From an uncultured Collinsella sp. (GTDB lineage: Bacteria > Actinomycetota > Coriobacteriia > Coriobacteriales > Coriobacteriaceae), in assembly GCA_905199225.1 (NCBI GenBank), contig CAJKFS010000001.1:7895-71894 (forward strand): DNA of 64,000 bases, given 5' to 3'. The position numbers and the translations under genes were made by a program. The notes below the pieces were generated by a model that was not told where the DNA came from, made no database searches, and worked only from the letters and a program-made list of their open reading frames with translations. Shown piece after piece: positions 1 to 64,000 of this stretch (positions are counted from its first letter, which is position 1; each line of letters begins with the position of its first letter).

Positions 1-60
1 GTATGACCTTCCGCATGCCGGCCTCCCATCATTTGTGATGCTGTTTTTGTGATGGGCGAG

Positions 61-105
61 GAGCACACCCTACACCATCTCATAGAGATGGTGTAGGGTG
101 TGCTC
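61..105. repeat. Perfect inverted repeat (hairpin): GAGCACACCCTACACCATCTC - ATA - GAGATGGTGTAGGGTGTGCTC, a 21-bp stem with a 3-nt loop
   Basis: Read directly from the sequence; the two arms are exact reverse complements. The right arm is also the start of the duplicated element (copy A). Confidence 0.9.
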
Positions 106-190
106 CTGTAATACAAAAGTTCTTTGAGGGCTTTAGGGCGATGCTTTCAGTTGGGGAGCGTTGTCTTTTTTGAGTGTAATGTCTGACATA
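85..190 (+). repeat. Copy A of a ~105-bp duplicated intergenic element, located ~220 bp upstream of the Abi_2 gene
   Basis: Aligns at ~80% identity with 5190-5300 in the same orientation (GAGATGGTGTAG...CAATACAAAAG...GCTTTA.GGGCGA.GCTTTC...TTTTTT...TGTAATGT). Confidence 0.8.
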
Positions 191-410
191 TTTCCCAAGT
201 GTTGTTTCATTTGCTTGATAGACAAGGGTGTCTGAATTTGGGTTTTATGGTTTGCTGCTCGACTCAAATATTTAACGTTGATTTTTGGATCGATAATCAG
301 TAGACTATCTGAACAGCGGTATTGACGCGGATAACCTACGGGTCCCGCGTCCTGCAGAAAGGCGGCTGTCCTTCTTGGGATGGCTGCCTTTCTTCATTTG
401 AGGAGCCTCA

Positions 411-1352
411 ATGACAGCAAAGCCTTTCTTGCCCATTGACGATCAAGTCAGATTGCTTAAGCAAAGGGGTTTGACTGTTGACGACAACACGGCTCGCATT
501 CTGATGAGCGAGGGTTATTACTCGATTGTTAACGGCTATAAGGATCCGTTTATTGATATGAGCTTAAGCTCGAAGTTCAATGAGGACCGGTATCGCAGCG
601 GCGCAACCTTTTCGGACCTATATTCATTGTTTACGTTCGATAGGGAGTTGAGGTCTCTAACATTTAAGTTTCTCATATTAGCCGAGGCCAAAATAAAGAC
701 CGCGATCGCGTACACCTTTTCGAATGTTCATCGTGGTCCCAATGACTATTACTTGCAGTCTTCATTTTGTACTCAAGACGAATATTCTGCGACGGGAAAA
801 GACGAGGCGAGATACGCCCGTGAGATTTCCAATCTGACGAGCATACTTAGCCGCAGGGCATTAAAAAGTAAATCTGAATTTGTTGCTCACTATCGCAATG
901 AATATGGTTCGGTGCCGCTGTGGGTTCTGGTTAATGATTTGACGTTTGGAAACATGGAGCATTTCTACAATCTGATGAAGCCCGGCGAGCGGCGTACTTT
1001 TTGCAAAATGATTGTAGATGCAACTGGGAAAACCGGATCGAAGAAAAGCGGTTTCTTTAGCGAAAAGGCCGCTCAACTTTCAATTGAAACACTCGTTAAA
1101 TTCCGTAACGTTTGCGCCCATGACGAGCGTCTTTATTGTGCTATGGTCGGAGGGCGCAAGAACATTAACTACATCCAGATGGTGTGGATGCTCAAACGTT
1201 ATCTGACCGAGATTGAATTCAGAACGTTTGTCGAAGAGTTGACGGCTCTGCTGAGTAGGTATTTGAAAACCTACGCGATAAAGCACATACTCGACCAAAT
1301 TGGATTTGTTGAGCTGCTTCAAAAGTCACAAGATGCCACCCTGTTCGATTGA
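411..1352 (+). CDS. Abi_2 family (AbiD/AbiF-like) abortive-infection protein
   Basis: The N-terminus KPFLPIDDQVRLLKQRGLTVDD...GYYSIVNGYKDPF matches the conserved Abi_2 N-terminal signature. Local GC is low (~45-48%). The ATG at 411 is preceded by GAGGAG. Confidence 0.85.
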   Translation: MTAKPFLPIDDQVRLLKQRGLTVDDNTARILMSEGYYSIVNGYKDPFIDMSLSSKFNEDRYRSGATFSDLYSLFTFDRELRSLTFKFLILAEAKIKTAIAYTFSNVHRGPNDYYLQSSFCTQDEYSATGKDEARYAREISNLTSILSRRALKSKSEFVAHYRNEYGSVPLWVLVNDLTFGNMEHFYNLMKPGERRTFCKMIVDATGKTGSKKSGFFSEKAAQLSIETLVKFRNVCAHDERLYCAMVGGRKNINYIQMVWMLKRYLTEIEFRTFVEELTALLSRYLKTYAIKHILDQIGFVELLQKSQDATLFD

Positions 1353-1594
1353 GGCTGAGGGCGTCGATACGGTTGAGTTGTCCTGCAATTGATATCCAAA
1401 TGATTGCACGACAATCTCTATCGAGTATCCAACTTTGCAGAATTATGAGCTGTGGTCAATGAGATGGTCGATGAGTTCGACGGTGGAGTGGTCACTATCT
1501 TTTACATTGAAGCCTAAGGCGATGGACATGCTTTAGATGGGACCGTTCTCACGTGCTGCTGGTTCATGAAGAGTTTTAGACAATTAGAATTAGT

Positions 1595-3421
1595 TTGGAC
1601 ATGGCTTATTTATCAAGGGGGCTGGCAAGAATGCGTCGCAATATCTTTCTGGGTTTTGGTTGTAGCGGCTATCGCTCCTTTTTCGGAAGTGAAGACTCGC
1701 GCTTCGGTCCATTTGATAAAGTCCAAGTCCTAGCGGGACAGAATAACTGCGGAAAATCGTCTCTTGTTGATTTTGTTATTAAGGCAATGACATCCATTGA
1801 CCAAAGAGGGGAAATCGCCCGCAATCGCTATCCCTTCACTAGGGAAGATGCGCCCTTGCTGCTGAAATCAGCGGGGGCAAATGACCCGTTGACTATTTCC
1901 CTGTGTATAGATCGATCTGTTTTATTGGAGTCCTCCAGTTTAAAGCGACCTTCTGGAGATAAGCGGATGGCAGAGCTTTCTGAGTTATTTTCCCGTCCGC
2001 CGTATATATCAAACGATGGAGATGGCGTTTGGCTTGACTTTCTAACGGCGTCGCCGGCTGCTGGGTCGTCTTTAGTAAATGATCTGATTGCGTCTTTCTC
2101 GCAGTATAAAAGTGCAGGCTTGTCTATGGACCTGAATCGCTGCTCCCTTGATCCTCTCCAACACGGCGGTGATGACGAATCGTGCTATGCCGACATAATC
2201 CGCAGTATTGTCCCGTGGGGGAATATCCCTCGCTTTGTTAAGGTCGATGCAATTAGGTCGGTTGAAGACGATGATTTTCCAGATCGCGATGTCGATCTTT
2301 GCAGCGGACGCGGTCTTCCAACAGCTTTGCTTCGCTTGTTTAATCCGGAGCGTTCAAATCATGCTCGGGCAGAAGCGCGGCTGAATAAGCTGCAAGGATT
2401 CGTGCGCGATGTCATGAACGACCCCCGTGCCTCTCTGCTTGTTTCGCATGAAAGCCATGAGATATCTCTTAAGACTTCCGATGCCGATTACCTGCCGCTT
2501 GAATCTTTGGGTACGGGAGTTACGGAGCTCGTAATTCTCGCTTCGATTATTGCTTGCAACGACAACAGCATTATCTGTATTGAAGAACCCGAAATTCATC
2601 TGCACCCGGCTCTGCAGGCGAGGTTTATGAAATACCTTCTCGAGGACGATTCAAACCGATTTATCATCACTACGCATTCTCCAACTGTTATTAACTATCC
2701 TGGCGTTCAGGTTGCCCATGTGTCTAAGACAAATGGAGTTTCTGGATGCAGACAGCTTGACGGTCTGGGTTGTGCTCGCGATTTGCTTGATGATTTGGGG
2801 GTCAAGCCCTCCGATCTGTTGCAAGCAAACTTTGTAGTGTGGGTTGAGGGGCCCTCGGACCGCGTGTACCTGAATTATTGGATTAAGAGATGGTCTGATG
2901 AGCATAACATTTCGCTCGAAGAAGGTATTCATTACAGTGCAATGATTTACGGTGGCAAGTTGCTGAATGCACTAGATGCAAGTGCTGGCGAAGATATCCC
3001 CGCGGAGCTGATATCCCTCTTTAGAATCAATACTCATTTCTGCGTGCTGATGGATTCTGATAAGAAATCCTCTCATTCGAGACTTAATTCAACCAAGCGA
3101 CGCATTATTGACGAGTGCACACAGAACGGCGCAATGTCGTGGGTTACCTGGGGCGCAACAATTGAGAACTATGTTCCAGAAGATGTGCTTGCAGCTTCGA
3201 TTGAGAAATGTTATTCGGGTAAAAAATGGGAGCATCCCCTTGGTGACAGATTTATTTGCCCGCTGAGCTTTACGTTTAAGGGTGGGAAAACGCATCCAGA
3301 TAAAATTAGGATTGCAAGGACTGCCTGTGGGGCCGGTTTTTCTCCGTTGGGTGATGCAATGAAACGCGTGGCAGAGTTGTGCGATCTGATATGTGCGGCC
3401 AATGACGTTGAAACGCAGTAG
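1595..3421 (+). CDS. OLD-family nuclease with an N-terminal ABC/AAA_15-type ATPase and a C-terminal TOPRIM domain
   Basis: Walker A GQNNCGKSS. OLD/AAA_21-type Walker B/D-loop IICIEEPEIHLHP. TOPRIM glutamate motif VVWVEGPSDRVYL and DxD motif LMDSDKK. The 608-aa length is similar to P2 Old and GajA. Confidence 0.8.
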   Translation: MDMAYLSRGLARMRRNIFLGFGCSGYRSFFGSEDSRFGPFDKVQVLAGQNNCGKSSLVDFVIKAMTSIDQRGEIARNRYPFTREDAPLLLKSAGANDPLTISLCIDRSVLLESSSLKRPSGDKRMAELSELFSRPPYISNDGDGVWLDFLTASPAAGSSLVNDLIASFSQYKSAGLSMDLNRCSLDPLQHGGDDESCYADIIRSIVPWGNIPRFVKVDAIRSVEDDDFPDRDVDLCSGRGLPTALLRLFNPERSNHARAEARLNKLQGFVRDVMNDPRASLLVSHESHEISLKTSDADYLPLESLGTGVTELVILASIIACNDNSIICIEEPEIHLHPALQARFMKYLLEDDSNRFIITTHSPTVINYPGVQVAHVSKTNGVSGCRQLDGLGCARDLLDDLGVKPSDLLQANFVVWVEGPSDRVYLNYWIKRWSDEHNISLEEGIHYSAMIYGGKLLNALDASAGEDIPAELISLFRINTHFCVLMDSDKKSSHSRLNSTKRRIIDECTQNGAMSWVTWGATIENYVPEDVLAASIEKCYSGKKWEHPLGDRFICPLSFTFKGGKTHPDKIRIARTACGAGFSPLGDAMKRVAELCDLICAANDVETQ

Positions 3422-3447
3422 GTGAATTATCGACCTGTCAATCATGA

Positions 3448-4476
3448 TTGAGGGGTGCGGCAGCTTTGGACAATAGCGTTGCGTATGAGTTGTATCTATA
3501 CACGATTGATACTTACAAGAGACTTGCCAGCACGCTTCCACTTGATGAGAGGCTTGCCCGTTTCGATCCTAATTGCTTTTCGAAATTAGGTGAACTTGAG
3601 CTTGGGGATGAAGCGTTTGCTGCGGTCTCGGTGCGTCTTATGCTGCAGCGCAAGTATTTTGTGCGCGGAAAGGACTTGTTTCTCAGGAGGCTGCTCAAGT
3701 CTGCTGAACGGGACTTCGCTTCTAGTAAGGATGTGATTGAATCCTTGCTGGATAGTCTTGATGCCCTTAATAGCCAATCAATTGAGTTTGCCTTTGGGGA
3801 CGGCAAGGTTGTCGAGGGTGCCTTTGCAAACGTCGAAGATGTAATGTACGGAGTGCTGATGCACGCGGATATAACGCGGGCAGAGAACCTCGTCTCTGTT
3901 CCCGAACACATGAGACTGGTCGCCCTGGCACCGTATATCGCGGGGAGAGAACAGATTTTGCTGCAGTTCTCTGAGTTCCTTCTTAATGCTGGAATCAAGC
4001 CGCTATCGAGGAAAGAGGAAGCATCGGCAACTGTTTCGTTTGAATCAAAAGACGCTTGTCGCCAGATTGAGAATTCGCCATTTTGGCGAAATCTTCGCGG
4101 TAGAGATCTTGGGGATGAGGACATTGAGAAAAAGGTTCAGCAAGGTTCGCGCGATGATTTAGAGATAATCACCGCTGTTCTACTATTCAAAGAGGCGCTT
4201 GGCAGAAGGCCCCTGGACCCCAGCGAACTCAATTCCCTTGTCGCACGGGAGACCATTTTCAGATGGGGTGATTATTTGCAAGCCGCCGAGCTTTTGGAAG
4301 GGGATTATGGAATGAGCACTCTTGTTCGGTATCAAGAGGACGGCTCGGCCCTCGTAAAGCTTCTCCCAAACGTTCGAGAACCGTTTCTGATTGAGGGACC
4401 GCAGCTCATCGAGGGCGGGCATGAAATAGTTCTGGTGAAGCGGAACGGCATTTGGAAGATATGGGCTATGAGGTGA
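3448..4476 (+). CDS. Hypothetical protein of 342 aa with no recognisable motifs, co-oriented 26 bp downstream of the OLD-family gene
   Basis: Long ORF on the same strand with a TTG start. Codon usage and GC resemble the upstream OLD gene. I could recognise no catalytic motif. Confidence 0.55.
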   Translation: MRGAAALDNSVAYELYLYTIDTYKRLASTLPLDERLARFDPNCFSKLGELELGDEAFAAVSVRLMLQRKYFVRGKDLFLRRLLKSAERDFASSKDVIESLLDSLDALNSQSIEFAFGDGKVVEGAFANVEDVMYGVLMHADITRAENLVSVPEHMRLVALAPYIAGREQILLQFSEFLLNAGIKPLSRKEEASATVSFESKDACRQIENSPFWRNLRGRDLGDEDIEKKVQQGSRDDLEIITAVLLFKEALGRRPLDPSELNSLVARETIFRWGDYLQAAELLEGDYGMSTLVRYQEDGSALVKLLPNVREPFLIEGPQLIEGGHEIVLVKRNGIWKIWAMR

Positions 4477-4699
4477 CTCTTTTCATCTAGTTTGGACGGC
4501 CTTTTATCCATTGGCGGGCGACGTATCACTTCTTTTGCAATTTAACAGCCACATAGCGAGTACGGCCACGCCCAGTCATATGATTCCCGGCGCTAAATAG
4601 CAAATCACTGACGTGGGCGCATGGACCGCGTCTTCGAGAGTCGCAACAGTTGACGAGGAATCGTCGCGTAGGGATATAAAGAATCTGGTGAGTGCGTTA

Positions 4700-5135
4700 G
4701 CCAGAGATGGCTTTACCGGGTTGCCGATGGTGGAGCCGGGCGCTGGAAAAGTTCTTTGTCTTGTGACGATATGTTAAGATCGATACCGTTCAGTTCCCGG
4801 ATCCGCGGGTCGGTGTAGTTGGCGTTGTAGATTGTCGTGTGCACGTCTTCAACAAAGCGGCTTCGCCTGTTTTCGGTTTCTTGATGGCATGGAAGCTCAT
4901 CTTTTCTTGTTCCCCCAGGTCTCTTAAATTGCCTCGTCGAGAAGTTCTACAAAGAGCCTACTGTGACTTGCCAACTCATACACTGCAGTATAGCTTGCGC
5001 CCGCTTTCGCCTCGTGCCAGGCAAGCGGATCGTAGTAGGCGAGAACATTCAATACTGGAAGAAGGCATTGATATGGGAAGTGCCGTGCCTTTTTGCCACC
5101 AAAATGCCCACCGTGCTTAATGGCGTAATTCATAA
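4700..5135 (-). pseudogene. Probable decayed gene remnant in frameshifted fragments
   Basis: Two minus-strand protein-like fragments in different frames (...AYYDPLAWHEAKAGASYTAVYELASHSRLFVELLDEAI, then ...RFVEDVHTTIYNANYTDPRIRELNGIDLNISSQDKELFQRP). No intact ORF longer than 100 aa exists across 4480-5440. Confidence 0.3.
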
Positions 5136-5189
5136 GATTTGTTATGGTCTCGGCCGGCTAGTTACGGGCTGATTTCCTCAATCAAGGGG

Positions 5190-5300
5190 AGATGGTGTAG
5201 AGTATTTTCCTACAATACAAAAGCTCTTCGGGAGCTTTAAGGGCGACGCTTTCTGTTAGAGAGTGTTGCCCTTTTTTCATGCATGTAATGTGCGACGTGC
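5190..5300 (+). repeat. Copy B of the ~105-bp duplicated intergenic element, located ~145 bp upstream of the AbiL-like ATPase gene
   Basis: Same alignment as copy A. It lacks the left hairpin arm that copy A has. Confidence 0.8.
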
Positions 5301-5443
5301 TTGCTAAACGCCATTCCGGCAATGGGATGGTCGAGTGTGGGCGGTTTGCACCTTGCGCCTGCTGTCATTGGTGTAGCAAGCACTTGATTTAGCCTACTTA
5401 AAGTCTATAATCAAAGAAAAACTCTGATATACCTTTTAAAACA

Positions 5444-6682
5444 ATGAAAAGAATGTTGAGTACCATGCTTTGCCAGTTCACCTTCAGGAACTATAGATCC
5501 TATCGCGACGAGACCGAGCTTTCCATGCAGGCAACATCGATGAGGGAGTTCGAGCGTTCCCTCATAGAGTGCCCTGACGGGCAGAATTTCCTTCCGGTAG
5601 CTGCGGTGTACGGGCCTAACGCTGGCGGCAAGTCTAACCTGCTCGAAGCTCTTGACTATATTCGTTCGGCGGTGGCAAGGCCGATCAGATTGTTGTCTGC
5701 CAGCACTGATGTGCCAGAAGGTAACCGCTCTTCGATACCCCGTTGCTCTGCGTTCGAGTTCGATGACGTGTCGGCTGCTAAGCCCACCGAGTTCGAGCTC
5801 TACTATCGCGCAGGTGAGCATGAGTACCGCTATGCCCTGTCCGTGCATGCGGACGAGATTGTGTCCGAAGGACTGTGGCGGCGCAAATTGGGGGCGTCAC
5901 GCACAGCGATGCTGTTCGAGCGCGAGGGCACAGGGGTTGAGCTTGGTCCCACTCTGCGTAAGCTTGTCACGGCTGCGAGATTCAACCCGAGCCTGCCGTA
6001 CCTGTCGTTTCTCTGCATCAACTTTGACGCGCCGGTGGTCAAGGAGGCTGCCAGCTGGTTTCTTGACGGGGTGTTCCTGAACTATAACAGCTCCTATCTG
6101 GAGCAGATGCTCGAACAATTGCTCGACGAGGATGACTCACCCGAGGTCACGCGTTTTTTGTGCGCCGTTGATGTGCGTATTGATGGCTTCAGAGTGGAGA
6201 GGGCGCCGGAGTGGCGCGGCCAGCGCGTCTTCGTGAGGCACGAGGTGGGCGACAAGGCGTACGAGCTGCGTTTATCCGAGGAATCTGCCGGAACCCAGAA
6301 GCTCATGGGGTTGGCTGCGTATCTGATGACAGCGCTTGAGCGTGGTGGCACCGTTGTGGTAGACGAGCTCGACGCCAAACTGCACCCGAAGCTTCTTCGC
6401 TATGTGATTCTGCTGTTTAAGGATCCTGAGGTCAACAAGAGTGGCGCGCAGCTCATCTTCTCGTCCCAGGATGTGTCAACCATGCGAAACGATGTGTTCC
6501 GCCGTGACGAGATATGGTTCGCTGCGCGCGGCGAGGGGGAGGCGAGCCAACTGTGGTCTCTCGCCGACATCCACGAGGCAAACGGTAATCTGGTAAGCAA
6601 GAACGCGGCTCTCGACAAGCAATACCTGTCTGGTCGCTACGGCGCCGATCCGTATCTCACCCGCATCGAAGAGTGGGATTAG
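5444..6682 (+). CDS. AbiLi-like AAA_21/AAA_15 ATPase (ATP-binding partner of an RloB-type protein)
   Basis: Walker A YGPNAGGKSN. Walker B/D-loop VVVDELDAKLHPKL. The stop codon lies 1 nt before the start of the RloB-like gene. Confidence 0.8.
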   Translation: MKRMLSTMLCQFTFRNYRSYRDETELSMQATSMREFERSLIECPDGQNFLPVAAVYGPNAGGKSNLLEALDYIRSAVARPIRLLSASTDVPEGNRSSIPRCSAFEFDDVSAAKPTEFELYYRAGEHEYRYALSVHADEIVSEGLWRRKLGASRTAMLFEREGTGVELGPTLRKLVTAARFNPSLPYLSFLCINFDAPVVKEAASWFLDGVFLNYNSSYLEQMLEQLLDEDDSPEVTRFLCAVDVRIDGFRVERAPEWRGQRVFVRHEVGDKAYELRLSEESAGTQKLMGLAAYLMTALERGGTVVVDELDAKLHPKLLRYVILLFKDPEVNKSGAQLIFSSQDVSTMRNDVFRRDEIWFAARGEGEASQLWSLADIHEANGNLVSKNAALDKQYLSGRYGADPYLTRIEEWD

Positions 6683-6683
6683 C

Positions 6684-7304
6684 ATGCTGGCGAAGAAGTC
6701 GAAGGGCTGGCGTAGCGGCAAGCGCGAGGGCAAGGAGACCGAGCCTCGCTACTTTGAGGGTGTGCGTGCGGCGTTGGGCGCGGCGAACGAGCGTAAGGTT
6801 GCCATTGTCGTTAAGGGGACCGGCAAACACACGCTTGACCTACTTGACTTCGCCGTCGAACACTGCCGCTATGCGCCCGAGACATTCGACCATGTGTGGC
6901 TCGTGTATGACAAGGATGACTTTCCTGCGTCCGACTTTGACGCGATGGAGCGCAAATGCAACGAGCTCTCCGACGGTTCGAGGACCTTCCATGCGTTGTG
7001 GTCGAACCCCTGCTTCGAGCTGTGGCCGCTTCTGCACTTTCGCTACACGACCGCGCATATGTCCGCGTCCGACTGCCAGCATGTCCTCGCGCAGGAGATG
7101 TCGAGAGACCTGGGCATCGAGTACCGCAAGAACTTGGACGGGCTGTTCGAGGTGGTGGACGGCAAACGAGGCGAGGCATTGCAGCGTGTTGGGCGCCTCG
7201 TCACATACCATAGGGGGCTGGGTAACGTTAAGCCATCTGCGCAAAACCCTGCAACCAAGGTGGGCGAAATTTTCGATGTAATCGGGCCGTATCTGGTTGG
7301 CTAG
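6684..7304 (+). CDS. RloB-like / AbiLii-like protein (divergent TOPRIM)
   Basis: N-terminal GKETEPRYFEG motif, a central WLVYDKDDF motif, and SNPCFELWPLLHF. These are the characteristic RloB-family motifs. This frame is chosen over the overlapping frame at 6673. Confidence 0.85.
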   Translation: MLAKKSKGWRSGKREGKETEPRYFEGVRAALGAANERKVAIVVKGTGKHTLDLLDFAVEHCRYAPETFDHVWLVYDKDDFPASDFDAMERKCNELSDGSRTFHALWSNPCFELWPLLHFRYTTAHMSASDCQHVLAQEMSRDLGIEYRKNLDGLFEVVDGKRGEALQRVGRLVTYHRGLGNVKPSAQNPATKVGEIFDVIGPYLVG

Positions 7305-7650
7305 TCGAGTCTGTGGATTGGCTTTCCGGTTAGGGCGATTGGCGGATTATGATGCGCGATTGCAAATCCGGTGCGTAGGAGAAGTGCGGAGAAAAATCGA
7401 AACTCGCCGAGCATAGCCCGATTTCAGGCAACAAAACCGCAGGTCGCGGGTGCCCAAAACTAGGGTCTGGTCGACAGGTCTCGGTTTTTCACCCCACTTC
7501 CGAATTGGTCGCTCATTTAGCACTCTTGATGTCCCCACATCCTCTAAAAAAGTTCTTAAAACAGCCTTAAAGGCGTTCCAACTCGCGTTGACAGCGTAAA
7601 ATACGCATGTTTGACTATGACAGAAGTGGATTTTAGGGGAGGAGTACGCC

Positions 7651-9789
7651 ATGGAGGTGCTGGTTGTTGGCAACACCGCATATGTTGACGATGACTTTTG
7701 TGCCAAGGCGTTCCCCGGGGACCACGTTAAGGTCGTCGCTGCCGCGGAAGCGCGCCGCGACGAGTCGTCGCCCCATGCCTCGTGGAAAGAGCTCCTCCAG
7801 CACCTGGATCAGGCCTACGAGTTCGACCGCGTGGTTTACCTGTCTAATTACCTTACCCCGCATACCGATTCCGTGGGCGATATCGAGCTGCTGCGCTCGG
7901 TCTTTCGTACGTGCGCGGGTCGCCGGGTCCAACTGCTGTATGTAGCGGGGCCCGCGGGTGCCGAGGGTGCCGCCGATGCCGCGGGGCGAACGGGCAAGGG
8001 CATTATCGCGCACGCAGCCAACGACCTGTGCCGCTACTACGCTGCTCGCGAGGGCGTTCAGACCAAGATCCTGCGCGTGCCGTTCCTCTATACCGCGTCT
8101 GCCGCGCTGGAGGACCCGTTTTTGGTGCCGATGTTCGACGCATGCTCAACCGGATCGGCCGCTCTGCAGGGCGCGCAGGATGCGGCGTTTCCCCTGCTGT
8201 GTGCCGAGGAGCTTTCGGTGCTGGTACGCCGTATCTTCGACAGCTGGAATGCTAACTTTGAGACGCTCGACGTAGTCGATACCTTCCATCACACGGTGGG
8301 TGAGGTGGGCGACGCCCTCAAGGCGCTGTTCCCAGGGCTCTCAGTTGCCTATGGCGATTCTGCCGGCTACGCCCTGCCCGCCAGCGACGTCGCTCGCGTG
8401 CGCTATGGCTGGTTTCAGCGCTACGACTTGCTGCGCGACCTCTCGACCATTCAGGCTCGCTGGGATGCTGGCCGTGCAAAGAAGGTCAACCCCTTGCGCG
8501 CGGCCATCGACCGCATTCAAATGCGCACGCTGCCTGTCAAATGCCTGGAGACGGCAGCCGCCTGGGTGCTCTTTGAAGTGCTGGAGCGCTTGTTCTCCCA
8601 ATCGACCCAGCTCAACGTGCTCGATTATCGCCTGCTCTACGTGGTGCTGATCGGCACGCTGTATGGCTTGGACTTTGGCCTGGTTGCGGCGCTGCTGGCG
8701 TCGGTGGGTTTGGCTGCGAGTTACTTTACTCTGTACGGCTATACCTTCCAGGGCCTGTTCTACGAGCCGTCCAACTGGCTGCCGTTTATTGCGTACTTTG
8801 TTGTGGGTGCCGTGTGCGGCTATGTGCAGCTGCGCAACAGCGAAGCCATTAGGGCGGAGCGCGATCAAAACGAGCTCGTGCGCAACCGCAATACGTTCCT
8901 TACGCAGCTCTATCACGACGCGATCGAGGACAAGCGTGCGTACAGGCGCCAGATCGTGGGTCGCCACGACAGCTTTGGCAAGATCTTTGCCGTGACGCAG
9001 GAGCTCGACGTGCTCAACCCACGCGACATCTATCGCAAGTGCTGCGAGCTTCTGGGCGAGATCCTCGAGAACGATTCGGTGGCGATCTACCATGTTTCGG
9101 GCGGGGCATTTGCACGCCTGGTGGCGGCAAGTCCCGCGATTGCCGAAGATGCCGCACGTTCGCTCACGCTTGAGCAGCTTGCACCTCTTTTGAGCGACGG
9201 GGGTCGTTCGAACCTGTGGGTGAACCGCGAACTGATGCCGGGGCTTCCCATGTTTTGTTATACGATCGAGCGCGATGGGGCACCCGCCGTGTTGATCTTT
9301 GTGCGTCGCGCGGCCGAAAACCAAATGACCCTCTATTACCAAAACCTGTTCCGCATCTTGTGTGGCCTGGTCGAAAGCGCGCTGGGCCGTGCCTTTGACT
9401 ATGAGGCGGTGGCACAGGATAAACGCTGCGTTGACGGCACTTGCGTGCTCAAGCAGGCTGCCTTTGGCCAAGAGCTCGCGGCCGAGCAGGCGCTGGCAGA
9501 TGGCAAGATGGGGAGTTTTTTGCTCCTGCGCGTGGTACCAGGCATGGAGCCTATCGGCGAGCTGGTGGGCGCGATTGGGTCGGCGATCCGCGAGAGCGAT
9601 GCGGCGGGCCTGATCGACGGCGACGTGCTCTACCTGCTTATGCGCCAGGCAAAGGCATGCGATCTGCCCATTATCCGCGAGCGCCTGAGCGAAAAGCAGA
9701 TTGAGGTGGAGCCCGTCGACGGCGAGGATATCGTGGCGCTGTTGCAGCACATCTCTTACACCGGTGACGGTGAGGGGGGTGCCGCTTGA
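7651..9789 (+). CDS. pelD: PelD-like c-di-GMP receptor: N-terminal degenerate SDR/epimerase-like domain, transmembrane helices, and a GAF / degenerate-GGDEF C-terminus
   Basis: RESD(x5)DGDVL gives an intact I-site RxxD five residues before a degenerate GG(D/E)EF position. Hydrophobic helices occur near residues 330-400. The N-terminus (VLVVGN..., ...RVPFLYTAS) looks like a Rossmann/epimerase fold without GxxGxxG. It is the first gene of an operon containing pelF and pelG. The ATG is preceded by GGGGAGGAG. Confidence 0.6.
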   Translation: MEVLVVGNTAYVDDDFCAKAFPGDHVKVVAAAEARRDESSPHASWKELLQHLDQAYEFDRVVYLSNYLTPHTDSVGDIELLRSVFRTCAGRRVQLLYVAGPAGAEGAADAAGRTGKGIIAHAANDLCRYYAAREGVQTKILRVPFLYTASAALEDPFLVPMFDACSTGSAALQGAQDAAFPLLCAEELSVLVRRIFDSWNANFETLDVVDTFHHTVGEVGDALKALFPGLSVAYGDSAGYALPASDVARVRYGWFQRYDLLRDLSTIQARWDAGRAKKVNPLRAAIDRIQMRTLPVKCLETAAAWVLFEVLERLFSQSTQLNVLDYRLLYVVLIGTLYGLDFGLVAALLASVGLAASYFTLYGYTFQGLFYEPSNWLPFIAYFVVGAVCGYVQLRNSEAIRAERDQNELVRNRNTFLTQLYHDAIEDKRAYRRQIVGRHDSFGKIFAVTQELDVLNPRDIYRKCCELLGEILENDSVAIYHVSGGAFARLVAASPAIAEDAARSLTLEQLAPLLSDGGRSNLWVNRELMPGLPMFCYTIERDGAPAVLIFVRRAAENQMTLYYQNLFRILCGLVESALGRAFDYEAVAQDKRCVDGTCVLKQAAFGQELAAEQALADGKMGSFLLLRVVPGMEPIGELVGAIGSAIRESDAAGLIDGDVLYLLMRQAKACDLPIIRERLSEKQIEVEPVDGEDIVALLQHISYTGDGEGGAA

Positions 9790-10691
9790 TCTCGCTTGTC
9801 GTTGCTGCCGTCTTGCTGCTGATTCATGCGCTGGTTTGCCTGGTGCTGTGGACGCTCATGAAGTTGGGCCTGCTGCCGGTGCGCGGGCACATGCTGCCTG
9901 TGATAGTGCTGGTGCCGCTGTGGGGCCCGTTGCTGGTGGTTCTGCTATCGGTCTGCAGCGCGGTGTTTGGCGAGGGACTGAATGAGTCTGCGCTGGAGTC
10001 GCTGCGCTTCAACGACGACCTGCATCGCAGCATCTTAGTGCACGAACGTGATGCCGATGCAGGCGTGATCCCGCTCGAGGAGGCGCTCATCGTCAACGAC
10101 CCGGCAGACCGGCGCCGCCTAATGCTCTCCATGCTCACCGAGGAGCCCGACGCGTACCTGGCGCAGCTGCAGGCGGCTAAGCTTAACGACGACGTTGAGG
10201 TGGCTCACTATGCCGCGACGGCGGTGGCGCAGATCTCCAAGGAGTCCGACCTTAAACTGCAGCAGCTGGAGCGTGCCTTTAAGACGGACCCGAGCGCGCA
10301 AAACCTCAACGAATACTGCGATTTTCTTGGTGAATACTTGGGCTCGGGCTTGGCTGAGGGGCGCGTGGCTCAGATTCAACGCCAACAGTACGCGCGCTTG
10401 CTTGCGCGTCGCTGCGAGCGCGAGGACACCCTTGAGCTTCGCATTCGATACGCGACGGCGCTGGCCGATGTCGGACAGATCGACGAGGCGCAGGCCGTGA
10501 CCGACCAGCTGGTGCTCGACGTGCCCGAGGAGCAGGAGGTTTGGATGCTTTGCCTGCGCCTGGCGGTGATGCGCCGCGACGGTGACGAGGTCCACCGCGT
10601 GATCGATGCGATTGACAAACAGCATGTATACTTGAGCGCCGCCAACCGCGAGGAACTGGCGTTTTGGCGCAACGGAGAGGAGGCCCGATGA
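9786..10691 (+). CDS. pelE: PelE-like membrane protein (N-terminal transmembrane helices plus helical/TPR-like repeats)
   Basis: A hydrophobic N-terminus with two predicted transmembrane segments is followed by an alpha-helical repeat region. Its position between pelD and pelA matches Gram-positive pel operons. The TTG start overlaps the pelD stop. Confidence 0.5.
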   Translation: MISLVVAAVLLLIHALVCLVLWTLMKLGLLPVRGHMLPVIVLVPLWGPLLVVLLSVCSAVFGEGLNESALESLRFNDDLHRSILVHERDADAGVIPLEEALIVNDPADRRRLMLSMLTEEPDAYLAQLQAAKLNDDVEVAHYAATAVAQISKESDLKLQQLERAFKTDPSAQNLNEYCDFLGEYLGSGLAEGRVAQIQRQQYARLLARRCEREDTLELRIRYATALADVGQIDEAQAVTDQLVLDVPEEQEVWMLCLRLAVMRRDGDEVHRVIDAIDKQHVYLSAANREELAFWRNGEEAR

Positions 10692-12568
10692 GCGTGGTGC
10701 AGCATATCCGCGACCGTGCGGGCCATTTTCGCTGGATGGGGCTGCTTGTGGTGTGGGCGGTCTTTATTGCCATGGCGGCCGTGCTGCTGGTGGAGCGCGC
10801 CGGCGTGCAGTACAGTGCGGGCCAGCATAAGCTGGGGATGCTTGCCGCCAACGATGCGGTGCCGGCTTCCTCCGCAATATTTGGCCAAAAGCCCACGTGC
10901 CTGGTCATTACCGATTCCGACCAAGCTGGCGTCGAGGACGTAAAGGAGCAGTTTGACCAGATCCTGCTCGACATGAAGATCGCGCACCGCGACGTGGACC
11001 TTGCCCTGGACGGCGTGGATGCCATTCCCTCGCTGACCTCCTTCGATCGCGTGATTTTGCTCATGCCGTCGCTCGATGGGCTCGGTACGCACCTGAGTGA
11101 CATTATGAGTTGGGTGAGTGCCGGTGGTTCGCTTATGCTCGCCATGCCTCCGGATAACTCGAGCTATCTGCAAGTAATTGCCCCCAAGCTTGGCATTGAA
11201 TCGGCCGGATATGACTATGTAAAAGCCGAAAGCATTGTGCCGAGCGAGGACTTTATGCTGGGCGGGGGAGAGCGCTACGAGCTCTCGGACCCCTTCGATT
11301 CGTCGCTTTCGGTTTCGCTGCGCGAGACGGCTCGTGTGTGGGCTAAGACCGGCGATGCGGGCGCCCCGCTCATTTGGTCGAATGACTGCGGTAGCGGGCG
11401 CACCGTGGTATGCAATATCGGTATCTATGACAAGGTTATGCGCGGTTTTTACGCCGCGGCGATCAGCCTGCTGGGCGATGCCACGGCCTATCCGGTCATC
11501 AACAGCGCCGTTTTCTACCTAGACGACTTTCCCAGCCCCGTGCCCTCGGGCGATGGCACCTACATCAAGCGCGACTACGGGCTTTCCATTGCCGATTTTT
11601 ACACCAAGGTTTGGTGGCCCGATCTGCAAAAGCTCGCGCAAAAATATGGCATTCGCTTTACCGGCGTGATGATCGAAAACTACGAGGACGCGGTCAACCA
11701 GACCGAGCCCGCGCGCCAGGCCGATACCACGCAGTTCCGCTACTTTGGCGGTATGCTGCTGCAGATGGGCGGAGAGCTGGGCTTTCACGGCTACAACCAT
11801 CAGCCTCTGGCGCTCTGGGATACCGACTATGGCAAGCTGTACGACTACAAGACGTGGAAGAACGAGGAAACGCTCGTCGCGTCGCTCAACGAGCTCATCG
11901 CCTTTCAGGACGAGGTGCTGCCCAACGCGCACGGCTCGGTCTATGTGCCACCGTCGAATATCCTTTCGGCCCGTGCGCGCAAGCTTATTGGCACCGACGT
12001 TCCGCGCATTAAGACCATCGCCAGTACGTATTTTGAGGATGGCACCGTCTTGCCCCATGTGCAGGAGTTTGGCGTGGCGAGCGATGGCATTGTGGAGCAG
12101 CCACGTATTGTCTCGGGCGGCATGGTCAACGATTCCTATATGCGTCTGGCAGCCGTGTCCGAGCTCAACATGCACTACGTGAGTACGCACTTTATGCACC
12201 CGGATGATCTGCTCGATCCCGATCGCGGCGCCAAGGAGGGCTGGGAGGTCTACAAGGGCGGTCTGACCAACTACCTGGAGTGGCTTACCAAGTCTGCGCC
12301 CGACCTGCGGCGCCAGACCGGTTCGGAATGCTCGGGCGCCATCCAGCGCTTTTCGTCCGTGACGGTGAGCGTGGATACAAGTGCGGATGCCTGGACGCTC
12401 AGCCTGGGCAATTTCCACGACGAGGCGTGGCTCATGTTCCGCGCCAACAACGGTGAGCCCGGTGCAGTCACGGGTGGCGAGATTACGCATCTGACGGGCG
12501 ACCTGTACCTGGTCAAAGCCACGGACAAGACGGTGACCATTGCACGCAAGGAGGGTGGCGACAAATGA
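10688..12568 (+). CDS. pelA: PelA-like polysaccharide deacetylase (CE4-like) with an N-terminal membrane anchor
   Basis: CE4-like motif 1 FYLDDFP and motif 2 HGYNHQP. An N-terminal transmembrane helix is present. ATGA start/stop coupling links it to pelE upstream and pelF downstream. Confidence 0.55.
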   Translation: MSVVQHIRDRAGHFRWMGLLVVWAVFIAMAAVLLVERAGVQYSAGQHKLGMLAANDAVPASSAIFGQKPTCLVITDSDQAGVEDVKEQFDQILLDMKIAHRDVDLALDGVDAIPSLTSFDRVILLMPSLDGLGTHLSDIMSWVSAGGSLMLAMPPDNSSYLQVIAPKLGIESAGYDYVKAESIVPSEDFMLGGGERYELSDPFDSSLSVSLRETARVWAKTGDAGAPLIWSNDCGSGRTVVCNIGIYDKVMRGFYAAAISLLGDATAYPVINSAVFYLDDFPSPVPSGDGTYIKRDYGLSIADFYTKVWWPDLQKLAQKYGIRFTGVMIENYEDAVNQTEPARQADTTQFRYFGGMLLQMGGELGFHGYNHQPLALWDTDYGKLYDYKTWKNEETLVASLNELIAFQDEVLPNAHGSVYVPPSNILSARARKLIGTDVPRIKTIASTYFEDGTVLPHVQEFGVASDGIVEQPRIVSGGMVNDSYMRLAAVSELNMHYVSTHFMHPDDLLDPDRGAKEGWEVYKGGLTNYLEWLTKSAPDLRRQTGSECSGAIQRFSSVTVSVDTSADAWTLSLGNFHDEAWLMFRANNGEPGAVTGGEITHLTGDLYLVKATDKTVTIARKEGGDK

Positions 12569-13992
12569 GAATCTGCTTGGTACTCGAGGGTTGCTACCCC
12601 TATGTGCACGGCGGCGTGTCCACCTGGATGCACGGCTACATACAGGCCATGCCCGAGCACGAGTTTGTGCTGTGGGTGATTGGCGCGCATGCTGTCGACC
12701 GCGGCAAGTTTGTCTACGAGCTGCCCGGCAACGTGGTCGAGGTGCACGAGGTGTTTCTGGACGACGCCCTGCGCCTATCGGGCGAGCAAGAAGAGGCCGA
12801 CTTTAACGCCCGCGAGCGCGAGGCGCTGCGCCGCCTGGTGTCGCTCTCCAATCCGGACTGGGACGTGCTATTCGATATCTTCCAGCGCCGTCGCGTGCAT
12901 CCGCTCTCGTTTTTGCAGAGTCGCGCCTTTATGGATATCTTTCGCGACGTGTGCCTGGCCGAGTACCCATACACGCCCTTTGCCGATGCATTCCACACCA
13001 TGCGCTCCATGCTGCTGCCCGTGCTCTACCTTCTGGGCAGCGAGGTGCCGGTGGCCGATGTGTACCACGCCATCTCGACCGGCTACGGTGGCCTGCTCGC
13101 CTGCCTGGGCTCAAGCGTTCACCATGCGCCGGTGCTGCTGACCGAGCATGGCATCTATACTCGCGAACGCGAGGAAGAGATCATTCGCGCTGACTGGGTG
13201 GTGCCGTCGTTTAAGGACCGCTGGATCCGCTTTTTCTACCTGCTTTCGGAGGAGATCTACCGTCGCGCCTTCCGCGTGACCAGTTTGTTCCATAACGCCC
13301 GCAAGACGCAGATCGATATGGGCTGCGATGCGGACAAATGCCTGGTCATCCCCAACGGCATCCAGTTCGACCGCTTTAAGGACATTCCCTTAAAGCCCGA
13401 TGACGGCTGGGTGGACATTGGCGCGGTGGTGCGCCTGGCGCCCATCAAGGACGTCAAGACCATGATCTATGCGTTCTTTGAGCTGCACGAGCGCCTGCCC
13501 AAGGTGCGCCTGCACGTTATGGGCGGCGTGGACGACGAGGAGTACGGCGCTGAGTGCCACGCGCTGGTCGATACCCTGGGCGTGCGCGACCTGATCTTTA
13601 CCGGCCGCGTCAACGTGGTCGAGTACATGGAAAAGCTCGACTTTACCATTTTGACGAGCATCTCCGAGGGCCAGCCACTCAGCGTGCTGGAGTCGCTTGC
13701 AGCGCGCCGTCCCTGCGTGACGACCGAGGTGGGCTGCTGTCGCGAGCTGCTCGAAGGCGCCCCGGGCGACGACTTTGGCGTGGCGGGTTTTGTGACGCCG
13801 CCCATGTATCGCAAGGGCTTGGCCGATGCCATGGAGCGCATGTGCGTGAGCCGCGCCCGTCGCATTGAGATGGGGGAGCGCGGGCAGCGTCGCGTTGCCA
13901 CGTACTTTTTGCACGAGCAGATGCTCGCCAACTATCGCGCGCTGTACGACGAGACGGCGTGTGCGTTTAACCTGCCCAGAGAGGGGGAGTAG
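12565..13992 (+). CDS. pelF: PelF, a GT4-family glycosyltransferase with an N-terminal DUF3492
   Basis: N-terminus MRICLVLEGCYPYVHGGVSTW matches the PelF/DUF3492 signature (CLLLEG.YPYV.GGVSSW). The C-terminus has the GT4 fold motif E..GQPLSVLES.A. Confidence 0.85.
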   Translation: MRICLVLEGCYPYVHGGVSTWMHGYIQAMPEHEFVLWVIGAHAVDRGKFVYELPGNVVEVHEVFLDDALRLSGEQEEADFNAREREALRRLVSLSNPDWDVLFDIFQRRRVHPLSFLQSRAFMDIFRDVCLAEYPYTPFADAFHTMRSMLLPVLYLLGSEVPVADVYHAISTGYGGLLACLGSSVHHAPVLLTEHGIYTREREEEIIRADWVVPSFKDRWIRFFYLLSEEIYRRAFRVTSLFHNARKTQIDMGCDADKCLVIPNGIQFDRFKDIPLKPDDGWVDIGAVVRLAPIKDVKTMIYAFFELHERLPKVRLHVMGGVDDEEYGAECHALVDTLGVRDLIFTGRVNVVEYMEKLDFTILTSISEGQPLSVLESLAARRPCVTTEVGCCRELLEGAPGDDFGVAGFVTPPMYRKGLADAMERMCVSRARRIEMGERGQRRVATYFLHEQMLANYRALYDETACAFNLPREGE

Positions 13993-13995
13993 CCG

Positions 13996-15540
13996 GTGGC
14001 CGGAATTGGTTTTGAGCTCAAGCGCCTGTTTAGGCGCAAGGGCCTGTTTGCCACGATGCGCGCTTACGGCTACGCCGGCATCGTATGCACGGGCCCCATG
14101 CTGCTGGGTGTGCTGCTGCAGGTGGGTATTTTGGTGCTGTGCGGTCTGTGGGGTGTGGGCCGTGCCAACCAGGATCTGCTGGTGTGCATGGTGACCTACA
14201 CACTGCTGGCCTCGCTTGCGCTCACGAGCTTTTTCTCCATGCCGGTCACGCGCTTTTTGGCTGATATGTTGTTTGCCGAGCGCGAGGATGAGATACTGCC
14301 TTCGTTTTGGGGCTCCAATGCTGTCATGCTCGTTGCGGGCACGGTGCTCTACGGCGTTTTTTTGCTGTTCTCGGGCGCCACGCTGCTGCAGGGGCTGCTA
14401 TGCCTGTGGCTGTTCAACATTATGATCGTCAACTGGAACGGCATGAGTTACCTCACGGCCATCAAGGATTACCGCGGTATCCTGTGCAGCTTTGCGGCTG
14501 CCATTGGCGTGGCGTGCCTGTGCGCTCTGGCCGCGCTGGCGCTGGGACTGCCGCCGGTCGAGGGCCTGCTGGCGTCAATCGCTCTGGGCTACGGCGTGAT
14601 GCTCGCTTGGGACGTGGTGCTGCTGTACCGGTATTTTCCACGGAGTGACCGGAGTCCCTGGCGTTTTTTGCGCTGGCTCGACCAATTTATGCCGCTTGCG
14701 CTTACGGGGCTGTTTACCAACTTGGGGCTTTTCGCACACCTGGTTATTATCTGGGCGGGCCCTATTGGCGTGCAGATCAAAGGCCTGTTTTACGGGGCTC
14801 CTTACCATGACGTGCCGGCACTCATTGCGTTTTTGACCACACTCGTCACGACCGTCAACTTTGTGGTGTCGGTCGAGGTCAATTTCTATCCGCGCTACCG
14901 TGACTACTACAGCCTTTTTAACGACGGCGGCGTGGTGGGCGATATTGTGGTGGCCGAGGAGGAGATGCTCTCCACGCTCAACAGCGAACTGCGCTTTTGC
15001 GCGCTCAAGCAGCTGTTTGTGACGGCGGCGGTCATTTCGCTCGAGACCACAGTGCTCTCGGCCCTGCCGCTGGGCTTTAACAATCTTATGCACGGGTATT
15101 TTCGCACGTTATGCGTAGGCTACGGCCTGTATGCCGTGGGCAACACGATCCTGCTTATCTTGCTGTACTTTACCGACTACAAGGGAGCCGTTCTGGCCTC
15201 GGGCCTGTTTGCCGGTGTGGCAGGGTTGGCGACCGCCGTGTCGTTGCTTTTGCCGCAGCAGTTTTACGGCTTTGGCTTTTTGTTGGGTGCGGTGGTGTTT
15301 TTTATCGTGGCCCTGCTGCGGCTCGATACCTATACCGCCAACTTGCCGTATCGTATCCTGAGCCAGCAGCCCATTGTGGCGACCGACAAAACGGGTCGCT
15401 TTACACAGCTGGGCCGCTTGCTCGACCGTGCCGAGCAGCGCTATGAGGAGTGCCGCCGCAAGGGCGTGCCGCACGGCGCGTTTCAGCGCGCAGTAGTTCG
15501 CGTGTATCGCAACCATTGGGGAGGTTCTGATGATCGATAA
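13996..15540 (+). CDS. pelG: PelG, a polytopic membrane protein (MOP/flippase-like)
   Basis: N-terminus MAGIGFELKRLFRRKGLFATMRAYGYAGIVCTGPMLLGVLL closely resembles PelG N-termini. Roughly 12 hydrophobic segments are present. GTG start. Confidence 0.85.
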   Translation: MAGIGFELKRLFRRKGLFATMRAYGYAGIVCTGPMLLGVLLQVGILVLCGLWGVGRANQDLLVCMVTYTLLASLALTSFFSMPVTRFLADMLFAEREDEILPSFWGSNAVMLVAGTVLYGVFLLFSGATLLQGLLCLWLFNIMIVNWNGMSYLTAIKDYRGILCSFAAAIGVACLCALAALALGLPPVEGLLASIALGYGVMLAWDVVLLYRYFPRSDRSPWRFLRWLDQFMPLALTGLFTNLGLFAHLVIIWAGPIGVQIKGLFYGAPYHDVPALIAFLTTLVTTVNFVVSVEVNFYPRYRDYYSLFNDGGVVGDIVVAEEEMLSTLNSELRFCALKQLFVTAAVISLETTVLSALPLGFNNLMHGYFRTLCVGYGLYAVGNTILLILLYFTDYKGAVLASGLFAGVAGLATAVSLLLPQQFYGFGFLLGAVVFFIVALLRLDTYTANLPYRILSQQPIVATDKTGRFTQLGRLLDRAEQRYEECRRKGVPHGAFQRAVVRVYRNHWGGSDDR

Positions 15541-17299
15541 GTTGATGTCTCGCCGCTGCCTGATCGAGGCGGCTGCCGGCGCGCTGCTGCTTTCGGGCTG
15601 CTCATCTCAGGACGAATCCTCGACCAAAAAGGTCAAAAAGCAGGACAAGATTAAAAAGGCCGAGTCCTCGGACGCTACCAAGCACCTACGCGATAAAGAC
15701 GAGCTGTACGAGGTCTACGACGACTCGGGCATTGTGACCATGTACCTGACGGTCTCGCGCGGCAACAGCTCCGAGAACACCGACCACAGCTGGGCCGAGA
15801 TCAATACGTACTCGGTGTATGACTATGCCGACATGGGCGTGACGCGCTATCAGGTAATGGGCCTTTTGCAGGCGGGCGACGAAGACGGCCCGGCGGCCGG
15901 CGAGGTTGGCTATGGCGAGGAAGCGCCCAATGCTACCGTGCAGGTGCGCGGTCAGACATCGAGCATGAACTCGCAAAAGAATTACAAGGTGGAGCTCAAA
16001 AAGGGCAAGGGTACCTGGCGCCAGCAGCGCGCGATTGCGCTCAACAAGCACATGGGCGAGGGTATGCGTTTTCGCAACAAGATGGCCTACGACCTTATCC
16101 GCGGAATCCCCCAGATGATGGGCCTGCGCACGCAGTTTGTGCATCTTTGGGTGTGCGATCAGACCGAAAAGTCCAACGATACCTTTGAGGACTACGGCCT
16201 GTTTACGCAGGTGGAGCAGCTCAACAAGACGGCGCTCAAGGCACATGGCCTGGATAAGAGCGGGCACCTGTACAAGGTGAACAGCTTCGATTTCCGCCGC
16301 TACGAGGACACCATTAAACTTGCCGACGACCCAGACTACAACCAGGCAAACTTTGAGGGCATGCTCGAGATCAAGGGAGACTCGGACCACACCAAGCTTA
16401 TCGAGATGCTCGAGGCGCTCAACGACGATACGCAAAAGATCGACGATGTGCTCGACACCTACTTTGATACCGAGAACCTGGTCTATTGGCTGGCGTTTCA
16501 GCTCCTGACGGGCAACTGCGATACGCAGAACCGTAACTGCTATCTGTATAGCCCGCTCAACTCCAATACGTGGTACATCCTCGATTGGGACAACGACGGC
16601 ATGCTGCGCAAGCTGGAGCTGTCTCTGACCGGCTTTTCGGACTATGCGAGCTGGGAGCGCGGCGTAAGCAACTACTGGGGCAACGTGCTATTCAATCGTG
16701 CAATGCGTAGCAAATCGTTCCGCAGCGAGCTCGACCGCGCCGTAAAGGACCTGCGCTCGTATATGACCGAGGCACGTCTTGCCAAGATGATCAAACATTA
16801 TCGCGAGGTTACCGAATCCCTGGTTTTTGCCTCGCCCGATATCGACAATCTGCCTGTCACCAAGGACCAATACGAGCAGATCGCCGCGGCGATTCCCTCC
16901 GAGATCGAGGAGAACTATAAGAGCTACTGCGAGAGCTATAAAAAGCCCATGCCGTTCTACATTGGCGTGCCGCAGATCGATAACGGTAAGCTGCGCATTA
17001 ACTGGGATGCGTCCTACGACTTTAAGGCGCGTGACATTCGCTATACCGTGGAGCTGGCGCGCGACTATGCCATAAGCGACGTGCTTTTTAAGGCCGAGGA
17101 CGTGCTGCTGCCCGAAGTGACCTGCGATGCGCCCGATGCCGGCCAGTATTTTGTGCGCGTGCGCGCCACCAACTCAGACGGCTATACGCAAGATGCGTTT
17201 GACTACTATGTGACCGACGACGGCAAGCACTACGGCATGAAGTGTTTTTACGTGCAAGACGGCGGTAAGGTCGTGGAGGACACGTATGAGGAAGGCTAG
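15530..17299 (+). CDS. Secreted lipoprotein, CotH-like (atypical kinase family) candidate
   Basis: Lipobox LLLSGCSS. A NCYLYSPLNSNTWYILDWDNDGM segment resembles the CotH core. The start overlaps the pelG end by 11 bp. It is followed by VTC and DUF4956 genes, a recurrent CotH neighbourhood. Confidence 0.45.
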   Translation: MIDKLMSRRCLIEAAAGALLLSGCSSQDESSTKKVKKQDKIKKAESSDATKHLRDKDELYEVYDDSGIVTMYLTVSRGNSSENTDHSWAEINTYSVYDYADMGVTRYQVMGLLQAGDEDGPAAGEVGYGEEAPNATVQVRGQTSSMNSQKNYKVELKKGKGTWRQQRAIALNKHMGEGMRFRNKMAYDLIRGIPQMMGLRTQFVHLWVCDQTEKSNDTFEDYGLFTQVEQLNKTALKAHGLDKSGHLYKVNSFDFRRYEDTIKLADDPDYNQANFEGMLEIKGDSDHTKLIEMLEALNDDTQKIDDVLDTYFDTENLVYWLAFQLLTGNCDTQNRNCYLYSPLNSNTWYILDWDNDGMLRKLELSLTGFSDYASWERGVSNYWGNVLFNRAMRSKSFRSELDRAVKDLRSYMTEARLAKMIKHYREVTESLVFASPDIDNLPVTKDQYEQIAAAIPSEIEENYKSYCESYKKPMPFYIGVPQIDNGKLRINWDASYDFKARDIRYTVELARDYAISDVLFKAEDVLLPEVTCDAPDAGQYFVRVRATNSDGYTQDAFDYYVTDDGKHYGMKCFYVQDGGKVVEDTYEEG

Positions 17300-18077
17300 C
17301 GCGCTGCTTGAGCGCTTGGCGGCTCCGCCTGTGCGTGCCACGCAGGAGCGTTACCGCCACGAGCTCAAATATCTCATTAACGAGGGTGAGCACGCCGCGC
17401 TGGCCTGCCGCATGGCGCCGGTTTTCAAGCTAGACAAGCATGCGCAGGCGGGCGGCTATACCATTCGCAGCCTGTACTTTGACGACTACTGCAACTCGGC
17501 CTACGAAGAAAAAGACGCCGGCATTCTTATGCGCAAAAAGTATCGCGTGCGCATCTATAACGGCAGCGACAAGGTGATTAAGCTCGAGCGTAAAAAGAAG
17601 TACGGTAGCTGGATCTACAAGGAGGACGCGCCGCTCACGCGCGGCGAGTTTGAACAGATTCTGGCCGGAGACTACGACTTTTTGCTGAGGAGCCCCTATC
17701 CCCTCTGTCGCGAGTTCTACATCGAGTGCATCTGCAACATGATGCGCCCGCGGACCATCGTGGACTACGAGCGCGAGCCGTGGGTGATGGACGAGGGCAC
17801 CGTGCGCATTACCTTTGATAGCAACGTGCGTGCCGCGGTGGGAAGCTTCGACATCTTTGACGCGACGCTGCCCGCGCTGCCGGTCCTGGAGCCCGGCAAG
17901 CTGGTGATGGAGGTCAAGTTTACGGAGTTTTGCCCGCAGCTGGTGCGCGATATGGTGCCGCCGGGCGCGGCCGAGCTCACGGCGGTCTCCAAGTACTGCC
18001 TGTGTTACGAAAAGACCGCCTACCTGCGCGGATTTAATTACTGGGAATCGGATTTTGAGAACCGAGGGGATATTTAG
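17286..18077 (+). CDS. VTC-domain (CYTH-like, polyphosphate-polymerase-domain) protein
   Basis: LKYLINEGEHAAL...GYTIRSLYFDD...KYRVRIY matches the bacterial VTC-domain pattern. It overlaps the upstream gene by 14 bp. Confidence 0.65.
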   Translation: MRKASALLERLAAPPVRATQERYRHELKYLINEGEHAALACRMAPVFKLDKHAQAGGYTIRSLYFDDYCNSAYEEKDAGILMRKKYRVRIYNGSDKVIKLERKKKYGSWIYKEDAPLTRGEFEQILAGDYDFLLRSPYPLCREFYIECICNMMRPRTIVDYEREPWVMDEGTVRITFDSNVRAAVGSFDIFDATLPALPVLEPGKLVMEVKFTEFCPQLVRDMVPPGAAELTAVSKYCLCYEKTAYLRGFNYWESDFENRGDI

Positions 18078-18080
18078 ACC

Positions 18081-18746
18081 ATGAGCACCAGGGACTTTTT
18101 TAAGAACTCCGTCTTGGAGGCGTTTGGCCAGGTCGACCCTGCCAAGATCGGCCTGTCGCTGCTCGTGGCGCTCGCCATGGGCATCCTGATCTATTACGTG
18201 TACAAGCGCTTTTTTACCGGCGTGGTGTATTCGCGCAGTTTTGCCGTGACGCTTGTGGGCATGTGCGTGCTTACCTGCATGGTTACGCTCGCGATCTCGA
18301 CGAACGTGGTCATCTCGCTCGGTATGGTCGGCGCTCTGTCCATCGTTCGTTACCGTACGGCGGTCAAGGACCCGCTCGACCTGCTGTATCTGTTTTGGGC
18401 CATTACGACGGGTATTACGGCCGGCGCCGGCATGTATGCGCTCGTGGGGCTCACGGCAGCGGTGATCGTGGTGATGATCGCCGGCTTTGCGAGCCACCAG
18501 GACAAGGCGCGTGTGTACATGATGGTCATCCACTACACGGGCCAGACCACCGGCGACGATATCGTGCGCGCGTTTGGGCGTACCAAGTTCACCGTCAAAT
18601 CTAAGACGATGCGCGGTGACAAGGTCGAGATGGCCGTCGAGGTGTTCTCGGACGGCGTTGACATGCCCTACGCCGATGCGATTCGCGCGCTCGACGGCGT
18701 TGAGGACCTGACGCTCATCCAGTACAACGGCGAATATCACGGCTAG
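18081..18746 (+). CDS. DUF4956-like small membrane protein
   Basis: Three to four hydrophobic helices followed by a soluble C-terminal domain. It lies 3 bp after the VTC gene, the usual VTC/DUF4956 pairing. Confidence 0.55.
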   Translation: MSTRDFFKNSVLEAFGQVDPAKIGLSLLVALAMGILIYYVYKRFFTGVVYSRSFAVTLVGMCVLTCMVTLAISTNVVISLGMVGALSIVRYRTAVKDPLDLLYLFWAITTGITAGAGMYALVGLTAAVIVVMIAGFASHQDKARVYMMVIHYTGQTTGDDIVRAFGRTKFTVKSKTMRGDKVEMAVEVFSDGVDMPYADAIRALDGVEDLTLIQYNGEYHG

Positions 18747-18752
18747 TTTGGT

Positions 18753-18776
18753 TCCGGCGTTCTAACGAACGCCGGA
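18753..18776 (+). terminator. Hairpin (10-bp perfect stem TCCGGCGTTC / GAACGCCGGA, loop TAAC) 7 nt after the operon stop, with no U-tract
   Basis: Read directly from the sequence. Likely the end of the pel-CotH-VTC-DUF4956 transcript. Confidence 0.45.
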
Positions 18777-19013
18777 CCGCTCGACGCTGCGCGGGCATCT
18801 GCCGGGCGATCTGCCGCTCAAACCGTCGCTCGCGTACATAAAGTACGCGTCGCTCCTCTTTTGTGGCACCTCGCCACGGCAGCTGCCCGTTCGCTGGCGT
18901 ATGCTCGACCAGGATGGGCATATTTGGTTCGGTTTAAATTGATTTATTATGCCGACTTGGGCTGGGTATGATGGTGCAAACGATTGCAAGATAAAGGGGT
19001 GCTCGTGGTAAAG

Positions 19014-19985
19014 ATGAAAGATGTGGCCGAGCTAGCGGGCGTTTCGAGCGCCGCCGTCTCGCGCTACCTCAACGGTGGATATATCTCGGCGGACAAGGCC
19101 GAGCGCATTAAGCAGGCGATTGAGCTGACCGGATACGTGCGGTCCAACCAGGCCCGCGCGCTGCGCACCGGCTCCACCAAGCTCATCGGCGTCATCGTGC
19201 CCAAGATCAACTCGGAATCCGTGAGCCGCATTACTGCGGGTATCGGTCAGGTGCTCGGTCGCCGCGGGTACCAGATGCTGCTCGCGAATACTGACAACGT
19301 GGCCGAGCGCGAGCTCGAGTATCTCGACTTGTTCCAGAACCACCCGGTCGATGGCATCGTGCTCGTGGCAACCATGATTACCGATGAGCACCGTGCGGCC
19401 ATTGCGTCTTGCCGTGTACCCATTGTGCTGATCGGCCAAAACGTCGAGGGCGCGGCTTGCGTCTACCATGACGATTACGAGGCTGCCTTTGAGCTGGGCC
19501 AGGCGCTTGCGACGCATGTTGAGGGCAAGATTGCCTATATCGGTGTTACCGAGGAAGACCGTGCCGCCGGTTACGACCGTCGTCGTGGTTTTGAAGCTGG
19601 TCTGGGCGCCGCGGGCGTTGTGCTCGATCCCGATTTGATTCGCTGCGGGTCCTTTACCCTCGATTCCGGCTATCGTGCGTCGCGCGAGCTGCTGGGCGAA
19701 GTGCCGGATGTTTCGTTTATCGCGTGCGCGACCGACACTATGGCGGCCGGCGCCCTGCGCGCTCTTGACGAGGCGCGCGGCATGGGCGAGGGCGTGCGTC
19801 GCGTGAGCGGTTTTGGCGACAACGCATTTTTGCGCGCGCTGACGGGCGGCATTCCCACCGTGCATTACGGTTACCTGACCAGTGGCGTCGAGGCGACCAA
19901 TATGTTGCTCAACACGCTCGATGGCGTGGAGGGGGAGAGCGGCCTCAAGACGCTCAAGCTCGGACATCAGCTGATGAATGTCTAG
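19014..19985 (+). CDS. scrR: LacI-family transcriptional regulator (sucrose operon repressor candidate)
   Basis: N-terminal HTH MKDVAELAGVSSAAVSRYLNG and a periplasmic-binding-protein-like C-terminus. It is directly upstream of the PTS and GH32 genes. The start could be 18984 (TTG) or 19014 (ATG). Confidence 0.8.
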   Translation: MKDVAELAGVSSAAVSRYLNGGYISADKAERIKQAIELTGYVRSNQARALRTGSTKLIGVIVPKINSESVSRITAGIGQVLGRRGYQMLLANTDNVAERELEYLDLFQNHPVDGIVLVATMITDEHRAAIASCRVPIVLIGQNVEGAACVYHDDYEAAFELGQALATHVEGKIAYIGVTEEDRAAGYDRRRGFEAGLGAAGVVLDPDLIRCGSFTLDSGYRASRELLGEVPDVSFIACATDTMAAGALRALDEARGMGEGVRRVSGFGDNAFLRALTGGIPTVHYGYLTSGVEATNMLLNTLDGVEGESGLKTLKLGHQLMNV

Positions 19986-20167
19986 GCTTTGGGCATGTCT
20001 GCCGGCCTTTGATTCCCTGTTTTTGGCTCAAAACCACCTTTCACCGTCAAATATCTACCGTTTACCGCTAATGAAAACGATTACAGCTATATATAACTGA
20101 AAACGATTACAGTGTAAGTGTCAAAGATGGCCGGGTGCAGATGCGCCCGTTGGAGGAAAGGGAAGTC

Positions 20168-21568
20168 ATGGACTACCGCAAATCAGCCCAAGAGGTGCTC
20201 GACAACGTCGGTGGCGCCGACAACGTTGTTTCGGCCGCACACTGCGCCACGCGTCTGCGCCTGGTGATTGCCGATAACGCCAAGGTTGACAAGGAGGCCA
20301 TCGAGAATATCGACGGCGCCAAGGGCGTCTTTGAGGCCCAAGGCCAGCTCCAGATTATTTTTGGCACTGGCACCGTCAACAAGGTCTACGAAGAGTTCAT
20401 CGCGCTTAGCGGCGTCGAGGCTGCCACCAAAGCCGAGGTTAAGGAGGCCGCGGCACAGCAGCAGAACATCTTTATGCGTGCCATTAAGGTGCTCGGCGAC
20501 GTTTTTGTCCCCATCATCCCCGCCATCGTGGCTTCGGGCCTGCTGCTGGGAATCATGAGCGCGCTCAACTTTATGGCCTCCAACGGTTTTATCGCGCTCG
20601 ACACCAATAACTTTATCTACAAGATCGCCGACCTGGTCTCGGGCACGTCCTTTGGCATTCTGCAGATCCTGATCGGCTACTCCGCGGCTAAGGCCTTTGG
20701 CGCTAACCCGTATTTGGGCGCCGTCGTCGGAGGTGCGTTCATCAACTCCTCGCTGCAGAGCGCCTACACGGTTGCCTCCGAGGGCGTGCAGACCATGGTC
20801 ACCGTCATTCCCGGCGTGTACAGCTTTGAGTGGGTCGGTTATCAGGGCCACGTTATCCCCATCGTTATCGCCTGCGCCATACTCGCCTTCCTCGAGAAGC
20901 GTCTCCACAAGGTTGTCCCCGAGATGTTCGACCTCTTTGTGACCCCGCTCGTCTCGGTGTTCGTTACCGTGCTCGTGACCTTCGTTGCCGTCGGTCCCAT
21001 CTTCGTGTGGGCCGAGAACGCCATCCTCGGTCTGATTCAGGCCCTGCTCACCCTGCCCTTTGGTATCGGTTCCTTTATCGTCGGCCTGTTCTATGCCCCC
21101 ACGGTCGTTACCGGTATCCACCAGATGTACACCGCCATCGACCTGGGTCAGCTCGCCCAGTACGGCGTAACCTATTGGCTGCCCATCGCCAGTGCCGCTA
21201 ACATCGCCCAGGGTGGTGCCGCACTCGCCGTTGCCTTTAAGACCCGCGATGCCAAGATCAAGGGCCTGGCGCTTCCTTCGGCCCTGTCCGCCTTCATGGG
21301 TATTACCGAGCCTGCCATCTTTGGTGTGAACCTGCGCTTCTTTAAGCCCTTCATCGCCGGCTGCATCGGCGGTGGTTGCGGTGCCCTGGTCTGCGCGCTT
21401 ACTTCGCTGGCTGCCTCCGGCACGGGCGTTACCGGTATCTTCGGTATCCTGCTGTGCCTGGCCCAGCCCGTGCAGTATGCGATCATGTTTGCGGTTGCCG
21501 CGCTGGTTTCCTTTGCCGTCTCGTTTGTCCTGTACAAGGATGAGCCCAAGGCTTCCGAGCAGGCGTAA
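20168..21568 (+). CDS. scrA: PTS sucrose/beta-glucoside-family EIIBC component
   Basis: EIIB motif HCATRLRL near the N-terminus, then a polytopic EIIC domain. GGAGGAAAGGG precedes the ATG at 20168. Confidence 0.85.
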   Translation: MDYRKSAQEVLDNVGGADNVVSAAHCATRLRLVIADNAKVDKEAIENIDGAKGVFEAQGQLQIIFGTGTVNKVYEEFIALSGVEAATKAEVKEAAAQQQNIFMRAIKVLGDVFVPIIPAIVASGLLLGIMSALNFMASNGFIALDTNNFIYKIADLVSGTSFGILQILIGYSAAKAFGANPYLGAVVGGAFINSSLQSAYTVASEGVQTMVTVIPGVYSFEWVGYQGHVIPIVIACAILAFLEKRLHKVVPEMFDLFVTPLVSVFVTVLVTFVAVGPIFVWAENAILGLIQALLTLPFGIGSFIVGLFYAPTVVTGIHQMYTAIDLGQLAQYGVTYWLPIASAANIAQGGAALAVAFKTRDAKIKGLALPSALSAFMGITEPAIFGVNLRFFKPFIAGCIGGGCGALVCALTSLAASGTGVTGIFGILLCLAQPVQYAIMFAVAALVSFAVSFVLYKDEPKASEQA

Positions 21569-21675
21569 GAGCTTTTGATTGAGGGGATGCCCGCGGGTTG
21601 TATGCTCGCGGGCGTTTCCCGTATCCGGTGCCGATCTCTGGTGCCTTGTTACTTTCGATCCGTTAGGACTTTGAT

Positions 21676-23208
21676 ATGTCTAATGCACTTGGTCGCGACC
21701 TTGCAAAGTTGGTTGCCGCGGTTGATGCTGCCGCCTCTGAGTGTGGTCATGGCGCGTATGGCCAACACTTCCATATTATGCCGCCGGCGGGTTGGCTCAA
21801 CGACCCCAACGGTCTTTGCCAAGCGGGCGGCGTGTTCCACGCTTATTTTCAATATGCGCCCTTTGATGTCGAGGGTGGCGTTAAGGTCTGGGGCCATGCG
21901 ACGAGTCGCGACCTTATGACGTGGGATTACGTTGGCGCCCCGCTGCTGCCCGACGAGTCGTTCGATTGTCACGGTGTGTATTCGGGCTCCGCGCTTGCCG
22001 AAGACGGTCGCATTCGCGTACTTTATACGGGCAACGTTAAGCTTTCCGATGCGGACGGCACGTACGATTACGTCAATACCGGTCGACGAGCCGATACCGT
22101 CTATGTGGAGAGCACCGACGGCCAGGCGTTCGGCGCCAAGCGTGTGGTGCTGACTTCCGAGGATTATCCCGAGGATTTGACCTGCCATGTGCGCGACCCC
22201 AAGGTGTGGCGTGACGTGGACGGGCGTTATCACATGGTGCTGGGCGCGCGTCGTCGCGTCGACGGTCCGCATGTCGAGAGCCGTTTTTGCGCCATGCATG
22301 GCGAGGGTGCCGGTCGCGATGTGGGCGAGATCTTGGTGTACGGCTCGGCTGACATGCTTAGTTGGGAGCTCGAGAATCGCGTGTCTACGCCCGAGCGCTT
22401 TGGCTTTATGTGGGAGTGCCCCAGCTATATCGAGCTCGATGCGAAAGGCGGTGCACCGGCGAAGTGGCTGTCCTTCTCTCCCCAAGGGCTCGAGAGCGGT
22501 CGTTGGGACCGCGGCAATGTGTATGCAGCGGGCTACATGCCCGTTACGGGTGACATTACGGCTGGCAAGGACGCTTATGATCTGGGCGAGTTCCGCCTGT
22601 GGGACGCAGGTTTTGACTTCTATGCGCCGCAGGAGTTCACGGCCGAGGACGGTCGCCATATTCTAATCGGCTGGATGGGCATGCCCGATGAGCCGACCTA
22701 TGGCAACGACCCCACCGTGGCGTGCGGCTGGCAGCACTGCATGACGGTGCCGCGTGAGCTTACGGTCGGTGCTGGCGGCGTGGTACTGCAGCAGCCGGCG
22801 CGCGAGATCGAGCACCATTATGCCTCGGTGCGTGTGGGGGAGGGCTCGTTGGAGGTTGCCGGCGATACCTGCTTTGACGTTATTGTTGCCGGTGTCGACG
22901 GCGCTTTTAGTGCGACCGTTGATGGCGAGCTGATGCTGGCGTTTGTGCCCGCCGAGGGTGAACTGCCCGCGCGCTTTGAGATGCGCTTTACCGACGAGGC
23001 CCGTACGGCGGCCGGCTGCGGTCGCGCGGTGCGTTGGGAACCGGTCGACGAGGTTCGAAACGTACGCATCGTCGGCGACGCTTCTTCGGTTGAGGTGTTT
23101 GTAAACGATGGCGCGCTCGTGTTTTCGACGCGCATCTATCCCGAGGCCTATGGCGTGACCGTTGACGCCGTCGGCGCGAGCGTGACCTACCACGCGCTCA
23201 ACATCTAG
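21676..23208 (+). CDS. scrB: GH32 sucrose-6-phosphate hydrolase / beta-fructofuranosidase
   Basis: GH32 motifs WLNDPNG, HVRDPKV and WECPSY. Confidence 0.9.
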   Translation: MSNALGRDLAKLVAAVDAAASECGHGAYGQHFHIMPPAGWLNDPNGLCQAGGVFHAYFQYAPFDVEGGVKVWGHATSRDLMTWDYVGAPLLPDESFDCHGVYSGSALAEDGRIRVLYTGNVKLSDADGTYDYVNTGRRADTVYVESTDGQAFGAKRVVLTSEDYPEDLTCHVRDPKVWRDVDGRYHMVLGARRRVDGPHVESRFCAMHGEGAGRDVGEILVYGSADMLSWELENRVSTPERFGFMWECPSYIELDAKGGAPAKWLSFSPQGLESGRWDRGNVYAAGYMPVTGDITAGKDAYDLGEFRLWDAGFDFYAPQEFTAEDGRHILIGWMGMPDEPTYGNDPTVACGWQHCMTVPRELTVGAGGVVLQQPAREIEHHYASVRVGEGSLEVAGDTCFDVIVAGVDGAFSATVDGELMLAFVPAEGELPARFEMRFTDEARTAAGCGRAVRWEPVDEVRNVRIVGDASSVEVFVNDGALVFSTRIYPEAYGVTVDAVGASVTYHALNI

Positions 23209-23245
23209 CGATTCGCCGCATATCGGCGCTATACTGCAGCCGTTG

Positions 23246-23286
23246 CCCACGATGCGGGAAACACCCGCATCGTGGGTTTTTGTTTT
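23246..23286 (+). terminator. Intrinsic terminator: 13-bp stem CCCACGATGCGGG/CCCGCATCGTGGG followed by TTTTTGTTTT
   Basis: Read directly from the sequence, 38 nt after the scrB stop. Confidence 0.85.
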
Positions 23287-23302
23287 GAAGGGACGGTGCC
23301 GT

Positions 23303-24295
23303 GTGGATGTACAGCAGCTAGAAGAGGCTTGGGCTTTGAGGGCCGGTGCGCGTGAGGCGCGTCTTGTCTCGGCCTCGCATGTGCCGGCGGCGCTGTCGAT
23401 GCTGGGGATTGTGCGGCCCGGCGATCGCTTGGTGGCCTTTGCGGACGACTTTGCCGATGTGTTTGCCTGCGGCTTTGATGGCTGCGATGTTGCGCTGGTG
23501 GGGGAGCCCGCGGCTGCGGCGTTTGCTGCTGCGTCCGAGGGCTTTGATGCTTCGTTTGATGCCGAGGGGCCGCACCTGTGGTGGTTCGTCAACTCCATCG
23601 GCGGGTTTGGTCTGCGTGTGCCCGACCTTCGCGCTCTGGGCCGCGCGTCTCGTGAGTCGCACGCGCTGCTGGTTGTGGACAACACGGTGGCGTCGGCTTT
23701 TGGCTGCGATCCACTGCGGCTGGGTGCTGCGCTGTCGCTCGAGGCGCTCGATCGCGCGTGCGCCGGCAAGGCTCCGCGCAAGCTCGTTGCCGCTTCGGTG
23801 GCACGCTCACAGCTCAAGCGCCATCGCGTGGATGCCGCTGCCGAGCGCGCGCATGTCCTGCTTGAGGGCTGCGGATTGGCTGCGCTCGACTTGTCCTCCG
23901 ATGAGGCTGAGGTTCTAGAGCACGAGCTCGACACACTCGACACCCGCATGCAGGAACACTTCGACCGTGCACGTGCGCTGGCCGAGTATTTGGCTGCCAA
24001 TGAGATGGTGCGCAACGTGCGTTATCCCGGGCTGACCTCGCATCCCGACCATGCCATCGCGACTGGCATCCTGGAGCACGGTTTTGGCCCGGCAGTAGAG
24101 TTTGACCTGATGGGCTACATTGCGGGCGAATTCTTCAGCATGCTGCCGGACGAATTCCGCACATCGCCTGCCGGCGGCCCAACAACGCGCCTTTTGGCCC
24201 CACGCGGCAAGCAGGGGAGCACCATCCGCCTCTTCGCCGGCACCGACGACCCCCTGGTCGTAGCGTCCACCCTAGACAACGCCCTCCGCAACTAG
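23303..24295 (+). CDS. Cys/Met-metabolism PLP-dependent enzyme-like protein (divergent or N-terminally short)
   Basis: C-terminus NVRYPGLTSHPDHAIATGILEHGFGPAVEFDL matches the C-terminal domain of cystathionine gamma-synthase / O-acetylhomoserine sulfhydrylase-type enzymes. The start is placed at the GTG after the scrB terminator, because the track start at 23243 lies inside the terminator hairpin. No clear PLP-lysine region was recognised. Confidence 0.4.
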   Translation: MDVQQLEEAWALRAGAREARLVSASHVPAALSMLGIVRPGDRLVAFADDFADVFACGFDGCDVALVGEPAAAAFAAASEGFDASFDAEGPHLWWFVNSIGGFGLRVPDLRALGRASRESHALLVVDNTVASAFGCDPLRLGAALSLEALDRACAGKAPRKLVAASVARSQLKRHRVDAAAERAHVLLEGCGLAALDLSSDEAEVLEHELDTLDTRMQEHFDRARALAEYLAANEMVRNVRYPGLTSHPDHAIATGILEHGFGPAVEFDLMGYIAGEFFSMLPDEFRTSPAGGPTTRLLAPRGKQGSTIRLFAGTDDPLVVASTLDNALRN

Positions 24296-24309
24296 CTAAA
24301 TCATCCTCG

Positions 24310-24389
24310 ACTCAATAAGTTGCGGTGAAATATGGATTGATTTACGGCTTTAACCGCATAAACAGTCCCTATTTCACCGCAACTTATGA
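24310..24389. repeat. Long inverted repeat between convergent genes: 17-bp perfect arms TAAGTTGCGGTGAAATA / TATTTCACCGCAACTTA, 37-nt spacer, plus imperfect CTCA/TGAG extensions
   Basis: Read directly from the sequence. It sits between the PLP-like gene (+) and the ModE-like gene (-). Confidence 0.8.
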
Positions 24390-24428
24390 GAAGAGATTGT
24401 GCGGCTAAAAAGCCCCGTCCCAAATTAG

Positions 24429-24782
24429 CTACTCTTTGATGCTGGCGATGAGGGCGTCGGCGCGGGTTGCTATGACGTCGTTGATTTCTGCCTGCAGGGT
24501 TTCGTAGACTTCGATGGCGCGCTTGCCGGCGGGGGTGAGCGATGATCCGCGGGCGCCGTCGCGCTCGATGAGCTTGCAGTCTAGCTGCCCTTCAGCCTCG
24601 TTCACAATGCGCCAAGCCTTGGAATACGCCATGCCCATGCTCTTGGCGGCACGGTTGAGCGAGTGGTCGCGGGCAATACCCTGCAGCAGCAAGACGCAGC
24701 CATGGCCAAACACACCCGGCAGATCCTTGTCGCACGCTTGAATGACCAACTTTGCCGTCGTCTTGTACTCCATGTGCTCCAC
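24429..24782 (-). CDS. ModE-N-terminal-domain-like winged-HTH regulator (117 aa)
   Basis: LLQGIARDHSLNRAAKSMGMAYSKAWRIV......GG.RGSSLTPAGK resembles the ModE/LysR-type HTH N-terminal domain. It is divergent from guaB. Confidence 0.55.
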   Translation of the reverse strand: MEHMEYKTTAKLVIQACDKDLPGVFGHGCVLLLQGIARDHSLNRAAKSMGMAYSKAWRIVNEAEGQLDCKLIERDGARGSSLTPAGKRAIEVYETLQAEINDVIATRADALIASIKE

Positions 24783-24966
24783 GTCTTTCCGCTAAAGTGT
24801 TTGCTGGGCAAACGCAAAGTCTGCGTCAAACCCTCGTGTGCTCTTCTTAAATCATGCATTGTAGCAGTCAAAGTGCGTTAAGATACTTCCCCAGTATTGG
24901 GCGCCCAAGGTTGGGCTGGGTCCTACGAGGCCTGCAGCCGACCGGTCGCATGGAAAAAGGAGAAAC

Positions 24967-26478
24967 ATGGCTACGTTCTTTCCCGGTGAGTCCCACACGT
25001 TTTCGGAGTATCTGCTGGTTCCTGGTTACTCGTCCTCGCAGTGCATCCCCAACAACGTCTCTCTTAAGACGCCGCTAACCCGTTTCAAGCGCGGTGAGAA
25101 GCCGGCAATCACCCTGAACATCCCCATGGTTTCCGCCATCATGCAGTCCGTCTCGGGCGTCGACATGGGTGTCGCGCTCGCTACCGAGGGTGGCCTGTCC
25201 TTCATTTACGGTTCCCAGACCCCCGAGTCCGAGGCCGCTATGGTCAAGGCCGTTAAGGATCACAAGGCTGGCTTCGTTCAGTCCGATTCCACACTGACCC
25301 CCGACATGACCATGGAGCAGGTCATCGAGCTCAAGGAGAAGACCGGCCACTCCACCATGCCGGTTACCGACGACGGCACCCCCAAGGGCAAGCTCCTGGG
25401 TATCGTTACCAGCCGTGACTATCGCCCCAGCCGCGATGACCACCAGAAGAAGGTCGCCGAGTTCATGACCCCGCGCGAGCAGCTCATCGTGGGCGACAAG
25501 AACATCAGCCTCAAGGTTGCAAACGACGTCATCTGGGACAACAAGCTCAACGCTCTGCCCATTGTCGACGACAACGATCACCTCATGGGCATCGTCTTCC
25601 GCAAGGACTACGACAGCCACAAGACCAACCCCAACGAGCTGCTCGACGGCGATAAGCGCTACATGGTCGGCGCCGGTATCAACACCCGCGACTATGCCGA
25701 GCGCGTGCCGCTGCTCATCGAGGCCGGTGCCGACGTCCTATGCATCGACTCTTCCGAGGGCTTCAGCGAGTGGCAGAAGCGCACCATCGAGTGGATCCGC
25801 GCCAACTACGGCGAGGACGTCAAGGTCGGTGCCGGTAACGTCGTCGACGCCGAGGGCTTCCGCTTCCTGGCCGACTGCGGTGCCGACTTCATCAAGGTCG
25901 GTATCGGTGGCGGCTCCATCTGCATCACCCGTGAGACCAAGGGTATCGGCCGTGGCCAGGCCACCGCGCTGATCGACGTCTGCCGCGCCCGTGACGAGTA
26001 CTATGAGGAGACCGGCGTCTACGTGCCCGTGTGCTCCGACGGCGGCATTGTCTACGACTACCACATGACGCTCGCCCTTGCCATGGGTGCCGACTTTATG
26101 ATGCTGGGCCGCTACTTCGCCCGCTTTGACGAGAGCCCGACCGAGCGCGTCAACGTCAACGGCCAGTACATGAAGGAGTACTGGGGCGAGGGTTCTGCGC
26201 GTGCCCGTAACTGGCAGCGCTACGACCTGGGCGGCGCCGCGAAGCTCAGCTTTGTCGAGGGCGTTGACTCCTACGTTCCCTACGCCGGCTCCCTCAAGGA
26301 CGGCGTGGGCGGCACGCTCTATAAGGTCAAGTCCACGATGTGCAACTGCGGTGCCCTCTCGATCCCCGAGCTCCAGGAAAAGGCACGCCTGACCCTGGTA
26401 AGCTCGACCTCGATCGTCGAAGGCGGAGCCCACGACGTCGTAGTCAAGGACTCCCAACAGAGCGTAACGTATCGATAA
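24967..26478 (+). CDS. guaB: IMP dehydrogenase
   Basis: Catalytic loop [12 protein letters not shown], a CBS pair region, and full length (503 aa). Confidence 0.95.
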
Positions 26479-26526
26479 GATAAGACCTGCACATAAAGGT
26501 TGAGCCTCAACCACGTTATTTAGATA

Positions 26527-26570
26527 AAGCGAGATGCCTGCAAGTCGCAGGCATCTCGCTTGTTGTATTT
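26527..26570 (+). terminator. Intrinsic terminator: 15-bp perfect stem AAGCGAGATGCCTGC / GCAGGCATCTCGCTT, loop AAGTC, then TGTTGTATTT
   Basis: Read directly from the sequence, 49 nt after the guaB stop. Confidence 0.8.
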
Positions 26571-26589
26571 GCTATCATCAGTCGAGTTA

Positions 26590-26735
26590 ACGATGTGGCG
26601 GGGCGTTCTTATCTTTGCTCGCTGCAAGTTCCGCACGAGCCGAAGAGCACTTAATGTGCTCTTCGTGCGAGCAGGACTGTCCGCAGCAGCGAGTAAAGGT
26701 AAGAACGCCCCGCCCCAACCCAGCTAACAAAGGAG
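26590..26735 (+). promoter_or_regulatory. Structured 5' leader of leuS with nested long-range helices
   Basis: GGCGGGGCGTTCTTATC pairs with GATAAGAACGCCCCGCC (seen as GTAAAGGTAAGAACGCCCCGCC) across ~75 nt. An inner helix GCTCGCTGC...GCAGCGAG and a hairpin GAAGAGCAC-TTAAT-GTGCTCTTC are nested within it. No T-box consensus was seen. Confidence 0.35.
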
Positions 26736-26740
26736 CTGAT

Positions 26741-29317
26741 ATGTGCGATTGCACAGATCATAAGGATGAGATCCCCGCCTACGACGCGCAGGCCATTGAG
26801 TCCCGGTGGATGAAGGCGTGGGACGACGAGAACCTCTTTGCCGTCGACACCGACGCCACCAAGCCCAAGAAGTATGTGCTCGAGATGTTCCCGTATCCGT
26901 CGGGCGACCTACACATGGGCCACGCGCGCAACTACACCATCGGCGATGCCATGGCCCGTCAGGCCCGCATGCGCGGCTTTGACGTGCTGCACCCCATCGG
27001 CTTTGACGCCTTTGGCCTGCCCGCTGAGAACGCCGCCATCAAGCACAACACGCAGGCTGCCGCCTGGACGTATAAGAACATGGACCAGGCGCTCGCCACG
27101 ATGAGGCGCATGGGCTTCTCCTACGACCTGGATCGCACCGTTAAGACCTGCAGCCCCGACTACTATCGCTGGGGCCAGTGGATCTTTGAGAAGATGTGGG
27201 AAAAGGGCCTGGTCTATCGTAAGAAGAATCCGGTTAACTGGTGCCCCACCTGCAAGACCGTTTTGGCTAACGAGCAGGTGACCGAGGGCAAGTGCTGGCG
27301 TTGCGGCACCGAGCCCGAGAAGCGCGACCTTGAGCAGTGGTACTACAAGATCACCGAGTACTCCCAGGAGCTGCTCGATGACCTTGAGAAGCTTCCTGGC
27401 TGGCCCGAGCGCGTCAAGCAGATGCAGGCCAATTGGATCGGCCGCTCCGAGGGTGCCGAGGTCGACTTTACCCTGTGCGACGCCGATGGCGAGCCCATCG
27501 AGGGCGACGAGGGCAAGATCACCGTCTTCACCACGCGCGCCGATACCCTTTTTGGCGTCTCCTTCTTTGTCCTGGCTCCCGAGTACGCCCGTCTGCACGA
27601 GCTCGTCGAGGGCACGGAGTACGAGGCGGCCGTCACCAAGATCGTTGAGGACTCCAAGCACATTTCTGCCGTCGAGCGTGCCCAGGGCACTCTCGAGAAG
27701 CACGGTGCCTTTACCGGCCGCTACGTGGTGAACCCCGTTAACGGCGAAAAGGTCCCCGTGTGGGTTGCCGACTACGTCGTGGCCGATTACGGCACCGGCG
27801 CCGTCATGGCCGTTCCCTGCGGCGACCAGCGCGACTTTGAGTTTGCCCGCAAGTATGATCTGCCGATCGTGCCGATCATCCTGGACGACGATGATCGCGC
27901 TGCCGTCGAGGCCAGCGGCGAGACCATCGATACCTTCCATGCCGAGACTGTCGACTGGGAATGCGCCCACGCTGCCGAGGGCACGCTGGTCCAGTCGGGC
28001 AAGTACACCGGCATGCGCGGCGGTAAGCACTCCGAGGGCGAGTCTGCCATCGTGGCCGACCTCGAGGCCATGGGCTGCGGTCGTCGCAAGGTCGAGTTCC
28101 GCCTGCGCGACTGGCTCATCAGCCGCCAGCGCTATTGGGGCAACCCCATCCCGGCCATCCACTGCGAGCACTGCGGCATCGTGCCCGTGCCCGAGGATCA
28201 GCTGCCGGTGACGCTGCCCGAGAACCTGGACCTGGGTGCCGGCGAGACGCTTGCCGAGTGCAAGGACTTCTACGAGACCACCTGCCCGGTCTGCGGCCGC
28301 CCGGCCAAGCGCGAGACCGATACCATGGACACCTTTACCTGCTCCAGCTGGTATTACCTGCGCTATACCGACCCGCACAACACCGAGCTGCCCTTCTCCC
28401 GCGAAGCCGCCGACCGTTGGATGCCCGTCGATAACTACATCGGCGGCATCGAGCACGCCATCCTGCACCTGCTCTACAGCCGCTTCTTTACCAAGGCACT
28501 GCGCGACCTGGGCCTGCTGAGTGTGGACGAGCCCTTCACCAACCTGCTGTGCCAGGGCATGGTCAAGGACGAGAACGGCGACACCATGTCCAAGTCCAAG
28601 GGCAACGTCGTGCCCCCGAGCTCGGTCATCGAGCCCTACGGCGCCGACACCATGCGTCTGGCGATCCTGTTTATCGCCCCGCCCGAGAAGGACTTCGACT
28701 GGGATCCCAAGGCCGTTGAGGGCGCCAACCGCTTCATCAAGCGCGCCTGGCGTATCGTGTGGCAGCTCGTCCAGTCCGGCGACGCCAACGTGGCCTTCGA
28801 CAAGTCCGCGCTCGACGAGGTTGCGATGAAGCTCTATCGCGAGCGTCACCGGACCATCGCCAAGTGCACCGAGGACTTCGATCGCGGCCAGTTCAACACC
28901 GCCATCTCGGCCGTCATGGAACTCGTCAACGCGGCGAGCGCCTACCTCAACGCCACCGAGGGTGCCGCGCGCGACAAGGCCCTGTGCTACGGCGTGGCTA
29001 AGGACATCGTGAGCGTCCTTGCCCCCATCTGCCCGTTCTGGGCCGATGAGCTGTGGCATGAGGCACTCGGCTGCGAGGGCAACGCCTATACCGCCGCCTG
29101 GCCCGAGTTCGACCTGGCCGAGTCCATCGAGGACACGGTGCAGATTGTCGTGCAGGTGCTCGGCAAGGTTCGTGGCCGCATCGACGTAGCCCGCGATGCC
29201 TCCAACGAGGAGATGCAGGCTGCCGCCGAGGTCGCTGTCGCCAAGTGGACCGAGGGCAAGACGGTCGTCAAGGCCATCTGCGTGCCCGGCAAGCTGGTCA
29301 ACCTGGTGGTCAAGTAA
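26741..29317 (+). CDS. leuS: Leucyl-tRNA synthetase
   Basis: [12 protein letters not shown] (HIGH-type motif) and KMSKSKGN. The ATG at 26741 is preceded by AAAGGAG, so it is preferred over the in-frame track start at 26615. Confidence 0.95.
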
Positions 29318-29346
29318 GCGCTGCGTGTAAAGCTGGCATGCAATAA

Positions 29347-29388
29347 ACGAGGGACGGTCCGGTTGGGTCGTCCCTCGTTTTGTGTTGT
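29347..29388. terminator. Bidirectional intrinsic terminator (CGAGGGACG...CGTCCCTCG plus T-run) between leuS (+) and the lipoprotein gene (-)
   Basis: A hairpin followed by TTTTGTGTTGT on the plus strand. On the minus strand an A-rich run precedes the hairpin. Confidence 0.75.
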
Positions 29389-29421
29389 ATGCCCTGCTTA
29401 GTCAGTGCGTCGCACCGTCTT

Positions 29422-29994
29422 CTACGGGATGTGTACTAGGTCCCTAAAGTAAACGTTGCCCGTTGCCTCTTCGAACATCCAAATGTTGAGGTAGATGTCG
29501 TTGAGGTCGTTGTTCACATCAAAGTCGGGGTCGTCGAAGGTGCCCACAAAGGTGAGCATGGCGCGCGTTTCCTCGCCCGCTGCGACCTGCTGGCGCATGC
29601 GCACGTCGCAGACCTTACCGCTGACGTAGGCATAGGAGTCCGCGTCGCCAAACATCATGTCGACACCGGTATTGTTGGTCACCGTAAAGACGAGCGCGGC
29701 GTCTCCGTAGCCGTCGGTGTCCTTGCCCACGCAGGTAACATGGACGTTTTCGTCTGCCTCAAGGTCGATGGGGAACTGTTCTTGGGGGTCGGGACCTAGG
29801 CCCTGGGGATCGTCGATGTCTTCGTCTATTTTGTCGAAGCTTACCGGGGGTTCGGTTTTCTCGATGGCTTTGGTGCTGCCACGATCCGGTTCGCATGTTC
29901 CGGTTTTGCCATCGATGTTGTTGCAGCCCGTCAGAGCGAACGAGCAGGCAGCGACGACGAGCGCGGTCGCGCAGAGGGTGCCTAGGCGTTCCAT
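29422..29994 (-). CDS. Lipoprotein of unknown function (190 aa)
   Basis: Signal peptide with lipobox LTGC(N). No recognisable domain. Confidence 0.6.
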   Translation of the reverse strand: MERLGTLCATALVVAACSFALTGCNNIDGKTGTCEPDRGSTKAIEKTEPPVSFDKIDEDIDDPQGLGPDPQEQFPIDLEADENVHVTCVGKDTDGYGDAALVFTVTNNTGVDMMFGDADSYAYVSGKVCDVRMRQQVAAGEETRAMLTFVGTFDDPDFDVNNDLNDIYLNIWMFEEATGNVYFRDLVHIP

Positions 29995-30364
29995 GGATCC
30001 TCCTTGCCGTAGAGATGCTGGAAGGTTGTGCGGTCAATGCGTGCGGCAGGCTTTCTCGCTACAGAATGCCTCTCGGCTCTAGTCTGGCCGATGTGCGCCC
30101 AGGGATGGAATGCCCATAGGGCCCGATTCGGTCGGCACGCTGGGACGCATGGCCCGTTTTGGGACTGTTGAGGGCGCGCCGCATGGGGTTCCTCGGTCAA
30201 TTGTCCCATTCTTGTGGAGAACCTGTGCGCACGCTGACCTGCAGATTCGTACTGTGCTTGCGCGTTTCCGCAGCTATTGGTATAGTTTGCTTGCAAATGA
30301 AGTTGTAATTGAAAGAAGTGGGGTTTCGGCCCCGCTTCTTTTTTGTATGGATGGAGGTGCCGCA

Positions 30365-30859
30365 ATGGTCAAGACCAAGACCGAGCAGGCGATCATCGAC
30401 GCGCTCGAGGCCGTCGCTCCCCAGCACGATGTCGACATCGTCGACGTCGAGCTCGTGGGCGCCACCAAGGCCCCCTGCGTGCGCGTGCGTATCGAGGGTG
30501 CCGAGGGTCAGAGCCTGTCTCTCAACGACGTCACGGCCAACACCAAGTGGGTCGGCGATGTGATTGAGGAGCTCGACCCTATCTCTTCGAGCTATACGCT
30601 TGAGGTGTCGAGCCCGGGCATGGCGCGCCCGCTGCGCCGCCCGTGCGACTTTGCCCGCTTTGTGGGCGAGAACTGTGAGCTCACCTCCACCGCCACTGAG
30701 GGCCGTCGCAAGTACGCCGGCAAGATTGCCGCTGCGACCGAGACCGACGTGACCCTCGAGCTCGAGGACGGCGAGTCCGTCACCCTCGATTTCTCTGATG
30801 TTAAAAAGTGCAAGTTGAAGCCCACCTACGACTTCAAGCCCGCGAAGGAAGGAAAGTAA
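30365..30859 (+). CDS. rimP: Ribosome maturation factor RimP
   Basis: MVKTKTEQAIIDALEAVAPQHDVDIVDVELVG is a typical RimP N-terminus. GGAGG precedes the ATG at 30365, so the track start at 30110 is rejected. It is immediately upstream of nusA. Confidence 0.85.
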   Translation: MVKTKTEQAIIDALEAVAPQHDVDIVDVELVGATKAPCVRVRIEGAEGQSLSLNDVTANTKWVGDVIEELDPISSSYTLEVSSPGMARPLRRPCDFARFVGENCELTSTATEGRRKYAGKIAAATETDVTLELEDGESVTLDFSDVKKCKLKPTYDFKPAKEGK

Positions 30860-30860
30860 G

Positions 30861-32108
30861 ATGGCAGCATCCGACATGATGTCCGCCCTGATGGAGCTTT
30901 GCCAGGAGAAGCACATCGACCAGCTCTACCTGATCGACCGCCTGGAGCAGTCGCTCGCCAAGAGCTATGCCGAGATCCTGCATCTTGAGTGGGGCGCCAA
31001 GGTGACCATCGACCGCACCACCGGCAAGATCTACGTCTACCGCCTGGAGCCGATCGACGATTCCATGGACGAGGAGGGCAACTTCACCGAGTTCGAGGAG
31101 ATCGACGTTACCCCCAAGAACACGAGCCGCATCGCCGCCCAGCACGCCAAGGCCGAGATCAACGCTATCGTGCGTAACTCCGCCCGTGAGCAGATCTACG
31201 AGGAGTTCTCCGGCCGCATCGGTGACCTCATCAGCGGTACCGTGCTGCAGTCCACGCCGGACTTCACGATCGTCAAGATTCGCGAAGGCGTCGAGGCCGA
31301 GCTTCCGCACTTCGATCAGCGCCGTTACGAGAACGAGCGCAACGAGCGTCCGATGGGCGAGCGCTACCTGCACAACCAGCATATCAAGGCCGTGATCATT
31401 GACGTTCGCGACCCCAACTCCAACCTGCAGCCGGTTCGTGGCGAGCACAGCCGTCCGCCGATTGTCATCTCCCGTACCCACCCCGAGCTCATGCGTCGTC
31501 TGTTTGAGCAGGAGGTGCCCGAGATCTATGAGGGCACCGTCCAGATCAAGTCGATCGCCCGCGAGCCCGGCCAGCGTTCCAAGGTCGCTGTCCACTCGCT
31601 CGACGACCGTCTGGATCCCGTGGGTGCCTGCGTCGGCCCCAAGGGCAGCCGTGTTCGCGCTGTCGTGGGCGAGCTCCGTGGCGAGCGCGTCGACGTCATC
31701 CTGTGGGATGCCGATCCTGCCGTCTACGTCGCCAACGCCCTGTCGCCTGCCAAGGTCACCCGCGTCCTCATCGACGAGGAGAAGGCCTACGCCGGCGTCA
31801 TCGTGCCCGACGACCAGCTGTCCCTTGCCATCGGCAAGGAGGGCCAGAACGCCCGCCTCGCCGCGCGCCTGACCGGCTGGCACATCGACATTAAGTCCGA
31901 GACGCTTGCCGCCGACATCCTCAAGAACGTTCCCGTTCACGAGGAGCCCGCCGCCGACCTGATCGGTGACGAGGAGGACGAGGACGTCCGCCGCTGCGAG
32001 TACGTGTCCGAGGACGGCATCCAGTGCCGCAACCAGGCCCATCCCGGCTCCCGTTTCTGCGGTGTCCACGACACCGACGCCTTCGATGATGCGGAGGACC
32101 TGATCTAG
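30861..32108 (+). CDS. nusA: Transcription termination/antitermination factor NusA
   Basis: S1 and KH domains. Classic rimP-nusA-infB order. Confidence 0.95.
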
Positions 32109-32199
32109 CGCGCGGTCGCGCCGGGCAGGTCCCGGCGCATCTCCCACGCTCGTTCAGTCTCTAGGCACCCAAGGTGCCAGAAAGGGTAGGTGAAGTCAT

Positions 32200-34914
32200 A
32201 TGGCAAAAGTCCGTGTGTCCACCCTGGCCAAAGAGTTCGGCATGACCTCCAAGGAACTGATGGGTCATCTCGCCGATATGAAGATTCCCGCTAAGTCCGC
32301 TTCCTCCACCTTGGAGGACGCTTATGTCGCCATGGTCCGCAAGCAGCTCGCCTCGGTGATCGAGGCCCGCGCTCAGGAAGTCGAGGCCGCCAAGCAGGCC
32401 GAGGAGCAGGCAGCTGCCGCCGAGGAGGCCGCACGCGCTGCCGAGGCCGAGCGCGAGCGCATCGCCGCCGAGAAGGCCCGCGAGGAGGAGCGCCGGCAGT
32501 TTGCCGCAGCCCAGGCTGCCGAGGAGGCTGCCCGCGCCGAGGCCGAGGCCAAGAAGAAGGCCGAGCAGGAGCGCCTTGCCCGCGAGAAGGAGGAGGCTGC
32601 CCGCGAGGCCCAGCGCCGCGCCATTCCCGCTTCCGACTCCGGTTCGCGCTTCCGTTCGCTGCTCGACCAGATCGCCGCACAGGAGACCGTGCTCAAGGAG
32701 AAGAAGGACGCCGAGGACAAGGCCAAGGCCGAGCGCGCCGCCGAGCGCGGTAACCGTCGTGGCGGCAACAACAACCGCCGCGGTGGCCGTCGTAACGATC
32801 GCAACGCTTCCGACAACAACTCCGAGCGCAACGCCTCCGAGAGCCGTCCGCACAGCCATCGCACCAACGCCAGCAACAACGTCGCTGCCGGCATGGACTT
32901 CCCCAACCCCGATAAGCAGGGCAAGGGCAAGAAGCGCAAGGGCGGTCACAACAACGAAGAGGACCACTACAGCCGCATGGCTCGCGAGGCCGAGGAGTAC
33001 AGCCGCGAGAAGGTCCTCGAGGAGGCCCGCGCTGCCGTCGAGGAGGCCTCTCGTGAGTCCACCGGTCGCCGCAAGAAGCGCAAGGAGAAGCGCGAGCGCG
33101 AGGCTGCCAAGGCTCAGGAGGAGCGCAAGATTGAGGAGGCATTGGCCCAGGGCGTGAACCCCGAGGAGCTCGACGCCATCAAGGTTTCCCAGGGCGTTAC
33201 CGTCCAGGAGCTCGCCGAGGCGCTCGACGTTCCGGCCAACGACATCATCAAGCGCCTGTTCCTGCTGGGTACGCCGCTCACCATGACGCAGTCCATGTCC
33301 GACGACCTCGTCGAGCTCGTTGCCGACGACTTGGGTCGTCAGATCAAGATCATCACCCCCGAGGAGGAGAACACCTTCTCGTTCTACGACGATCCCGCCG
33401 ACCTTAAGCCGCGCGCACCGGTCGTCACCGTCATGGGCCACGTCGACCACGGCAAGACGAGCCTCCTCGACGCCATCCGTCACACCGGCGTTGCTGCCGG
33501 CGAGGCGGGCGGCATTACGCAGGCCATCGGTGCTTCGCAGGTCATGATCAACGACCGCAAGATCACCTTCATCGATACCCCCGGTCACGCCACCTTTACG
33601 GCTATGCGTGCCCGTGGCGCCAAGGTGACCGACATCGTCATTCTGATCGTGGCTGCCGACGACGGTGTCATGCCCCAGACGGTCGAGTCGATCAACCACG
33701 CCAAGGCCGCCGGCGTACCCATCGTTGTCGCCGTCAACAAGATCGATAAGCCCGGCGCCAACCCCGACCGTGTGCGTCAGGAGCTCACCGAGTACGGCGT
33801 CATCCCCGAGGAGTGGGGCGGACAGAACATGTTCGTCAACATCTCGGCCAAGCAGAAGATCGGTATCGACGATCTGCTCGAGACCGTGCTGCTCCAGGCA
33901 GATGTGCTCGAGCTCAAGGCCAACCCGGACACCTTTGCCTCCGGCAACGTCCTCGAGGCCAAGCTCGACAAGGGCCGCGGCTCGGTCGCTACTGTGCTCG
34001 TGACCCGCGGTACCCTGCACGTGGGCGATACGCTGGTCGCCGGCCTCACCTACGGCCGCGTCCGCGCCATGCTCGACCCCAAGGGCCGCGCCGTCACCGA
34101 GGCCGGTCCCTCCGACGCCGTTGAGATCCTGGGCCTGCAGTCCGTGCCCAACGCCGGTGACGAGTTCCGTGTGTTCGAGGACGAGCGCGAGGCTCGCGCC
34201 CTTGCCGACGAGCGTTCGCTCAAGGCCCGTATCGAGGAGCAGAGCCGCGTCAAGCACGTCACGCTCGAGAACCTCTTCGAGACCATTGCCGACGCCGAGG
34301 TCAAGGAGCTCAACCTGATCATCAAGGCCGACGTCCAGGGTTCCATCGAGGCCCTTCAGGACTCGCTCGACAAGATGGATCAGTCCGAGGTTCGCATCAA
34401 CACGATCCACTCCGCCGTTGGTGCCATCAACGAGACCGACGTCGTTCTGGCCGACGCCTCCAACGCCATCATCATCGGCTTTGGTGTCCGTCCCGACGGT
34501 AAGGCCCGCTCCGCTGCCGAGCGCGAGGGCGTCGAGATCCGTTGCTACGACGTCATCTACAAGTGCCTCGAGGAACTCGACGCTGCCCGTATCGGCATGC
34601 TCAAGCCCACCGAGGTCGAGGTCTCCACGGGTACCGCGACCGTCCTGGACACCTTCAAGGTGCCCAAAGTCGGTATCGCCGCCGGTGTCCGTGTCGAAGA
34701 GGGCGAGATCGCCGCGACCGATTCCGTGCGTCTGGTGCGCGACGGCATCGTGGTCTTCAACGGCAAGATCGCCTCGATGCGCCACTACAAGGACGAGGCC
34801 AAGAGCCTCAAGAGCGGTTCCGAGGGCGGCATTGGCCTGGAGAACTTCCAGGACATCAAGCCCGGCGACCAGATCGAGGGTTACCGCATCGACCAGGTTG
34901 CCCGTACCGAGTAG
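32200..34914 (+). CDS. infB: Translation initiation factor IF-2
   Basis: G-domain [12 protein letters not shown] and DTPGHA. Ala/Glu/Arg-rich low-complexity N-terminal region. Confidence 0.95.
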
Positions 34915-34925
34915 GGGGTAGCGCT

Positions 34926-35336
34926 ATGAAGCAAACGCAGGCAACCCGCCGTCTGGGCGAGCAGCTTCGCGAGAAGCTCGGTTATATCCTGCTCTTTGAG
35001 GTTTCCGATCCGCGTCTCGACCTGGTTACTTTGACCGCGGTCGAGGTCGCGGTGGACCGTTCGTTCGCGCGTGTGTTCGTGTCGTGCGATGCGAGCCGCT
35101 ACGACGAGGTCATGGAGGCGCTCGCAAGCGCTAAGGGCCGTATTCGCAGCCTGTTGGCTCGCTCGCTCGATTGGCGTGTTACGCCCGAGCTCGATTTTCG
35201 CATCGATCGCTCGACCGATGAGGCCGAGCGCATCACGCGTGCGCTGGAAAACGTTCCCGCCACGCTTGCGATCGAAAAGGACGAGGACGGCTATCCGATA
35301 GCGGATGCCGCCCAGGAGGCAGCTTTAGATGACTAA
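34926..35336 (+). CDS. rbfA: Ribosome-binding factor A
   Basis: MKQTQATRRLGEQLREKLGYILLFEVSDPRL. The start is placed at the ATG after the infB stop. The track ORF 34542-35336 runs in this frame through the infB 3' end and is rejected. Confidence 0.85.
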   Translation: MKQTQATRRLGEQLREKLGYILLFEVSDPRLDLVTLTAVEVAVDRSFARVFVSCDASRYDEVMEALASAKGRIRSLLARSLDWRVTPELDFRIDRSTDEAERITRALENVPATLAIEKDEDGYPIADAAQEAALDD

Positions 35337-36372
35337 TTCCGCCGACCTCGCCTCGTGCGAGTCTGCAGATATTCAGCGACGCATCCTCGAGCTCATCGAG
35401 GGTGCGTCCTCCATTGCGATTTCGGGACATACTTCTCCCGATGGCGATGCCTTGGGCTCCGTGTTGGGTCTGGGCCTTTCGCTCATGAAGTTTTTCCCCA
35501 ACAAGGACATTGCGCTGCTGTTGGCAGACGATGACCCGGTTCCGCGTATCTACCGCTTTATGGAAGGCTCCGATCGCCTGGTGCCGGCATCTGCGTACAC
35601 CGGCAATCCTGACCTGTTCATCTCGGTGGACGTACCGGTCGTAGAGCGTCTCAATAATTCCGCCGAGGTGCTTCGTCGCTCCAAGCATGTGGTGTGCTTC
35701 GATCACCATCCGGCGCGCGAGGAGTTTGCCGAGCTCAGCCTGAGGCGCGTCGAAGCTGCAGCCTGCGCCATGATCATCGACCGCTTCTTGGACAATTGCG
35801 GCATTGTCGCACGTGATGGCGTTGCAACCTGCCTGCTGTGTGGCTTGGTTACCGATACCGGCCGTTTTCAGTACCAAAACGCCGACGCCGCCGCGTTCCA
35901 TGCAGCCTCGCGTCTGGTTGCCCACGGTGCCGATCCGGCGCGTGTGGCACTCGAGGTCTACCAGAGCATGCGCGTTGAGTTTTTGCACCTCAAGTCCATC
36001 GTTATGGGCCGCATTAAGACGGTGGCCCACGGGCGCGTCGCGTATAGCTACGCGTACCAGAGTGACCTTGAGGCGTGCGGTGTCACCTCGGATGAGTGCG
36101 ACGGTCTGGTTGACGTGGTGCGCTCGGTGATGGGCGTCGAGGTCTGCCTGTTCCTGAAGGGCATTGAGGGCGATACCAAGGTGCGCGGCAACCTGCGCTC
36201 CAAGGGTGACCTCAACGTGTCCGAGATCGCTGCTGCCTTTGGCGGAGGCGGACATCCTGCTGCCGCCGGTTTCTCCAACAACGGAACGATTCTCGAGACG
36301 CTCACCGTGGCACTTCCCATGCTGGCCGAACTGGTAGGGGAGGATCCCGCTTCGGTGACCGTCGAGCTTTAA
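35329..36372 (+). CDS. nrnA: DHH-family bifunctional oligoribonuclease / pAp phosphatase NrnA
   Basis: DHH motifs ISGHTSPDGDALGS and DHH/DHHA1 architecture. Located between rbfA and truB, as in Gram-positives. Confidence 0.8.
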   Translation: MTNSADLASCESADIQRRILELIEGASSIAISGHTSPDGDALGSVLGLGLSLMKFFPNKDIALLLADDDPVPRIYRFMEGSDRLVPASAYTGNPDLFISVDVPVVERLNNSAEVLRRSKHVVCFDHHPAREEFAELSLRRVEAAACAMIIDRFLDNCGIVARDGVATCLLCGLVTDTGRFQYQNADAAAFHAASRLVAHGADPARVALEVYQSMRVEFLHLKSIVMGRIKTVAHGRVAYSYAYQSDLEACGVTSDECDGLVDVVRSVMGVEVCLFLKGIEGDTKVRGNLRSKGDLNVSEIAAAFGGGGHPAAAGFSNNGTILETLTVALPMLAELVGEDPASVTVEL

Positions 36373-36387
36373 CTTTTTGGATGGTAC

Positions 36388-37320
36388 ATGGCTCGTCGTA
36401 CGCCTTCTCAACTGAATATGCTGCTCGCCGTCGATAAGCCGGTGGGCTGCACGTCCCACGATGTGGTTTCGCAATGCCGGCGCGCCCTCCATGAGCGGCG
36501 CGTCGGCCATGCCGGCACGCTCGACCCCATGGCATCGGGTGTCATGGTGGTGGGTGTGGGCCAGGCCACCCGTCTGCTGGGCATGCTCACGCTCGATACC
36601 AAAAGCTATGTCGCCGACATCTCGTTTGGCGCCGAGACCAATACCGATGATGCGGAGGGCGAGGCGGTCCGCACGGTGGCTGTTGCCAACGAGCTCCGCG
36701 ATCCTGCCTATGCCCGTGAGCGCCTGGCCGCTATGCTGGGTCCGCAGATGCAGGTGCCGCCGGCGTTTTCGGCTATCTCGGTCAATGGCGTTCGCGCCTA
36801 CAAGTCTGCTCGTGAGGGCAATGCGGTGGACCTACCTCCGCGCCCCGTCGAGGTCTATGCCGCCGACCTGATCGCCGTGGGCGGCGAAGGTGATACGTGT
36901 GTGTGGACCGTGGCGTTCTCGGTGAGCAAGGGCACCTATATCCGTGCGCTCGCTCGCGACTTGGGCCGCGCCTGCGAGAGCGCCGCGCACATTTCCGCGC
37001 TGCGCCGCACGGCCTCCGGTGTTGTTTCCATTGGCGCCTGTCATGCGGTCGAGGAGCTTTCTCCCGAGTCCGCGCCCGGCTTTGCCCTGGATCCCATTGC
37101 GGCCCTGGGCGCCACGCGTGTTGACTTGCCGGGCAATCTTGCCGACGATCTGCTCTGCGGTCGACGCATTCCCGTTGAGCGTGCGCTTGCCGATTTCGAT
37201 ACCTCGAAGTCGCCTTTTGCTTTGGTGCTCGATGGGGGACTCAAGGCGCTCGCCCGCATCGAGGGTGGCCGCTTTGTCATGGAGCACGTGTTTCCGCAGG
37301 CAATCGGCGGTGTTCGATGA
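36388..37320 (+). CDS. truB: tRNA pseudouridine(55) synthase
   Basis: GHAGTLDPMASGV catalytic Asp motif. Confidence 0.9.
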   Translation: MARRTPSQLNMLLAVDKPVGCTSHDVVSQCRRALHERRVGHAGTLDPMASGVMVVGVGQATRLLGMLTLDTKSYVADISFGAETNTDDAEGEAVRTVAVANELRDPAYARERLAAMLGPQMQVPPAFSAISVNGVRAYKSAREGNAVDLPPRPVEVYAADLIAVGGEGDTCVWTVAFSVSKGTYIRALARDLGRACESAAHISALRRTASGVVSIGACHAVEELSPESAPGFALDPIAALGATRVDLPGNLADDLLCGRRIPVERALADFDTSKSPFALVLDGGLKALARIEGGRFVMEHVFPQAIGGVR

Positions 37321-38324
37321 TGTTGTCCGCTCACGAGCTCGCGCGTATTTTTTTCGCGGGCGAGTCGGACGTGGCTCACATCGTTACTGCCGATGCGTTT
37401 GATAAGTGTGAGCACCTGGGTGCCGCATCGATTGCCATCGGCGTGTTCGACGGCGTTCACCGTGGACACCAGGAGCTCATTGCGGCGCTTGTTAGCGATG
37501 CGCGCGCCCATGATTGCAAGGCGGTCGTGGTCACTTTCGATCCCGATCCGGACGTTGTGGTGAGTCCTTCGCCCGCTCAAAAATTGATGACGACGGCCGA
37601 CCGTCTACATGCCTTGGCTCAGACCGGGGTCGATGCGGTGGTGGCCGTTCCCTTTACGCCTGAGGTTGCGGCACTCGACCATGTTGCTTTTCTCTCGCTG
37701 GTGTCGCGTCTGGTCGACATTCGTTCGATTCGCGTTGGCAGCGACTTTAGGCTGGGTCGTGGCGGTGCTTCTGGTGTTGCCGAGATGCGCTCTTGGGGTT
37801 CCGAGCGCGGCGTTGACGTGTATGGTCACGACCTGCTTTGCGAGGGCGGTGAGGCCATTTGCGCCACCCGCATTCGTCATGAGCTGGGACAGGGCCATGT
37901 GGAGCTTGCTGCTGAGTTGCTCGGCCGCCCGTATATGCTGCGTGGCGGTGTTATTCGTGGCCGTCACGAGGGTTCTGACATGGGCTTTCCCACGGCAAAC
38001 CTGCAGGTTCCCGACGGCATTCAGGTGCCTGCCGATGGTGTGTATGAGGGTCTGGTGCTCGTCGATGACATCGCGTGGCCCGCTGCCGTTAATGTCGGCC
38101 TGCCGCCGACGTATGCCGACGATGCCGCTTCATCGCATCTCGAGGCTAACTTAATTGGTTATACGGGCGACCTGTACGGCGCTTCCGTTTCGCTGGCGTT
38201 TACGCGCTGGCTGCGTCCCTCGCGTGTGTTCGAATCGCTGGATGAGTTGATCTCGACCGTCGAGGGTAATATCGAGGATATTCGTCACAACTTGGGCGAG
38301 CAGGGGGTGAGTATCCGTGATTAG
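37317..38324 (+). CDS. ribF: Bifunctional riboflavin kinase / FMN adenylyltransferase
   Basis: N-terminal nucleotidyltransferase domain (IGVFDGVHRGHQ) and C-terminal riboflavin kinase domain. ATGA coupling with truB. Confidence 0.85.
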   Translation: MMLSAHELARIFFAGESDVAHIVTADAFDKCEHLGAASIAIGVFDGVHRGHQELIAALVSDARAHDCKAVVVTFDPDPDVVVSPSPAQKLMTTADRLHALAQTGVDAVVAVPFTPEVAALDHVAFLSLVSRLVDIRSIRVGSDFRLGRGGASGVAEMRSWGSERGVDVYGHDLLCEGGEAICATRIRHELGQGHVELAAELLGRPYMLRGGVIRGRHEGSDMGFPTANLQVPDGIQVPADGVYEGLVLVDDIAWPAAVNVGLPPTYADDAASSHLEANLIGYTGDLYGASVSLAFTRWLRPSRVFESLDELISTVEGNIEDIRHNLGEQGVSIRD

Positions 38325-40425
38325 CGATGAGGAAAAAGACCAGGTACGCGCTGCGTCCGACTTAGTTGCCATCGTGCAGGAAACGGTTGAGCTCAAGCCC
38401 CGCGGCCATGAGTTTTGGGGTTGCTGCCCCTTCCATGGCGAAAAGACGCCTTCTTTCCACATTATCCCCGCTACGCAGGTCTGGCACTGCTTTGGCTGCG
38501 GCGAAGGCGGCGACGTCTTCACCTATATCATGAAGCGCGAAAACCTGAGCTTTCCCGAGTCAATCCGCTATTTGGCCGATCGTGCGGGTATTGAGCTGCA
38601 TGACACCGGAGATCGTCGCGAGCGCGGTACCAAGCGTGCCCGCATCTACGATCTGTGTGCCGAGACCGCCCAGTTCTACCACACCATGCTTATGCGCGGT
38701 AAGGACGGCCGTCCACGCGAGTACTTTGCCAGCCGTGGTATGGGTGGCGACGTCTGCCGCCGCTACTGCCTGGGCTTTGCACCGGGCCGCAACGCGCTGG
38801 TGTCGCACCTGTCCCAGGCGGGTTTTACCCCGCAGGAGATGATCGACGCCAACGTTGCCGTGAGCCGCGGGCGCGGGCAGCTTGCCGACCGCTTCTACGA
38901 CCGCGTGATGTTTCCCATCTTTGACGAGCAGGGTCACAACATTGCCTTTGGCGGGCGCATCATGGGTGACGGCCAACCCAAGTACCTCAACACCGCCGAG
39001 ACGAGCGTGTTCCATAAAAAGCGAAACCTCTATGGCTTTAACTGGGCCAAGGAGTTTATCGTCGCGCAGGATACGGCCATCGTGGTGGAGGGCTATACCG
39101 ATTGTATCGCCTGCTGGGAGGCGGGGATCAAAAACGTTGTCGCCACGCTGGGCACCGCGCTCACGGAGCATCACGTCAAGACGCTCACCCGCTTTGCCAA
39201 GCGTATCGTGTATATGTTCGATGGCGATGCCGCGGGCCAGAAGGCCGCCCGTCGCGCGATTCAATTTATCGAGCAGGATTCGATGGACCTGCGCTGCGTG
39301 GTGCTGCCCGACGGCAACGACCCCATGGAGTTCATCACGGCGCATGGTGGACAGGAGCTTCAGGCGCGCATCGACGCTGCCGAGCCGCTCATGGACTTTG
39401 TCTACCGTTCGCTGCAGGAGTCGAGTGACATCACCACGCCGGGCGGTCGTGCCAAGGCGCTGGAAGATGCGCTGACGCTTATCTATCCGCTGCGCGATAG
39501 CTATATGATCGACACATACTTTATCCAGATTGCCGATCTGCTGGGTTTGGATCTGGAGACGGTTCGCGCGAGTTCGGGTCGCGTGTTTCGCGATGTCGCC
39601 AAGCGCGAAGATGCGGAACGACGTCGTGAGCAGAACTATGAACGCCAGCGGGCGCAAGCCGAGCGCTCTGGTAGCGCGGGCGGTCGGACGTCTGGTTCGC
39701 AGGGGGCATCTCGCGGTGCTTGGGCATCGGGCGCGACGCCGCCGGTGTCCGCGCCGGTCGAAGAAGAGCCGTATGACTACGTCCCGCTCGATGCCTACGG
39801 TGCCGCGCCCGTGGAGGTCGTCGACGACCTGCCGCCGATCGATGTGCCTGATGGTATGGGTGCTGTGCCTGTGACTGATGGTTCGGGCGCTCCGGCTGCG
39901 GCGGCGCCGATGGTTCTTACTGATCTTGAGCGCAAGTCCTTGGCAGGGGAGCGCGAGCTGTTGACGATGCTCACGAGCTACCCCGACCTGTTCCGCACGT
40001 ATGCCGACCGCATCTGCTCTATCGAGTGGGTTGACCCACGTCACGAGTCCATCGCATGGGCCGTTCTGGCAACGCCGCCGGGAACCGATCCTGCAGCCTG
40101 CATGGATGCGGCGCGCTCGGTCTGTCCCGAGGCGGCAACGCTTGTGAGTGCCGGGCGCATCTCCGCGACGAGCAAGCACCCCACCGAGACGAACATCGTG
40201 TTCATGCTCGATACGCTCGAGCTCTACACCATCAAGCGCCGCATGCGTGCCGCACAGGCCAAGCTGCGCCAGGACCGTTCGCTCGATGATGAGGCCCGTC
40301 GCGCGTTGACCGTGCAGGCCGCGCAGGATTCGCAGCGTCAACGCGAGCTGCAAAAGTCTATCGGCGGCGTGGCGGACCCGTTCCGTTTGATCGGTCTGGA
40401 GGCCGCAGGCACCGAACAGGCCTAG
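38317..40425 (+). CDS. dnaG: DNA primase
   Basis: Zinc finger CPFHGEKTPSF...CFGCG, a TOPRIM domain, and a C-terminal helicase-interaction domain. GTG start overlaps the ribF end. Confidence 0.9.
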   Translation: MISDEEKDQVRAASDLVAIVQETVELKPRGHEFWGCCPFHGEKTPSFHIIPATQVWHCFGCGEGGDVFTYIMKRENLSFPESIRYLADRAGIELHDTGDRRERGTKRARIYDLCAETAQFYHTMLMRGKDGRPREYFASRGMGGDVCRRYCLGFAPGRNALVSHLSQAGFTPQEMIDANVAVSRGRGQLADRFYDRVMFPIFDEQGHNIAFGGRIMGDGQPKYLNTAETSVFHKKRNLYGFNWAKEFIVAQDTAIVVEGYTDCIACWEAGIKNVVATLGTALTEHHVKTLTRFAKRIVYMFDGDAAGQKAARRAIQFIEQDSMDLRCVVLPDGNDPMEFITAHGGQELQARIDAAEPLMDFVYRSLQESSDITTPGGRAKALEDALTLIYPLRDSYMIDTYFIQIADLLGLDLETVRASSGRVFRDVAKREDAERRREQNYERQRAQAERSGSAGGRTSGSQGASRGAWASGATPPVSAPVEEEPYDYVPLDAYGAAPVEVVDDLPPIDVPDGMGAVPVTDGSGAPAAAAPMVLTDLERKSLAGERELLTMLTSYPDLFRTYADRICSIEWVDPRHESIAWAVLATPPGTDPAACMDAARSVCPEAATLVSAGRISATSKHPTETNIVFMLDTLELYTIKRRMRAAQAKLRQDRSLDDEARRALTVQAAQDSQRQRELQKSIGGVADPFRLIGLEAAGTEQA

Positions 40426-40520
40426 ATGTTGTGGTCAACCAGCGTATTCTCGCCTATATCCAGTCCTCTTTTTGGGTATAGACGCCTATGTGTGTGCTAA
40501 AGTATTGAGTCCTGTGGACT

Positions 40521-41885
40521 ATGAAGGGAGAATCTGTGCCAAAAAAGACTGAGAGCACGGGTACTGGGCTGGAATCCTACGTTGCAAAGCTCATGGGCAA
40601 CGGCTCAAACAGGACTTCGGTAACCGAGGACGAGATTCAGGTCGCCCTGAAGGATATCGATGTTTCTGACGAGCAGCTCACCGCGGTGTATTCCGCGCTG
40701 CGCAACAGCGGCATCCAGATTATCTCCGCGAGCGGTAACGACGACGCCCCCATGGACGTCGACGATGACGATAACGATACCGATACCGACGATTTCGATG
40801 ACGACGACGAGCACGATTCCGGCTCGCTCGACGATCACGAGCTCAAGATGGCCCGTCAGGCCGATGCCGAGATGGGTTCTTCCAAGAGCAAGAAGAAGCG
40901 CACCGTGCGCACGTCCCGTTCACGCTCCCGCGTGCGTGGCATCGATGCCTCCACGGTGATGCTGACCGGCGATCCGGTTCGTATGTACCTCAAGGAGATC
41001 GGCAAGGTCGACCTGCTGACCGCCTCCGAAGAGGTCGATTTGGCCATGAAGATCGAGGCCGGTCTCGAGGCCACCGAGAAGCTCGAGGCTGCCGATGCCG
41101 GCGAGCTCGAGCTCACGCGTGCCGAGATGCGTCGTCTTACGCGCATTGAGAACGTGGGCCTCGAAGCCAAGCAGGCACTCATCAGCGCAAACCTGCGTCT
41201 GGTCGTCTCCATCGCCAAACGCTATGTCGGCCGCGGCATGCTGTTCCTTGACCTGATCCAGGAGGGCAACCTCGGTCTGATCCGCGCCGTCGAGAAGTTC
41301 GACTACCAGAAGGGCTTTAAGTTCTCCACGTACGCCACGTGGTGGATCCGTCAGGCCATTACGCGCGCCATTGCCGATCAGGCCCGTACCATCCGTATTC
41401 CCGTGCATATGGTTGAGACTATCAACAAGCTCGTCCGCGTGCAGCGCCAGCTCCTTCAGGACCTGGGTCGCGACCCGACCCCCGAGGAGATCGGTGCCGA
41501 GATGGACATGAGCGCCGACCGCGTCCGCGAGATCCAGAAGATCTCGCAGGAGCCCGTGTCGCTCGAGACCCCCATCGGCGAGGAAGAGGATTCCCAGCTG
41601 GGCGACTTTATCGAGGACTCCCAGGCTATCGTTCCGCCCGATGCCGCCAGCTTCTCCATGCTGCAGGAGCAGCTCACTCAGGTGCTCGACTCGCTTGCCG
41701 ATCGTGAGCGCAAGGTTATCGAGCTGCGCTTTGGCCTTGTCGACGGGCATCCCCGCACGCTCGAGGAAGTCGGCCGCGAGTTTGGCGTCACGCGCGAGCG
41801 TATCCGCCAGATCGAGTCCAAGACCTTGGCCAAGCTCCGCCACCCGAGCCGGAGCAGCAAGCTGAAGGACTACATCGAGTCATAA
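40521..41885 (+). CDS. rpoD: Primary sigma-70 factor
   Basis: Acidic region 1.1; region 2 [18 protein letters not shown]; region 4 HTH. Confidence 0.95.
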
Positions 41886-41898
41886 CCTCGCAAGCAAG

Positions 41899-41935
41899 AA
41901 GCGCCCTCAAGCACATCCGCTTGGGGGCGCTTTCA
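41899..41935 (+). terminator. Candidate rpoD terminator hairpin (AAGCGCCC...GGGGCGCTT plus TTT)
   Basis: Read directly from the sequence. The loop is large, so this is a moderate call. Confidence 0.4.
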
Positions 41936-41939
41936 TGTG

Positions 41940-41963
41940 GTCATTGGGGACGTCCCCAATGAC
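41940..41963. repeat. Perfect 24-bp palindrome GTCATTGGGGACGTCCCCAATGAC (copy 1 of an intergenic palindromic element)
   Basis: Read directly from the sequence. A near-copy occurs at 62190-62212. Confidence 0.85.
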
Positions 41964-41991
41964 TAGGTCGGAAAAATTCTTAAAAAAGTTC

Positions 41992-42019
41992 TTGCCCTGA
42001 GCTGATTCGTCCGTATAAT
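41992..42019 (+). promoter_or_regulatory. Candidate sigma-70 promoter for tRNA-Asn (-35 TTGCCC, 16-nt spacer, -10 TATAAT)
   Basis: A perfect TATAAT lies ~30 nt upstream of the tRNA 5' end. Confidence 0.45.
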
Positions 42020-42049
42020 AAACTTCGTTGCTTGAGAGCACGCACCTAT

Positions 42050-42124
42050 TCCTCGGTAGCTCAATGGTAGAGCACGCGGCTGTTAACCGCGCTGTTGTAG
42101 GTTCGAGTCCTACCCGGGGAGCCA
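42050..42124 (+). tRNA. tRNA-Asn (anticodon GTT)
   Basis: Cloverleaf: acceptor stem TCCTCGG/CCGGGGA, anticodon loop CTGTTAA, T-arm GGTTCGAGTCC, encoded CCA. Confidence 0.9.
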
Positions 42125-42131
42125 GGTTGTA

Positions 42132-42160
42132 AAACCCGTCGCTTATGCGGCGGGTTTTTT
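42132..42160 (+). terminator. Intrinsic terminator (CCCGTCGC-TTAT-GCGGCGGG plus TTTTTT)
   Basis: Read directly from the sequence, immediately after the tRNA. Confidence 0.8.
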
Positions 42161-42318
42161 CATGCCGCGATCGCTGTTCGCGAACGTTACCGTATCAACA
42201 TTTCGTGTCGAGGATGTAATCCCGAGGCCCGCCACCTCAACATGGCGCGGTCGTTGTAGAATATTCCAATGATTGCTCCCACGAGATGGTGCCGCGAGCA
42301 CCAGATAAGGAGATTCTT

Positions 42319-42675
42319 GTGTCTGAGACCATTAACGGCAGCCTGAGCGTCTCGAACGACGTTATTGCCGATATTGCCGGTTATGCCGCGATGACGTGCT
42401 ATGGCGTCGTCGGTATGGCCGAACAGCTCCAGGGCGCCGAGAGCGTGCGCCTGCTTGCCGGTCAGCGCCTCCGCAAGGGCGTGCTTGTCTCCGCCGACGA
42501 GAACGGCCTTACGGTCGATCTTCACGTCGTGCTCGAGAACGGCGTCAACATGAAGTCCGTCTGCCACAATCTTTCGAGCTCCGTTGCCTTTACCCTGCAG
42601 GAGATCGCCCAGATCGATCCCGCCAGCCTTAAGATCGGCATCCATATCGACGCGCTCAAGAGCCGTCTGAACTAG
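42319..42675 (+). CDS. Asp23/Gls24-family alkaline shock / envelope stress protein
   Basis: Typical size (~118 aa) and Asp23-like sequence. The GTG at 42319 is preceded by AAGGAG. It lies upstream of fakA, as in Firmicutes. Confidence 0.75.
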   Translation: MSETINGSLSVSNDVIADIAGYAAMTCYGVVGMAEQLQGAESVRLLAGQRLRKGVLVSADENGLTVDLHVVLENGVNMKSVCHNLSSSVAFTLQEIAQIDPASLKIGIHIDALKSRLN

Positions 42676-42702
42676 CATCCGAAAACGGAGATTCAAATAC
42701 CC

Positions 42703-44364
42703 ATGATTGCAAAGACCATTCGCACCTGTTTTCCGATCGCTGCGGCTGCCGTTTCCGACAAGGCCGAGGAGATCAACAAGCTCAACGTCTTCCCCGTACC
42801 CGACGGCGACACCGGCACCAACATGTCGCTCACGCTCGCCTCGGTGACCAAGGAGCTTTCCGCCCTTCCCGCCGATGCCGATATGGAGGCCATCGCCGGC
42901 GCCATCACCCACGGCTCCCTGATGGGTGCCCGCGGTAACTCCGGAGTCATCACCTCGCAGATTCTGCGCGGCGTGGCCGAGGGTCTTGTCTCTGCCGACG
43001 AGCCTATTACGTCCGCCAACATTGCCTTCGCCTTCCGTCGTGCCGTCAAGGTTGCCTTCCAGGCTGTCCGCAAGCCCATCGAGGGCACGATCCTCACGGT
43101 CCTGCGCGATGTCTCGACCAAGGCCGATGAGTGCGAGAAGAAGAAGTTCTCGGCCGAGGATGCGCTCGATGCTATCGTCGTCGAGGCGTACCAGTCCGTC
43201 GCCCGCACGCCCGACCTGCTGCCCGTTCTGAAGGAGAACGGCGTGGTCGACTCCGGCGCCTTTGGCTTCGCCATCTTCCTTGAGAACTTTGTGGCTGCAG
43301 CACTTGGCCGCAGCACCGTTGTCGAGGATTTCTCCGCCACGTTTGATTCCGCTGTCTCTGCCCGCGACGCGGCCCTTGGTCGCGTTGAGATCGAGGCCAA
43401 CGACGATTGGGAGGGCTCGGAGTTCCGCTACTGCAACGAGTTCCTGTTTAAGGCCGACGCCCCGTTTGACGAGGACGAGTGCCTTAAGTTCCTGGGTTCC
43501 ATGGGCGACTGCGAGCTTCTCGTGGGCGCCTATCCCGACTACAAGATCCATGTGCACTCCAACACCCCCAACCTGGTGCTCGAGCACATGCTGCAGCTCG
43601 GTCAGATCTATGAGGTCTTTATCCACAACATGGAGATGGAGGCCCACGACCGTACCGCCAAGATCCACGAGGATCAGGAAAAGGCCGCCGAGCCCGCCAA
43701 GGCGCTGGGCTTTGTCGCCGTTGCCGCCGGTTCCGGCGAGGCCGACATCCTCAAGTCCCTCGGCGTCGACGTGATCGTGTCCGGTGGCCAGACTATGAAT
43801 CCCTCGACCGCCGACCTGCTGGGCGCGGTGGACCAGGTCAACGCGACCTCGGTCATCATCCTGCCCAACAACGGCAACATCCGCATGGCCGCTGAGGCTG
43901 CTGCTTCAGCCTGCACCGACAAGAAGGTCGCCGTCGTTCCCACCAAGACCGTCCCGCAGGCCTTCTCCGCGCTGTTCGCGGTCCTGCCCGATTCCGAGCT
44001 CGAGGATGCCGTCGCCGCCATGGTCGACGCCATCAGCGAGGTCCGCGATGGCGAGGTCACCCGCGCCGTGCGCGACTCCAGTGCCTCTGACGGTTCTCCG
44101 ATTCACTCCGGTGACGTCATGGGTATCATCGCCGGCTCCATCGACGTGGTCGGTTCCGACGTGAAGCAGGTCACGCTCGACTGCATCAACCGCATGCAGG
44201 AGGAAGAGGAGGGCGACGCGCTGACGATTCTGGCCGGCGAGGAGCTGTCCGATGAGGCCTTCCAGGAGATCGTCGACGCTATCGAGGAGGCTCAGCCCGA
44301 TCTGGAGATTGACGCCCATCGTGGCGAGCAGCCGCTCTATCCCGTGATCTTCTCGATCGAGTAG
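42703..44364 (+). CDS. fakA: DAK2-domain fatty acid kinase subunit FakA (YloV-like)
   Basis: N-terminal Dak2 motif LNVFPVPDGDTGTNM. Its length (~553 aa) and its position upstream of recG match yloV. Confidence 0.8.
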   Translation: MIAKTIRTCFPIAAAAVSDKAEEINKLNVFPVPDGDTGTNMSLTLASVTKELSALPADADMEAIAGAITHGSLMGARGNSGVITSQILRGVAEGLVSADEPITSANIAFAFRRAVKVAFQAVRKPIEGTILTVLRDVSTKADECEKKKFSAEDALDAIVVEAYQSVARTPDLLPVLKENGVVDSGAFGFAIFLENFVAAALGRSTVVEDFSATFDSAVSARDAALGRVEIEANDDWEGSEFRYCNEFLFKADAPFDEDECLKFLGSMGDCELLVGAYPDYKIHVHSNTPNLVLEHMLQLGQIYEVFIHNMEMEAHDRTAKIHEDQEKAAEPAKALGFVAVAAGSGEADILKSLGVDVIVSGGQTMNPSTADLLGAVDQVNATSVIILPNNGNIRMAAEAAASACTDKKVAVVPTKTVPQAFSALFAVLPDSELEDAVAAMVDAISEVRDGEVTRAVRDSSASDGSPIHSGDVMGIIAGSIDVVGSDVKQVTLDCINRMQEEEEGDALTILAGEELSDEAFQEIVDAIEEAQPDLEIDAHRGEQPLYPVIFSIE

Positions 44365-44374
44365 GCAACTGCCC

Positions 44375-46552
44375 ATGTCCGAGCTGTGCTCCGTGCCGCG
44401 CGTCTCGGAGCGCTTTGCCCAGAGCAATGCGCTCGACGAGGATATCGCGCGACTCAAATATGTTTCGGGTAAACGTGAGGAGGCCCTTCGCCGTCTGGGA
44501 ATTCGGACGGTGGGGGACCTCCTTCTCCATATCCCTCATCGATACCTCGACTTTACCCGTTCTTGGTCTATCGAGATGGCGCCCATCGGTACCGTGTGCA
44601 CCATCATCGCCACGGTCGACCGTATCGTCCAAAAGCAGCCGCGTCCGCGCATGCAGGTGACCGAGGTCTCGCTTGTTGACGAGACGGGCGTGCTGCAGGT
44701 CGCCTTTTTCCGCCAGCCCTGGATTGCCCAGCAGCTTAAGCAGGGCGACCGCCTGGCCGTGATGGGCAAGGTCGAGTTTGCCTACGGCTTTAAGCAGATG
44801 GCCTCGCCGCACTTTGAAAAGCTCGAGGACGGGCGTGCCGCAGGCACCATCCTGCCGGTCCATTACGTGAGTGATGGCGTGAGCCAGGCGTGGATGCGCC
44901 GCATCGTAAGCGGCGCGCTCGAGGTCGTCGGCAATCCGTTCGATCCGATTCCCGCGCCGCTGCGCGCAAAGCGGAAGCTCATGAGCAATGCCCGCGCGCT
45001 TCGTTCGATTCACTTTCCCTCGAGTATGGCCGAGCGCGACATTGCGCGCCGCCGTTTGGCCTACGAGGAGTGCCTCTACCTGCAGCTGGCGCTGCGTCTG
45101 CGCAACGACGGCGGCCTGGTCGATGTGGTGCCCTATGCCCACACTGCGGGCGAGCATCTGGGCGCGCTTAAACAGGCCCTTCCGTTTTCGCTGAGCGACG
45201 AGCAGGAGGCCGCATTCCAAGACATCCTGCATGACATGTGCGATGGCGGGCGCGTGATGAACCGTCTGCTGCTGGGCGATGTCGGTACCGGTAAGACCGC
45301 CGTTGCCGCCTGCGCGCTGGCTGTGGCTGCCGATAGCGGCACGCAGGCCTGCGTTATGGCGCCCACGGGCGTGCTGGCGCGCCAATATGCCGATAAGACC
45401 GGCCCTCTGCTCTCGCAGGCCGGCATGTCCTGGGCACTTCTGACGGGTGCCACGCCGGCCGCAGAGCGCGAGCGCATCCATGCACAGCTGGAATCGGGCG
45501 AGCTTGACGTGCTCTTTGGCACCCACGCGGTTCTTTCGGATAACGTTGCGTTCAAGCATCTGTCGCTCGTGGTCATCGATGAACAGCACCGGTTTGGTGT
45601 GGGCCAACGCAACGCCCTGCGCGCGAAGGGGCCGGGTGCCGATCTGCTCGTTATGACGGCGACGCCCATCCCGCGTACGCTGGCGCTTTCGGTCTACGGC
45701 GATCTGGACACGAGCATCATTCGCCATCGGCCCGTCCCTGGTGCTGGCGTGACGACACGCGTGCTCACCGAGTCGAGCCGTGACCTCGCCTATGGCGCCA
45801 TCCGCGAGGCGCATGAAAAGGGTCAGCAGGCCTACGTGATTTGTCCGCTCGTGGAGCCGAGTGACTCGGCCGATGAGCTGGAAGACGTGCCCGGTATTGC
45901 TCGCGACGACGAGGGCCGCGTAACCGTCCCCGTGCCGCTGCACGATACGGCAACCGAGCTCGACCGACTGCGTCTTGCGTTGCCGGGGCTTACCGTCGAG
46001 CGCCTGCACGGCCGCATGCCGGCGGGGGAGAAGGATCGTGTGATCGACGCCTTCAAGCGTGGCGAGATCGACGTGCTCGTCTCGACCACGGTGGTCGAGG
46101 TGGGCGTCGACGTGCCCAACGCCACCGTCATGGTCATCGAGAACGGTGAGCGCTTTGGGTTGGCTGCCCTGCACCAGCTGCGCGGTCGCGTGGGCCGTGG
46201 CAGCGTGTCGGGCACGTGCCTGGTCATGACGCACTCCAAGGGCAACGGTGGCGCTTCGGCAGCGCAAGATCGCCTGCAATCGCTCGAAAAAACCTCTGAT
46301 GGCTTTACACTCGCCCAGATGGACCTGCGCCTGCGCCATGAGGGCGAAATCCTGGGGTACCGCCAGCACGGCGGTGTGACCCTGCGCTTTGTCGACCTGG
46401 ATGCCGACGAGGAACTGATCGAGTGGGCCCATTTGGACGCGGTCGAGCTCTTGCGGTATGCTTGTACACTTGACTCCGTGGCGACGCGCCCCCTGCGCGA
46501 CGCGGTCGCCATGCGTTATCGACATATTTTTAAGGAGGTCAGCGGAGGATGA
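44375..46552 (+). CDS. recG: ATP-dependent DNA helicase RecG
   Basis: Wedge domain plus helicase motifs GDVGTGKT, DEQHRFG and QLRGRVGRG. Confidence 0.95.
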   Translation: MSELCSVPRVSERFAQSNALDEDIARLKYVSGKREEALRRLGIRTVGDLLLHIPHRYLDFTRSWSIEMAPIGTVCTIIATVDRIVQKQPRPRMQVTEVSLVDETGVLQVAFFRQPWIAQQLKQGDRLAVMGKVEFAYGFKQMASPHFEKLEDGRAAGTILPVHYVSDGVSQAWMRRIVSGALEVVGNPFDPIPAPLRAKRKLMSNARALRSIHFPSSMAERDIARRRLAYEECLYLQLALRLRNDGGLVDVVPYAHTAGEHLGALKQALPFSLSDEQEAAFQDILHDMCDGGRVMNRLLLGDVGTGKTAVAACALAVAADSGTQACVMAPTGVLARQYADKTGPLLSQAGMSWALLTGATPAAERERIHAQLESGELDVLFGTHAVLSDNVAFKHLSLVVIDEQHRFGVGQRNALRAKGPGADLLVMTATPIPRTLALSVYGDLDTSIIRHRPVPGAGVTTRVLTESSRDLAYGAIREAHEKGQQAYVICPLVEPSDSADELEDVPGIARDDEGRVTVPVPLHDTATELDRLRLALPGLTVERLHGRMPAGEKDRVIDAFKRGEIDVLVSTTVVEVGVDVPNATVMVIENGERFGLAALHQLRGRVGRGSVSGTCLVMTHSKGNGGASAAQDRLQSLEKTSDGFTLAQMDLRLRHEGEILGYRQHGGVTLRFVDLDADEELIEWAHLDAVELLRYACTLDSVATRPLRDAVAMRYRHIFKEVSGG

Positions 46553-47205
46553 GAATCATCGGCGGCGAATGGCGCGGTCGTAAGATCGAGGAGCCCCGTG
46601 GTCGCGATGTCACCCGCCCCACGACTGATCGCGTGCGCGAGTCGTGCGCATCTATGGTCATGTCGGCATTCGACTTCGATCTGGACGAGGTCCGCGTGCT
46701 GGACGCCTTTGGCGGCTCCGGTGCCTTAGGGTTAGAGATGCTCTCTCGTGGGGCCCGCTCGCTCACGACGTTTGAGATCGATCGCAACGCCGCGCGGCTC
46801 ATTATCAAGAATATCGAGTCGCTCTGCCGCGACCGTGCGCGTTGGCGCGTGGTCACGGGCGACATGCTGGCGAGTGCCTCGCGCGGTCGTGTACCGGGCG
46901 GCCCCTTTGATCTGGTCCTGCTCGACCCGCCCTATGCTTTTGGTGCCGAGCCGGTCGAGGAACTGCTGCAGAACCTGGCTCAGCAGGGTTTACTTGCACC
47001 TGGCGCTTACGCCTTGTTTGAGCATGCCGCTGCCGATGCGGGCGCGCATCCGGCAGGCTTTGAGACTGTACGTGAGAAGCGCTACGGCATTACCTCGGTC
47101 GACCTGCTTCGTTGGGTCGGCGATAACGATGGCGAGGGCGATAACGCCGGCATCGATGCTGACAACAACGATGCCACGACGTTTCAGGAGGATGCTCATG
47201 AGTGA
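46549..47205 (+). CDS. rsmD: 16S rRNA (guanine966-N2)-methyltransferase RsmD
   Basis: RIIGGEWRGRKI...RPTTDRVRE and the DPPY motif LLDPPY. Confidence 0.85.
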   Translation: MRIIGGEWRGRKIEEPRGRDVTRPTTDRVRESCASMVMSAFDFDLDEVRVLDAFGGSGALGLEMLSRGARSLTTFEIDRNAARLIIKNIESLCRDRARWRVVTGDMLASASRGRVPGGPFDLVLLDPPYAFGAEPVEELLQNLAQQGLLAPGAYALFEHAAADAGAHPAGFETVREKRYGITSVDLLRWVGDNDGEGDNAGIDADNNDATTFQEDAHE

Positions 47206-47695
47206 CACCATCAACCGCGTGATCGTCCCGGGCACCTTTGATCCCATCACGTTTGGCCATATCGATGTGATCCGCCGCGCCCGCCGCATCTTTCCCAGCG
47301 TGATCGTCGCTGTTGCCGAGTCGCAGGGTAAAAACGGTGTGGGCACCACGTTTACGCTCGATGAGCGCGTGGCGCTGGCCCGAGAGGCGCTTGGTGATAT
47401 CGACGGCGTCGAGGTCCTGCCCTTTACCGGCCTCTTGGTCGACTTCGCTCGCGAGCAGGGGGCGGGGGCCGTGGTCAAGGGCCTGCGCGCCATGACCGAC
47501 TTTGAGTATGAGCTGCAGCAGGCCGACCTCAACTATCGCTTGGATAACGAGCTGGAGTCCATCTTTGTCATGAGCGCGCCGCAGTACGGCTATATCTCGA
47601 GCTCGGTTGTTCGCCAGATCGCCTCGCTCGGTAGTGACGTATCGACGTTTGTCCCGCCCAACGTGGTCGAAGCGCTCAAACATCGCTTTTCGTGA
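47198..47695 (+). CDS. coaD: Phosphopantetheine adenylyltransferase
   Basis: GTFDPITFGHIDVIRRA. The start is placed at the ATG overlapping the rsmD end. The track start at 46748 is in this frame but runs through the rsmD coding region and is rejected. Confidence 0.9.
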   Translation: MSDTINRVIVPGTFDPITFGHIDVIRRARRIFPSVIVAVAESQGKNGVGTTFTLDERVALAREALGDIDGVEVLPFTGLLVDFAREQGAGAVVKGLRAMTDFEYELQQADLNYRLDNELESIFVMSAPQYGYISSSVVRQIASLGSDVSTFVPPNVVEALKHRFS

Positions 47696-47763
47696 CGTTT
47701 CTTATTGCCTGGTGGCATGTGGTAAACTAGCACGATGATATGTTACCTATGAAAGGAGACCGG

Positions 47764-48261
47764 ATGCCGGGCGAGAATTTTCCTGGCGATAGGATCGTCA
47801 GCTTGGTCGATGAGCTCGAAGGGCTGATCGAGGAAGCCAAGCCGCCTTTCGGCAAGAACGCTCAGTTCAAGGTCATCGACGCCGACGTGTTCTTCAACAT
47901 CCTCGACGAGATCCGCATGAGCTATCCCGAGGAGTGGCAGAAGTCCCGCCGTATCCTTAAGGAGCGCGAGGAGCTCATGGCTTCCGCCGCCGCTCAGGCC
48001 GATTCCATCATCGCTGACGCTCAGCAGCAGGCCCTCACCATTGCCGGTGAGCAGGAGATCGTCCGCCTTGCGCAGCAGCAGGCCGACGACATCCGCGATC
48101 GTGCCCAGCAGTACGAGCGCGAGACGCGTTATGCTGCCGAGGACTATGCAGAGCAGGTCTTTACGCACCTGGAGGAGAACCTTAAGAGCCTGACCGGCAC
48201 CGTTACCCGTTGCCGTCAGCAGCTCAACGAGGGTGCCGCCCAACAGAATGGTCAGTGGTAA
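47764..48261 (+). CDS. Coiled-coil hypothetical protein (ATP-synthase-b-like / DivIVA-like helical repeats)
   Basis: Gln/Ala/Glu-rich helical sequence. AAAGGAG precedes the ATG at 47764. It is upstream of yceD-rpmF. Confidence 0.5.
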   Translation: MPGENFPGDRIVSLVDELEGLIEEAKPPFGKNAQFKVIDADVFFNILDEIRMSYPEEWQKSRRILKEREELMASAAAQADSIIADAQQQALTIAGEQEIVRLAQQQADDIRDRAQQYERETRYAAEDYAEQVFTHLEENLKSLTGTVTRCRQQLNEGAAQQNGQW

Positions 48262-48815
48262 TGGCTGAGTTCCCGAGCGTTACCGTCGATCTTTCCGAGC
48301 AGCTCGAGTTTCCTGGAGATTCGTATCCGCTGACCGGTAAGGTCGATGTCGCCACCTACACGGTGGGCGAGAAGGAGTACCAGCTTCAGGACGGCATCGA
48401 CTACGACGTTGTCTTTACCAATGCCGGTACCGGTGTCTTGCTCACGGGCATGGTCCGCGCGCACGCCACCGGCGAGTGCGACCGTTGCCTGGAGCCCGCC
48501 TCGTTTGATATCGCCGGCGAGATCGAGGAGTTCTACCTCTTTGAGGAGCCCGAGGATCCCGAGGCCTACGAGGACGGCTACGAGCTCCTGGGTGAGGACC
48601 GTCTAGTCGATCTGGGTGAGCCCATCAATGACGCGGTCGTTATGGACACGCCGTTTGTAGTGCTCTGCAAGCCCGATTGCCGTGGTCTGTGCCCCACATG
48701 CGGTTGCAATCTCAACGTCGAGCAATGCGATTGCGCCGCCCAGGCAGAGGCGGAATGGGCCGCTGCCACGGAAAATCCATTTGCAGCATTGAAGAATCTC
48801 AAGCTCGATGAGTAA
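48261..48815 (+). CDS. yceD: YceD/DUF177-family protein (23S rRNA accumulation protein)
   Basis: C-terminal CxxC...CxxC cluster (CKPDCRGLCPTCGCNLN). It lies immediately upstream of rpmF, the conserved pairing. Confidence 0.75.
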   Translation: MAEFPSVTVDLSEQLEFPGDSYPLTGKVDVATYTVGEKEYQLQDGIDYDVVFTNAGTGVLLTGMVRAHATGECDRCLEPASFDIAGEIEEFYLFEEPEDPEAYEDGYELLGEDRLVDLGEPINDAVVMDTPFVVLCKPDCRGLCPTCGCNLNVEQCDCAAQAEAEWAAATENPFAALKNLKLDE

Positions 48816-48879
48816 AACTGTGGTAGTATCGCTACTTGCGCGTAATCGCCACACTGGATAGTTCATAAGGAAGGTCACT

Positions 48880-49059
48880 ATGCCCGTACCTAAACAAAAG
48901 CAGGGTCGTATCCGCACTCACACCCGTCGTTCCGCCAACATGAAGATCTCGGCTGCGGCTCAGTCCACGTGCCCCCGTTGCGGCGCTGTCAAGCTTCCGC
49001 ACCACGTGTGCCCCAGCTGCGGTTTCTACAAGGACCGCGAGGTTATCGTTACCGAGTAA
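48880..49059 (+). CDS. rpmF: 50S ribosomal protein L32
   Basis: MPVPKQKQGRIRTHTRRS...CPRCGAVKLPHHVCPSCGFYKDREV. At 59 aa it is below the ORF-track cutoff and was translated by hand. Confidence 0.9.
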   Translation: MPVPKQKQGRIRTHTRRSANMKISAAAQSTCPRCGAVKLPHHVCPSCGFYKDREVIVTE

Positions 49060-49146
49060 CGGTATACTCTGGATGCGATGCCGTTCCAAATGGAACCACA
49101 ATGGCCGGCTCAATGAGTCGGCCATTTTTATATAAGGAGCATGTAT

Positions 49147-50166
49147 ATGAGTAACGTTCGCGTTTGTGTAGACGTTGTGGGTGGAGACGAGAAACCTCAG
49201 GTCGTTCTCGATGGTATCGAGGCTGCACTTGCCGCCGATCCCGATATCGAGGTCTTGGCAGCTGGTCCCGCCGAAATCGTCAATCCCTTTGCAGCTTCCC
49301 ATGCACGTGTTGAGGCCCTTGAGGCGCCTGACGTTATCGCCATGGATGACGATCCCATTCGCGCCGTGATGACCAAGCGTAAGTCGTCGATCGTGCTTTC
49401 TTGCCGCGCCATTAAGAAGGGCAACGCGGATGCGTTCTTCTCCGCCGGCTCCACCGGTGCCATGACCGCCGCCGCCACCGCCTATGTGACGCCGTTTAGG
49501 TATCAGGCCGAAGGCAAGAAGCAGCCGGTGCGCCCCTGTCTGACCAATGCGCTGCCCAATCGCGCCGGCGGTCTGACGGTGCTGTGCGACATGGGTGCCA
49601 ACCCCGATGTGGAGGTCGATGACATGGTGCGTTTTGCCCAGATGGGTAGCGCCTATGCCCGCGTCGTCCTGGGCATCGAGCATCCTCGCGTGGGCCTGCT
49701 TGCCAACGGCACCGAGGATGAGAAGGGCTCCAACTTTACCAAGGCCTGTTTCCCTGCTATGAAGGCCGCCGTTCCCGGCTTTGTTGGTAACTGCGAGGGC
49801 ACCGACCTCACCTCAGGTAACTTCGATGTCGTCGTTGCCGATGGCATGTCGGGTAATATCGCTCTCAAAGCTACCGAGGGCGCTGCCAAGTTTTTGCTGC
49901 AGGAGCTCAAGGGCGCCTTTATGGCCTCGCTCGGCACCAAGATCGCCGCGCTGCTCATTAAAAAGCAGATGCGCGAGATTAAGGCCAAGCTCTCTGGCGA
50001 CGCCAAGGGCGGCGCGATTCTTCTGGGCCTGCGCGGCGTGGTCCTGATCGGCCATGGTGCCACCTCAGTCGAGGCTGTCAAAAACGGTACGCTCGCGGCG
50101 GCCGAAGCCGTGCGCGCCGGGCTGGTCGAGAATGTCGCCAACTCTATGGATGGTATCGTTTTATAA
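49147..50166 (+). CDS. plsX: Phosphate acyltransferase PlsX
   Basis: Full-length PlsX homology and the conserved rpmF-plsX-acpP context. The ATG at 49147 is preferred because of the AAGGAG spacing. Confidence 0.9.
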   Translation: MSNVRVCVDVVGGDEKPQVVLDGIEAALAADPDIEVLAAGPAEIVNPFAASHARVEALEAPDVIAMDDDPIRAVMTKRKSSIVLSCRAIKKGNADAFFSAGSTGAMTAAATAYVTPFRYQAEGKKQPVRPCLTNALPNRAGGLTVLCDMGANPDVEVDDMVRFAQMGSAYARVVLGIEHPRVGLLANGTEDEKGSNFTKACFPAMKAAVPGFVGNCEGTDLTSGNFDVVVADGMSGNIALKATEGAAKFLLQELKGAFMASLGTKIAALLIKKQMREIKAKLSGDAKGGAILLGLRGVVLIGHGATSVEAVKNGTLAAAEAVRAGLVENVANSMDGIVL

Positions 50167-50290
50167 GAGCGAGTTAGAGCGCTGTTATGTGCTTCGCGGT
50201 GCACGCCGTGGGGTAGAATCAGAACCGTGTCTTGGTACCGCCCGGGCGGTACCATTCTTTTGGTATTCATGCACTATGAGAGGAAGCGCT

Positions 50291-50533
50291 ATGGACCGCT
50301 CCGAAATCTTCGACAAGATCGCCGAGGTCGCTGCTGACGTTCTGGGCGTCGATGTTGCCGAAATTAGCGAGGAGACCACCTTTGACGACCTCGATGCCAA
50401 CTCGCTCGAGCGCCTGCAGCTGGTTACGGCTATCGAGGACGAGTTCAACCTCGAGATCGATGACGAGACCCTGCTCTCGCTCAACTCTGTCGCCGACGCC
50501 GTCGACGCTATCGAAGCTGCCAAGGAGGCCTAA
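50291..50533 (+). CDS. acpP: Acyl carrier protein
   Basis: 80-aa acidic protein with the phosphopantetheine-attachment motif DLDANSLE. The track start at 50054 is rejected. Confidence 0.9.
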   Translation: MDRSEIFDKIAEVAADVLGVDVAEISEETTFDDLDANSLERLQLVTAIEDEFNLEIDDETLLSLNSVADAVDAIEAAKEA

Positions 50534-50536
50534 GTC

Positions 50537-51262
50537 TTGGCTTTATCCGACCGACTTACGCGCGCCCAGGAAATCCTGGGCCACGAGTTCAACAATAAGG
50601 TGCTGCTGCGCGCGGCGCTTACGCATCCCTCGGCAGTCGAGGGCCAGCCGGTTTCTGCCAGCTATGAGCGCCTTGAGTTCTTGGGCGATTCCATTTTGGG
50701 CGCTGTGGTCGCACGCTCCCTGTTTGAGTCCTATCCGGAGTTTGACGAGGGCAAGCTCACGCGCCTGAAGGTGTCGCTTGTCTCGGGCGCTACGCTGTCC
50801 GAGGTTTCTCACGAGCTGGGCATTGACGACATCATCATCTTTGGTGCCTCCGAGACCGGTACCGGTGCGCGCGGCCTGCATTCGGCCCTCGAGAACGTCT
50901 ATGAGTCGCTCGTGGGCGCGCTGTACCTGGATGCCGGCTGGGATGCGGCGGCGGAGTTCATTCACCGTACACTTAAGCCGCATTTGGCTTCCGAGCGTGC
51001 CGAGCATCCTGCGAACCCCAAGTCGTTTTTGCAGGAGTGCGTGCAAGCCGACGGTCACGAACCTCCGGCGTACAAGCTCGTTGGCTCCGAGGGCCCGGCG
51101 CATGCGCCCACCTTTACCGCTGTGGTTTTGATCGATGGTATTCGCCAGGGTCGCGGTTCCGGTTCCTCTAAGAAGGAAGCCGAGGGAGCCGCCGCGCTTG
51201 AGGCGCTCGACCGTATGGGTTACACCACCAACGGCGTGATTCTCAATAAGAAGCACGTGTAA
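50537..51262 (+). CDS. rnc: Ribonuclease III
   Basis: RNase III signature ERLEFLGDS and a C-terminal dsRBD. TTG start. Confidence 0.9.
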   Translation: MALSDRLTRAQEILGHEFNNKVLLRAALTHPSAVEGQPVSASYERLEFLGDSILGAVVARSLFESYPEFDEGKLTRLKVSLVSGATLSEVSHELGIDDIIIFGASETGTGARGLHSALENVYESLVGALYLDAGWDAAAEFIHRTLKPHLASERAEHPANPKSFLQECVQADGHEPPAYKLVGSEGPAHAPTFTAVVLIDGIRQGRGSGSSKKEAEGAAALEALDRMGYTTNGVILNKKHV

Positions 51263-51272
51263 GCGAGGAACC

Positions 51273-54200
51273 GTGTATCTCAAGTCCCTCACGCTCAAAG
51301 GGTTCAAGTCGTTTGCCGACCGCGCCCATATGACGTTTGAGCCGGGCCTGACCGTCATCGTCGGTCCCAACGGCTCGGGAAAATCGAACATCTCCGACTC
51401 CATCCTGTGGGTCCTGGGCGAGCAGAGCGCCAAGCAGTTGCGCGGCCAGGCCATGGAGGATGTCATTTTCTCGGGCTCGTCAGCGCGCAAGCCGGTGGGT
51501 GTCGCCGAGGTCACGCTTGTGCTCGATAACTCGGACCATATGCTGCCCGTCGATTTTGACGAGGTCGCCATCACCCGTCGTATGTATCGCTCGGGCGAAA
51601 GCGAGTACCTCATCAACTCGAGCCCGTGCCGCCTGATGGACATTCAGGACATCTTGCACGATTCGGGCCTGGGCAAGGATACGCATTCCATCATCAGCCA
51701 GGGCAAGCTCGACGCCATTTTGCAGAGCCGCCCCGAGGAGCGCCGCGCCCTCATCGAGGAGGCCGCCGGCATCTCCAAGCACAAGCGCCGCAAGGAGCGT
51801 GCGCTCAAAAAGATTAAGTCGATGGACGAGCACCTGACGCGTGCCCGCGACATCAATAAGGAAATCGCCCGTCAGCTGCGACCGCTGGAGCGTCAGGTCG
51901 ATCGTGCGCGCAAGTACAAAGAGTTGTCCTCGCGCGCGAACGAGCTTACGCAGATGCTGGCCGTCGATGAGCTGCGTTCGCTGCAGTCGCAGTGGAACGA
52001 CCTGGAGAGCCGCTCCAAGGAGGGCGCGGCCGAGCTTGAGCTTGCGCAGTACCGCTTGGGCGAAAAGGAGCGCGAGCTCGAGAAGCTCCAGGTCATGCTC
52101 GAGGAAAAGGGCCTGTTTGTGGGCGACCTGGGCGAGCAACGCCGCCATATGCAAGATGTGGTCGGCCGCATTAACTCCGACATGCGCCTGCTCGAAGAAA
52201 AGGGCCACAACATGGTGTCGCGCCTGTCTGACATGCGCGGTCAGATTTCGAGCTCCGAGCATCAGCGTCGTCGCGTGGTCGAGGAGCTTGAGGACGCGCG
52301 TGCGCAGCTTGAGGAAGTGACCGGTGCGCATATGCAGGCCCAGGAGGACGTTGACGCCGCTGGTCCTGCCGCCGCCGAGCTCCACGAGCGGCGCGTGGCG
52401 CTCGACAATCAGATTTCGAAGCTTACGCGCGAACAACGCGATGTGCAGCGCGTAGCCGATAACGCCGCGCTCGAGCTCGCCAAGGTGAAGGATTCCTTGA
52501 GCAATGCCGAGGTCGAGGACAACATGTATGCCTCGCGCCTGGAGCAGATCGATGAACAGCTCGAGGAGGTTACAGCATCGCTTGATAGCCGTCGCGACCG
52601 TGCTGAGGAGCTTGAGAGTGCCCTTGAGGAAGCGCGCCAGGCTCAGGTCGATGCGCGTGAGGCCACCGAGACGGCACGCGCGGCCCTGAAGGACCTGCGT
52701 GCCCGTGAGAGCGAGGCACGCAACAAGTTATCCGAGGTGCGCTCGGAGCTTGCCAGCCAAAAGAAACTCGATGCCCGCATGGCCGACAGCTCGCCGCTCG
52801 TGAGCCGTCTGGTGGGTGCACTGGGCGACGATGTCTTGGGTCGTCTGGGCGACGTGCTGGAGGCCCCGCGCGAGCTTGAGGGCCTGGTTGAGCAATTGCT
52901 CGCCGGCGATATCGATGCGCTGCTGTTTGATGACGCCGCCACGCTTGAGCGTGCCGGTCGTGCGGCTCTGGACCAAAAGAAGGCCTCGGGCGAGGCACTG
53001 CTGGTGGCGCGCGGCGTGAGCGGCTCTACCGCCGCTGAGGGCGCCTCCGGTACCCGTCTGGTTGATCGTCTGTCCGTGCGCGCAGGCTACGGTCCCGTCG
53101 TCGAGGCGCTGCTCGGCGGCTATTACGTCGTTGACGATCTTGCTGCCGCGCTGTCGGCGCCGGTCGTTGAAGGCGTGACTTACGTGACCCCCGATGGCGC
53201 CCGCGTCGCCTGCGGCGGCCTGGTGCGCGTGGGGCTTGATGCCGGTGAGGCTTCGGGCGCCTTGGAGCGTAAGCGTCGCATTCGCGAGCTCGAGGGCCTG
53301 GAGCCCGATTTGGCCGCTACGTTCGAGCATGTTTCGGATCAGGTCATCGAGGCCAATGCGGCCGTCGAGGAGGCACGTGCCGCCGAGGGCGATGCCGCCG
53401 GCGAGATTGCCCGCCTTGAGGGCGAGCGCCGCTCGCTCCTGTCCGAGATCGGCCGCCTTGAGCAGAGTGCCAACAACGCCGAGGTCGAGCGCGTTCGCAT
53501 TTCCAAGCGCCGTGAGCAGGCTGCCGAGGCCGTCCACGCCGCACGTCCGCGTGTCGATGAGCTCACCCGTTCGCGTGACGAGGCCCGTGCGCAGGCAAGC
53601 GACCTGGGACTTCAGATTGCCGAGGCCAATGACGAGCTCGATCGCGTACGTCACGACGACTCCGAGGCCGCCGGCAGGCTCGCCGACGCCAAGGTTCGCC
53701 TGGCCCAGACGAGCGAGCGCCTGCGTTCGCTGAAGGGTCGCGTGCCCGATCTGGAGCATCGCCTGGAGGGCATCGATCGTCGCATCCGTGGAACGCGACA
53801 GGCCTCGCGCTCGCTTGAGTTGCTGCGCCTGCGTGTCGATCCCATGCATGAGCGCTATTCGGCTCTGCTGGAGCGTGCCTCGGACTGGGCGGCACGCCTG
53901 CGTGATCAGGCTTCGCTCGAGGAGGCGGACTCGGCTTCGCTCAAGAAGACCATCGAGGACGCCAAGGCCGAGGTCGCTCGCGCCAAGGAGAAGGTCAACA
54001 CCGCCACCGCAACGCAAAACGAGTTCAAAGTCGCACGCGGCAAGCTCGAGGTGCAGGTCGAGGCTGCGATCAAGGCCATTACCGCCGATGGCACCACGGT
54101 GCTCGAGGAAGCGCTCATGCTGCCGGCACCCACCGATCGTGACGCCGCCGAGCGCGAGCTCAACCAGCTCGTGCGCCAGATCAACAACTTGGGTCCCGTA

Positions 54201-54809
54201 AACCAAGTTGCCATGGAGGAGTACGAGCAGCTCAAGCGACGTGCCGACTACATCGAGGAGCAGCTGGCCGATCTGGAGAGCGCGCGCAAGGCGCTCACCA
54301 AGATCACCGTGGCGATCGACCGCAAGATGCGCAAGGCGTTCCTCGTGACCTTTGAGAAGGTCGATGCGAACTTCCGCGAGATCTTCGCCATGCTCTTCCC
54401 GGGCGGTCAGGCCCATCTTGAGATGACCGACCCCGAGCATCCGGCCGAGACGGGTATCGAGGTCGTGGCGCAGCCGCGTGGCAAGCGCATCACCAAGATG
54501 ATGCTCATGTCGGGCGGCGAGAAGAGCCTGACGGCGCTCGCCCTGCTCTTTGCCGTATACCGCACGCGCACGGTGCCGTTCTATGTGCTGGATGAGGTCG
54601 AGGCGGCGCTCGACGACGCCAACCTGTCCAAGCTCATCGGCGCCCTCGATGTGCTGCGTTCCGATACGCAGCTCTTGGTAATCTCGCATCAGCGCCGTAC
54701 TATGGAGGACGCCGACGTTCTCTACGGCGTCTCGATGCAAGCCGACGGCGTCAGTCGCGTCGTCTCGCAAAAACTCGATCGCGAAACCGGAAAGGTCGTG
54801 AATGCATAA
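51273..54809 (+). CDS. smc: Chromosome partition protein SMC
   Basis: N-terminal Walker A GPNGSGKSN, long coiled coils, a hinge, and a C-terminal signature/Walker B (LSGGEKSLTALALLFA...YVLDEVEAALD). Confidence 0.95.
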   Translation: MYLKSLTLKGFKSFADRAHMTFEPGLTVIVGPNGSGKSNISDSILWVLGEQSAKQLRGQAMEDVIFSGSSARKPVGVAEVTLVLDNSDHMLPVDFDEVAITRRMYRSGESEYLINSSPCRLMDIQDILHDSGLGKDTHSIISQGKLDAILQSRPEERRALIEEAAGISKHKRRKERALKKIKSMDEHLTRARDINKEIARQLRPLERQVDRARKYKELSSRANELTQMLAVDELRSLQSQWNDLESRSKEGAAELELAQYRLGEKERELEKLQVMLEEKGLFVGDLGEQRRHMQDVVGRINSDMRLLEEKGHNMVSRLSDMRGQISSSEHQRRRVVEELEDARAQLEEVTGAHMQAQEDVDAAGPAAAELHERRVALDNQISKLTREQRDVQRVADNAALELAKVKDSLSNAEVEDNMYASRLEQIDEQLEEVTASLDSRRDRAEELESALEEARQAQVDAREATETARAALKDLRARESEARNKLSEVRSELASQKKLDARMADSSPLVSRLVGALGDDVLGRLGDVLEAPRELEGLVEQLLAGDIDALLFDDAATLERAGRAALDQKKASGEALLVARGVSGSTAAEGASGTRLVDRLSVRAGYGPVVEALLGGYYVVDDLAAALSAPVVEGVTYVTPDGARVACGGLVRVGLDAGEASGALERKRRIRELEGLEPDLAATFEHVSDQVIEANAAVEEARAAEGDAAGEIARLEGERRSLLSEIGRLEQSANNAEVERVRISKRREQAAEAVHAARPRVDELTRSRDEARAQASDLGLQIAEANDELDRVRHDDSEAAGRLADAKVRLAQTSERLRSLKGRVPDLEHRLEGIDRRIRGTRQASRSLELLRLRVDPMHERYSALLERASDWAARLRDQASLEEADSASLKKTIEDAKAEVARAKEKVNTATATQNEFKVARGKLEVQVEAAIKAITADGTTVLEEALMLPAPTDRDAAERELNQLVRQINNLGPVNQVAMEEYEQLKRRADYIEEQLADLESARKALTKITVAIDRKMRKAFLVTFEKVDANFREIFAMLFPGGQAHLEMTDPEHPAETGIEVVAQPRGKRITKMMLMSGGEKSLTALALLFAVYRTRTVPFYVLDEVEAALDDANLSKLIGALDVLRSDTQLLVISHQRRTMEDADVLYGVSMQADGVSRVVSQKLDRETGKVVNA

Positions 54810-55726
54810 TGGGATTCTTTGACGCTCTCTCGCGCGGACTTGAGCGCAGCCGCGAGGCCCTCAACGAGGTCTTTTACTTTGGCGGTGAGGTCGACGAGGA
54901 TTTTTGGGAGGACCTTGAGGACACCCTTGTCATGGGTGACATGGGTGCCGAGGTCGCCATTCAGGTCTCCGATGACTTGCGCGATGCCGCGGCCAAGAAA
55001 AACCTTAAGACCGCCCCGCAGCTTCGCCGCACCCTGGCCGAGCAGCTCGAGGGCCACTTTGTGCCTGTTGAGCGCGATCCGTTCTCCGATACACCGAGCT
55101 GCGTGCTGTTTGTCGGTATCAACGGTGCCGGCAAGACCACCACGGTCGGTAAGATCGCGAGCGCCATGTCCGCCCGCGGCAAGAACGTCGTGATCGGTTC
55201 TGCCGATACGTTCCGCGCTGCCGCCATCGAGCAGCTCGATGTGTGGGGCCAGCGCGCTAGCGTCCCCGTCATTAAGCGCGACCGTGGCTCCGATCCGGCG
55301 AGCGTGTGCTATGACGTGCTCGACGAGGCCGACAAGCGCGGCAGCGACCTGGTGCTTATCGATACCGCCGGCCGTCTACACACGAGCCCAGAGCTCATGC
55401 GCGAGCTTGCCAAGGTGGTCAACGTGACGCGTAAGCGCGCCGCCAATATGGCCGCCGGCCCCATGCCCGTCTCAGTTGTGCTCGTGATCGATGCCGCCAC
55501 CGGCCAGAACGGTCTGAACCAGGCGCTCGAGTTTAACGAGGCACTGGGCCTGGACGGTATTATCATGACTAAGCTCGACGGCACGGCTAAGGGCGGTATC
55601 GCCATGGCCGTGGCCGAGAAGCTCAAGCTCCCGATCCTGCGCGTGGGCGTGGGCGAGCAGGTCGATGACCTGCAGGAGTTCAATGCCAAAGATTTCTGCC
55701 GCGCCCTGGTGGGCGAGTCCAATTAA
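54809..55726 (+). CDS. ftsY: Signal recognition particle receptor FtsY, short form (NG domain only)
   Basis: GINGAGKTTT, DTAGR and TKLDG motifs. The start overlaps the smc stop (TAATG). Confidence 0.9.
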   Translation: MGFFDALSRGLERSREALNEVFYFGGEVDEDFWEDLEDTLVMGDMGAEVAIQVSDDLRDAAAKKNLKTAPQLRRTLAEQLEGHFVPVERDPFSDTPSCVLFVGINGAGKTTTVGKIASAMSARGKNVVIGSADTFRAAAIEQLDVWGQRASVPVIKRDRGSDPASVCYDVLDEADKRGSDLVLIDTAGRLHTSPELMRELAKVVNVTRKRAANMAAGPMPVSVVLVIDAATGQNGLNQALEFNEALGLDGIIMTKLDGTAKGGIAMAVAEKLKLPILRVGVGEQVDDLQEFNAKDFCRALVGESN

Positions 55727-55736
55727 GGAGTGACTA

Positions 55737-57212
55737 GTGTTTGATTCCCTGAGCGATCGCCTCAACGACACATTTGACCGCCTGCGTGGCAAGGGCAAGC
55801 TGACCGAGGCCGATATCACCTCGGCCATGCGCGACATCCGTATGGCGCTGTTAGAGGCGGATGTCAACTTCAAGGTCGTCAAGGAGTTCGTCGCCAAGAC
55901 CAAGGAGCGCTGCATGACCGCCGAGGTCATGGAGTCGCTGTCGCCAGCGCAAAACGTCGTCAAGATCGTGCTCGACGAGCTCACCGAGATGCTTGGCTCA
56001 ACCGAGAGCAAGCTCGTCTTTAGCAACCGTATTCCCAATGTCATCATGCTCGTGGGCCTGCAGGGCTCCGGTAAGACCACGGCGGCCGTAAAGCTGGCCT
56101 ACCTGCTCAAGAAGCAGGGCCGCTCGCCGCTGCTCGCCGCGTGCGACGTCTACCGTCCCGCCGCTGCCGACCAGCTTGCCACGCTCGGCGGCGAGATTGG
56201 CGTACCGGTCTTTCGCGGCGACGGTGCGCACCCGGTTGATATCGCCAAGGGCGCCATCCAAGAGGCCGTCGATCACCTGCGTGACGTGGTCATCGTCGAT
56301 ACCGCCGGTCGTCTTCAGATCGACGAGCAGATGATGCAGGAGGCCGTCGACATCAAGAAGGCCGTCAAGCCCGACCAGGTGCTGATGGTCGTCGACGCCA
56401 TGACCGGCCAGGACATCGTCAACGTCGTCTCGACCTTCGCCGATCGCACCGACTTTGACGGTGTGATCATCTCCAAGCTCGATGGCGATGCCCGTGGCGG
56501 CGGCGCGCTTTCCGTGCGCCAGGTGACCGGCAAGCCCATCAAGTTCGTGAGCATGGGCGAGAAGCCCGATTCGCTGGAGCCGTTCTATCCCGATCGTATG
56601 GCCAAGCGCATTCTGGGTATGGGCGACGTTGTCGGCATTATTGAGAAGGCCCAGGAGGCGGCCGACGCCGAGCAGCTCGAGGCTGCCGAGCGCATGCTGC
56701 GCGAGGGCTTCACCATGAATGACATGCTCGACCAGATGAAGGCCGTCAAGAAGATGGGCGGCATGAAGGGCATCCTGGGCATGCTCCCCGGCGGCCAGCG
56801 TGCGCTCAACCAGATGGGCGGCAACCTGGACGAGGGCATCTTCGACAAGAACGAGGCCATCATCATGTCGATGACCAAGGAGGAGCGCCTTCGCCCCTCC
56901 ATCATCAACGGTCAGCGCCGTGCCCGCATTGCCAAGGGCGCCGGCGTGACCCCCACCGAGGTCAATAGCCTTATGAAGCAGTGGGGCGAGATGAACAAGA
57001 TGATGGGCCGCATGCGCACGATGGCCAATCAGGCGCAGGCCGGCGGCAAGAAGGGCAAGAAGGGTAAGAAGGGCAAAAAGATGCGCATGCCCAATATTCC
57101 CGGTCTGGATGCCATGGGGCTGGGCGGCATGGGCGGCCTGGGAACGGGCGGCCCCAAGTCCGATATGGACCTGCTGCGCCAGATGGAAGCGCAGATGCGT
57201 AATAAGAAATAG
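55737..57212 (+). CDS. ffh: Signal recognition particle protein Ffh (SRP54)
   Basis: NG domain GLQGSGKTT and a Met/Gly/Lys-rich M-domain tail. Confidence 0.95.
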   Translation: MFDSLSDRLNDTFDRLRGKGKLTEADITSAMRDIRMALLEADVNFKVVKEFVAKTKERCMTAEVMESLSPAQNVVKIVLDELTEMLGSTESKLVFSNRIPNVIMLVGLQGSGKTTAAVKLAYLLKKQGRSPLLAACDVYRPAAADQLATLGGEIGVPVFRGDGAHPVDIAKGAIQEAVDHLRDVVIVDTAGRLQIDEQMMQEAVDIKKAVKPDQVLMVVDAMTGQDIVNVVSTFADRTDFDGVIISKLDGDARGGGALSVRQVTGKPIKFVSMGEKPDSLEPFYPDRMAKRILGMGDVVGIIEKAQEAADAEQLEAAERMLREGFTMNDMLDQMKAVKKMGGMKGILGMLPGGQRALNQMGGNLDEGIFDKNEAIIMSMTKEERLRPSIINGQRRARIAKGAGVTPTEVNSLMKQWGEMNKMMGRMRTMANQAQAGGKKGKKGKKGKKMRMPNIPGLDAMGLGGMGGLGTGGPKSDMDLLRQMEAQMRNKK

Positions 57213-57237
57213 AGCTCTAATTCCAGTTTGATATGGC

Positions 57238-57269
57238 AAAGGCCACTCGGAAGCTGCCGGGTGGCCTTT
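57238..57269. terminator. Bidirectional hairpin terminator (AAAGGCCAC...GTGGCCTTT) between ffh (+) and the DUF134-fusion gene (-)
   Basis: Read directly from the sequence. Followed by GTTGTTGG. Confidence 0.55.
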
Positions 57270-57332
57270 GTTGTTGGCTTTGATTGTTGGGTTGCGTTCA
57301 GCGTCGCGCCCCGAGCTCGCGGTGTCGTGCCG

Positions 57333-58103
57333 TTAGTGGCAGCCACAGCCCTCGTGGCCCTCGTGCTCGTGATGGTCGTGGCAGCTGCAGGACTCGCCGT
57401 GTTCGTGGGCGTGGCCGTGGTCATGGCCGTGGCAGCCGCATGTGGCCTCGCCGTTCTGTGCGAGCGTGCCGGCAATAAGGGCTTCGACGCAAGCGTCGCA
57501 GCTGCCCTGGGCACCTGCGTATACCGTGATGCCGGCTTGGGCAAGCGCGTTGATGGCGCCACCGCCGATGCCGCCGCAGATGAGCGTGTCCACACCGCCG
57601 TTGGCGAGCAGGCCCGCCAGGGCGCCGTGGCCGGTGCCGCCGGTGCCCACGACCTGCTCGTTGAGCACCTTGCCGTCCTGAATGTCGTAGATCTTGAACT
57701 GCTCGCTGCGGCCAAAGTGCATAAAGATGTTGCCGTTGTCGTACGTCGTTGCCACCCTCATGGTGCCGACCTCCTTTGCTGGCCATGCGGCCGTCGTCGA
57801 GGCGATGGGGGAGTACGCGATATTGCCGCCCTCGATGACGAGCGCTCGTCCGTTGACCAGCGCATCGGCCACCTTGCGATGCGCGCGGCTGCAAATGGCC
57901 GCCACCGTTGCACGGGCGATGCCCATGTGTTGGGCGACTGCCTCTTGGTTAAGGCCTTCCAAGTCGCACAGGCGCAGCACCTCGAGCTCGTCGACTGTCA
58001 TATCGATGGCATCGCCGCTCGCCAGGCCATCGGGGGTGAAGCCGCGGTATTCGGGGATGATCCCGACGCGGCGCAGTTTTTCGCGTCTTCCTGCCATGCA
58101 CAC
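57333..58103 (-). CDS. Fusion protein: DUF134 (UPF0251) DNA-binding domain, a dinitrogenase FeMo-cofactor-binding-like (NifX/NafY fold) domain, and a His/Cys-rich C-terminal tail
   Basis: N-terminus EYRGFTPDG...DELEVLRLCDLEGLNQEAVAQHMGIARATVAAICSRAHRKVADALVNGRALVIEGG matches DUF134. The central part MRVATTYDNGN...HFGRSEQFKIYD...GGIGGGAINALAQAGITVY matches Nitro_FeMo-Co. The tail is CGCHGHDHGHAHEHGESCSCHDHHEHEGHEGCGCH. Confidence 0.75.
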   Translation of the reverse strand: MCMAGRREKLRRVGIIPEYRGFTPDGLASGDAIDMTVDELEVLRLCDLEGLNQEAVAQHMGIARATVAAICSRAHRKVADALVNGRALVIEGGNIAYSPIASTTAAWPAKEVGTMRVATTYDNGNIFMHFGRSEQFKIYDIQDGKVLNEQVVGTGGTGHGALAGLLANGGVDTLICGGIGGGAINALAQAGITVYAGAQGSCDACVEALIAGTLAQNGEATCGCHGHDHGHAHEHGESCSCHDHHEHEGHEGCGCH

Positions 58104-58325
58104 TCCTTATCTGACATATGTCAACAATAGGATAACGCGTTAGTCGTTGGGCGCAAGGCATTTCTGGCATATGTCAGAAAAAGGCTAAGATGCCTCGTTG
58201 CCGCTTGCGGAGCCGCGCTGCCGTGCATTGCGTGTGCCGGACTAAGTGTCCAATTCGACACTTGCGCGCCTGGGCTACAATAAATCTCGCTTATAGGCGA
58301 CTGACAGGAGGGTCAATGAGCAAAG

Positions 58326-59164
58326 CTGATCAGCAGTTTGTAACCATGTGCCGCGATATCTTGGATCATGGCACCACCACCGAGGGCCAAAAGGTCCGTC
58401 CGGTGTGGGAGGACGGCACCCCTGCCTATACCATTAAAAACTTTGGTGTCACGGCGCGCTATGATCTGCGCGAGGAGTTCCCCGCGCTCACCCTGCGTCG
58501 TACGGCGCTTAAGTCTGCCATGGACGAGATTCTGTGGATCTATCAAAAGAAGTCCAATAACGTGCATGATCTCAACAGCCATATCTGGGATGAGTGGGCC
58601 GATGAGACCGGTTCCATCGGTAAAGCCTACGGCTATCAGATTGGTCAGAAGAGCCATTACGCCGAGGGCGACTTCGACCAGATGGACCGTGTGCTGTACG
58701 ACCTTAAGCACACGCCGTATAGTCGCCGCATTATGACCAATACGTACGTGTTTAGCGATCTGTCCGAGATGCACCTTTATCCGTGCGCCTATAGCGTGAC
58801 CTATAACGTGACGCAGCGTCCTCAGGACGACAAGCCGACGCTCAACATGATTCTCAACCAGCGCAGCCAGGACATTTTGGCCGCGAACAACTGGAACGTG
58901 TGCCAGTACGCCATTTTGCTGATGATGGTCGCGCAGTCGGTCGATATGATTCCCGGTGAGCTGTTGCACGTGATCGCCGACGCCCATGTCTATGATCGTC
59001 ATGTCGATATCGTCCGCGAGCTTATCGAGCGTCCGCAGTTTGCGGCACCCAAGGTAACGCTCAACCCCGATGTGCATGACTTCTATGCGTTTACGACCGA
59101 TGACCTGATCGTCGAGGGCTATGAGCACGGCCCGCAGGTCAAGAACATTCCCATTGCGGTGTAG
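58326..59164 (+). CDS. thyA: Thymidylate synthase
   Basis: Full-length ThyA. The catalytic cysteine context (motif written from recall) is ...RIMTNTYVFSD...PCAY...; in the translated protein the order is ...RIMTNTYVFSD...PCAY.... AGGAGGG precedes the ATG at 58326. The track start at 58190 is rejected. Confidence 0.9.
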
Positions 59165-59173
59165 GTGGTGCTC

Positions 59174-59692
59174 ATGACGTGTAAGCTATCTGCTATCGTC
59201 GCCGTGTGTGACGATTGGGGCATTGGGTGCGAGGGCGACATGGTGGTGTCCAATCGCGCCGATATGCGCCATTTTGTGGCCTGCACCAAGGGCTGCCCGG
59301 TTATCATGGGACGCAAGACCCTGCTGAGTTTTCCCGGCGGGCGTCCGCTCAAGAACCGCCGCAATATCGTTCTCACCCGCGACGAGAGCTTTGCCCCCGA
59401 GGGCGTCAACGTGGTGCATAGTATCGACGAGGCGCTCGCCGCGGTTGCCGATGAGCCCGTTGCCTGGGTGATCGGTGGCGGCGATGTCTATCGGCAGTTT
59501 TTGCCGTACTGCGTCGAGGCCGAAGTCACGCACAACCACTGCGTGCATGTTGCGGATACGTACTTTTCCGATTTGGAAGCCGATCCCGCGTGGGAGATTG
59601 CGCAGCGTAGCGGGGTCGCGACGATTGTCTCCGGTGAGGGCGACGAGGGTGTCGATTATGAGTTCGTGACGTATCGTCGCATCGAGGCGTAA
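59174..59692 (+). CDS. folA: Dihydrofolate reductase
   Basis: IVAVCDDWGIG and VIGGGDVYRQFL motifs. It is immediately downstream of thyA. Confidence 0.9.
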   Translation: MTCKLSAIVAVCDDWGIGCEGDMVVSNRADMRHFVACTKGCPVIMGRKTLLSFPGGRPLKNRRNIVLTRDESFAPEGVNVVHSIDEALAAVADEPVAWVIGGGDVYRQFLPYCVEAEVTHNHCVHVADTYFSDLEADPAWEIAQRSGVATIVSGEGDEGVDYEFVTYRRIEA

Positions 59693-59801
59693 AACCGATT
59701 ATCCCTTCGGTATTATCGGGTTGAAATGAATGACGGGGCGGCGCATGGCGTTGCCCCGATATTTGTATAGGTGCTGCAAAGAAAGGTGCGGGCTGGCTGC
59801 T

Positions 59802-60716
59802 ATGACTGATGCCGTTGAGGTTCTGCGAATTGATTCGCTCGAGGACGAGCGGCTCGATGCCTACGTGCGACTGACCGAGCGCGAGTTGCGCTGCGTGTTG
59901 GAGCCGCAAAAGGGCATCTTTATCGCCGAGAGTGCCAAGGTTATCGAGCGCGCTGTGCGCGCCGGATACCAGCCGGTGAGCTTTCTTTTGGGCGAACGCT
60001 GGCTCGACCAGATGATGCCGCTGTTCGAGCGCCTGGTTGTGCGCGAGGGCGCGGGTCCGGTTCCTGTGTTCGTTGCCTCCATGGAGCTCATGGAGCAGCT
60101 GACGGGCTTCAATGTGACGCGCGGTGCGCTCGCGGCATTCCGTCGTCCACGCCAGATTCCGGTAGCCGAGTTCTTGGGTGGCGTCGTCGAGGCGGCGGGG
60201 GAGCGTCCGGTGCGCGTGTGCGTGCTCGAGGGCATTGTCGATCACACCAATGTTGGCGCGATTTTCCGCTCGGCTGCCGCATTGAACGTTGACGGTATTT
60301 TGGTCAGCCCGACGTGCTGCGATCCACTGTATCGTCGCTCGGCCCGCGTGAGCATGGGCACCGTGTTTCAGGTGCCGTGGACGCGCATTGGCAGCGAGGC
60401 TCGTGTGTGGCCGCATGATGGTCTGAGCGCGTTGCACGATGCCGGTTTTTCGTGTGCCGCTATGGCGTTGACGGACGACTCTGTTTCGCTTGATGATCCT
60501 GTACTGCGGAAGATTGATCGCTTGGCGATTTTTATGGGCACCGAGGGTGCCGGCTTGGGCGCCAAGACCATTGCCGGCTGTGACCACGCGGTGCGCATTC
60601 CGATGGCGCACGGGGTCGATTCGCTCAACGTGGCCGCGGCGAGCGCCGTCGCCTTTTGGCAGCTGTGCCCGCACGTGAGCAATGAGTATCACTACCAGCC
60701 GGGTTTGTATCACTAG
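59802..60716 (+). CDS. TrmH/SpoU-family RNA 2'-O-methyltransferase
   Basis: SpoU motifs LEGIVDHTNVGAIFRSA and IFMGTEGAGL. The start is uncertain: 59730, 59745 or 59802. Confidence 0.75.
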   Translation: MTDAVEVLRIDSLEDERLDAYVRLTERELRCVLEPQKGIFIAESAKVIERAVRAGYQPVSFLLGERWLDQMMPLFERLVVREGAGPVPVFVASMELMEQLTGFNVTRGALAAFRRPRQIPVAEFLGGVVEAAGERPVRVCVLEGIVDHTNVGAIFRSAAALNVDGILVSPTCCDPLYRRSARVSMGTVFQVPWTRIGSEARVWPHDGLSALHDAGFSCAAMALTDDSVSLDDPVLRKIDRLAIFMGTEGAGLGAKTIAGCDHAVRIPMAHGVDSLNVAAASAVAFWQLCPHVSNEYHYQPGLYH

Positions 60717-60840
60717 GCAGATATTTTGCACTGGGCTCTGATTCGGGGTGTTTCGGTCGACGCCGGTCGGTGCTAAGCTGGTATTTGCTTTGGTCTTAAA
60801 TTGCCGTTTTGTTGTTTAACATACGTTGGCGGGGAGGGCG

Positions 60841-62191
60841 TGTGGCTAAGAAATCTACGGCTATCGATGTAACGCAGGGTGTCATTTGGCAACAGCTGCT
60901 GTCGCTGTGCGTTCCCATCTTTTTTAGTTCGTTTTTTCAGCAGGCCTACACGCTTATCGGTACGTATATCGTTGGCCAGTTTGGCGGCAAGCTCGCGCTG
61001 GGTGGCATTCAAGCCACGATGGTGCTCACCGAGCTCTGCATTGGCTTTTGCGTTGGCGTCGGCGCCGGCTGCGCGGTCATTACCGGTCAGTATTTTGGCC
61101 AGCACGATGATGAGCGACTGAGTCGTTCGGTCCATACAGCCATGACGCTCGCGCTGGTGGGCGGTATCGCTTTCTCGATTCTTGGCATAGTGTTCGTTGA
61201 GCCCATGCTGGTGCTTATGAACACGCCGCATGAACTATTGGCCGAGGGCGTGGCCTATGCTCGCTGTTATTTTGCCGCGATGGTTGCGGCACTGCTGCTA
61301 AATATGGGAACCGCACTGCTGCGTGCCGTGGGCGACACGCGCGGGCCCGCCGTGATCATTGCCTCTGGCTGCCTTGTTAACGTGGTGCTGGATATCATCT
61401 TTGTCGCTGTGTTGCATATGGAGGCGCTGGGCTGCGGCATCGCAGTGGCGCTGACCATTTGCTCCAATGCAACGATGATCGTGTTGCGCATGATGCGCGC
61501 TCCGGGTGCATGGCGTCTTTCGCTGTCTAAGCTCGGTATCGATCGCGGTATTTGCAAGAGTATGATCTCGTGTGGTCTGCCACTCGGTTTTCAATCGGCT
61601 GCCTATTCGATCTCGAACGTGCTGATCCAGGTGTCGGTTAATTCGTTTGGCGCCGATGTCACGACTGCTTGGGGTCTATCTGGGCGCCTGGATGGCATTA
61701 TCTGGATGGTGACCGAGGCGCTCGGCGTATCGATCACTACGTTCTCGGCGCAGAACTTTGGCGCGCGTAACTACGAGCGCATGCGCAAGGGCTACCATAC
61801 GTCGCTCGTGCTGTCGTTTATGCTCATTGGTGGCCTGTCTGCCGTGCTGCTGGGGTTTTCGGGCCCGCTGTCGCGTTTGTTTGTCGACGATGCTTCGATT
61901 TCGGCGTACACCACGACTATCCTCCATTTCATTGCGCCGTTCTATGCGATCTTCTCGATTATCGAAAACGCGTCGGGTTCCATTCGCGGTGCCGGCGTGA
62001 GCTTGCAGCCCATGCTGCTCACCATCTTTGGCACTGTCGTGCTCAGGGTGATCTGGGTGTTTGCGATTATGCCGTTCGATCCGTCGCTTGAGCACCTGCT
62101 GCTTGTCTACCCCGTAACCTGGGTAATCACCGCAACCATGTTCATCGTCTACCATCACAGCGGAAACTGGCTCGGCCGCGCCACCGCCTAG
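60841..62191 (+). CDS. MATE-family efflux transporter
   Basis: About 12 hydrophobic segments with two-fold internal repeat character. Typical MATE length. The GTG at 60841 is preceded by GGGGAGGG. Confidence 0.7.
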
Positions 62192-62212
62192 CCATTCGGG
62201 ACGTCCCCAATG
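62190..62212. repeat. Degenerate copy 2 of the palindromic element (CATTCGGGACGTCCCCAATGG)
   Basis: Read directly from the sequence. It differs from the perfect palindrome at 41940-41963 by one mismatch. It spans the MATE stop and the cobO-remnant stop. Confidence 0.7.
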
Positions 62213-62480
62213 GCTAGTATTCGATGCCTTGGCGGGCTAGGAGTCCTTCGTCGAAGTAGTGTTTGATGGGGCGCATTTCGGTGACAAGGTCGGCGAGGTT
62301 CGCGAGGGGCAGCAAGCCCCGGCCGGTGAGCACGAGCTCCGTGGTGGCGGGCTTTATCGCGATCAGCGCTTCGACATCCTCGCGCGTCACGAAGCAGCCG
62401 TCGTCTTGCCCTTGCCGTCGCCTGTATAGATTTGAACCTTGCCGACTTACAGTGATGCCATCTCTGTCCTTTCGTGCCCG
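62212..62480 (-). pseudogene. cobO: Decayed cob(I)yrinic acid a,c-diamide adenosyltransferase (CobO/BtuR-type) remnant
   Basis: On the minus strand, a P-loop N-terminus KVQIYTGDGKGKTTAA runs straight, with a frameshift, into the extreme C-terminus DGCFVTREDVEALIAIKPATTELVLTGRGLLPLANLADLVTEMRPIKHYFDEGLLARQGIEY-stop. The central ~100 aa are missing. Confidence 0.5.
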
Positions 62481-62538
62481 GCGTCGGTTTATCGTCGCTC
62501 GGGTTGGGTATTCTAGAAACCATTATCAACCCCAGTAG

Positions 62539-64000
62539 ATGGAGTTCAAGCAGATGGAGATGGATGACAACAAGCGTAGACGGAATATGATCCTCTACGT
62601 GCTCATCGCCTTCGTCGTCTACCTCGTGCTCTCGACCGTTCTGTTCCCCAACATCGGTCACACGCAGCAGATTACGAAGACCGATTACTCGACGTTTGTC
62701 AAAGCACTCGATAAGAAGAGTGTCGACAAGGTCGAGTACAACACGGACGATTACTCGATTTATTACACCAAGAAGGGCGAGGACGAGAATATCGCCTATA
62801 AGACGACCGGTGTGCCGAACGATGCGGGCTTTACCGATCGCGTGCTTGAGTCTGGCGCTTCGCTGGAGTCGGTCGTTCCCGATAAAAACTCGGGTTTGAT
62901 GACCTACTACCTGCTCACACTCATTCTTCCCATGGCGATTTTCTTCCTCATCGGTTGGTGGCTCAACCGCCGCATGAAGAAGGCTATGGGCGATGACGGC
63001 CCGTCGATGAACTTTGGCGGCGGCGGTTTTGGCGGCGGCGGGCTGGGTAAGTCCGGCGCGCGCGTGATCGCCTCCAAGGACGTGGGCGTGACCTTTAAGG
63101 ACGTCGCTGGCCAGGAAGAGGCCAAGGAATCCCTCAAGGAGGTCGTCGATTTTCTGGAGAAGCCGCAGCGCTACGAGGAGATTGGCGCCAAGCTGCCGCG
63201 CGGTGCTCTCCTTGTTGGCCCTCCGGGTACCGGTAAGACCCTGCTTGCCAAGGCTGTTGCCGGCGAGGCCGGTGTTCCGTTCTTTAGCATTTCGGGCTCT
63301 GAGTTCGTTGAGATGTTTGTTGGTCGCGGCGCTGCTAAGGTTCGTGACCTGTTTAAGCAGGCCAAGGAAAAGGCCCCGTGCATCGTCTTTATCGACGAGA
63401 TCGATACCATTGGTAAGAAGCGCGATGGCGGCGGCTTTAGCGGCAACGACGAGCGCGAGCAGACGCTCAATCAGTTGCTGACCGAGATGGATGGCTTCGA
63501 TAACCACAAGGGTATCGTTGTCCTCGCTGCCACCAACCGCCCCGACAGTCTCGATCCCGCTCTACTGCGCCCCGGTCGTTTTGACCGCCGCATCCCCGTC
63601 GAGCTGCCCGATCTGACCGGCCGCAAGAACATCCTCGAGCTGCATGCCAAGAGCGTGAAGACCGAGCCGCCGATCGACCTGACCGCGATTGCCCGCGCCA
63701 CGCCCGGTGCCTCGGGCGCCGACCTGGCCAATATCATCAACGAGGGCGCCCTGCGCGCCGTTCGCGAGGGTCGCAAGCGTGCAACCCAGGACGACTTCGA
63801 GGAGTCGGTGGAGGTCGTCATTGCCGGCCAACAGCGTAAGTCCACGGTGCTGTCCGACCACGAGAAGCAGGTCGTTTCTTATCACGAGATCGGCCATGCC
63901 ATCGTTGCCGCTCGCCAGAAGGGCTCTGCGCCGGTCACGAAGATCACCATCGTGCCGCGCACGAGCGGTGCTCTTGGTTATACCATGCAGGTCGAGGAGG
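62539..64000 (+). CDS. ftsH: ATP-dependent zinc metalloprotease FtsH (5' part; continues past the window end)
   Basis: Translated by hand because there is no stop codon in the window. It has an N-terminal transmembrane/periplasmic region, Walker [14 protein letters not shown], Walker B IVFIDEID, the SRH segment and the zinc motif HEIGHA. Confidence 0.95.

Follow-up and report, generated by a model that had tools for sequence, protein, structure and literature searches.

The locus considered here raises the question of whether an actinobacterial chromosome encodes a complete Pel synthase and, if so, which polymer is made and how its production is controlled. The window, that is, the entire 64-kb stretch of DNA that was analysed, comes from the gut bacterium Collinsella (Coriobacteriia), an actinobacterium, as the composition had led the sequence-only reading to propose. 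The same reading placed a five-gene pel set at positions 7651-15540, and each of these ORFs is indeed present there, all on the + strand and tightly linked (ORF map). The extent it gave covers only this core: the operon runs three genes further, to position 18746, and comprises eight co-directional genes (7651-18746, + strand) in the order pelD, pelE, pelA_DA, pelF, pelG, cotH, VTC and DUF4956. With a probability of roughly 0.85, this is a chromosomal Collinsella Pel operon of the Gram-positive pelDEA_DAFG type, joined to a cotH/VTC/DUF4956 module and working by the mechanism that homology suggests. The features of the locus are as follows.

7305..7650, + strand: untranslated region 5′ of pelD, presumed promoter/leader (346 nt, read directly)
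7651..9789, + strand: gene for a PelD-like protein of 712 aa with class III architecture (fold, architecture, motifs, position)
9589..9684, + strand: predicted c-di-GMP inhibitory-site (I-site) codons of PelD, R647 at 9589-9591, D650 at 9598-9600 and R678 at 9682-9684
9786..10691, + strand: gene for a PelE-like protein of 301 aa, with TM helices near the N-terminus and a TPR-like region near the C-terminus (position, hydropathy, TPR matches below cut-off)
10688..12568, + strand: pelA_DA, encoding a DUF2194 polysaccharide de-N-acetylase of the CE26 type, anchored by a TM segment near the N-terminus (PF09960, 9ZAU)
12565..13992, + strand: pelF, cytoplasmic GT4 glycosyltransferase (polymerase), 475 aa (NF038011, DUF3492)
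13996..15540, + strand: pelG, polytopic membrane exporter, 514 aa (PF16933)
15530..17299, + strand: gene for a CotH-like Pel accessory protein of 589 aa, predicted to be an extracytoplasmic lipoprotein with a kinase fold (PF08757)
17286..18077, + strand: gene for a VTC-domain protein of 263 aa that resembles polyphosphate polymerases, named ‘PPP’ by Whitfield et al. (2020) (PF09359)
18081..18746, + strand: final gene of the cluster, encoding a DUF4956 membrane protein of 221 aa, Pel accessory (PF16316)

The order D-E-A-F-G is contiguous, and pelB and pelC are absent (ORF map and junctions). Start/stop overlaps had been proposed for the genes preceding pelF; they are found at the pelD/pelE (4 nt, TTGA), pelE/pelA (4 nt, ATGA, provided that pelA starts at ATG 10688) and pelA/pelF (4 nt, ATGA) junctions, whereas pelF and pelG are separated by a 3-nt spacer. 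Further downstream, pelG and cotH overlap by 11 nt and cotH and VTC by 14 nt, and a 3-nt gap separates VTC from DUF4956. The GC content of the cluster is 0.60 vs 0.615 for the remainder of the window, and both its GC and GC3 resemble those of housekeeping genes. Within the 346-nt region ahead of pelD, a consensus promoter scan found no promoter, an Rfam scan yielded no family at threshold (the best match, a glycine riboswitch with E 0.55, was taken as chance), and the predicted RNA fold is not more stable than those of shuffled sequences (z 0.04). The cluster is flanked upstream by AbiL and downstream, after a 237-nt gap, by an unrelated LacI/PTS/GH32 sugar-utilisation unit; the larger ORFs scanned elsewhere in the window gave matches to housekeeping families or none (Pfam).

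The assignments of the polymerase, the exporter and the deacetylase are secure, with curated thresholds exceeded by a wide margin for PelF, PelG and DUF2194 alike. PelF, previously recognised by its DUF3492 N-terminus, scores 319.9 bits against the NCBIfam equivalog NF038011 (cut-off 100) and 272 bits against DUF3492 itself (PF11997, cut-off 23.3), and also contains GT1/GT4 domains; CLVLEGCYPYVHGGVSTW is present from residue 4, and hydropathy detects no TM segment in this protein. PelG matches the full length of PF16933 (457 bits vs a cut-off of 29, E 8e-137) and contains about 12 or more hydrophobic segments (hydropathy); the peptides by which it had been named, MAGIGFELKRLFRR and AYGYAGIV, occur at residues 1 and 23, respectively. 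PelA_DA reaches 573 bits against PF09960 (DUF2194; cut-off 30.4), and the structure of Bacillus cereus PelA_DA (9ZAU) matches residues 145-626 with E 1.8e-59. The ORF encodes 634 aa from TTG 10664 or 626 aa from ATG 10688, the latter, with a Shine-Dalgarno sequence ahead, being the likely start. The catalytic and metal-binding residues listed for the B. cereus enzyme (PMC13254593) are all conserved, namely, when counted from the TTG start, D287/D288 (the DD of MT1), H375xxxH379 (MT2), P429 (MT3), the base-coordinating R481, H512 (MT5) and D515. Hydropathy places a TM segment at residues 25-43.

The 301-aa product of the second gene is probably PelE-like, judging from its position, TM segments and sub-threshold TPR matches. 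TM-like segments span residues 2-20, 27-45 and 39-57 (hydropathy), and the scores of TPR_19 (23.3 bits, cut-off 25) and TPR_14 (18.6 bits) are both slightly under the Pfam cut-offs; no relative of the protein was found in the PDB. The location of this gene between pelD and pelA_DA is conserved in relatives with 38-45% PelD identity.

The first gene encodes the PelD-like protein. PelD-specific Pfam and NCBIfam models give no match at E <= 0.01, and the PelD chains in the PDB are not matched by sequence. The domain layout consists of a degenerate SDR/epimerase region (residues 1-275), about four TM helices (~295-395; a weak DUF4118 match covers residues 301-397), a GAF domain (~455-590) and a degenerate GGDEF domain (~595-705). 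Searched against the PDB, the family profile retrieves extended SDRs (TDH and NDP-sugar epimerases, E 2e-17) and also aligns with the GGDEF domains of cyclases (E 0.0013). The Foldseek top matches of the full-length AF2 model (pLDDT 90.1) are sugar epimerases and dehydratases, with UDP-GlcNAc 4-epimerase 3M2P at E 4.5e-9. For the model of the C-terminal part (AF2, pLDDT 91), the top PDB match is Pseudomonas aeruginosa PelD with c-di-GMP (4DN0, E 2.5e-7), and 4ETZ is matched as well; the TM-score to 4DN0 is just ~0.4 and the rmsd is large, that is, the domains match singly whereas their mutual orientation does not (Foldseek). In the SDR-like domain, the cofactor motif GxxGxxG is replaced by GNTAYVD (G7 to D13) and the catalytic YxxxK positions read K116 and A120; among 53 homologues, Y and K are outside the five commonest residues at these positions. 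Published class III PelDs have an SDR fold without cofactor and catalytic residues, together with a degenerate GGDEF domain and a preserved I-site (PMC7890745). Fold, architecture, motifs and position thus point to a PelD, and the degenerate SDR/epimerase fold at the N-terminus makes the Collinsella protein a class III PelD.

The neighbours of pelF and pelG fit the PelA-, PelE- and PelD-like genes that had been claimed: a DUF2194 deacetylase, a protein with TM and TPR regions encoded where PelE is expected, and a protein with TM, GAF and degenerate GGDEF regions that is structurally nearest to P. aeruginosa PelD. An unrelated polysaccharide locus in place of these neighbours was considered and is ruled out, the expected Pel partners flanking pelF and pelG.

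From homologous systems in P. aeruginosa, B. cereus and S. intermedius, we infer the chemistry of the polymer, the binding of c-di-GMP and what the accessory genes do, as follows. Cytoplasmic PelF (GT4) would polymerise UDP-GalNAc into a GalNAc-rich alpha-1,4 polymer within a membrane complex that also includes PelD, PelE as a TM/TPR scaffold and PelG, the latter carrying the chain across the membrane. The membrane-anchored, extracytoplasmic PelA_DA would then partly de-N-acetylate the chain, giving rise to a cationic, adhesive matrix polymer; PelB and PelC would be dispensable because there is no outer membrane. Class III PelD most likely turns the synthase on through c-di-GMP bound at the predicted I-site (R647, D650, R678), and the three accessory proteins (CotH-like lipoprotein, VTC-like protein, DUF4956) may modulate Pel output, possibly via phosphate or polyphosphate.

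The control step is where the strongest alternative arises: the locus would make Pel, and PelD would be no c-di-GMP switch, its I-site binding another nucleotide or being an inherited relic, with output set by transcription and/or the CotH/VTC/DUF4956 module, as in streptococci, whose PelD is without GGDEF. We regard this as unlikely, if well worth considering. Pfam scans, together with tblastn searches that used approximate consensus queries and no positive control, detected no GGDEF, EAL or HD-GYP genes in the window, and the same tblastn queries, likewise with no positive control, found none up to 10 kb away from pelD in any of 80 Collinsella genomes; bifidobacteria reportedly carry a DGC/PDE gene inside the pel cluster (PMC7112168). 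Moreover, the same accessory genes join c-di-GMP-independent streptococcal Pel loci and alter Pel levels there, and a literature search found no paper linking Collinsella to c-di-GMP. However, the genomic searches covered 80 pel-centred Collinsella loci, 1.38 Mb in total, and the lack of a DGC nearby is uninformative with regard to the remaining genome. The size of a Collinsella genome is roughly 2.4 Mb.

The I-site itself argues against such a loss of switching. In PelD, the GGDEF motif position is occupied by the degenerate IDGDV, and R647-E-S-D650 lies five residues ahead of it, with R678 at +31; a profile alignment to the diguanylate cyclase SiaD (7E6G) puts RESD on RxxD and IDGDV on GGEEF. 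All three residues are invariant across the C-terminal alignment (20 sequences), and among diverse GGDEF-bearing homologues R647 is found in 47/48, D650 in 49/49 and R678 in 47/49. This near-invariance among class III homologues (23-57% identity) persists despite the decay of GGDEF, and the combination of a kept I-site with a decayed GGDEF motif therefore indicates selection on ligand binding. The three residues also match those that, when mutated in B. cereus PelD, eliminate both c-di-GMP binding and the formation of biofilm. Given the intact predicted I-site, control of the Collinsella locus by c-di-GMP, which the sequence-only reading took to be implied, is plausible.

It is improbable that the Pel-like machinery produces a chemically different polymer, containing another sugar or a phosphate-containing modification introduced via CotH/VTC. 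Such a product would be compatible with the moderate similarity of PelF to characterised PelFs (320 bits, over the cut-off) in a clade with no characterised member, with the warning in a companion paper that divergent operons may yield other polymers (PMC7112194), and with the putative nature of the accessory-gene roles. Nevertheless, PelA_DA has kept the entire catalytic apparatus of the B. cereus enzyme, which is active on alpha-1,4-GalNAc oligomers, and S. intermedius, with the same accessory genes, produces a GalNAc-rich Pel-like polymer.

The accessory genes were assigned by family matches. The CotH-like protein scores 221.8 bits against PF08757, is matched by B. cereus CotH 5JD9 (E 4.5e-5) with the NxD...N and WDxD stretches kept, and has an N-terminus, MSRRCLIEAAAGALLLSGC, that contains an SRR motif and an LSGC lipobox. 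The VTC-like protein (PF09359, 110.9 bits) has no TM segment by hydropathy and no match in a PDB sequence search, and the DUF4956 protein (PF16316, 44.4 bits) contains three TM-like segments. One might imagine that this trio is coupled to the Pel synthase as a system for phosphorylation outside the cytoplasm, and that it sets matrix output instead of c-di-GMP. Polyphosphate would be produced in the cytoplasm by the VTC-like enzyme; on the model of the yeast VTC complex, DUF4956 would export either polyphosphate or phosphate, and the CotH-fold lipoprotein outside would draw on it to phosphorylate Pel, a matrix protein or a host protein. Were this true, the accessory module and not c-di-GMP would set the output in Collinsella, possibly in the absence of diguanylate cyclases; we hold this to be even less probable than a different polymer.

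That the cluster no longer functions, being a cryptic or decaying remnant, is hardly credible: pelF is split by a frameshift in one Collinsella genome (L003) and a literature search found neither an experiment on Collinsella Pel nor expression or phenotype data, whereas none of the eight ORFs is disrupted here, the complete eight-gene cluster is present in 54 of the 55 Collinsella loci with enough sequence, dN/dS is 0.02-0.16 across all eight genes, that is, they are under purifying selection, and GC and GC3 are housekeeping-like. The PelD protein is 94-100% identical across 80 Collinsella genome loci.

The Collinsella Pel operon belongs to a known type. Whitfield et al. (2020, PLoS Pathog) described pelDEA_DAFG with cotH/PPP/DUF4956 in streptococci, clostridia and actinobacteria, and entered C. 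aerofaciens C11 and ‘indica’ in their S1 Table (PMC7112168); the locus type, and C. aerofaciens as a carrier, were thus already catalogued in 2020. The sequence-only reading was right that Pel loci without pelB/pelC exist, although the suggestion that Firmicutes alone have them is outdated, actinobacteria being covered by that survey (PMC7112168). The loci described there share with Collinsella the five core genes and their order, the absence of pelB/pelC, the N-terminal degenerate epimerase domain of PelD, and contiguous downstream genes for CotH, a polyphosphate-polymerase-like protein and DUF4956. The locus in the window lacks a fourth accessory gene (DUF4832 in streptococci and clostridia, DGC/PDE in bifidobacteria). 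The eight-gene layout recurs in at least one other taxon (L085, PelD identity 44%).

The experimentally characterised pelDEA_DAFG operon of B. cereus ATCC 10987 encodes homologues of the Collinsella PelF, PelG and PelA_DA; the two deacetylases have catalytic residues of the same kind, and in B. cereus the I-site residues R363, D366 and R395 of its PelD correspond to R647, D650 and R678. In contrast, B. cereus PelD is class I, without an SDR domain, and its operon has flanking pelA_H and galE and no cotH/VTC/DUF4956 module; c-di-GMP binding is proven there and predicted for the Collinsella protein.

In S. intermedius, aggregation is driven by the GalNAc-rich Pel that the pel locus makes, and Pel levels there depend on the accessory genes for the CotH-like and the membrane protein (PMC12345266). 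The streptococcal locus resembles the Collinsella locus in the degenerate SDR, TM and GAF regions of PelD and in the downstream genes for a CotH-like secreted protein, a polyP-polymerase-like protein and a small membrane protein (PMC12345266). However, streptococcal PelD is class IV, having lost GGDEF and with it c-di-GMP binding, whereas Collinsella keeps the GGDEF domain and the I-site; the fourth accessory gene is present in streptococci.

With the P. aeruginosa pelABCDEFG system, Collinsella shares the synthase core of PelD (GAF and degenerate GGDEF, 4DN0), PelE, PelF and PelG, as well as a deacetylase that modifies the polymer. The outer-membrane export components PelB and PelC are missing from Collinsella, PelA is a DUF2194 protein with a deacetylase part and, unlike P. 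aeruginosa PelA, no hydrolase part, and PelD has an additional N-terminal SDR-like domain.

The gene cluster that begins at position 7651 of the window is a Pel exopolysaccharide locus with a probability above 0.9. The sequence-only reading had placed five consecutive genes, pelD-E-A-F-G, at 7651-15540, and all five open reading frames are present on the forward strand; however, the cluster does not end at 15540 but continues, through three additional genes on the same strand, up to 18746:

7651-9789, + strand, pelD-like gene, 712 aa
9786-10691, + strand, pelE-like gene, 301 aa
10664-12568, + strand, pelA_DA, 634 aa (626 aa from the ATG at 10688)
12565-13992, + strand, pelF, 475 aa
13996-15540, + strand, pelG, 514 aa
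15530-17299, + strand, CotH-family gene (221.8 bits)
17286-18077, + strand, VTC-domain gene encoding a soluble protein (110.9 bits)
18081-18746, + strand, DUF4956 gene encoding a membrane protein

For pelA_DA, the ATG at 10688, which is preceded by a Shine-Dalgarno sequence, is more likely to be the start than 10664. The proposal that all core genes are linked by overlaps holds for three of the four junctions (four-base overlaps TTGA, ATGA and ATGA, in this order) but not for pelF and pelG, which are separated by 3 nt. The junctions beyond pelG are overlaps of 11 and 14 nt followed by a 3-nt gap, and the DUF4956 gene is separated by 237 nt from an unrelated sucrose/fructan utilisation unit (18984-23208) that consists of a LacI-family regulator, also seen in 21 other loci, PTS EIIBC and a GH32 hydrolase. 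In consensus scans, promoter and terminator sites were no more frequent in the cluster than in shuffled sequence.

The Pel interpretation was correct, as indicated by family matches for PelF, PelG and PelA_DA and by a structural match for PelD. The two peptide strings quoted in the sequence-only reading occur at the N-terminus of PelF and of PelG, the products of the fourth and fifth genes. PelF, which combines DUF3492 with a GT4/GT1 domain, scores 319.9 bits against the NCBIfam PelF equivalog model (cut-off 100) and retrieves only generic GT4 enzymes in PDB sequence searches; PelG matches PF16933 over its whole length (457 bits). The product of pelA_DA, which carries an N-terminal transmembrane anchor, is a full-length DUF2194 protein (573 bits) with a highly significant match to the structure of Bacillus cereus PelA_DA (PDB 9ZAU, E 1.8e-59). 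The B. cereus enzyme de-N-acetylates alpha-1,4-GalNAc oligomers and is the founding member of family CE26, with D262/D263, an HxxxH motif, P405, R458, H488 and D491 as the catalytic and metal-binding residues (PMC13254593). All these residues have counterparts here, namely D287/D288, H375/H379, P429, R481, H512 and D515. PelE is the weakest of the five core assignments: the gene occupies the pelE position and encodes a protein with two or three N-terminal transmembrane segments and sub-threshold TPR matches. Neither PelE nor PelG matched a solved part of a Pel synthase in PDB sequence searches.

The identity of PelD could not be established by sequence comparison. Scans of Pfam and NCBIfam yielded no PelD-specific model and a single sub-threshold match to the DUF4118 membrane domain, and neither phmmer nor profile searches of the PDB led from the PelD query to Pseudomonas aeruginosa PelD; the link was therefore made through structure prediction and Foldseek. 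[quoted passage not shown] The SDR domain is degenerate: the Rossmann glycine motif is lost (G7-N-T-A-Y-V-D13), the YxxxK pair is replaced by K116 and A120, and in the family sample neither Tyr nor Lys ranks among the five most frequent residues at the positions of this pair. Because SDR enzymes swamp the matches of the full-length model, the C-terminal part was modelled on its own. For residues 430-712 (pLDDT 91, pTM 0.87), the best PDB match is 4DN0, P. aeruginosa PelD 156-455 with c-di-GMP (E 2.5e-7), followed by other PelD entries and GAF-GGDEF cyclases. The TM-score to 4DN0 is only about 0.4 and the rmsd is large, probably because the GAF and GGDEF domains are oriented differently.

In the profile of the C-terminal part of PelD, R647-E-S-D650 is aligned to the inhibitory-site RxxD of SiaD, a cyclase, and IDGDV to the SiaD GGEEF motif; R678 is placed at +31, the spacing of R359 and R390 in PleD. 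In the homologues that possess the GGDEF domain, at 23-57% identity, the GGDEF motif proper is decayed and the I-site residues are almost invariant (R647 in 47 of 48, D650 in 49 of 49 and R678 in 47 of 49). When the corresponding residues of B. cereus PelD (R363, D366 and R395) are mutated, both the binding of c-di-GMP and the formation of biofilm are lost (PMC7112168). Taken together, the architecture of PelD (degenerate SDR, about four transmembrane helices, GAF, degenerate GGDEF, intact I-site) exactly matches the published "class III" (PMC7890745).

Given that the I-site is intact and under selection, the control by c-di-GMP implied in the sequence-only reading is a reasonable inference, and PelD of Collinsella probably responds to this ligand. 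In Bifidobacterium, a DGC/PDE gene is reported inside the pel cluster, whereas the cluster analyzed here contains none. A tblastn search of the window and 80 Collinsella loci (1.38 Mb, all pel-centred), with consensus queries and without a positive control, detected no GGDEF, EAL or HD-GYP gene, the lone match being a chance EAL similarity inside infB (E 0.008). Likewise, no adjacent DGC/PDE gene was found beside the more distant PelD relatives, most of which are on short contigs. The 346-nt leader of pelD contains no credible c-di-GMP or other riboswitch and has a fold z-score of 0.04; a glycine-riboswitch match at 7377-7449, which at 17.9 bits (E 0.55) stays below the gathering score of 32, was judged to be due to chance. 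A literature search on c-di-GMP in Collinsella yielded nothing relevant.

The three genes downstream of pelG belong to a recognized accessory set: cotH/PPP/DUF4956 genes are reported 3' of pelDEA_DAFG wherever PelD has an extra epimerase-like domain (Whitfield et al., 2020, PMC7112168), and in Streptococcus intermedius, deletion of the CotH-like or the membrane-protein gene alters Pel levels and aggregation (PMC12345266). The CotH-family protein is similar to B. cereus CotH (5JD9, E 4.5e-5), and in its N-terminus, MSRRCLIEAAAGALLLSGC / MIDKLMSRRCLIEAAAGALLLSGC (coded in 15530-15610), an SRR motif precedes an LSGC lipobox, suggestive of an extracytoplasmic lipoprotein that is possibly exported by the Tat pathway. 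The VTC-like protein had no match in a PDB sequence search. The accessory module is assembled in a mix-and-match fashion, judging from two metagenomic relatives: locus L085 (10001-21078, PelD 44% identical) has the identical layout of pelDEAFG, CotH, VTC and DUF4956, whereas in L086 (1190-10390, PelD 38% identical) pelDEAFG is followed by DUF4832 only.

Searched exhaustively, 1.84 billion cluster representatives yielded 1,057 relatives of PelD, mostly of about 700 aa, with a subset of about 590 aa that lack the C-terminus; 52 of the relatives were aligned with the query, and the top cluster represents 18,216 database sequences. When each GTDB species was scanned with a single genome, relatives proved to be encoded at no fewer than 575 places, and the best 80 of these (94-100% identity), among them Collinsella aerofaciens ATCC 25986, all bear the label Collinsella, Coriobacteriaceae or uncultured bacterium, which assigns the window to Collinsella (class Coriobacteriia, phylum Actinomycetota). 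Of the 55 loci that extend far enough downstream, 54 contain all eight genes of the cluster. The sole exception is a locus of Collinsella sp. AF29-7AC (L003, 14915-16337), where pelF is split into two frames around residues 235-237, either by a sequencing error or in a strain-specific pseudogene, and the rest of the cluster is intact. Recent horizontal acquisition was rejected in view of the GC content of 0.60 and GC3 of 0.75-0.82, which are near the values of housekeeping genes, and of the genus-wide presence. Together with dN/dS values of 0.02-0.16 for all eight genes (pairwise comparisons with the window), these observations indicate that the cluster is a long-resident, selected part of Collinsella genomes.

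Directly upstream of pelD lies an anti-phage defence island (411-7304) of low GC content (0.46-0.51):

411-1352, AbiD (E 1.5e-44)
1595-3421, AAA ATPase resembling AriA / NsnB / GajA
3448-4476, 342-aa partner of the AAA ATPase
5444-6682, AbiLi (E 7e-83)
6684-7304, AbiLii/RloB, the second member of the AbiL pair

The island varies among strains: among the 80 Collinsella loci, about 30 carry AbiL, and the pair at 1595-4476 recurs in just one other. The rest of the window contains housekeeping genes (guaB, leuS, nusA, infB, dnaG, rpoD, recG, smc, ftsY, ffh and thyA), and a single tRNA gene (42050-42121) represents the sole Rfam family detected at the gathering score.

Collinsella is an abundant actinobacterium of the human gut, and, given the wide spread of PelD, the conserved and selected locus, with its predicted Pel function, suggests that a Pel-type matrix or aggregation belongs to the gut lifestyle of the genus. 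This inference was already possible from the 2020 survey, in which the core pelDEA_DAFG was described as conserved in "bacilli, clostridia, streptococci, and actinobacteria", the last with an extended PelD containing a degenerate epimerase domain, and the S1 Table of species with PelG and genome accessions includes C. aerofaciens C11 and C. aerofaciens indica (Whitfield et al., 2020, PMC7112168). The present finding is thus a correct re-identification of a locus catalogued at that time; beyond this table, a search for literature on Pel in Collinsella retrieved nothing relevant and no experimental work. The window contributes no new type of system, and the only, small difference from the layouts in Bifidobacterium and Streptococcus is that these have DGC/PDE or DUF4832 as a fourth accessory gene, whereas the Collinsella cluster does without one.

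Follow-up and report, generated by a model that had tools for sequence, protein, structure and literature searches.

The first gene of a pel operon in the 64-kb stretch of DNA that we analysed (the window) encodes a PelD protein with an epimerase-like N-terminal extension, which raises the question of what such a domain does in a putative c-di-GMP receptor, and whether the receptor site itself has been kept. The source organism is Collinsella, of the aerofaciens group. The gene is an ATG-start ORF of 712 aa on the forward strand (7651..9789, +), and a Shine–Dalgarno-like sequence, GGGGAGGAG (7636..7644, +), can be read from the sequence 6 nt 5′ of the ATG. When the entire window was compared with Rfam, neither a c-di-GMP riboswitch nor any other leader RNA turned up 5′ of pelD, the sole match being a tRNA at 42050-42121. 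The encoded protein begins with MEVLVVGNTAYVDDDF, belongs to a large family of approximately 700 aa homologues, and consists, in order, of a degenerate SDR domain, a DUF4118-like membrane region, a GAF domain and a degenerate GGDEF domain. An earlier note on this DNA had put the protein 250–300 aa above the length of Pseudomonas PelD; the crystal constructs of the P. aeruginosa protein stop at residue 455, giving 257 extra residues (712 − 455), in agreement with that estimate. Because Pfam returned DUF4118 alone, with no match to the GGDEF, GAF or Epimerase models for either the whole protein or its N- and C-terminal parts, even with the threshold relaxed to E 10, the domain assignments required profiles and fold prediction.

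The genomic context of the ORF is that of a pel cluster, with pelE-like, pelADA, pelF and pelG genes directly downstream on the same strand. The gene behind pelD encodes a TPR protein (9786..10691, +), which we call pelE-like on the basis of its position, its occupation of the same slot in the clostridial locus L081 and in locus L082, and weak matches to Pfam TPR_19 (E 8.4e-5) and TPR_14 (E 0.0029), both below cut-off. It is followed by the DUF2194 deacetylase-like gene pelADA (10664..12568, +; Pfam DUF2194, E 8e-172), the glycosyltransferase gene pelF (12565..13992, +; DUF3492, E 7.7e-81, plus GT1) and pelG (13996..15540, +; PelG, E 8.1e-137). Three accessory genes complete the cluster: a cotH-like kinase gene (15530..17299, +; CotH, E 2.1e-65), which also lies 3′ of pelG in L081 and L082, a VTC gene for a polyphosphate polymerase-like protein (17286..18077, +; VTC, E 9.2e-32) and, as the final gene, DUF4956 (18081..18746, +; E 1.9e-11). 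The next gene after DUF4956 encodes a LacI regulator. The gene order of the Collinsella cluster is identical in L081, except for a DUF4832 gene that the clostridial locus has and the Collinsella cluster lacks. The order in L082 matches the published bifidobacterial pel layout, and its cluster ends with an EAL+GGDEF gene that the Collinsella cluster lacks. The assignment of the DNA to Collinsella comes from a search for matching loci that gave 575 confirmed matches, with 80 retained, nearly all labelled Collinsella; L001 and L002 were 100 % identical.

The domain order of the protein is that described for Class III PelD, namely degenerate SDR, DUF4118, GAF and degenerate GGDEF (Whitfield et al. 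2020, PLoS Pathog, PMC7112168; Whitfield & Howell 2021, PMC7890745, the latter also giving the class definitions). Extended PelD proteins with a degenerate SDR domain have been reported from clostridia and actinobacteria such as Bifidobacterium, where they correlate with CotH accessory genes (PMC7112168). We found no architectural difference between these and the Collinsella protein, which has the same domain order, an intact RxxD motif, and the same pelDEADAFG arrangement with contiguous cotH, VTC and DUF4956. The ORF is, in our judgement, very probably the Class III PelD of the Collinsella pelDEADAFG-cotH-VTC-DUF4956 cluster, PelD being anchored in the membrane and regulating the Pel synthase as one of its subunits. 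The observation is correct but ordinary, since the Class III architecture was published in 2020–2021 and the S1 Table of PMC7112168 lists pel loci of Collinsella aerofaciens, with C11 and indica named and with complete genomes such as NZ_CP024960.1 and NZ_CP024160.1 included; that single supplementary table is the only place where we found the species in the Pel literature.

The earlier note had recognized a degenerate SDR-epimerase-like fold at the N-terminus, and structural comparison bears this out. The domain (aa 1–280; 7651..8490, +) was modelled with a pLDDT mostly of 85–93, and a family profile searched against the PDB recovered extended SDRs across aa 2–279 (E 4.8e-19 to 1e-13, with 5z76 at E 4.8e-19), including the Bacillus cereus UDP-GlcNAc 4-epimerase 3M2P (E 2.6e-14) over the same residues. 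When the full-length model was searched with Foldseek, the best 50 matches were all extended SDR or NDP-sugar enzymes (4bl5, E 1.8e-9, TM(target) approximately 0.6). A single-sequence phmmer search of the PDB gave SDR matches that were marginal only (E 0.03). The domain, which includes KILRVPFLYTAS at aa 139–150, has nevertheless lost both of the signatures that we inspected. Its cofactor motif GxxGxxG reads GNTAYVD (G7-N-T-A10-Y-V-D13; 7669..7689, +), so the loss suspected earlier is real: in an alignment of 72 representatives every protein has G7 (72/72), while a glycine occurs at position 10 in 14 of them and at position 13 in three. The former catalytic YxxxK is now K116-G-I-I-A120 (7996..8010, +), as seen in a pairwise alignment to the threonine dehydrogenase 7epr that sets K116 opposite the catalytic Tyr and A120 opposite the catalytic Lys. 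Neither motif was present in any of about 130 aligned relatives (72 + 60). The glycine, Tyr and Lys positions are therefore those of a degenerate SDR, as in Class III PelD, which is defined by an SDR domain without GxxGxxG and without the catalytic S-Y-K residues, and both GxxGxxG and YxxxK of an active GalE/PelX-type 4-epimerase are missing.

That Class III PelD incorporates a UDP-hexose C4-epimerase which became fused to it and degenerated is an idea already in print (PMC7112168, PMC7890745). The earlier note went further and suggested a domesticated PelX-like enzyme, for which we found no specific support. PelX, the UDP-GlcNAc C4-epimerase of Pseudomonas protegens (6WJ9, 6WJA, 6WJB), is associated with pel clusters and has the extended SDR fold in common with the Collinsella domain, but is a separate active enzyme whose motifs are intact, whereas the Collinsella domain has lost them. 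Its match to the family profile was partial (aa 91–275 or 126–275) and weak (6WJB/6WJ9, E 1.6e-4 to 3.6e-4) compared with that of L-threonine-3-dehydrogenase/GalE-like SDRs (E 4.8e-19), and we therefore rejected PelX as the specific ancestor.

What, then, is the domain for? Every domain of PelD is under purifying selection, with dN/dS values among Collinsella orthologues of 0.17 for the degenerate SDR domain, 0.09 for the TM region, 0.08 for the GAF domain and 0.14 for the degenerate GGDEF domain. An SDR-like domain that would neither bind NAD in the canonical way nor epimerize, and that is kept under purifying selection, most likely has a structural or docking function on the cytoplasmic side, and the co-inherited CotH, VTC and DUF4956 proteins are its possible partners, as has been hypothesized in the literature. 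Such a scaffold role is our working hypothesis. A competing proposal is that the domain still senses a ligand, either UDP-GlcNAc/UDP-GalNAc or NAD(H) bound in a non-canonical manner, so that PelD would be a two-input receptor coupling precursor supply to the synthase. This would fit the complete retention of the SDR fold at high model confidence, the universal presence of the domain in the clade, its dN/dS of 0.17, the NDP-sugar enzymes among its close structural relatives, and the reported similarity of Class II PelD relatives, in which the motifs are intact, to UDP-hexose C4-epimerases (PMC7890745). However, the SDR-like domain is the least conserved domain of PelD, with a mean pairwise identity of 21 % and no more than 11 of its 280 columns reaching 80 % conservation; several of the conserved residues (G7, P144, the acidic residue 187 and W254) match general fold motifs, and two of the three cofactor-motif glycines have been lost in the Collinsella protein. 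We consider ligand sensing unlikely. Similarly doubtful is the wider suggestion that the dead domain provides a second sensory input, whether as a pseudoenzyme that binds a nucleotide sugar or dinucleotide, or as a docking or phosphorylation target of the CotH kinase; if it were true, precursor or phosphate status would act together with c-di-GMP in gating Pel production, in Collinsella as in other Gram-positive bacteria of the gut.

The SDR-like domain is followed by a membrane region. This DUF4118-like region (aa 295–400; 8533..8850, +) was delimited from a Pfam DUF4118 match just under the cut-off (E 7.8e-6, 26.1 bits; cut-off 28.4), the model helices and hydropathy, and homologues of the protein carry a precomputed PF13493 match. 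Published descriptions give the PelD membrane domain four TM helices; the model has helices at residues 294–315, 326–360 and 366–437, and clear hydropathy peaks are confined to 327–363 and 376–394. The last TM helix is extended by a long linker helix (aa 401–440; 8851..8970, +), modelled as a single helix from residue 373 to 437.

The C-terminal region, in which the earlier note had anticipated a GGDEF fold, comprises a GAF domain (aa 441–592; 8971..9426, +) and a shortened, degenerate GGDEF domain (aa 593–705; 9427..9765, +), and two lines of comparison agree with that expectation. A Foldseek search with the model of aa 430–712 (283 aa, approximately 290 columns) placed the GAF-GGDEF cyclase Dcsbis first (4zmu, E 7.7e-8) and P. 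aeruginosa PelD second (4DN0, E 8e-8), with 4dn0, 4etz, 4euv and 4dmz spanning E 8e-8 to 6e-7; the GAF assignment comes from the PelD and phytochrome GAF matches of this model, and the isolated GAF domain 3cit aligned with it at a TM(target) of 0.63 (rmsd 4.7). When a profile built from the last 120 aa was searched against structures, it matched GGDEF-domain proteins only (7e6g, E 5.5e-5; 6khu, E 8.4e-4). The global TM-score of the C-terminal model to PelD is low (0.39, rmsd 17 Å), which we attribute to a different orientation of the GAF and GGDEF domains in the model. P. aeruginosa PelD was recovered by fold only and not by the sequence profile, and a phmmer search of the PDB with a short Class-I-like homologue, P0172, returned nothing.

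At the position of GG(D/E)EF in solved cyclases, the protein has the pentapeptide DGDVL (aa 656–660; 9616..9630, +), which lies within IRESDAAGLIDGDVLY together with the upstream RESD. The pentapeptide is variable across the family, where the commonest residues are E-D-G-N-L. In the AlphaFold model, residues 656–658 form a tight turn between strands 651–655 and 659–665, like the GGDEF hairpin. The alignment to 7e6g also skips about 14 canonical residues (7e6g 140–153) between strand beta-1 and helix alpha-2, just before alpha-2, in a segment that normally carries substrate- and metal-binding residues. With DGDVL in the place of the motif, this segment skipped and no Pfam GGDEF match, the cyclase active site is, as judged from the sequence, gone, and the GGDEF-fold domain is predicted to be a receptor only.

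The allosteric I-site of this predicted receptor has been kept. The earlier note had placed an RxxD motif exactly five residues before the GG(D/E)EF position, and this stands: RESD (R647-E-S-D650, aa 647–650; 9589..9600, +) is separated from DGDVL by the five residues AAGLI, in register with the RxxD of the solved structures 7e6g, 4urg and 4wxw. A third I-site arginine, R678 (9682..9684, +), lies 28 residues after D650 on the helix after the hairpin, and is matched in 7e6g by the Arg of ‘LERV’. By itself an RxxD motif was given no weight, as the protein contains four against 3.3 expected from shuffles; RESD is meaningful because of its register with GGDEF structures, its conservation and the hairpin turn of the AlphaFold model. 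R647, D650 and R678 are each conserved in 70 of 72 diverse representatives that are just 23–56 % identical to Collinsella PelD, making the triad the most conserved feature of the GGDEF-fold domain. PleD/WspR-type cyclases have the same RxxD five residues 5′ of the hairpin and an Arg on the next helix, but possess the GGDEF motif that Collinsella PelD lacks along with the skipped residues. In PleD the I-site is R359/D362/R390, likewise with the arginine at D+28.

Class I PelD proteins, from P. aeruginosa (4DN0, 4DMZ, 4ETX, 4ETZ, 4EUV) and B. cereus ATCC 10987, share the TM, GAF and degenerate GGDEF domains but are without the approximately 280 aa SDR-like domain, and their sequence similarity to the Collinsella protein is too low for a HMMER link. 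The I-site layout is common to both, with RxxD five residues 5′ of the dead motif and a downstream Arg (R367/D370/R402 in P. aeruginosa, R363/D366/R395 in B. cereus), and the D-to-R spacing is 28 in Collinsella, 32 in P. aeruginosa and 29 in B. cereus. As sequence gave no residue-by-residue alignment to the P. aeruginosa protein, it is from the alignment to other GGDEF structures and the fold match that we infer the equivalence of R647/D650/R678 to R367/D370/R402. R678 would then be the counterpart of R402 (P. aeruginosa) and R395 (B. cereus), the arginine needed for c-di-GMP binding (PMC7112168). Binding of c-di-GMP, required for Pel production, has been shown for both of those PelD proteins (PMC7112168).

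A possible source of c-di-GMP was sought in the DNA around the cluster. Pfam scans of the large ORFs of the window revealed no linked diguanylate cyclase, and a crude regex for GG[DE]EF found no cyclase in 1.38 Mb of DNA flanking pel in Collinsella. The absence of a GGDEF or EAL gene inside or adjoining the Collinsella cluster, unlike L082, would be consistent with an I-site that is a relic or that binds another nucleotide, Pel being controlled mainly by the CotH kinase and VTC proteins, as proposed for the streptococcal Class IV PelD. The CotH, VTC and DUF4956 genes of the cluster are compatible with that proposal, and we came across no publication that deals with c-di-GMP signalling in Collinsella; nor did main texts offer anything useful on Pel polysaccharide or diguanylate cyclases in Collinsella, or on GGDEF proteins in Coriobacteriia. 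Yet a relic would be expected to drift, whereas all 77 of the 77 Collinsella orthologues keep R647, D650 and R678, in a domain with a dN/dS of 0.14; furthermore, the streptococci, which are without cyclases, deleted the entire GGDEF domain instead of keeping it (PMC7112168). We therefore regard a relic or other-ligand site as very unlikely. Least credible of all, and to be set aside, is an SDR-like domain that actively epimerizes and provides PelF with UDP-GalNAc, a role suggested for Class II PelD: homologues are named ‘UDP-glucose 4-epimerase’ (P0062, P0283) and Pfam Epimerase weakly matches the 40 %-identical P0336 (E 1.8e-5), but GNTAYVD stands for GxxGxxG, Lys116 for Tyr and Ala120 for Lys, neither motif survives in the roughly 130 relatives, and the degenerate residues are near-fixed (76–77 of 77 Collinsella orthologues per position).

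The names given to this family in databases are misleading, both ‘UDP-glucose 4-epimerase’, attached to P0062 (JGI) and P0283 (NCBI), and ‘DUF4118 domain-containing protein’. Despite such names, PelD was not classed as an epimerase, since both motifs are missing; a correction of the annotation is one by-product of this work. The family also varies at its N-terminus, as one subclade carries an additional HD-GYP-type phosphodiesterase domain ahead of the SDR domain; a single polypeptide would then both degrade and receive the signal. This fusion and the EAL+GGDEF gene of L082 tie relatives of the Collinsella protein to c-di-GMP.

Overall, the complete and selectively maintained Pel cluster suggests that Collinsella can make a GalNAc-rich matrix polysaccharide, with its synthesis probably controlled by c-di-GMP. 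Collinsella is an abundant human-gut actinobacterium, in which Pel would be relevant to aggregation and to interaction with the host.

The pelD gene (7651-9789, forward strand) starts with ATG, is preceded by a ribosome-binding site (GGGGAGGAG, 7636-7644, forward strand) and encodes a protein of 712 aa. It heads a tightly packed, co-directional cluster that continues on the same strand with genes for a PelE-like, weakly TPR-like protein (9786-10691), a DUF2194 protein resembling the PelA deacetylase (10664-12568, E 8e-172), PelF (DUF3492 plus GT1, 12565-13992), PelG (13996-15540, E 8.1e-137), CotH (15530-17299), VTC (17286-18077) and, lastly, DUF4956 (18081-18746). Almost all of 80 loci (of 575 confirmed matches) are labelled Collinsella or Collinsella aerofaciens, and the PelD protein is 100% identical in two loci, L001 and L002, which places the DNA in Collinsella. 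Upstream, pelD is adjoined by a low-GC (45-51%) defence island (411-7304) containing AbiD (411-1352), an AriA/GajA-like ABC ATPase (1595-3421), next to it an ORF of 342 aa without a Pfam or PADLOC match (3448-4476), and the AbiL pair AbiLi (5444-6682) and AbiLii/RloB (6684-7304); the drop in GC suggests that the island is horizontally acquired DNA inserted beside the pel cluster. No riboswitch or leader RNA was detected upstream of the cluster at the Rfam gathering threshold, the only match in the 64-kb window being a single tRNA gene (42050-42121).

The predicted structure of PelD bore out the proposal of an epimerase-like N-terminus fused to a C-terminal GGDEF fold. In the full-length AlphaFold2 model, built from 60 sequences (mean pLDDT 79), residues 1-280 alternate between strands and helices in a Rossmann-type arrangement. 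Membrane helices come next, then a very long helix spanning 373-437; a GAF-like alpha/beta domain (441-592) and a further, small alpha/beta domain close the model. The top 50 Foldseek matches to the full model were all extended SDR or NDP-sugar enzymes (target TM ~0.6), including GDP-fucose synthase 4bl5 (E 1.8e-9), threonine dehydrogenase 5z76 and UDP-GlcNAc 4-epimerase 3m2p. A separate model of residues 430-712 (pLDDT 81) best matched Dcsbis, a GAF-GGDEF cyclase (4zmu, E 7.7e-8), and also Pseudomonas aeruginosa PelD (4dn0, 4etz, 4euv, 4dmz and 4etx, E 8e-8 to 1e-6), in both cases over the full extent of the model; the low global TM-scores (0.39, rmsd ~17 A) are attributed to a differing relative orientation of the two modelled domains.

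Across residues 2-279, the family profile matched extended SDRs, namely L-threonine 3-dehydrogenases (E 4.8e-19 to 1e-13), the Bacillus cereus UDP-GlcNAc 4-epimerase 3m2p (2.6e-14) and NDP-sugar epimerases (~1e-13). The GxxGxxG motif has been lost, as the earlier note had claimed: its position now reads G7-N-T-A-Y-V-D13, with G7 the sole invariant residue, and the catalytic Tyr and Lys positions are occupied by K116 and A120. Neither GxxGxxG nor the catalytic Tyr/Lys motif was present in any of the 72 and 60 aligned relatives. The PelD product lacks the features that define an active epimerase, and the domain cannot be one; the simplest reading is that it has been kept as a structural or docking module. 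It may plausibly descend from some NDP-sugar-epimerase-like SDR. The more specific ancestry that had been suggested, from the UDP-GlcNAc C4-epimerase PelX, was not supported, as PelX, confirmed to be the protein of entries 6WJB and 6WJ9, matched the family profile only weakly and partially (E 1.6e-4 to 3.6e-4).

At the other end of the protein, exactly five residues separate RESD (647-650) from DGDVL (656-660), which fall at the expected positions of the I-site and GG(D/E)EF. All of the sequence strings quoted in the earlier note were found in the translation, and the spacing it described holds in register with solved GGDEF structures. The RxxD motif alone proves nothing, because its frequency is near chance (4 observed, 3.3 expected), and it is homology and conservation that point to a putative I-site. 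Of 1057 representatives of 50%-identity clusters (E < 1e-3), we aligned 72 at full length (23-56% identity to the query): R647, D650 and R678 were each retained in 70 of the 72, G653 in 68 and Q666 in 67, with the GGDEF-equivalent positions variable throughout. A profile of the last ~120 residues significantly matched GGDEF-domain structures alone (7e6g, E 5.5e-5; 6khu, 8.4e-4; then 4urg, 4wxw, 3ign and 6zxm), placing the family's 'R-e-n-D' opposite the target RxxD, 'e-d-g-k-l' opposite GGEEF/GGDEF and the conserved Arg of 'leRl' opposite a target Arg. In the model, strands 651-655 and 659-665 make a beta hairpin that turns at residues 656-658, and R678 lies on the next helix (669-681). The alignment skips ~14 target residues between strand beta-1 and helix alpha-2 (7e6g 140-153), so the GGDEF-like domain is shortened as well as mutated in its active site, and the protein does not have the defining features of an active cyclase.

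Among 77 Collinsella orthologues, dN/dS was lowest in GAF (0.08) and the membrane region (0.09) and higher in the GGDEF-like (0.14) and SDR-like (0.17) domains. The triad R647, D650 and R678 was invariant, and the degenerate SDR residues were fixed in 76-77 of the 77. Family-wide, no domain is less conserved than the SDR-like one, whose mean pairwise identity is 21% and in which 11 of 280 columns reach >=80%; in the profile-structure alignment, several of these 11 coincide with motifs typical of the fold as a whole.

In the model we favour, c-di-GMP would bind the putative R647/D650/R678 site of the dead GGDEF domain and license Pel polymerization and export by the PelD-E-F-G complex. The SDR-like domain might interact with the CotH, VTC and DUF4956 accessory proteins, as hypothesized previously (PMC7890745); their genes co-occur with pel genes here and in loci L081 (Clostridia) and L082. 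Relatives support the link to c-di-GMP: the L082 cluster, with the published bifidobacterial gene order, closes with an EAL+GGDEF gene (21345-22208), and one subclade carries an HD-GYP-type fusion. Whereas the clostridial cluster runs on past DUF4956 into DUF4832 (L081 21034-22112), that of Collinsella ends at DUF4956 and is directly followed by LacI, PTS EIIBC and GH32 genes for sucrose use (18747-23208), and thus has no linked c-di-GMP turnover gene. No cyclase was found in the 64-kb window, nor any GG[DE]EF ORF in the 1.38 Mb that flank pel in the Collinsella loci. A DHH/DHHA1 protein with an NrnA-like oligoribonuclease/phosphoesterase fold (35329-36372) is encoded amid the housekeeping genes nusA, infB, truB and ribF; members of its family are able to break down pGpG, which c-di-GMP hydrolysis yields, though for this protein such a role would be purely speculative.

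The fused subclade of Class III-like proteins comprises P0343 (943 aa), P0335 (940 aa), P0138 (930 aa) and P0347 (964 aa), with one locus at L083 3962-6793. An HD_5/HD domain of the HD-GYP phosphodiesterase type (residues ~40-192; Pfam E 7e-30 to 2e-26 in the three scanned, and from a precomputed Pfam list for P0347) precedes the degenerate SDR. This five-domain layout falls outside the four PelD classes of 2021 (PMC7890745) and may be undescribed so far; it would join a predicted c-di-GMP-degrading domain and a c-di-GMP receptor in one protein. Annotation of the family is misleading, as homologues in JGI and NCBI are named 'UDP-glucose 4-epimerase' and one Collinsella homologue is a 'DUF4118 domain-containing protein' in NCBI; none of the three names examined (P0062, P0283 and P0374) refers to PelD or a c-di-GMP receptor. 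In L082, the PelF-like gene (14957-16404) is called at 293 aa only, preceded by two small reverse-strand ORFs, which points to a pelF that is frameshifted or truncated, or else to misassembly of the metagenomic contig.

The architecture of this PelD has already been described, and the species already listed. Whitfield et al. 2020 (PMC7112168) reported altered cofactor and catalytic residues in the SDR domain of PelD, tabulated in their S2 Fig exactly the four motifs considered in the earlier note, correlated the domain with downstream cotH accessory genes, and included Collinsella aerofaciens C11 and 'indica' among pel-bearing genomes (S1 Table). Whitfield & Howell 2021 (PMC7890745) defined Class III PelD as degenerate SDR, DUF4118, GAF and degenerate GGDEF, found the SDR domain in ~75% of Gram-positive PelDs, and proposed that it is a degenerated, fused UDP-hexose C4-epimerase. 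The Collinsella protein shows every testable defining feature of the class except DUF4118, for which the match lies just below the Pfam cut-off. Overall, the earlier observation is confirmed and its interpretation supported, save for the PelX-specific origin.
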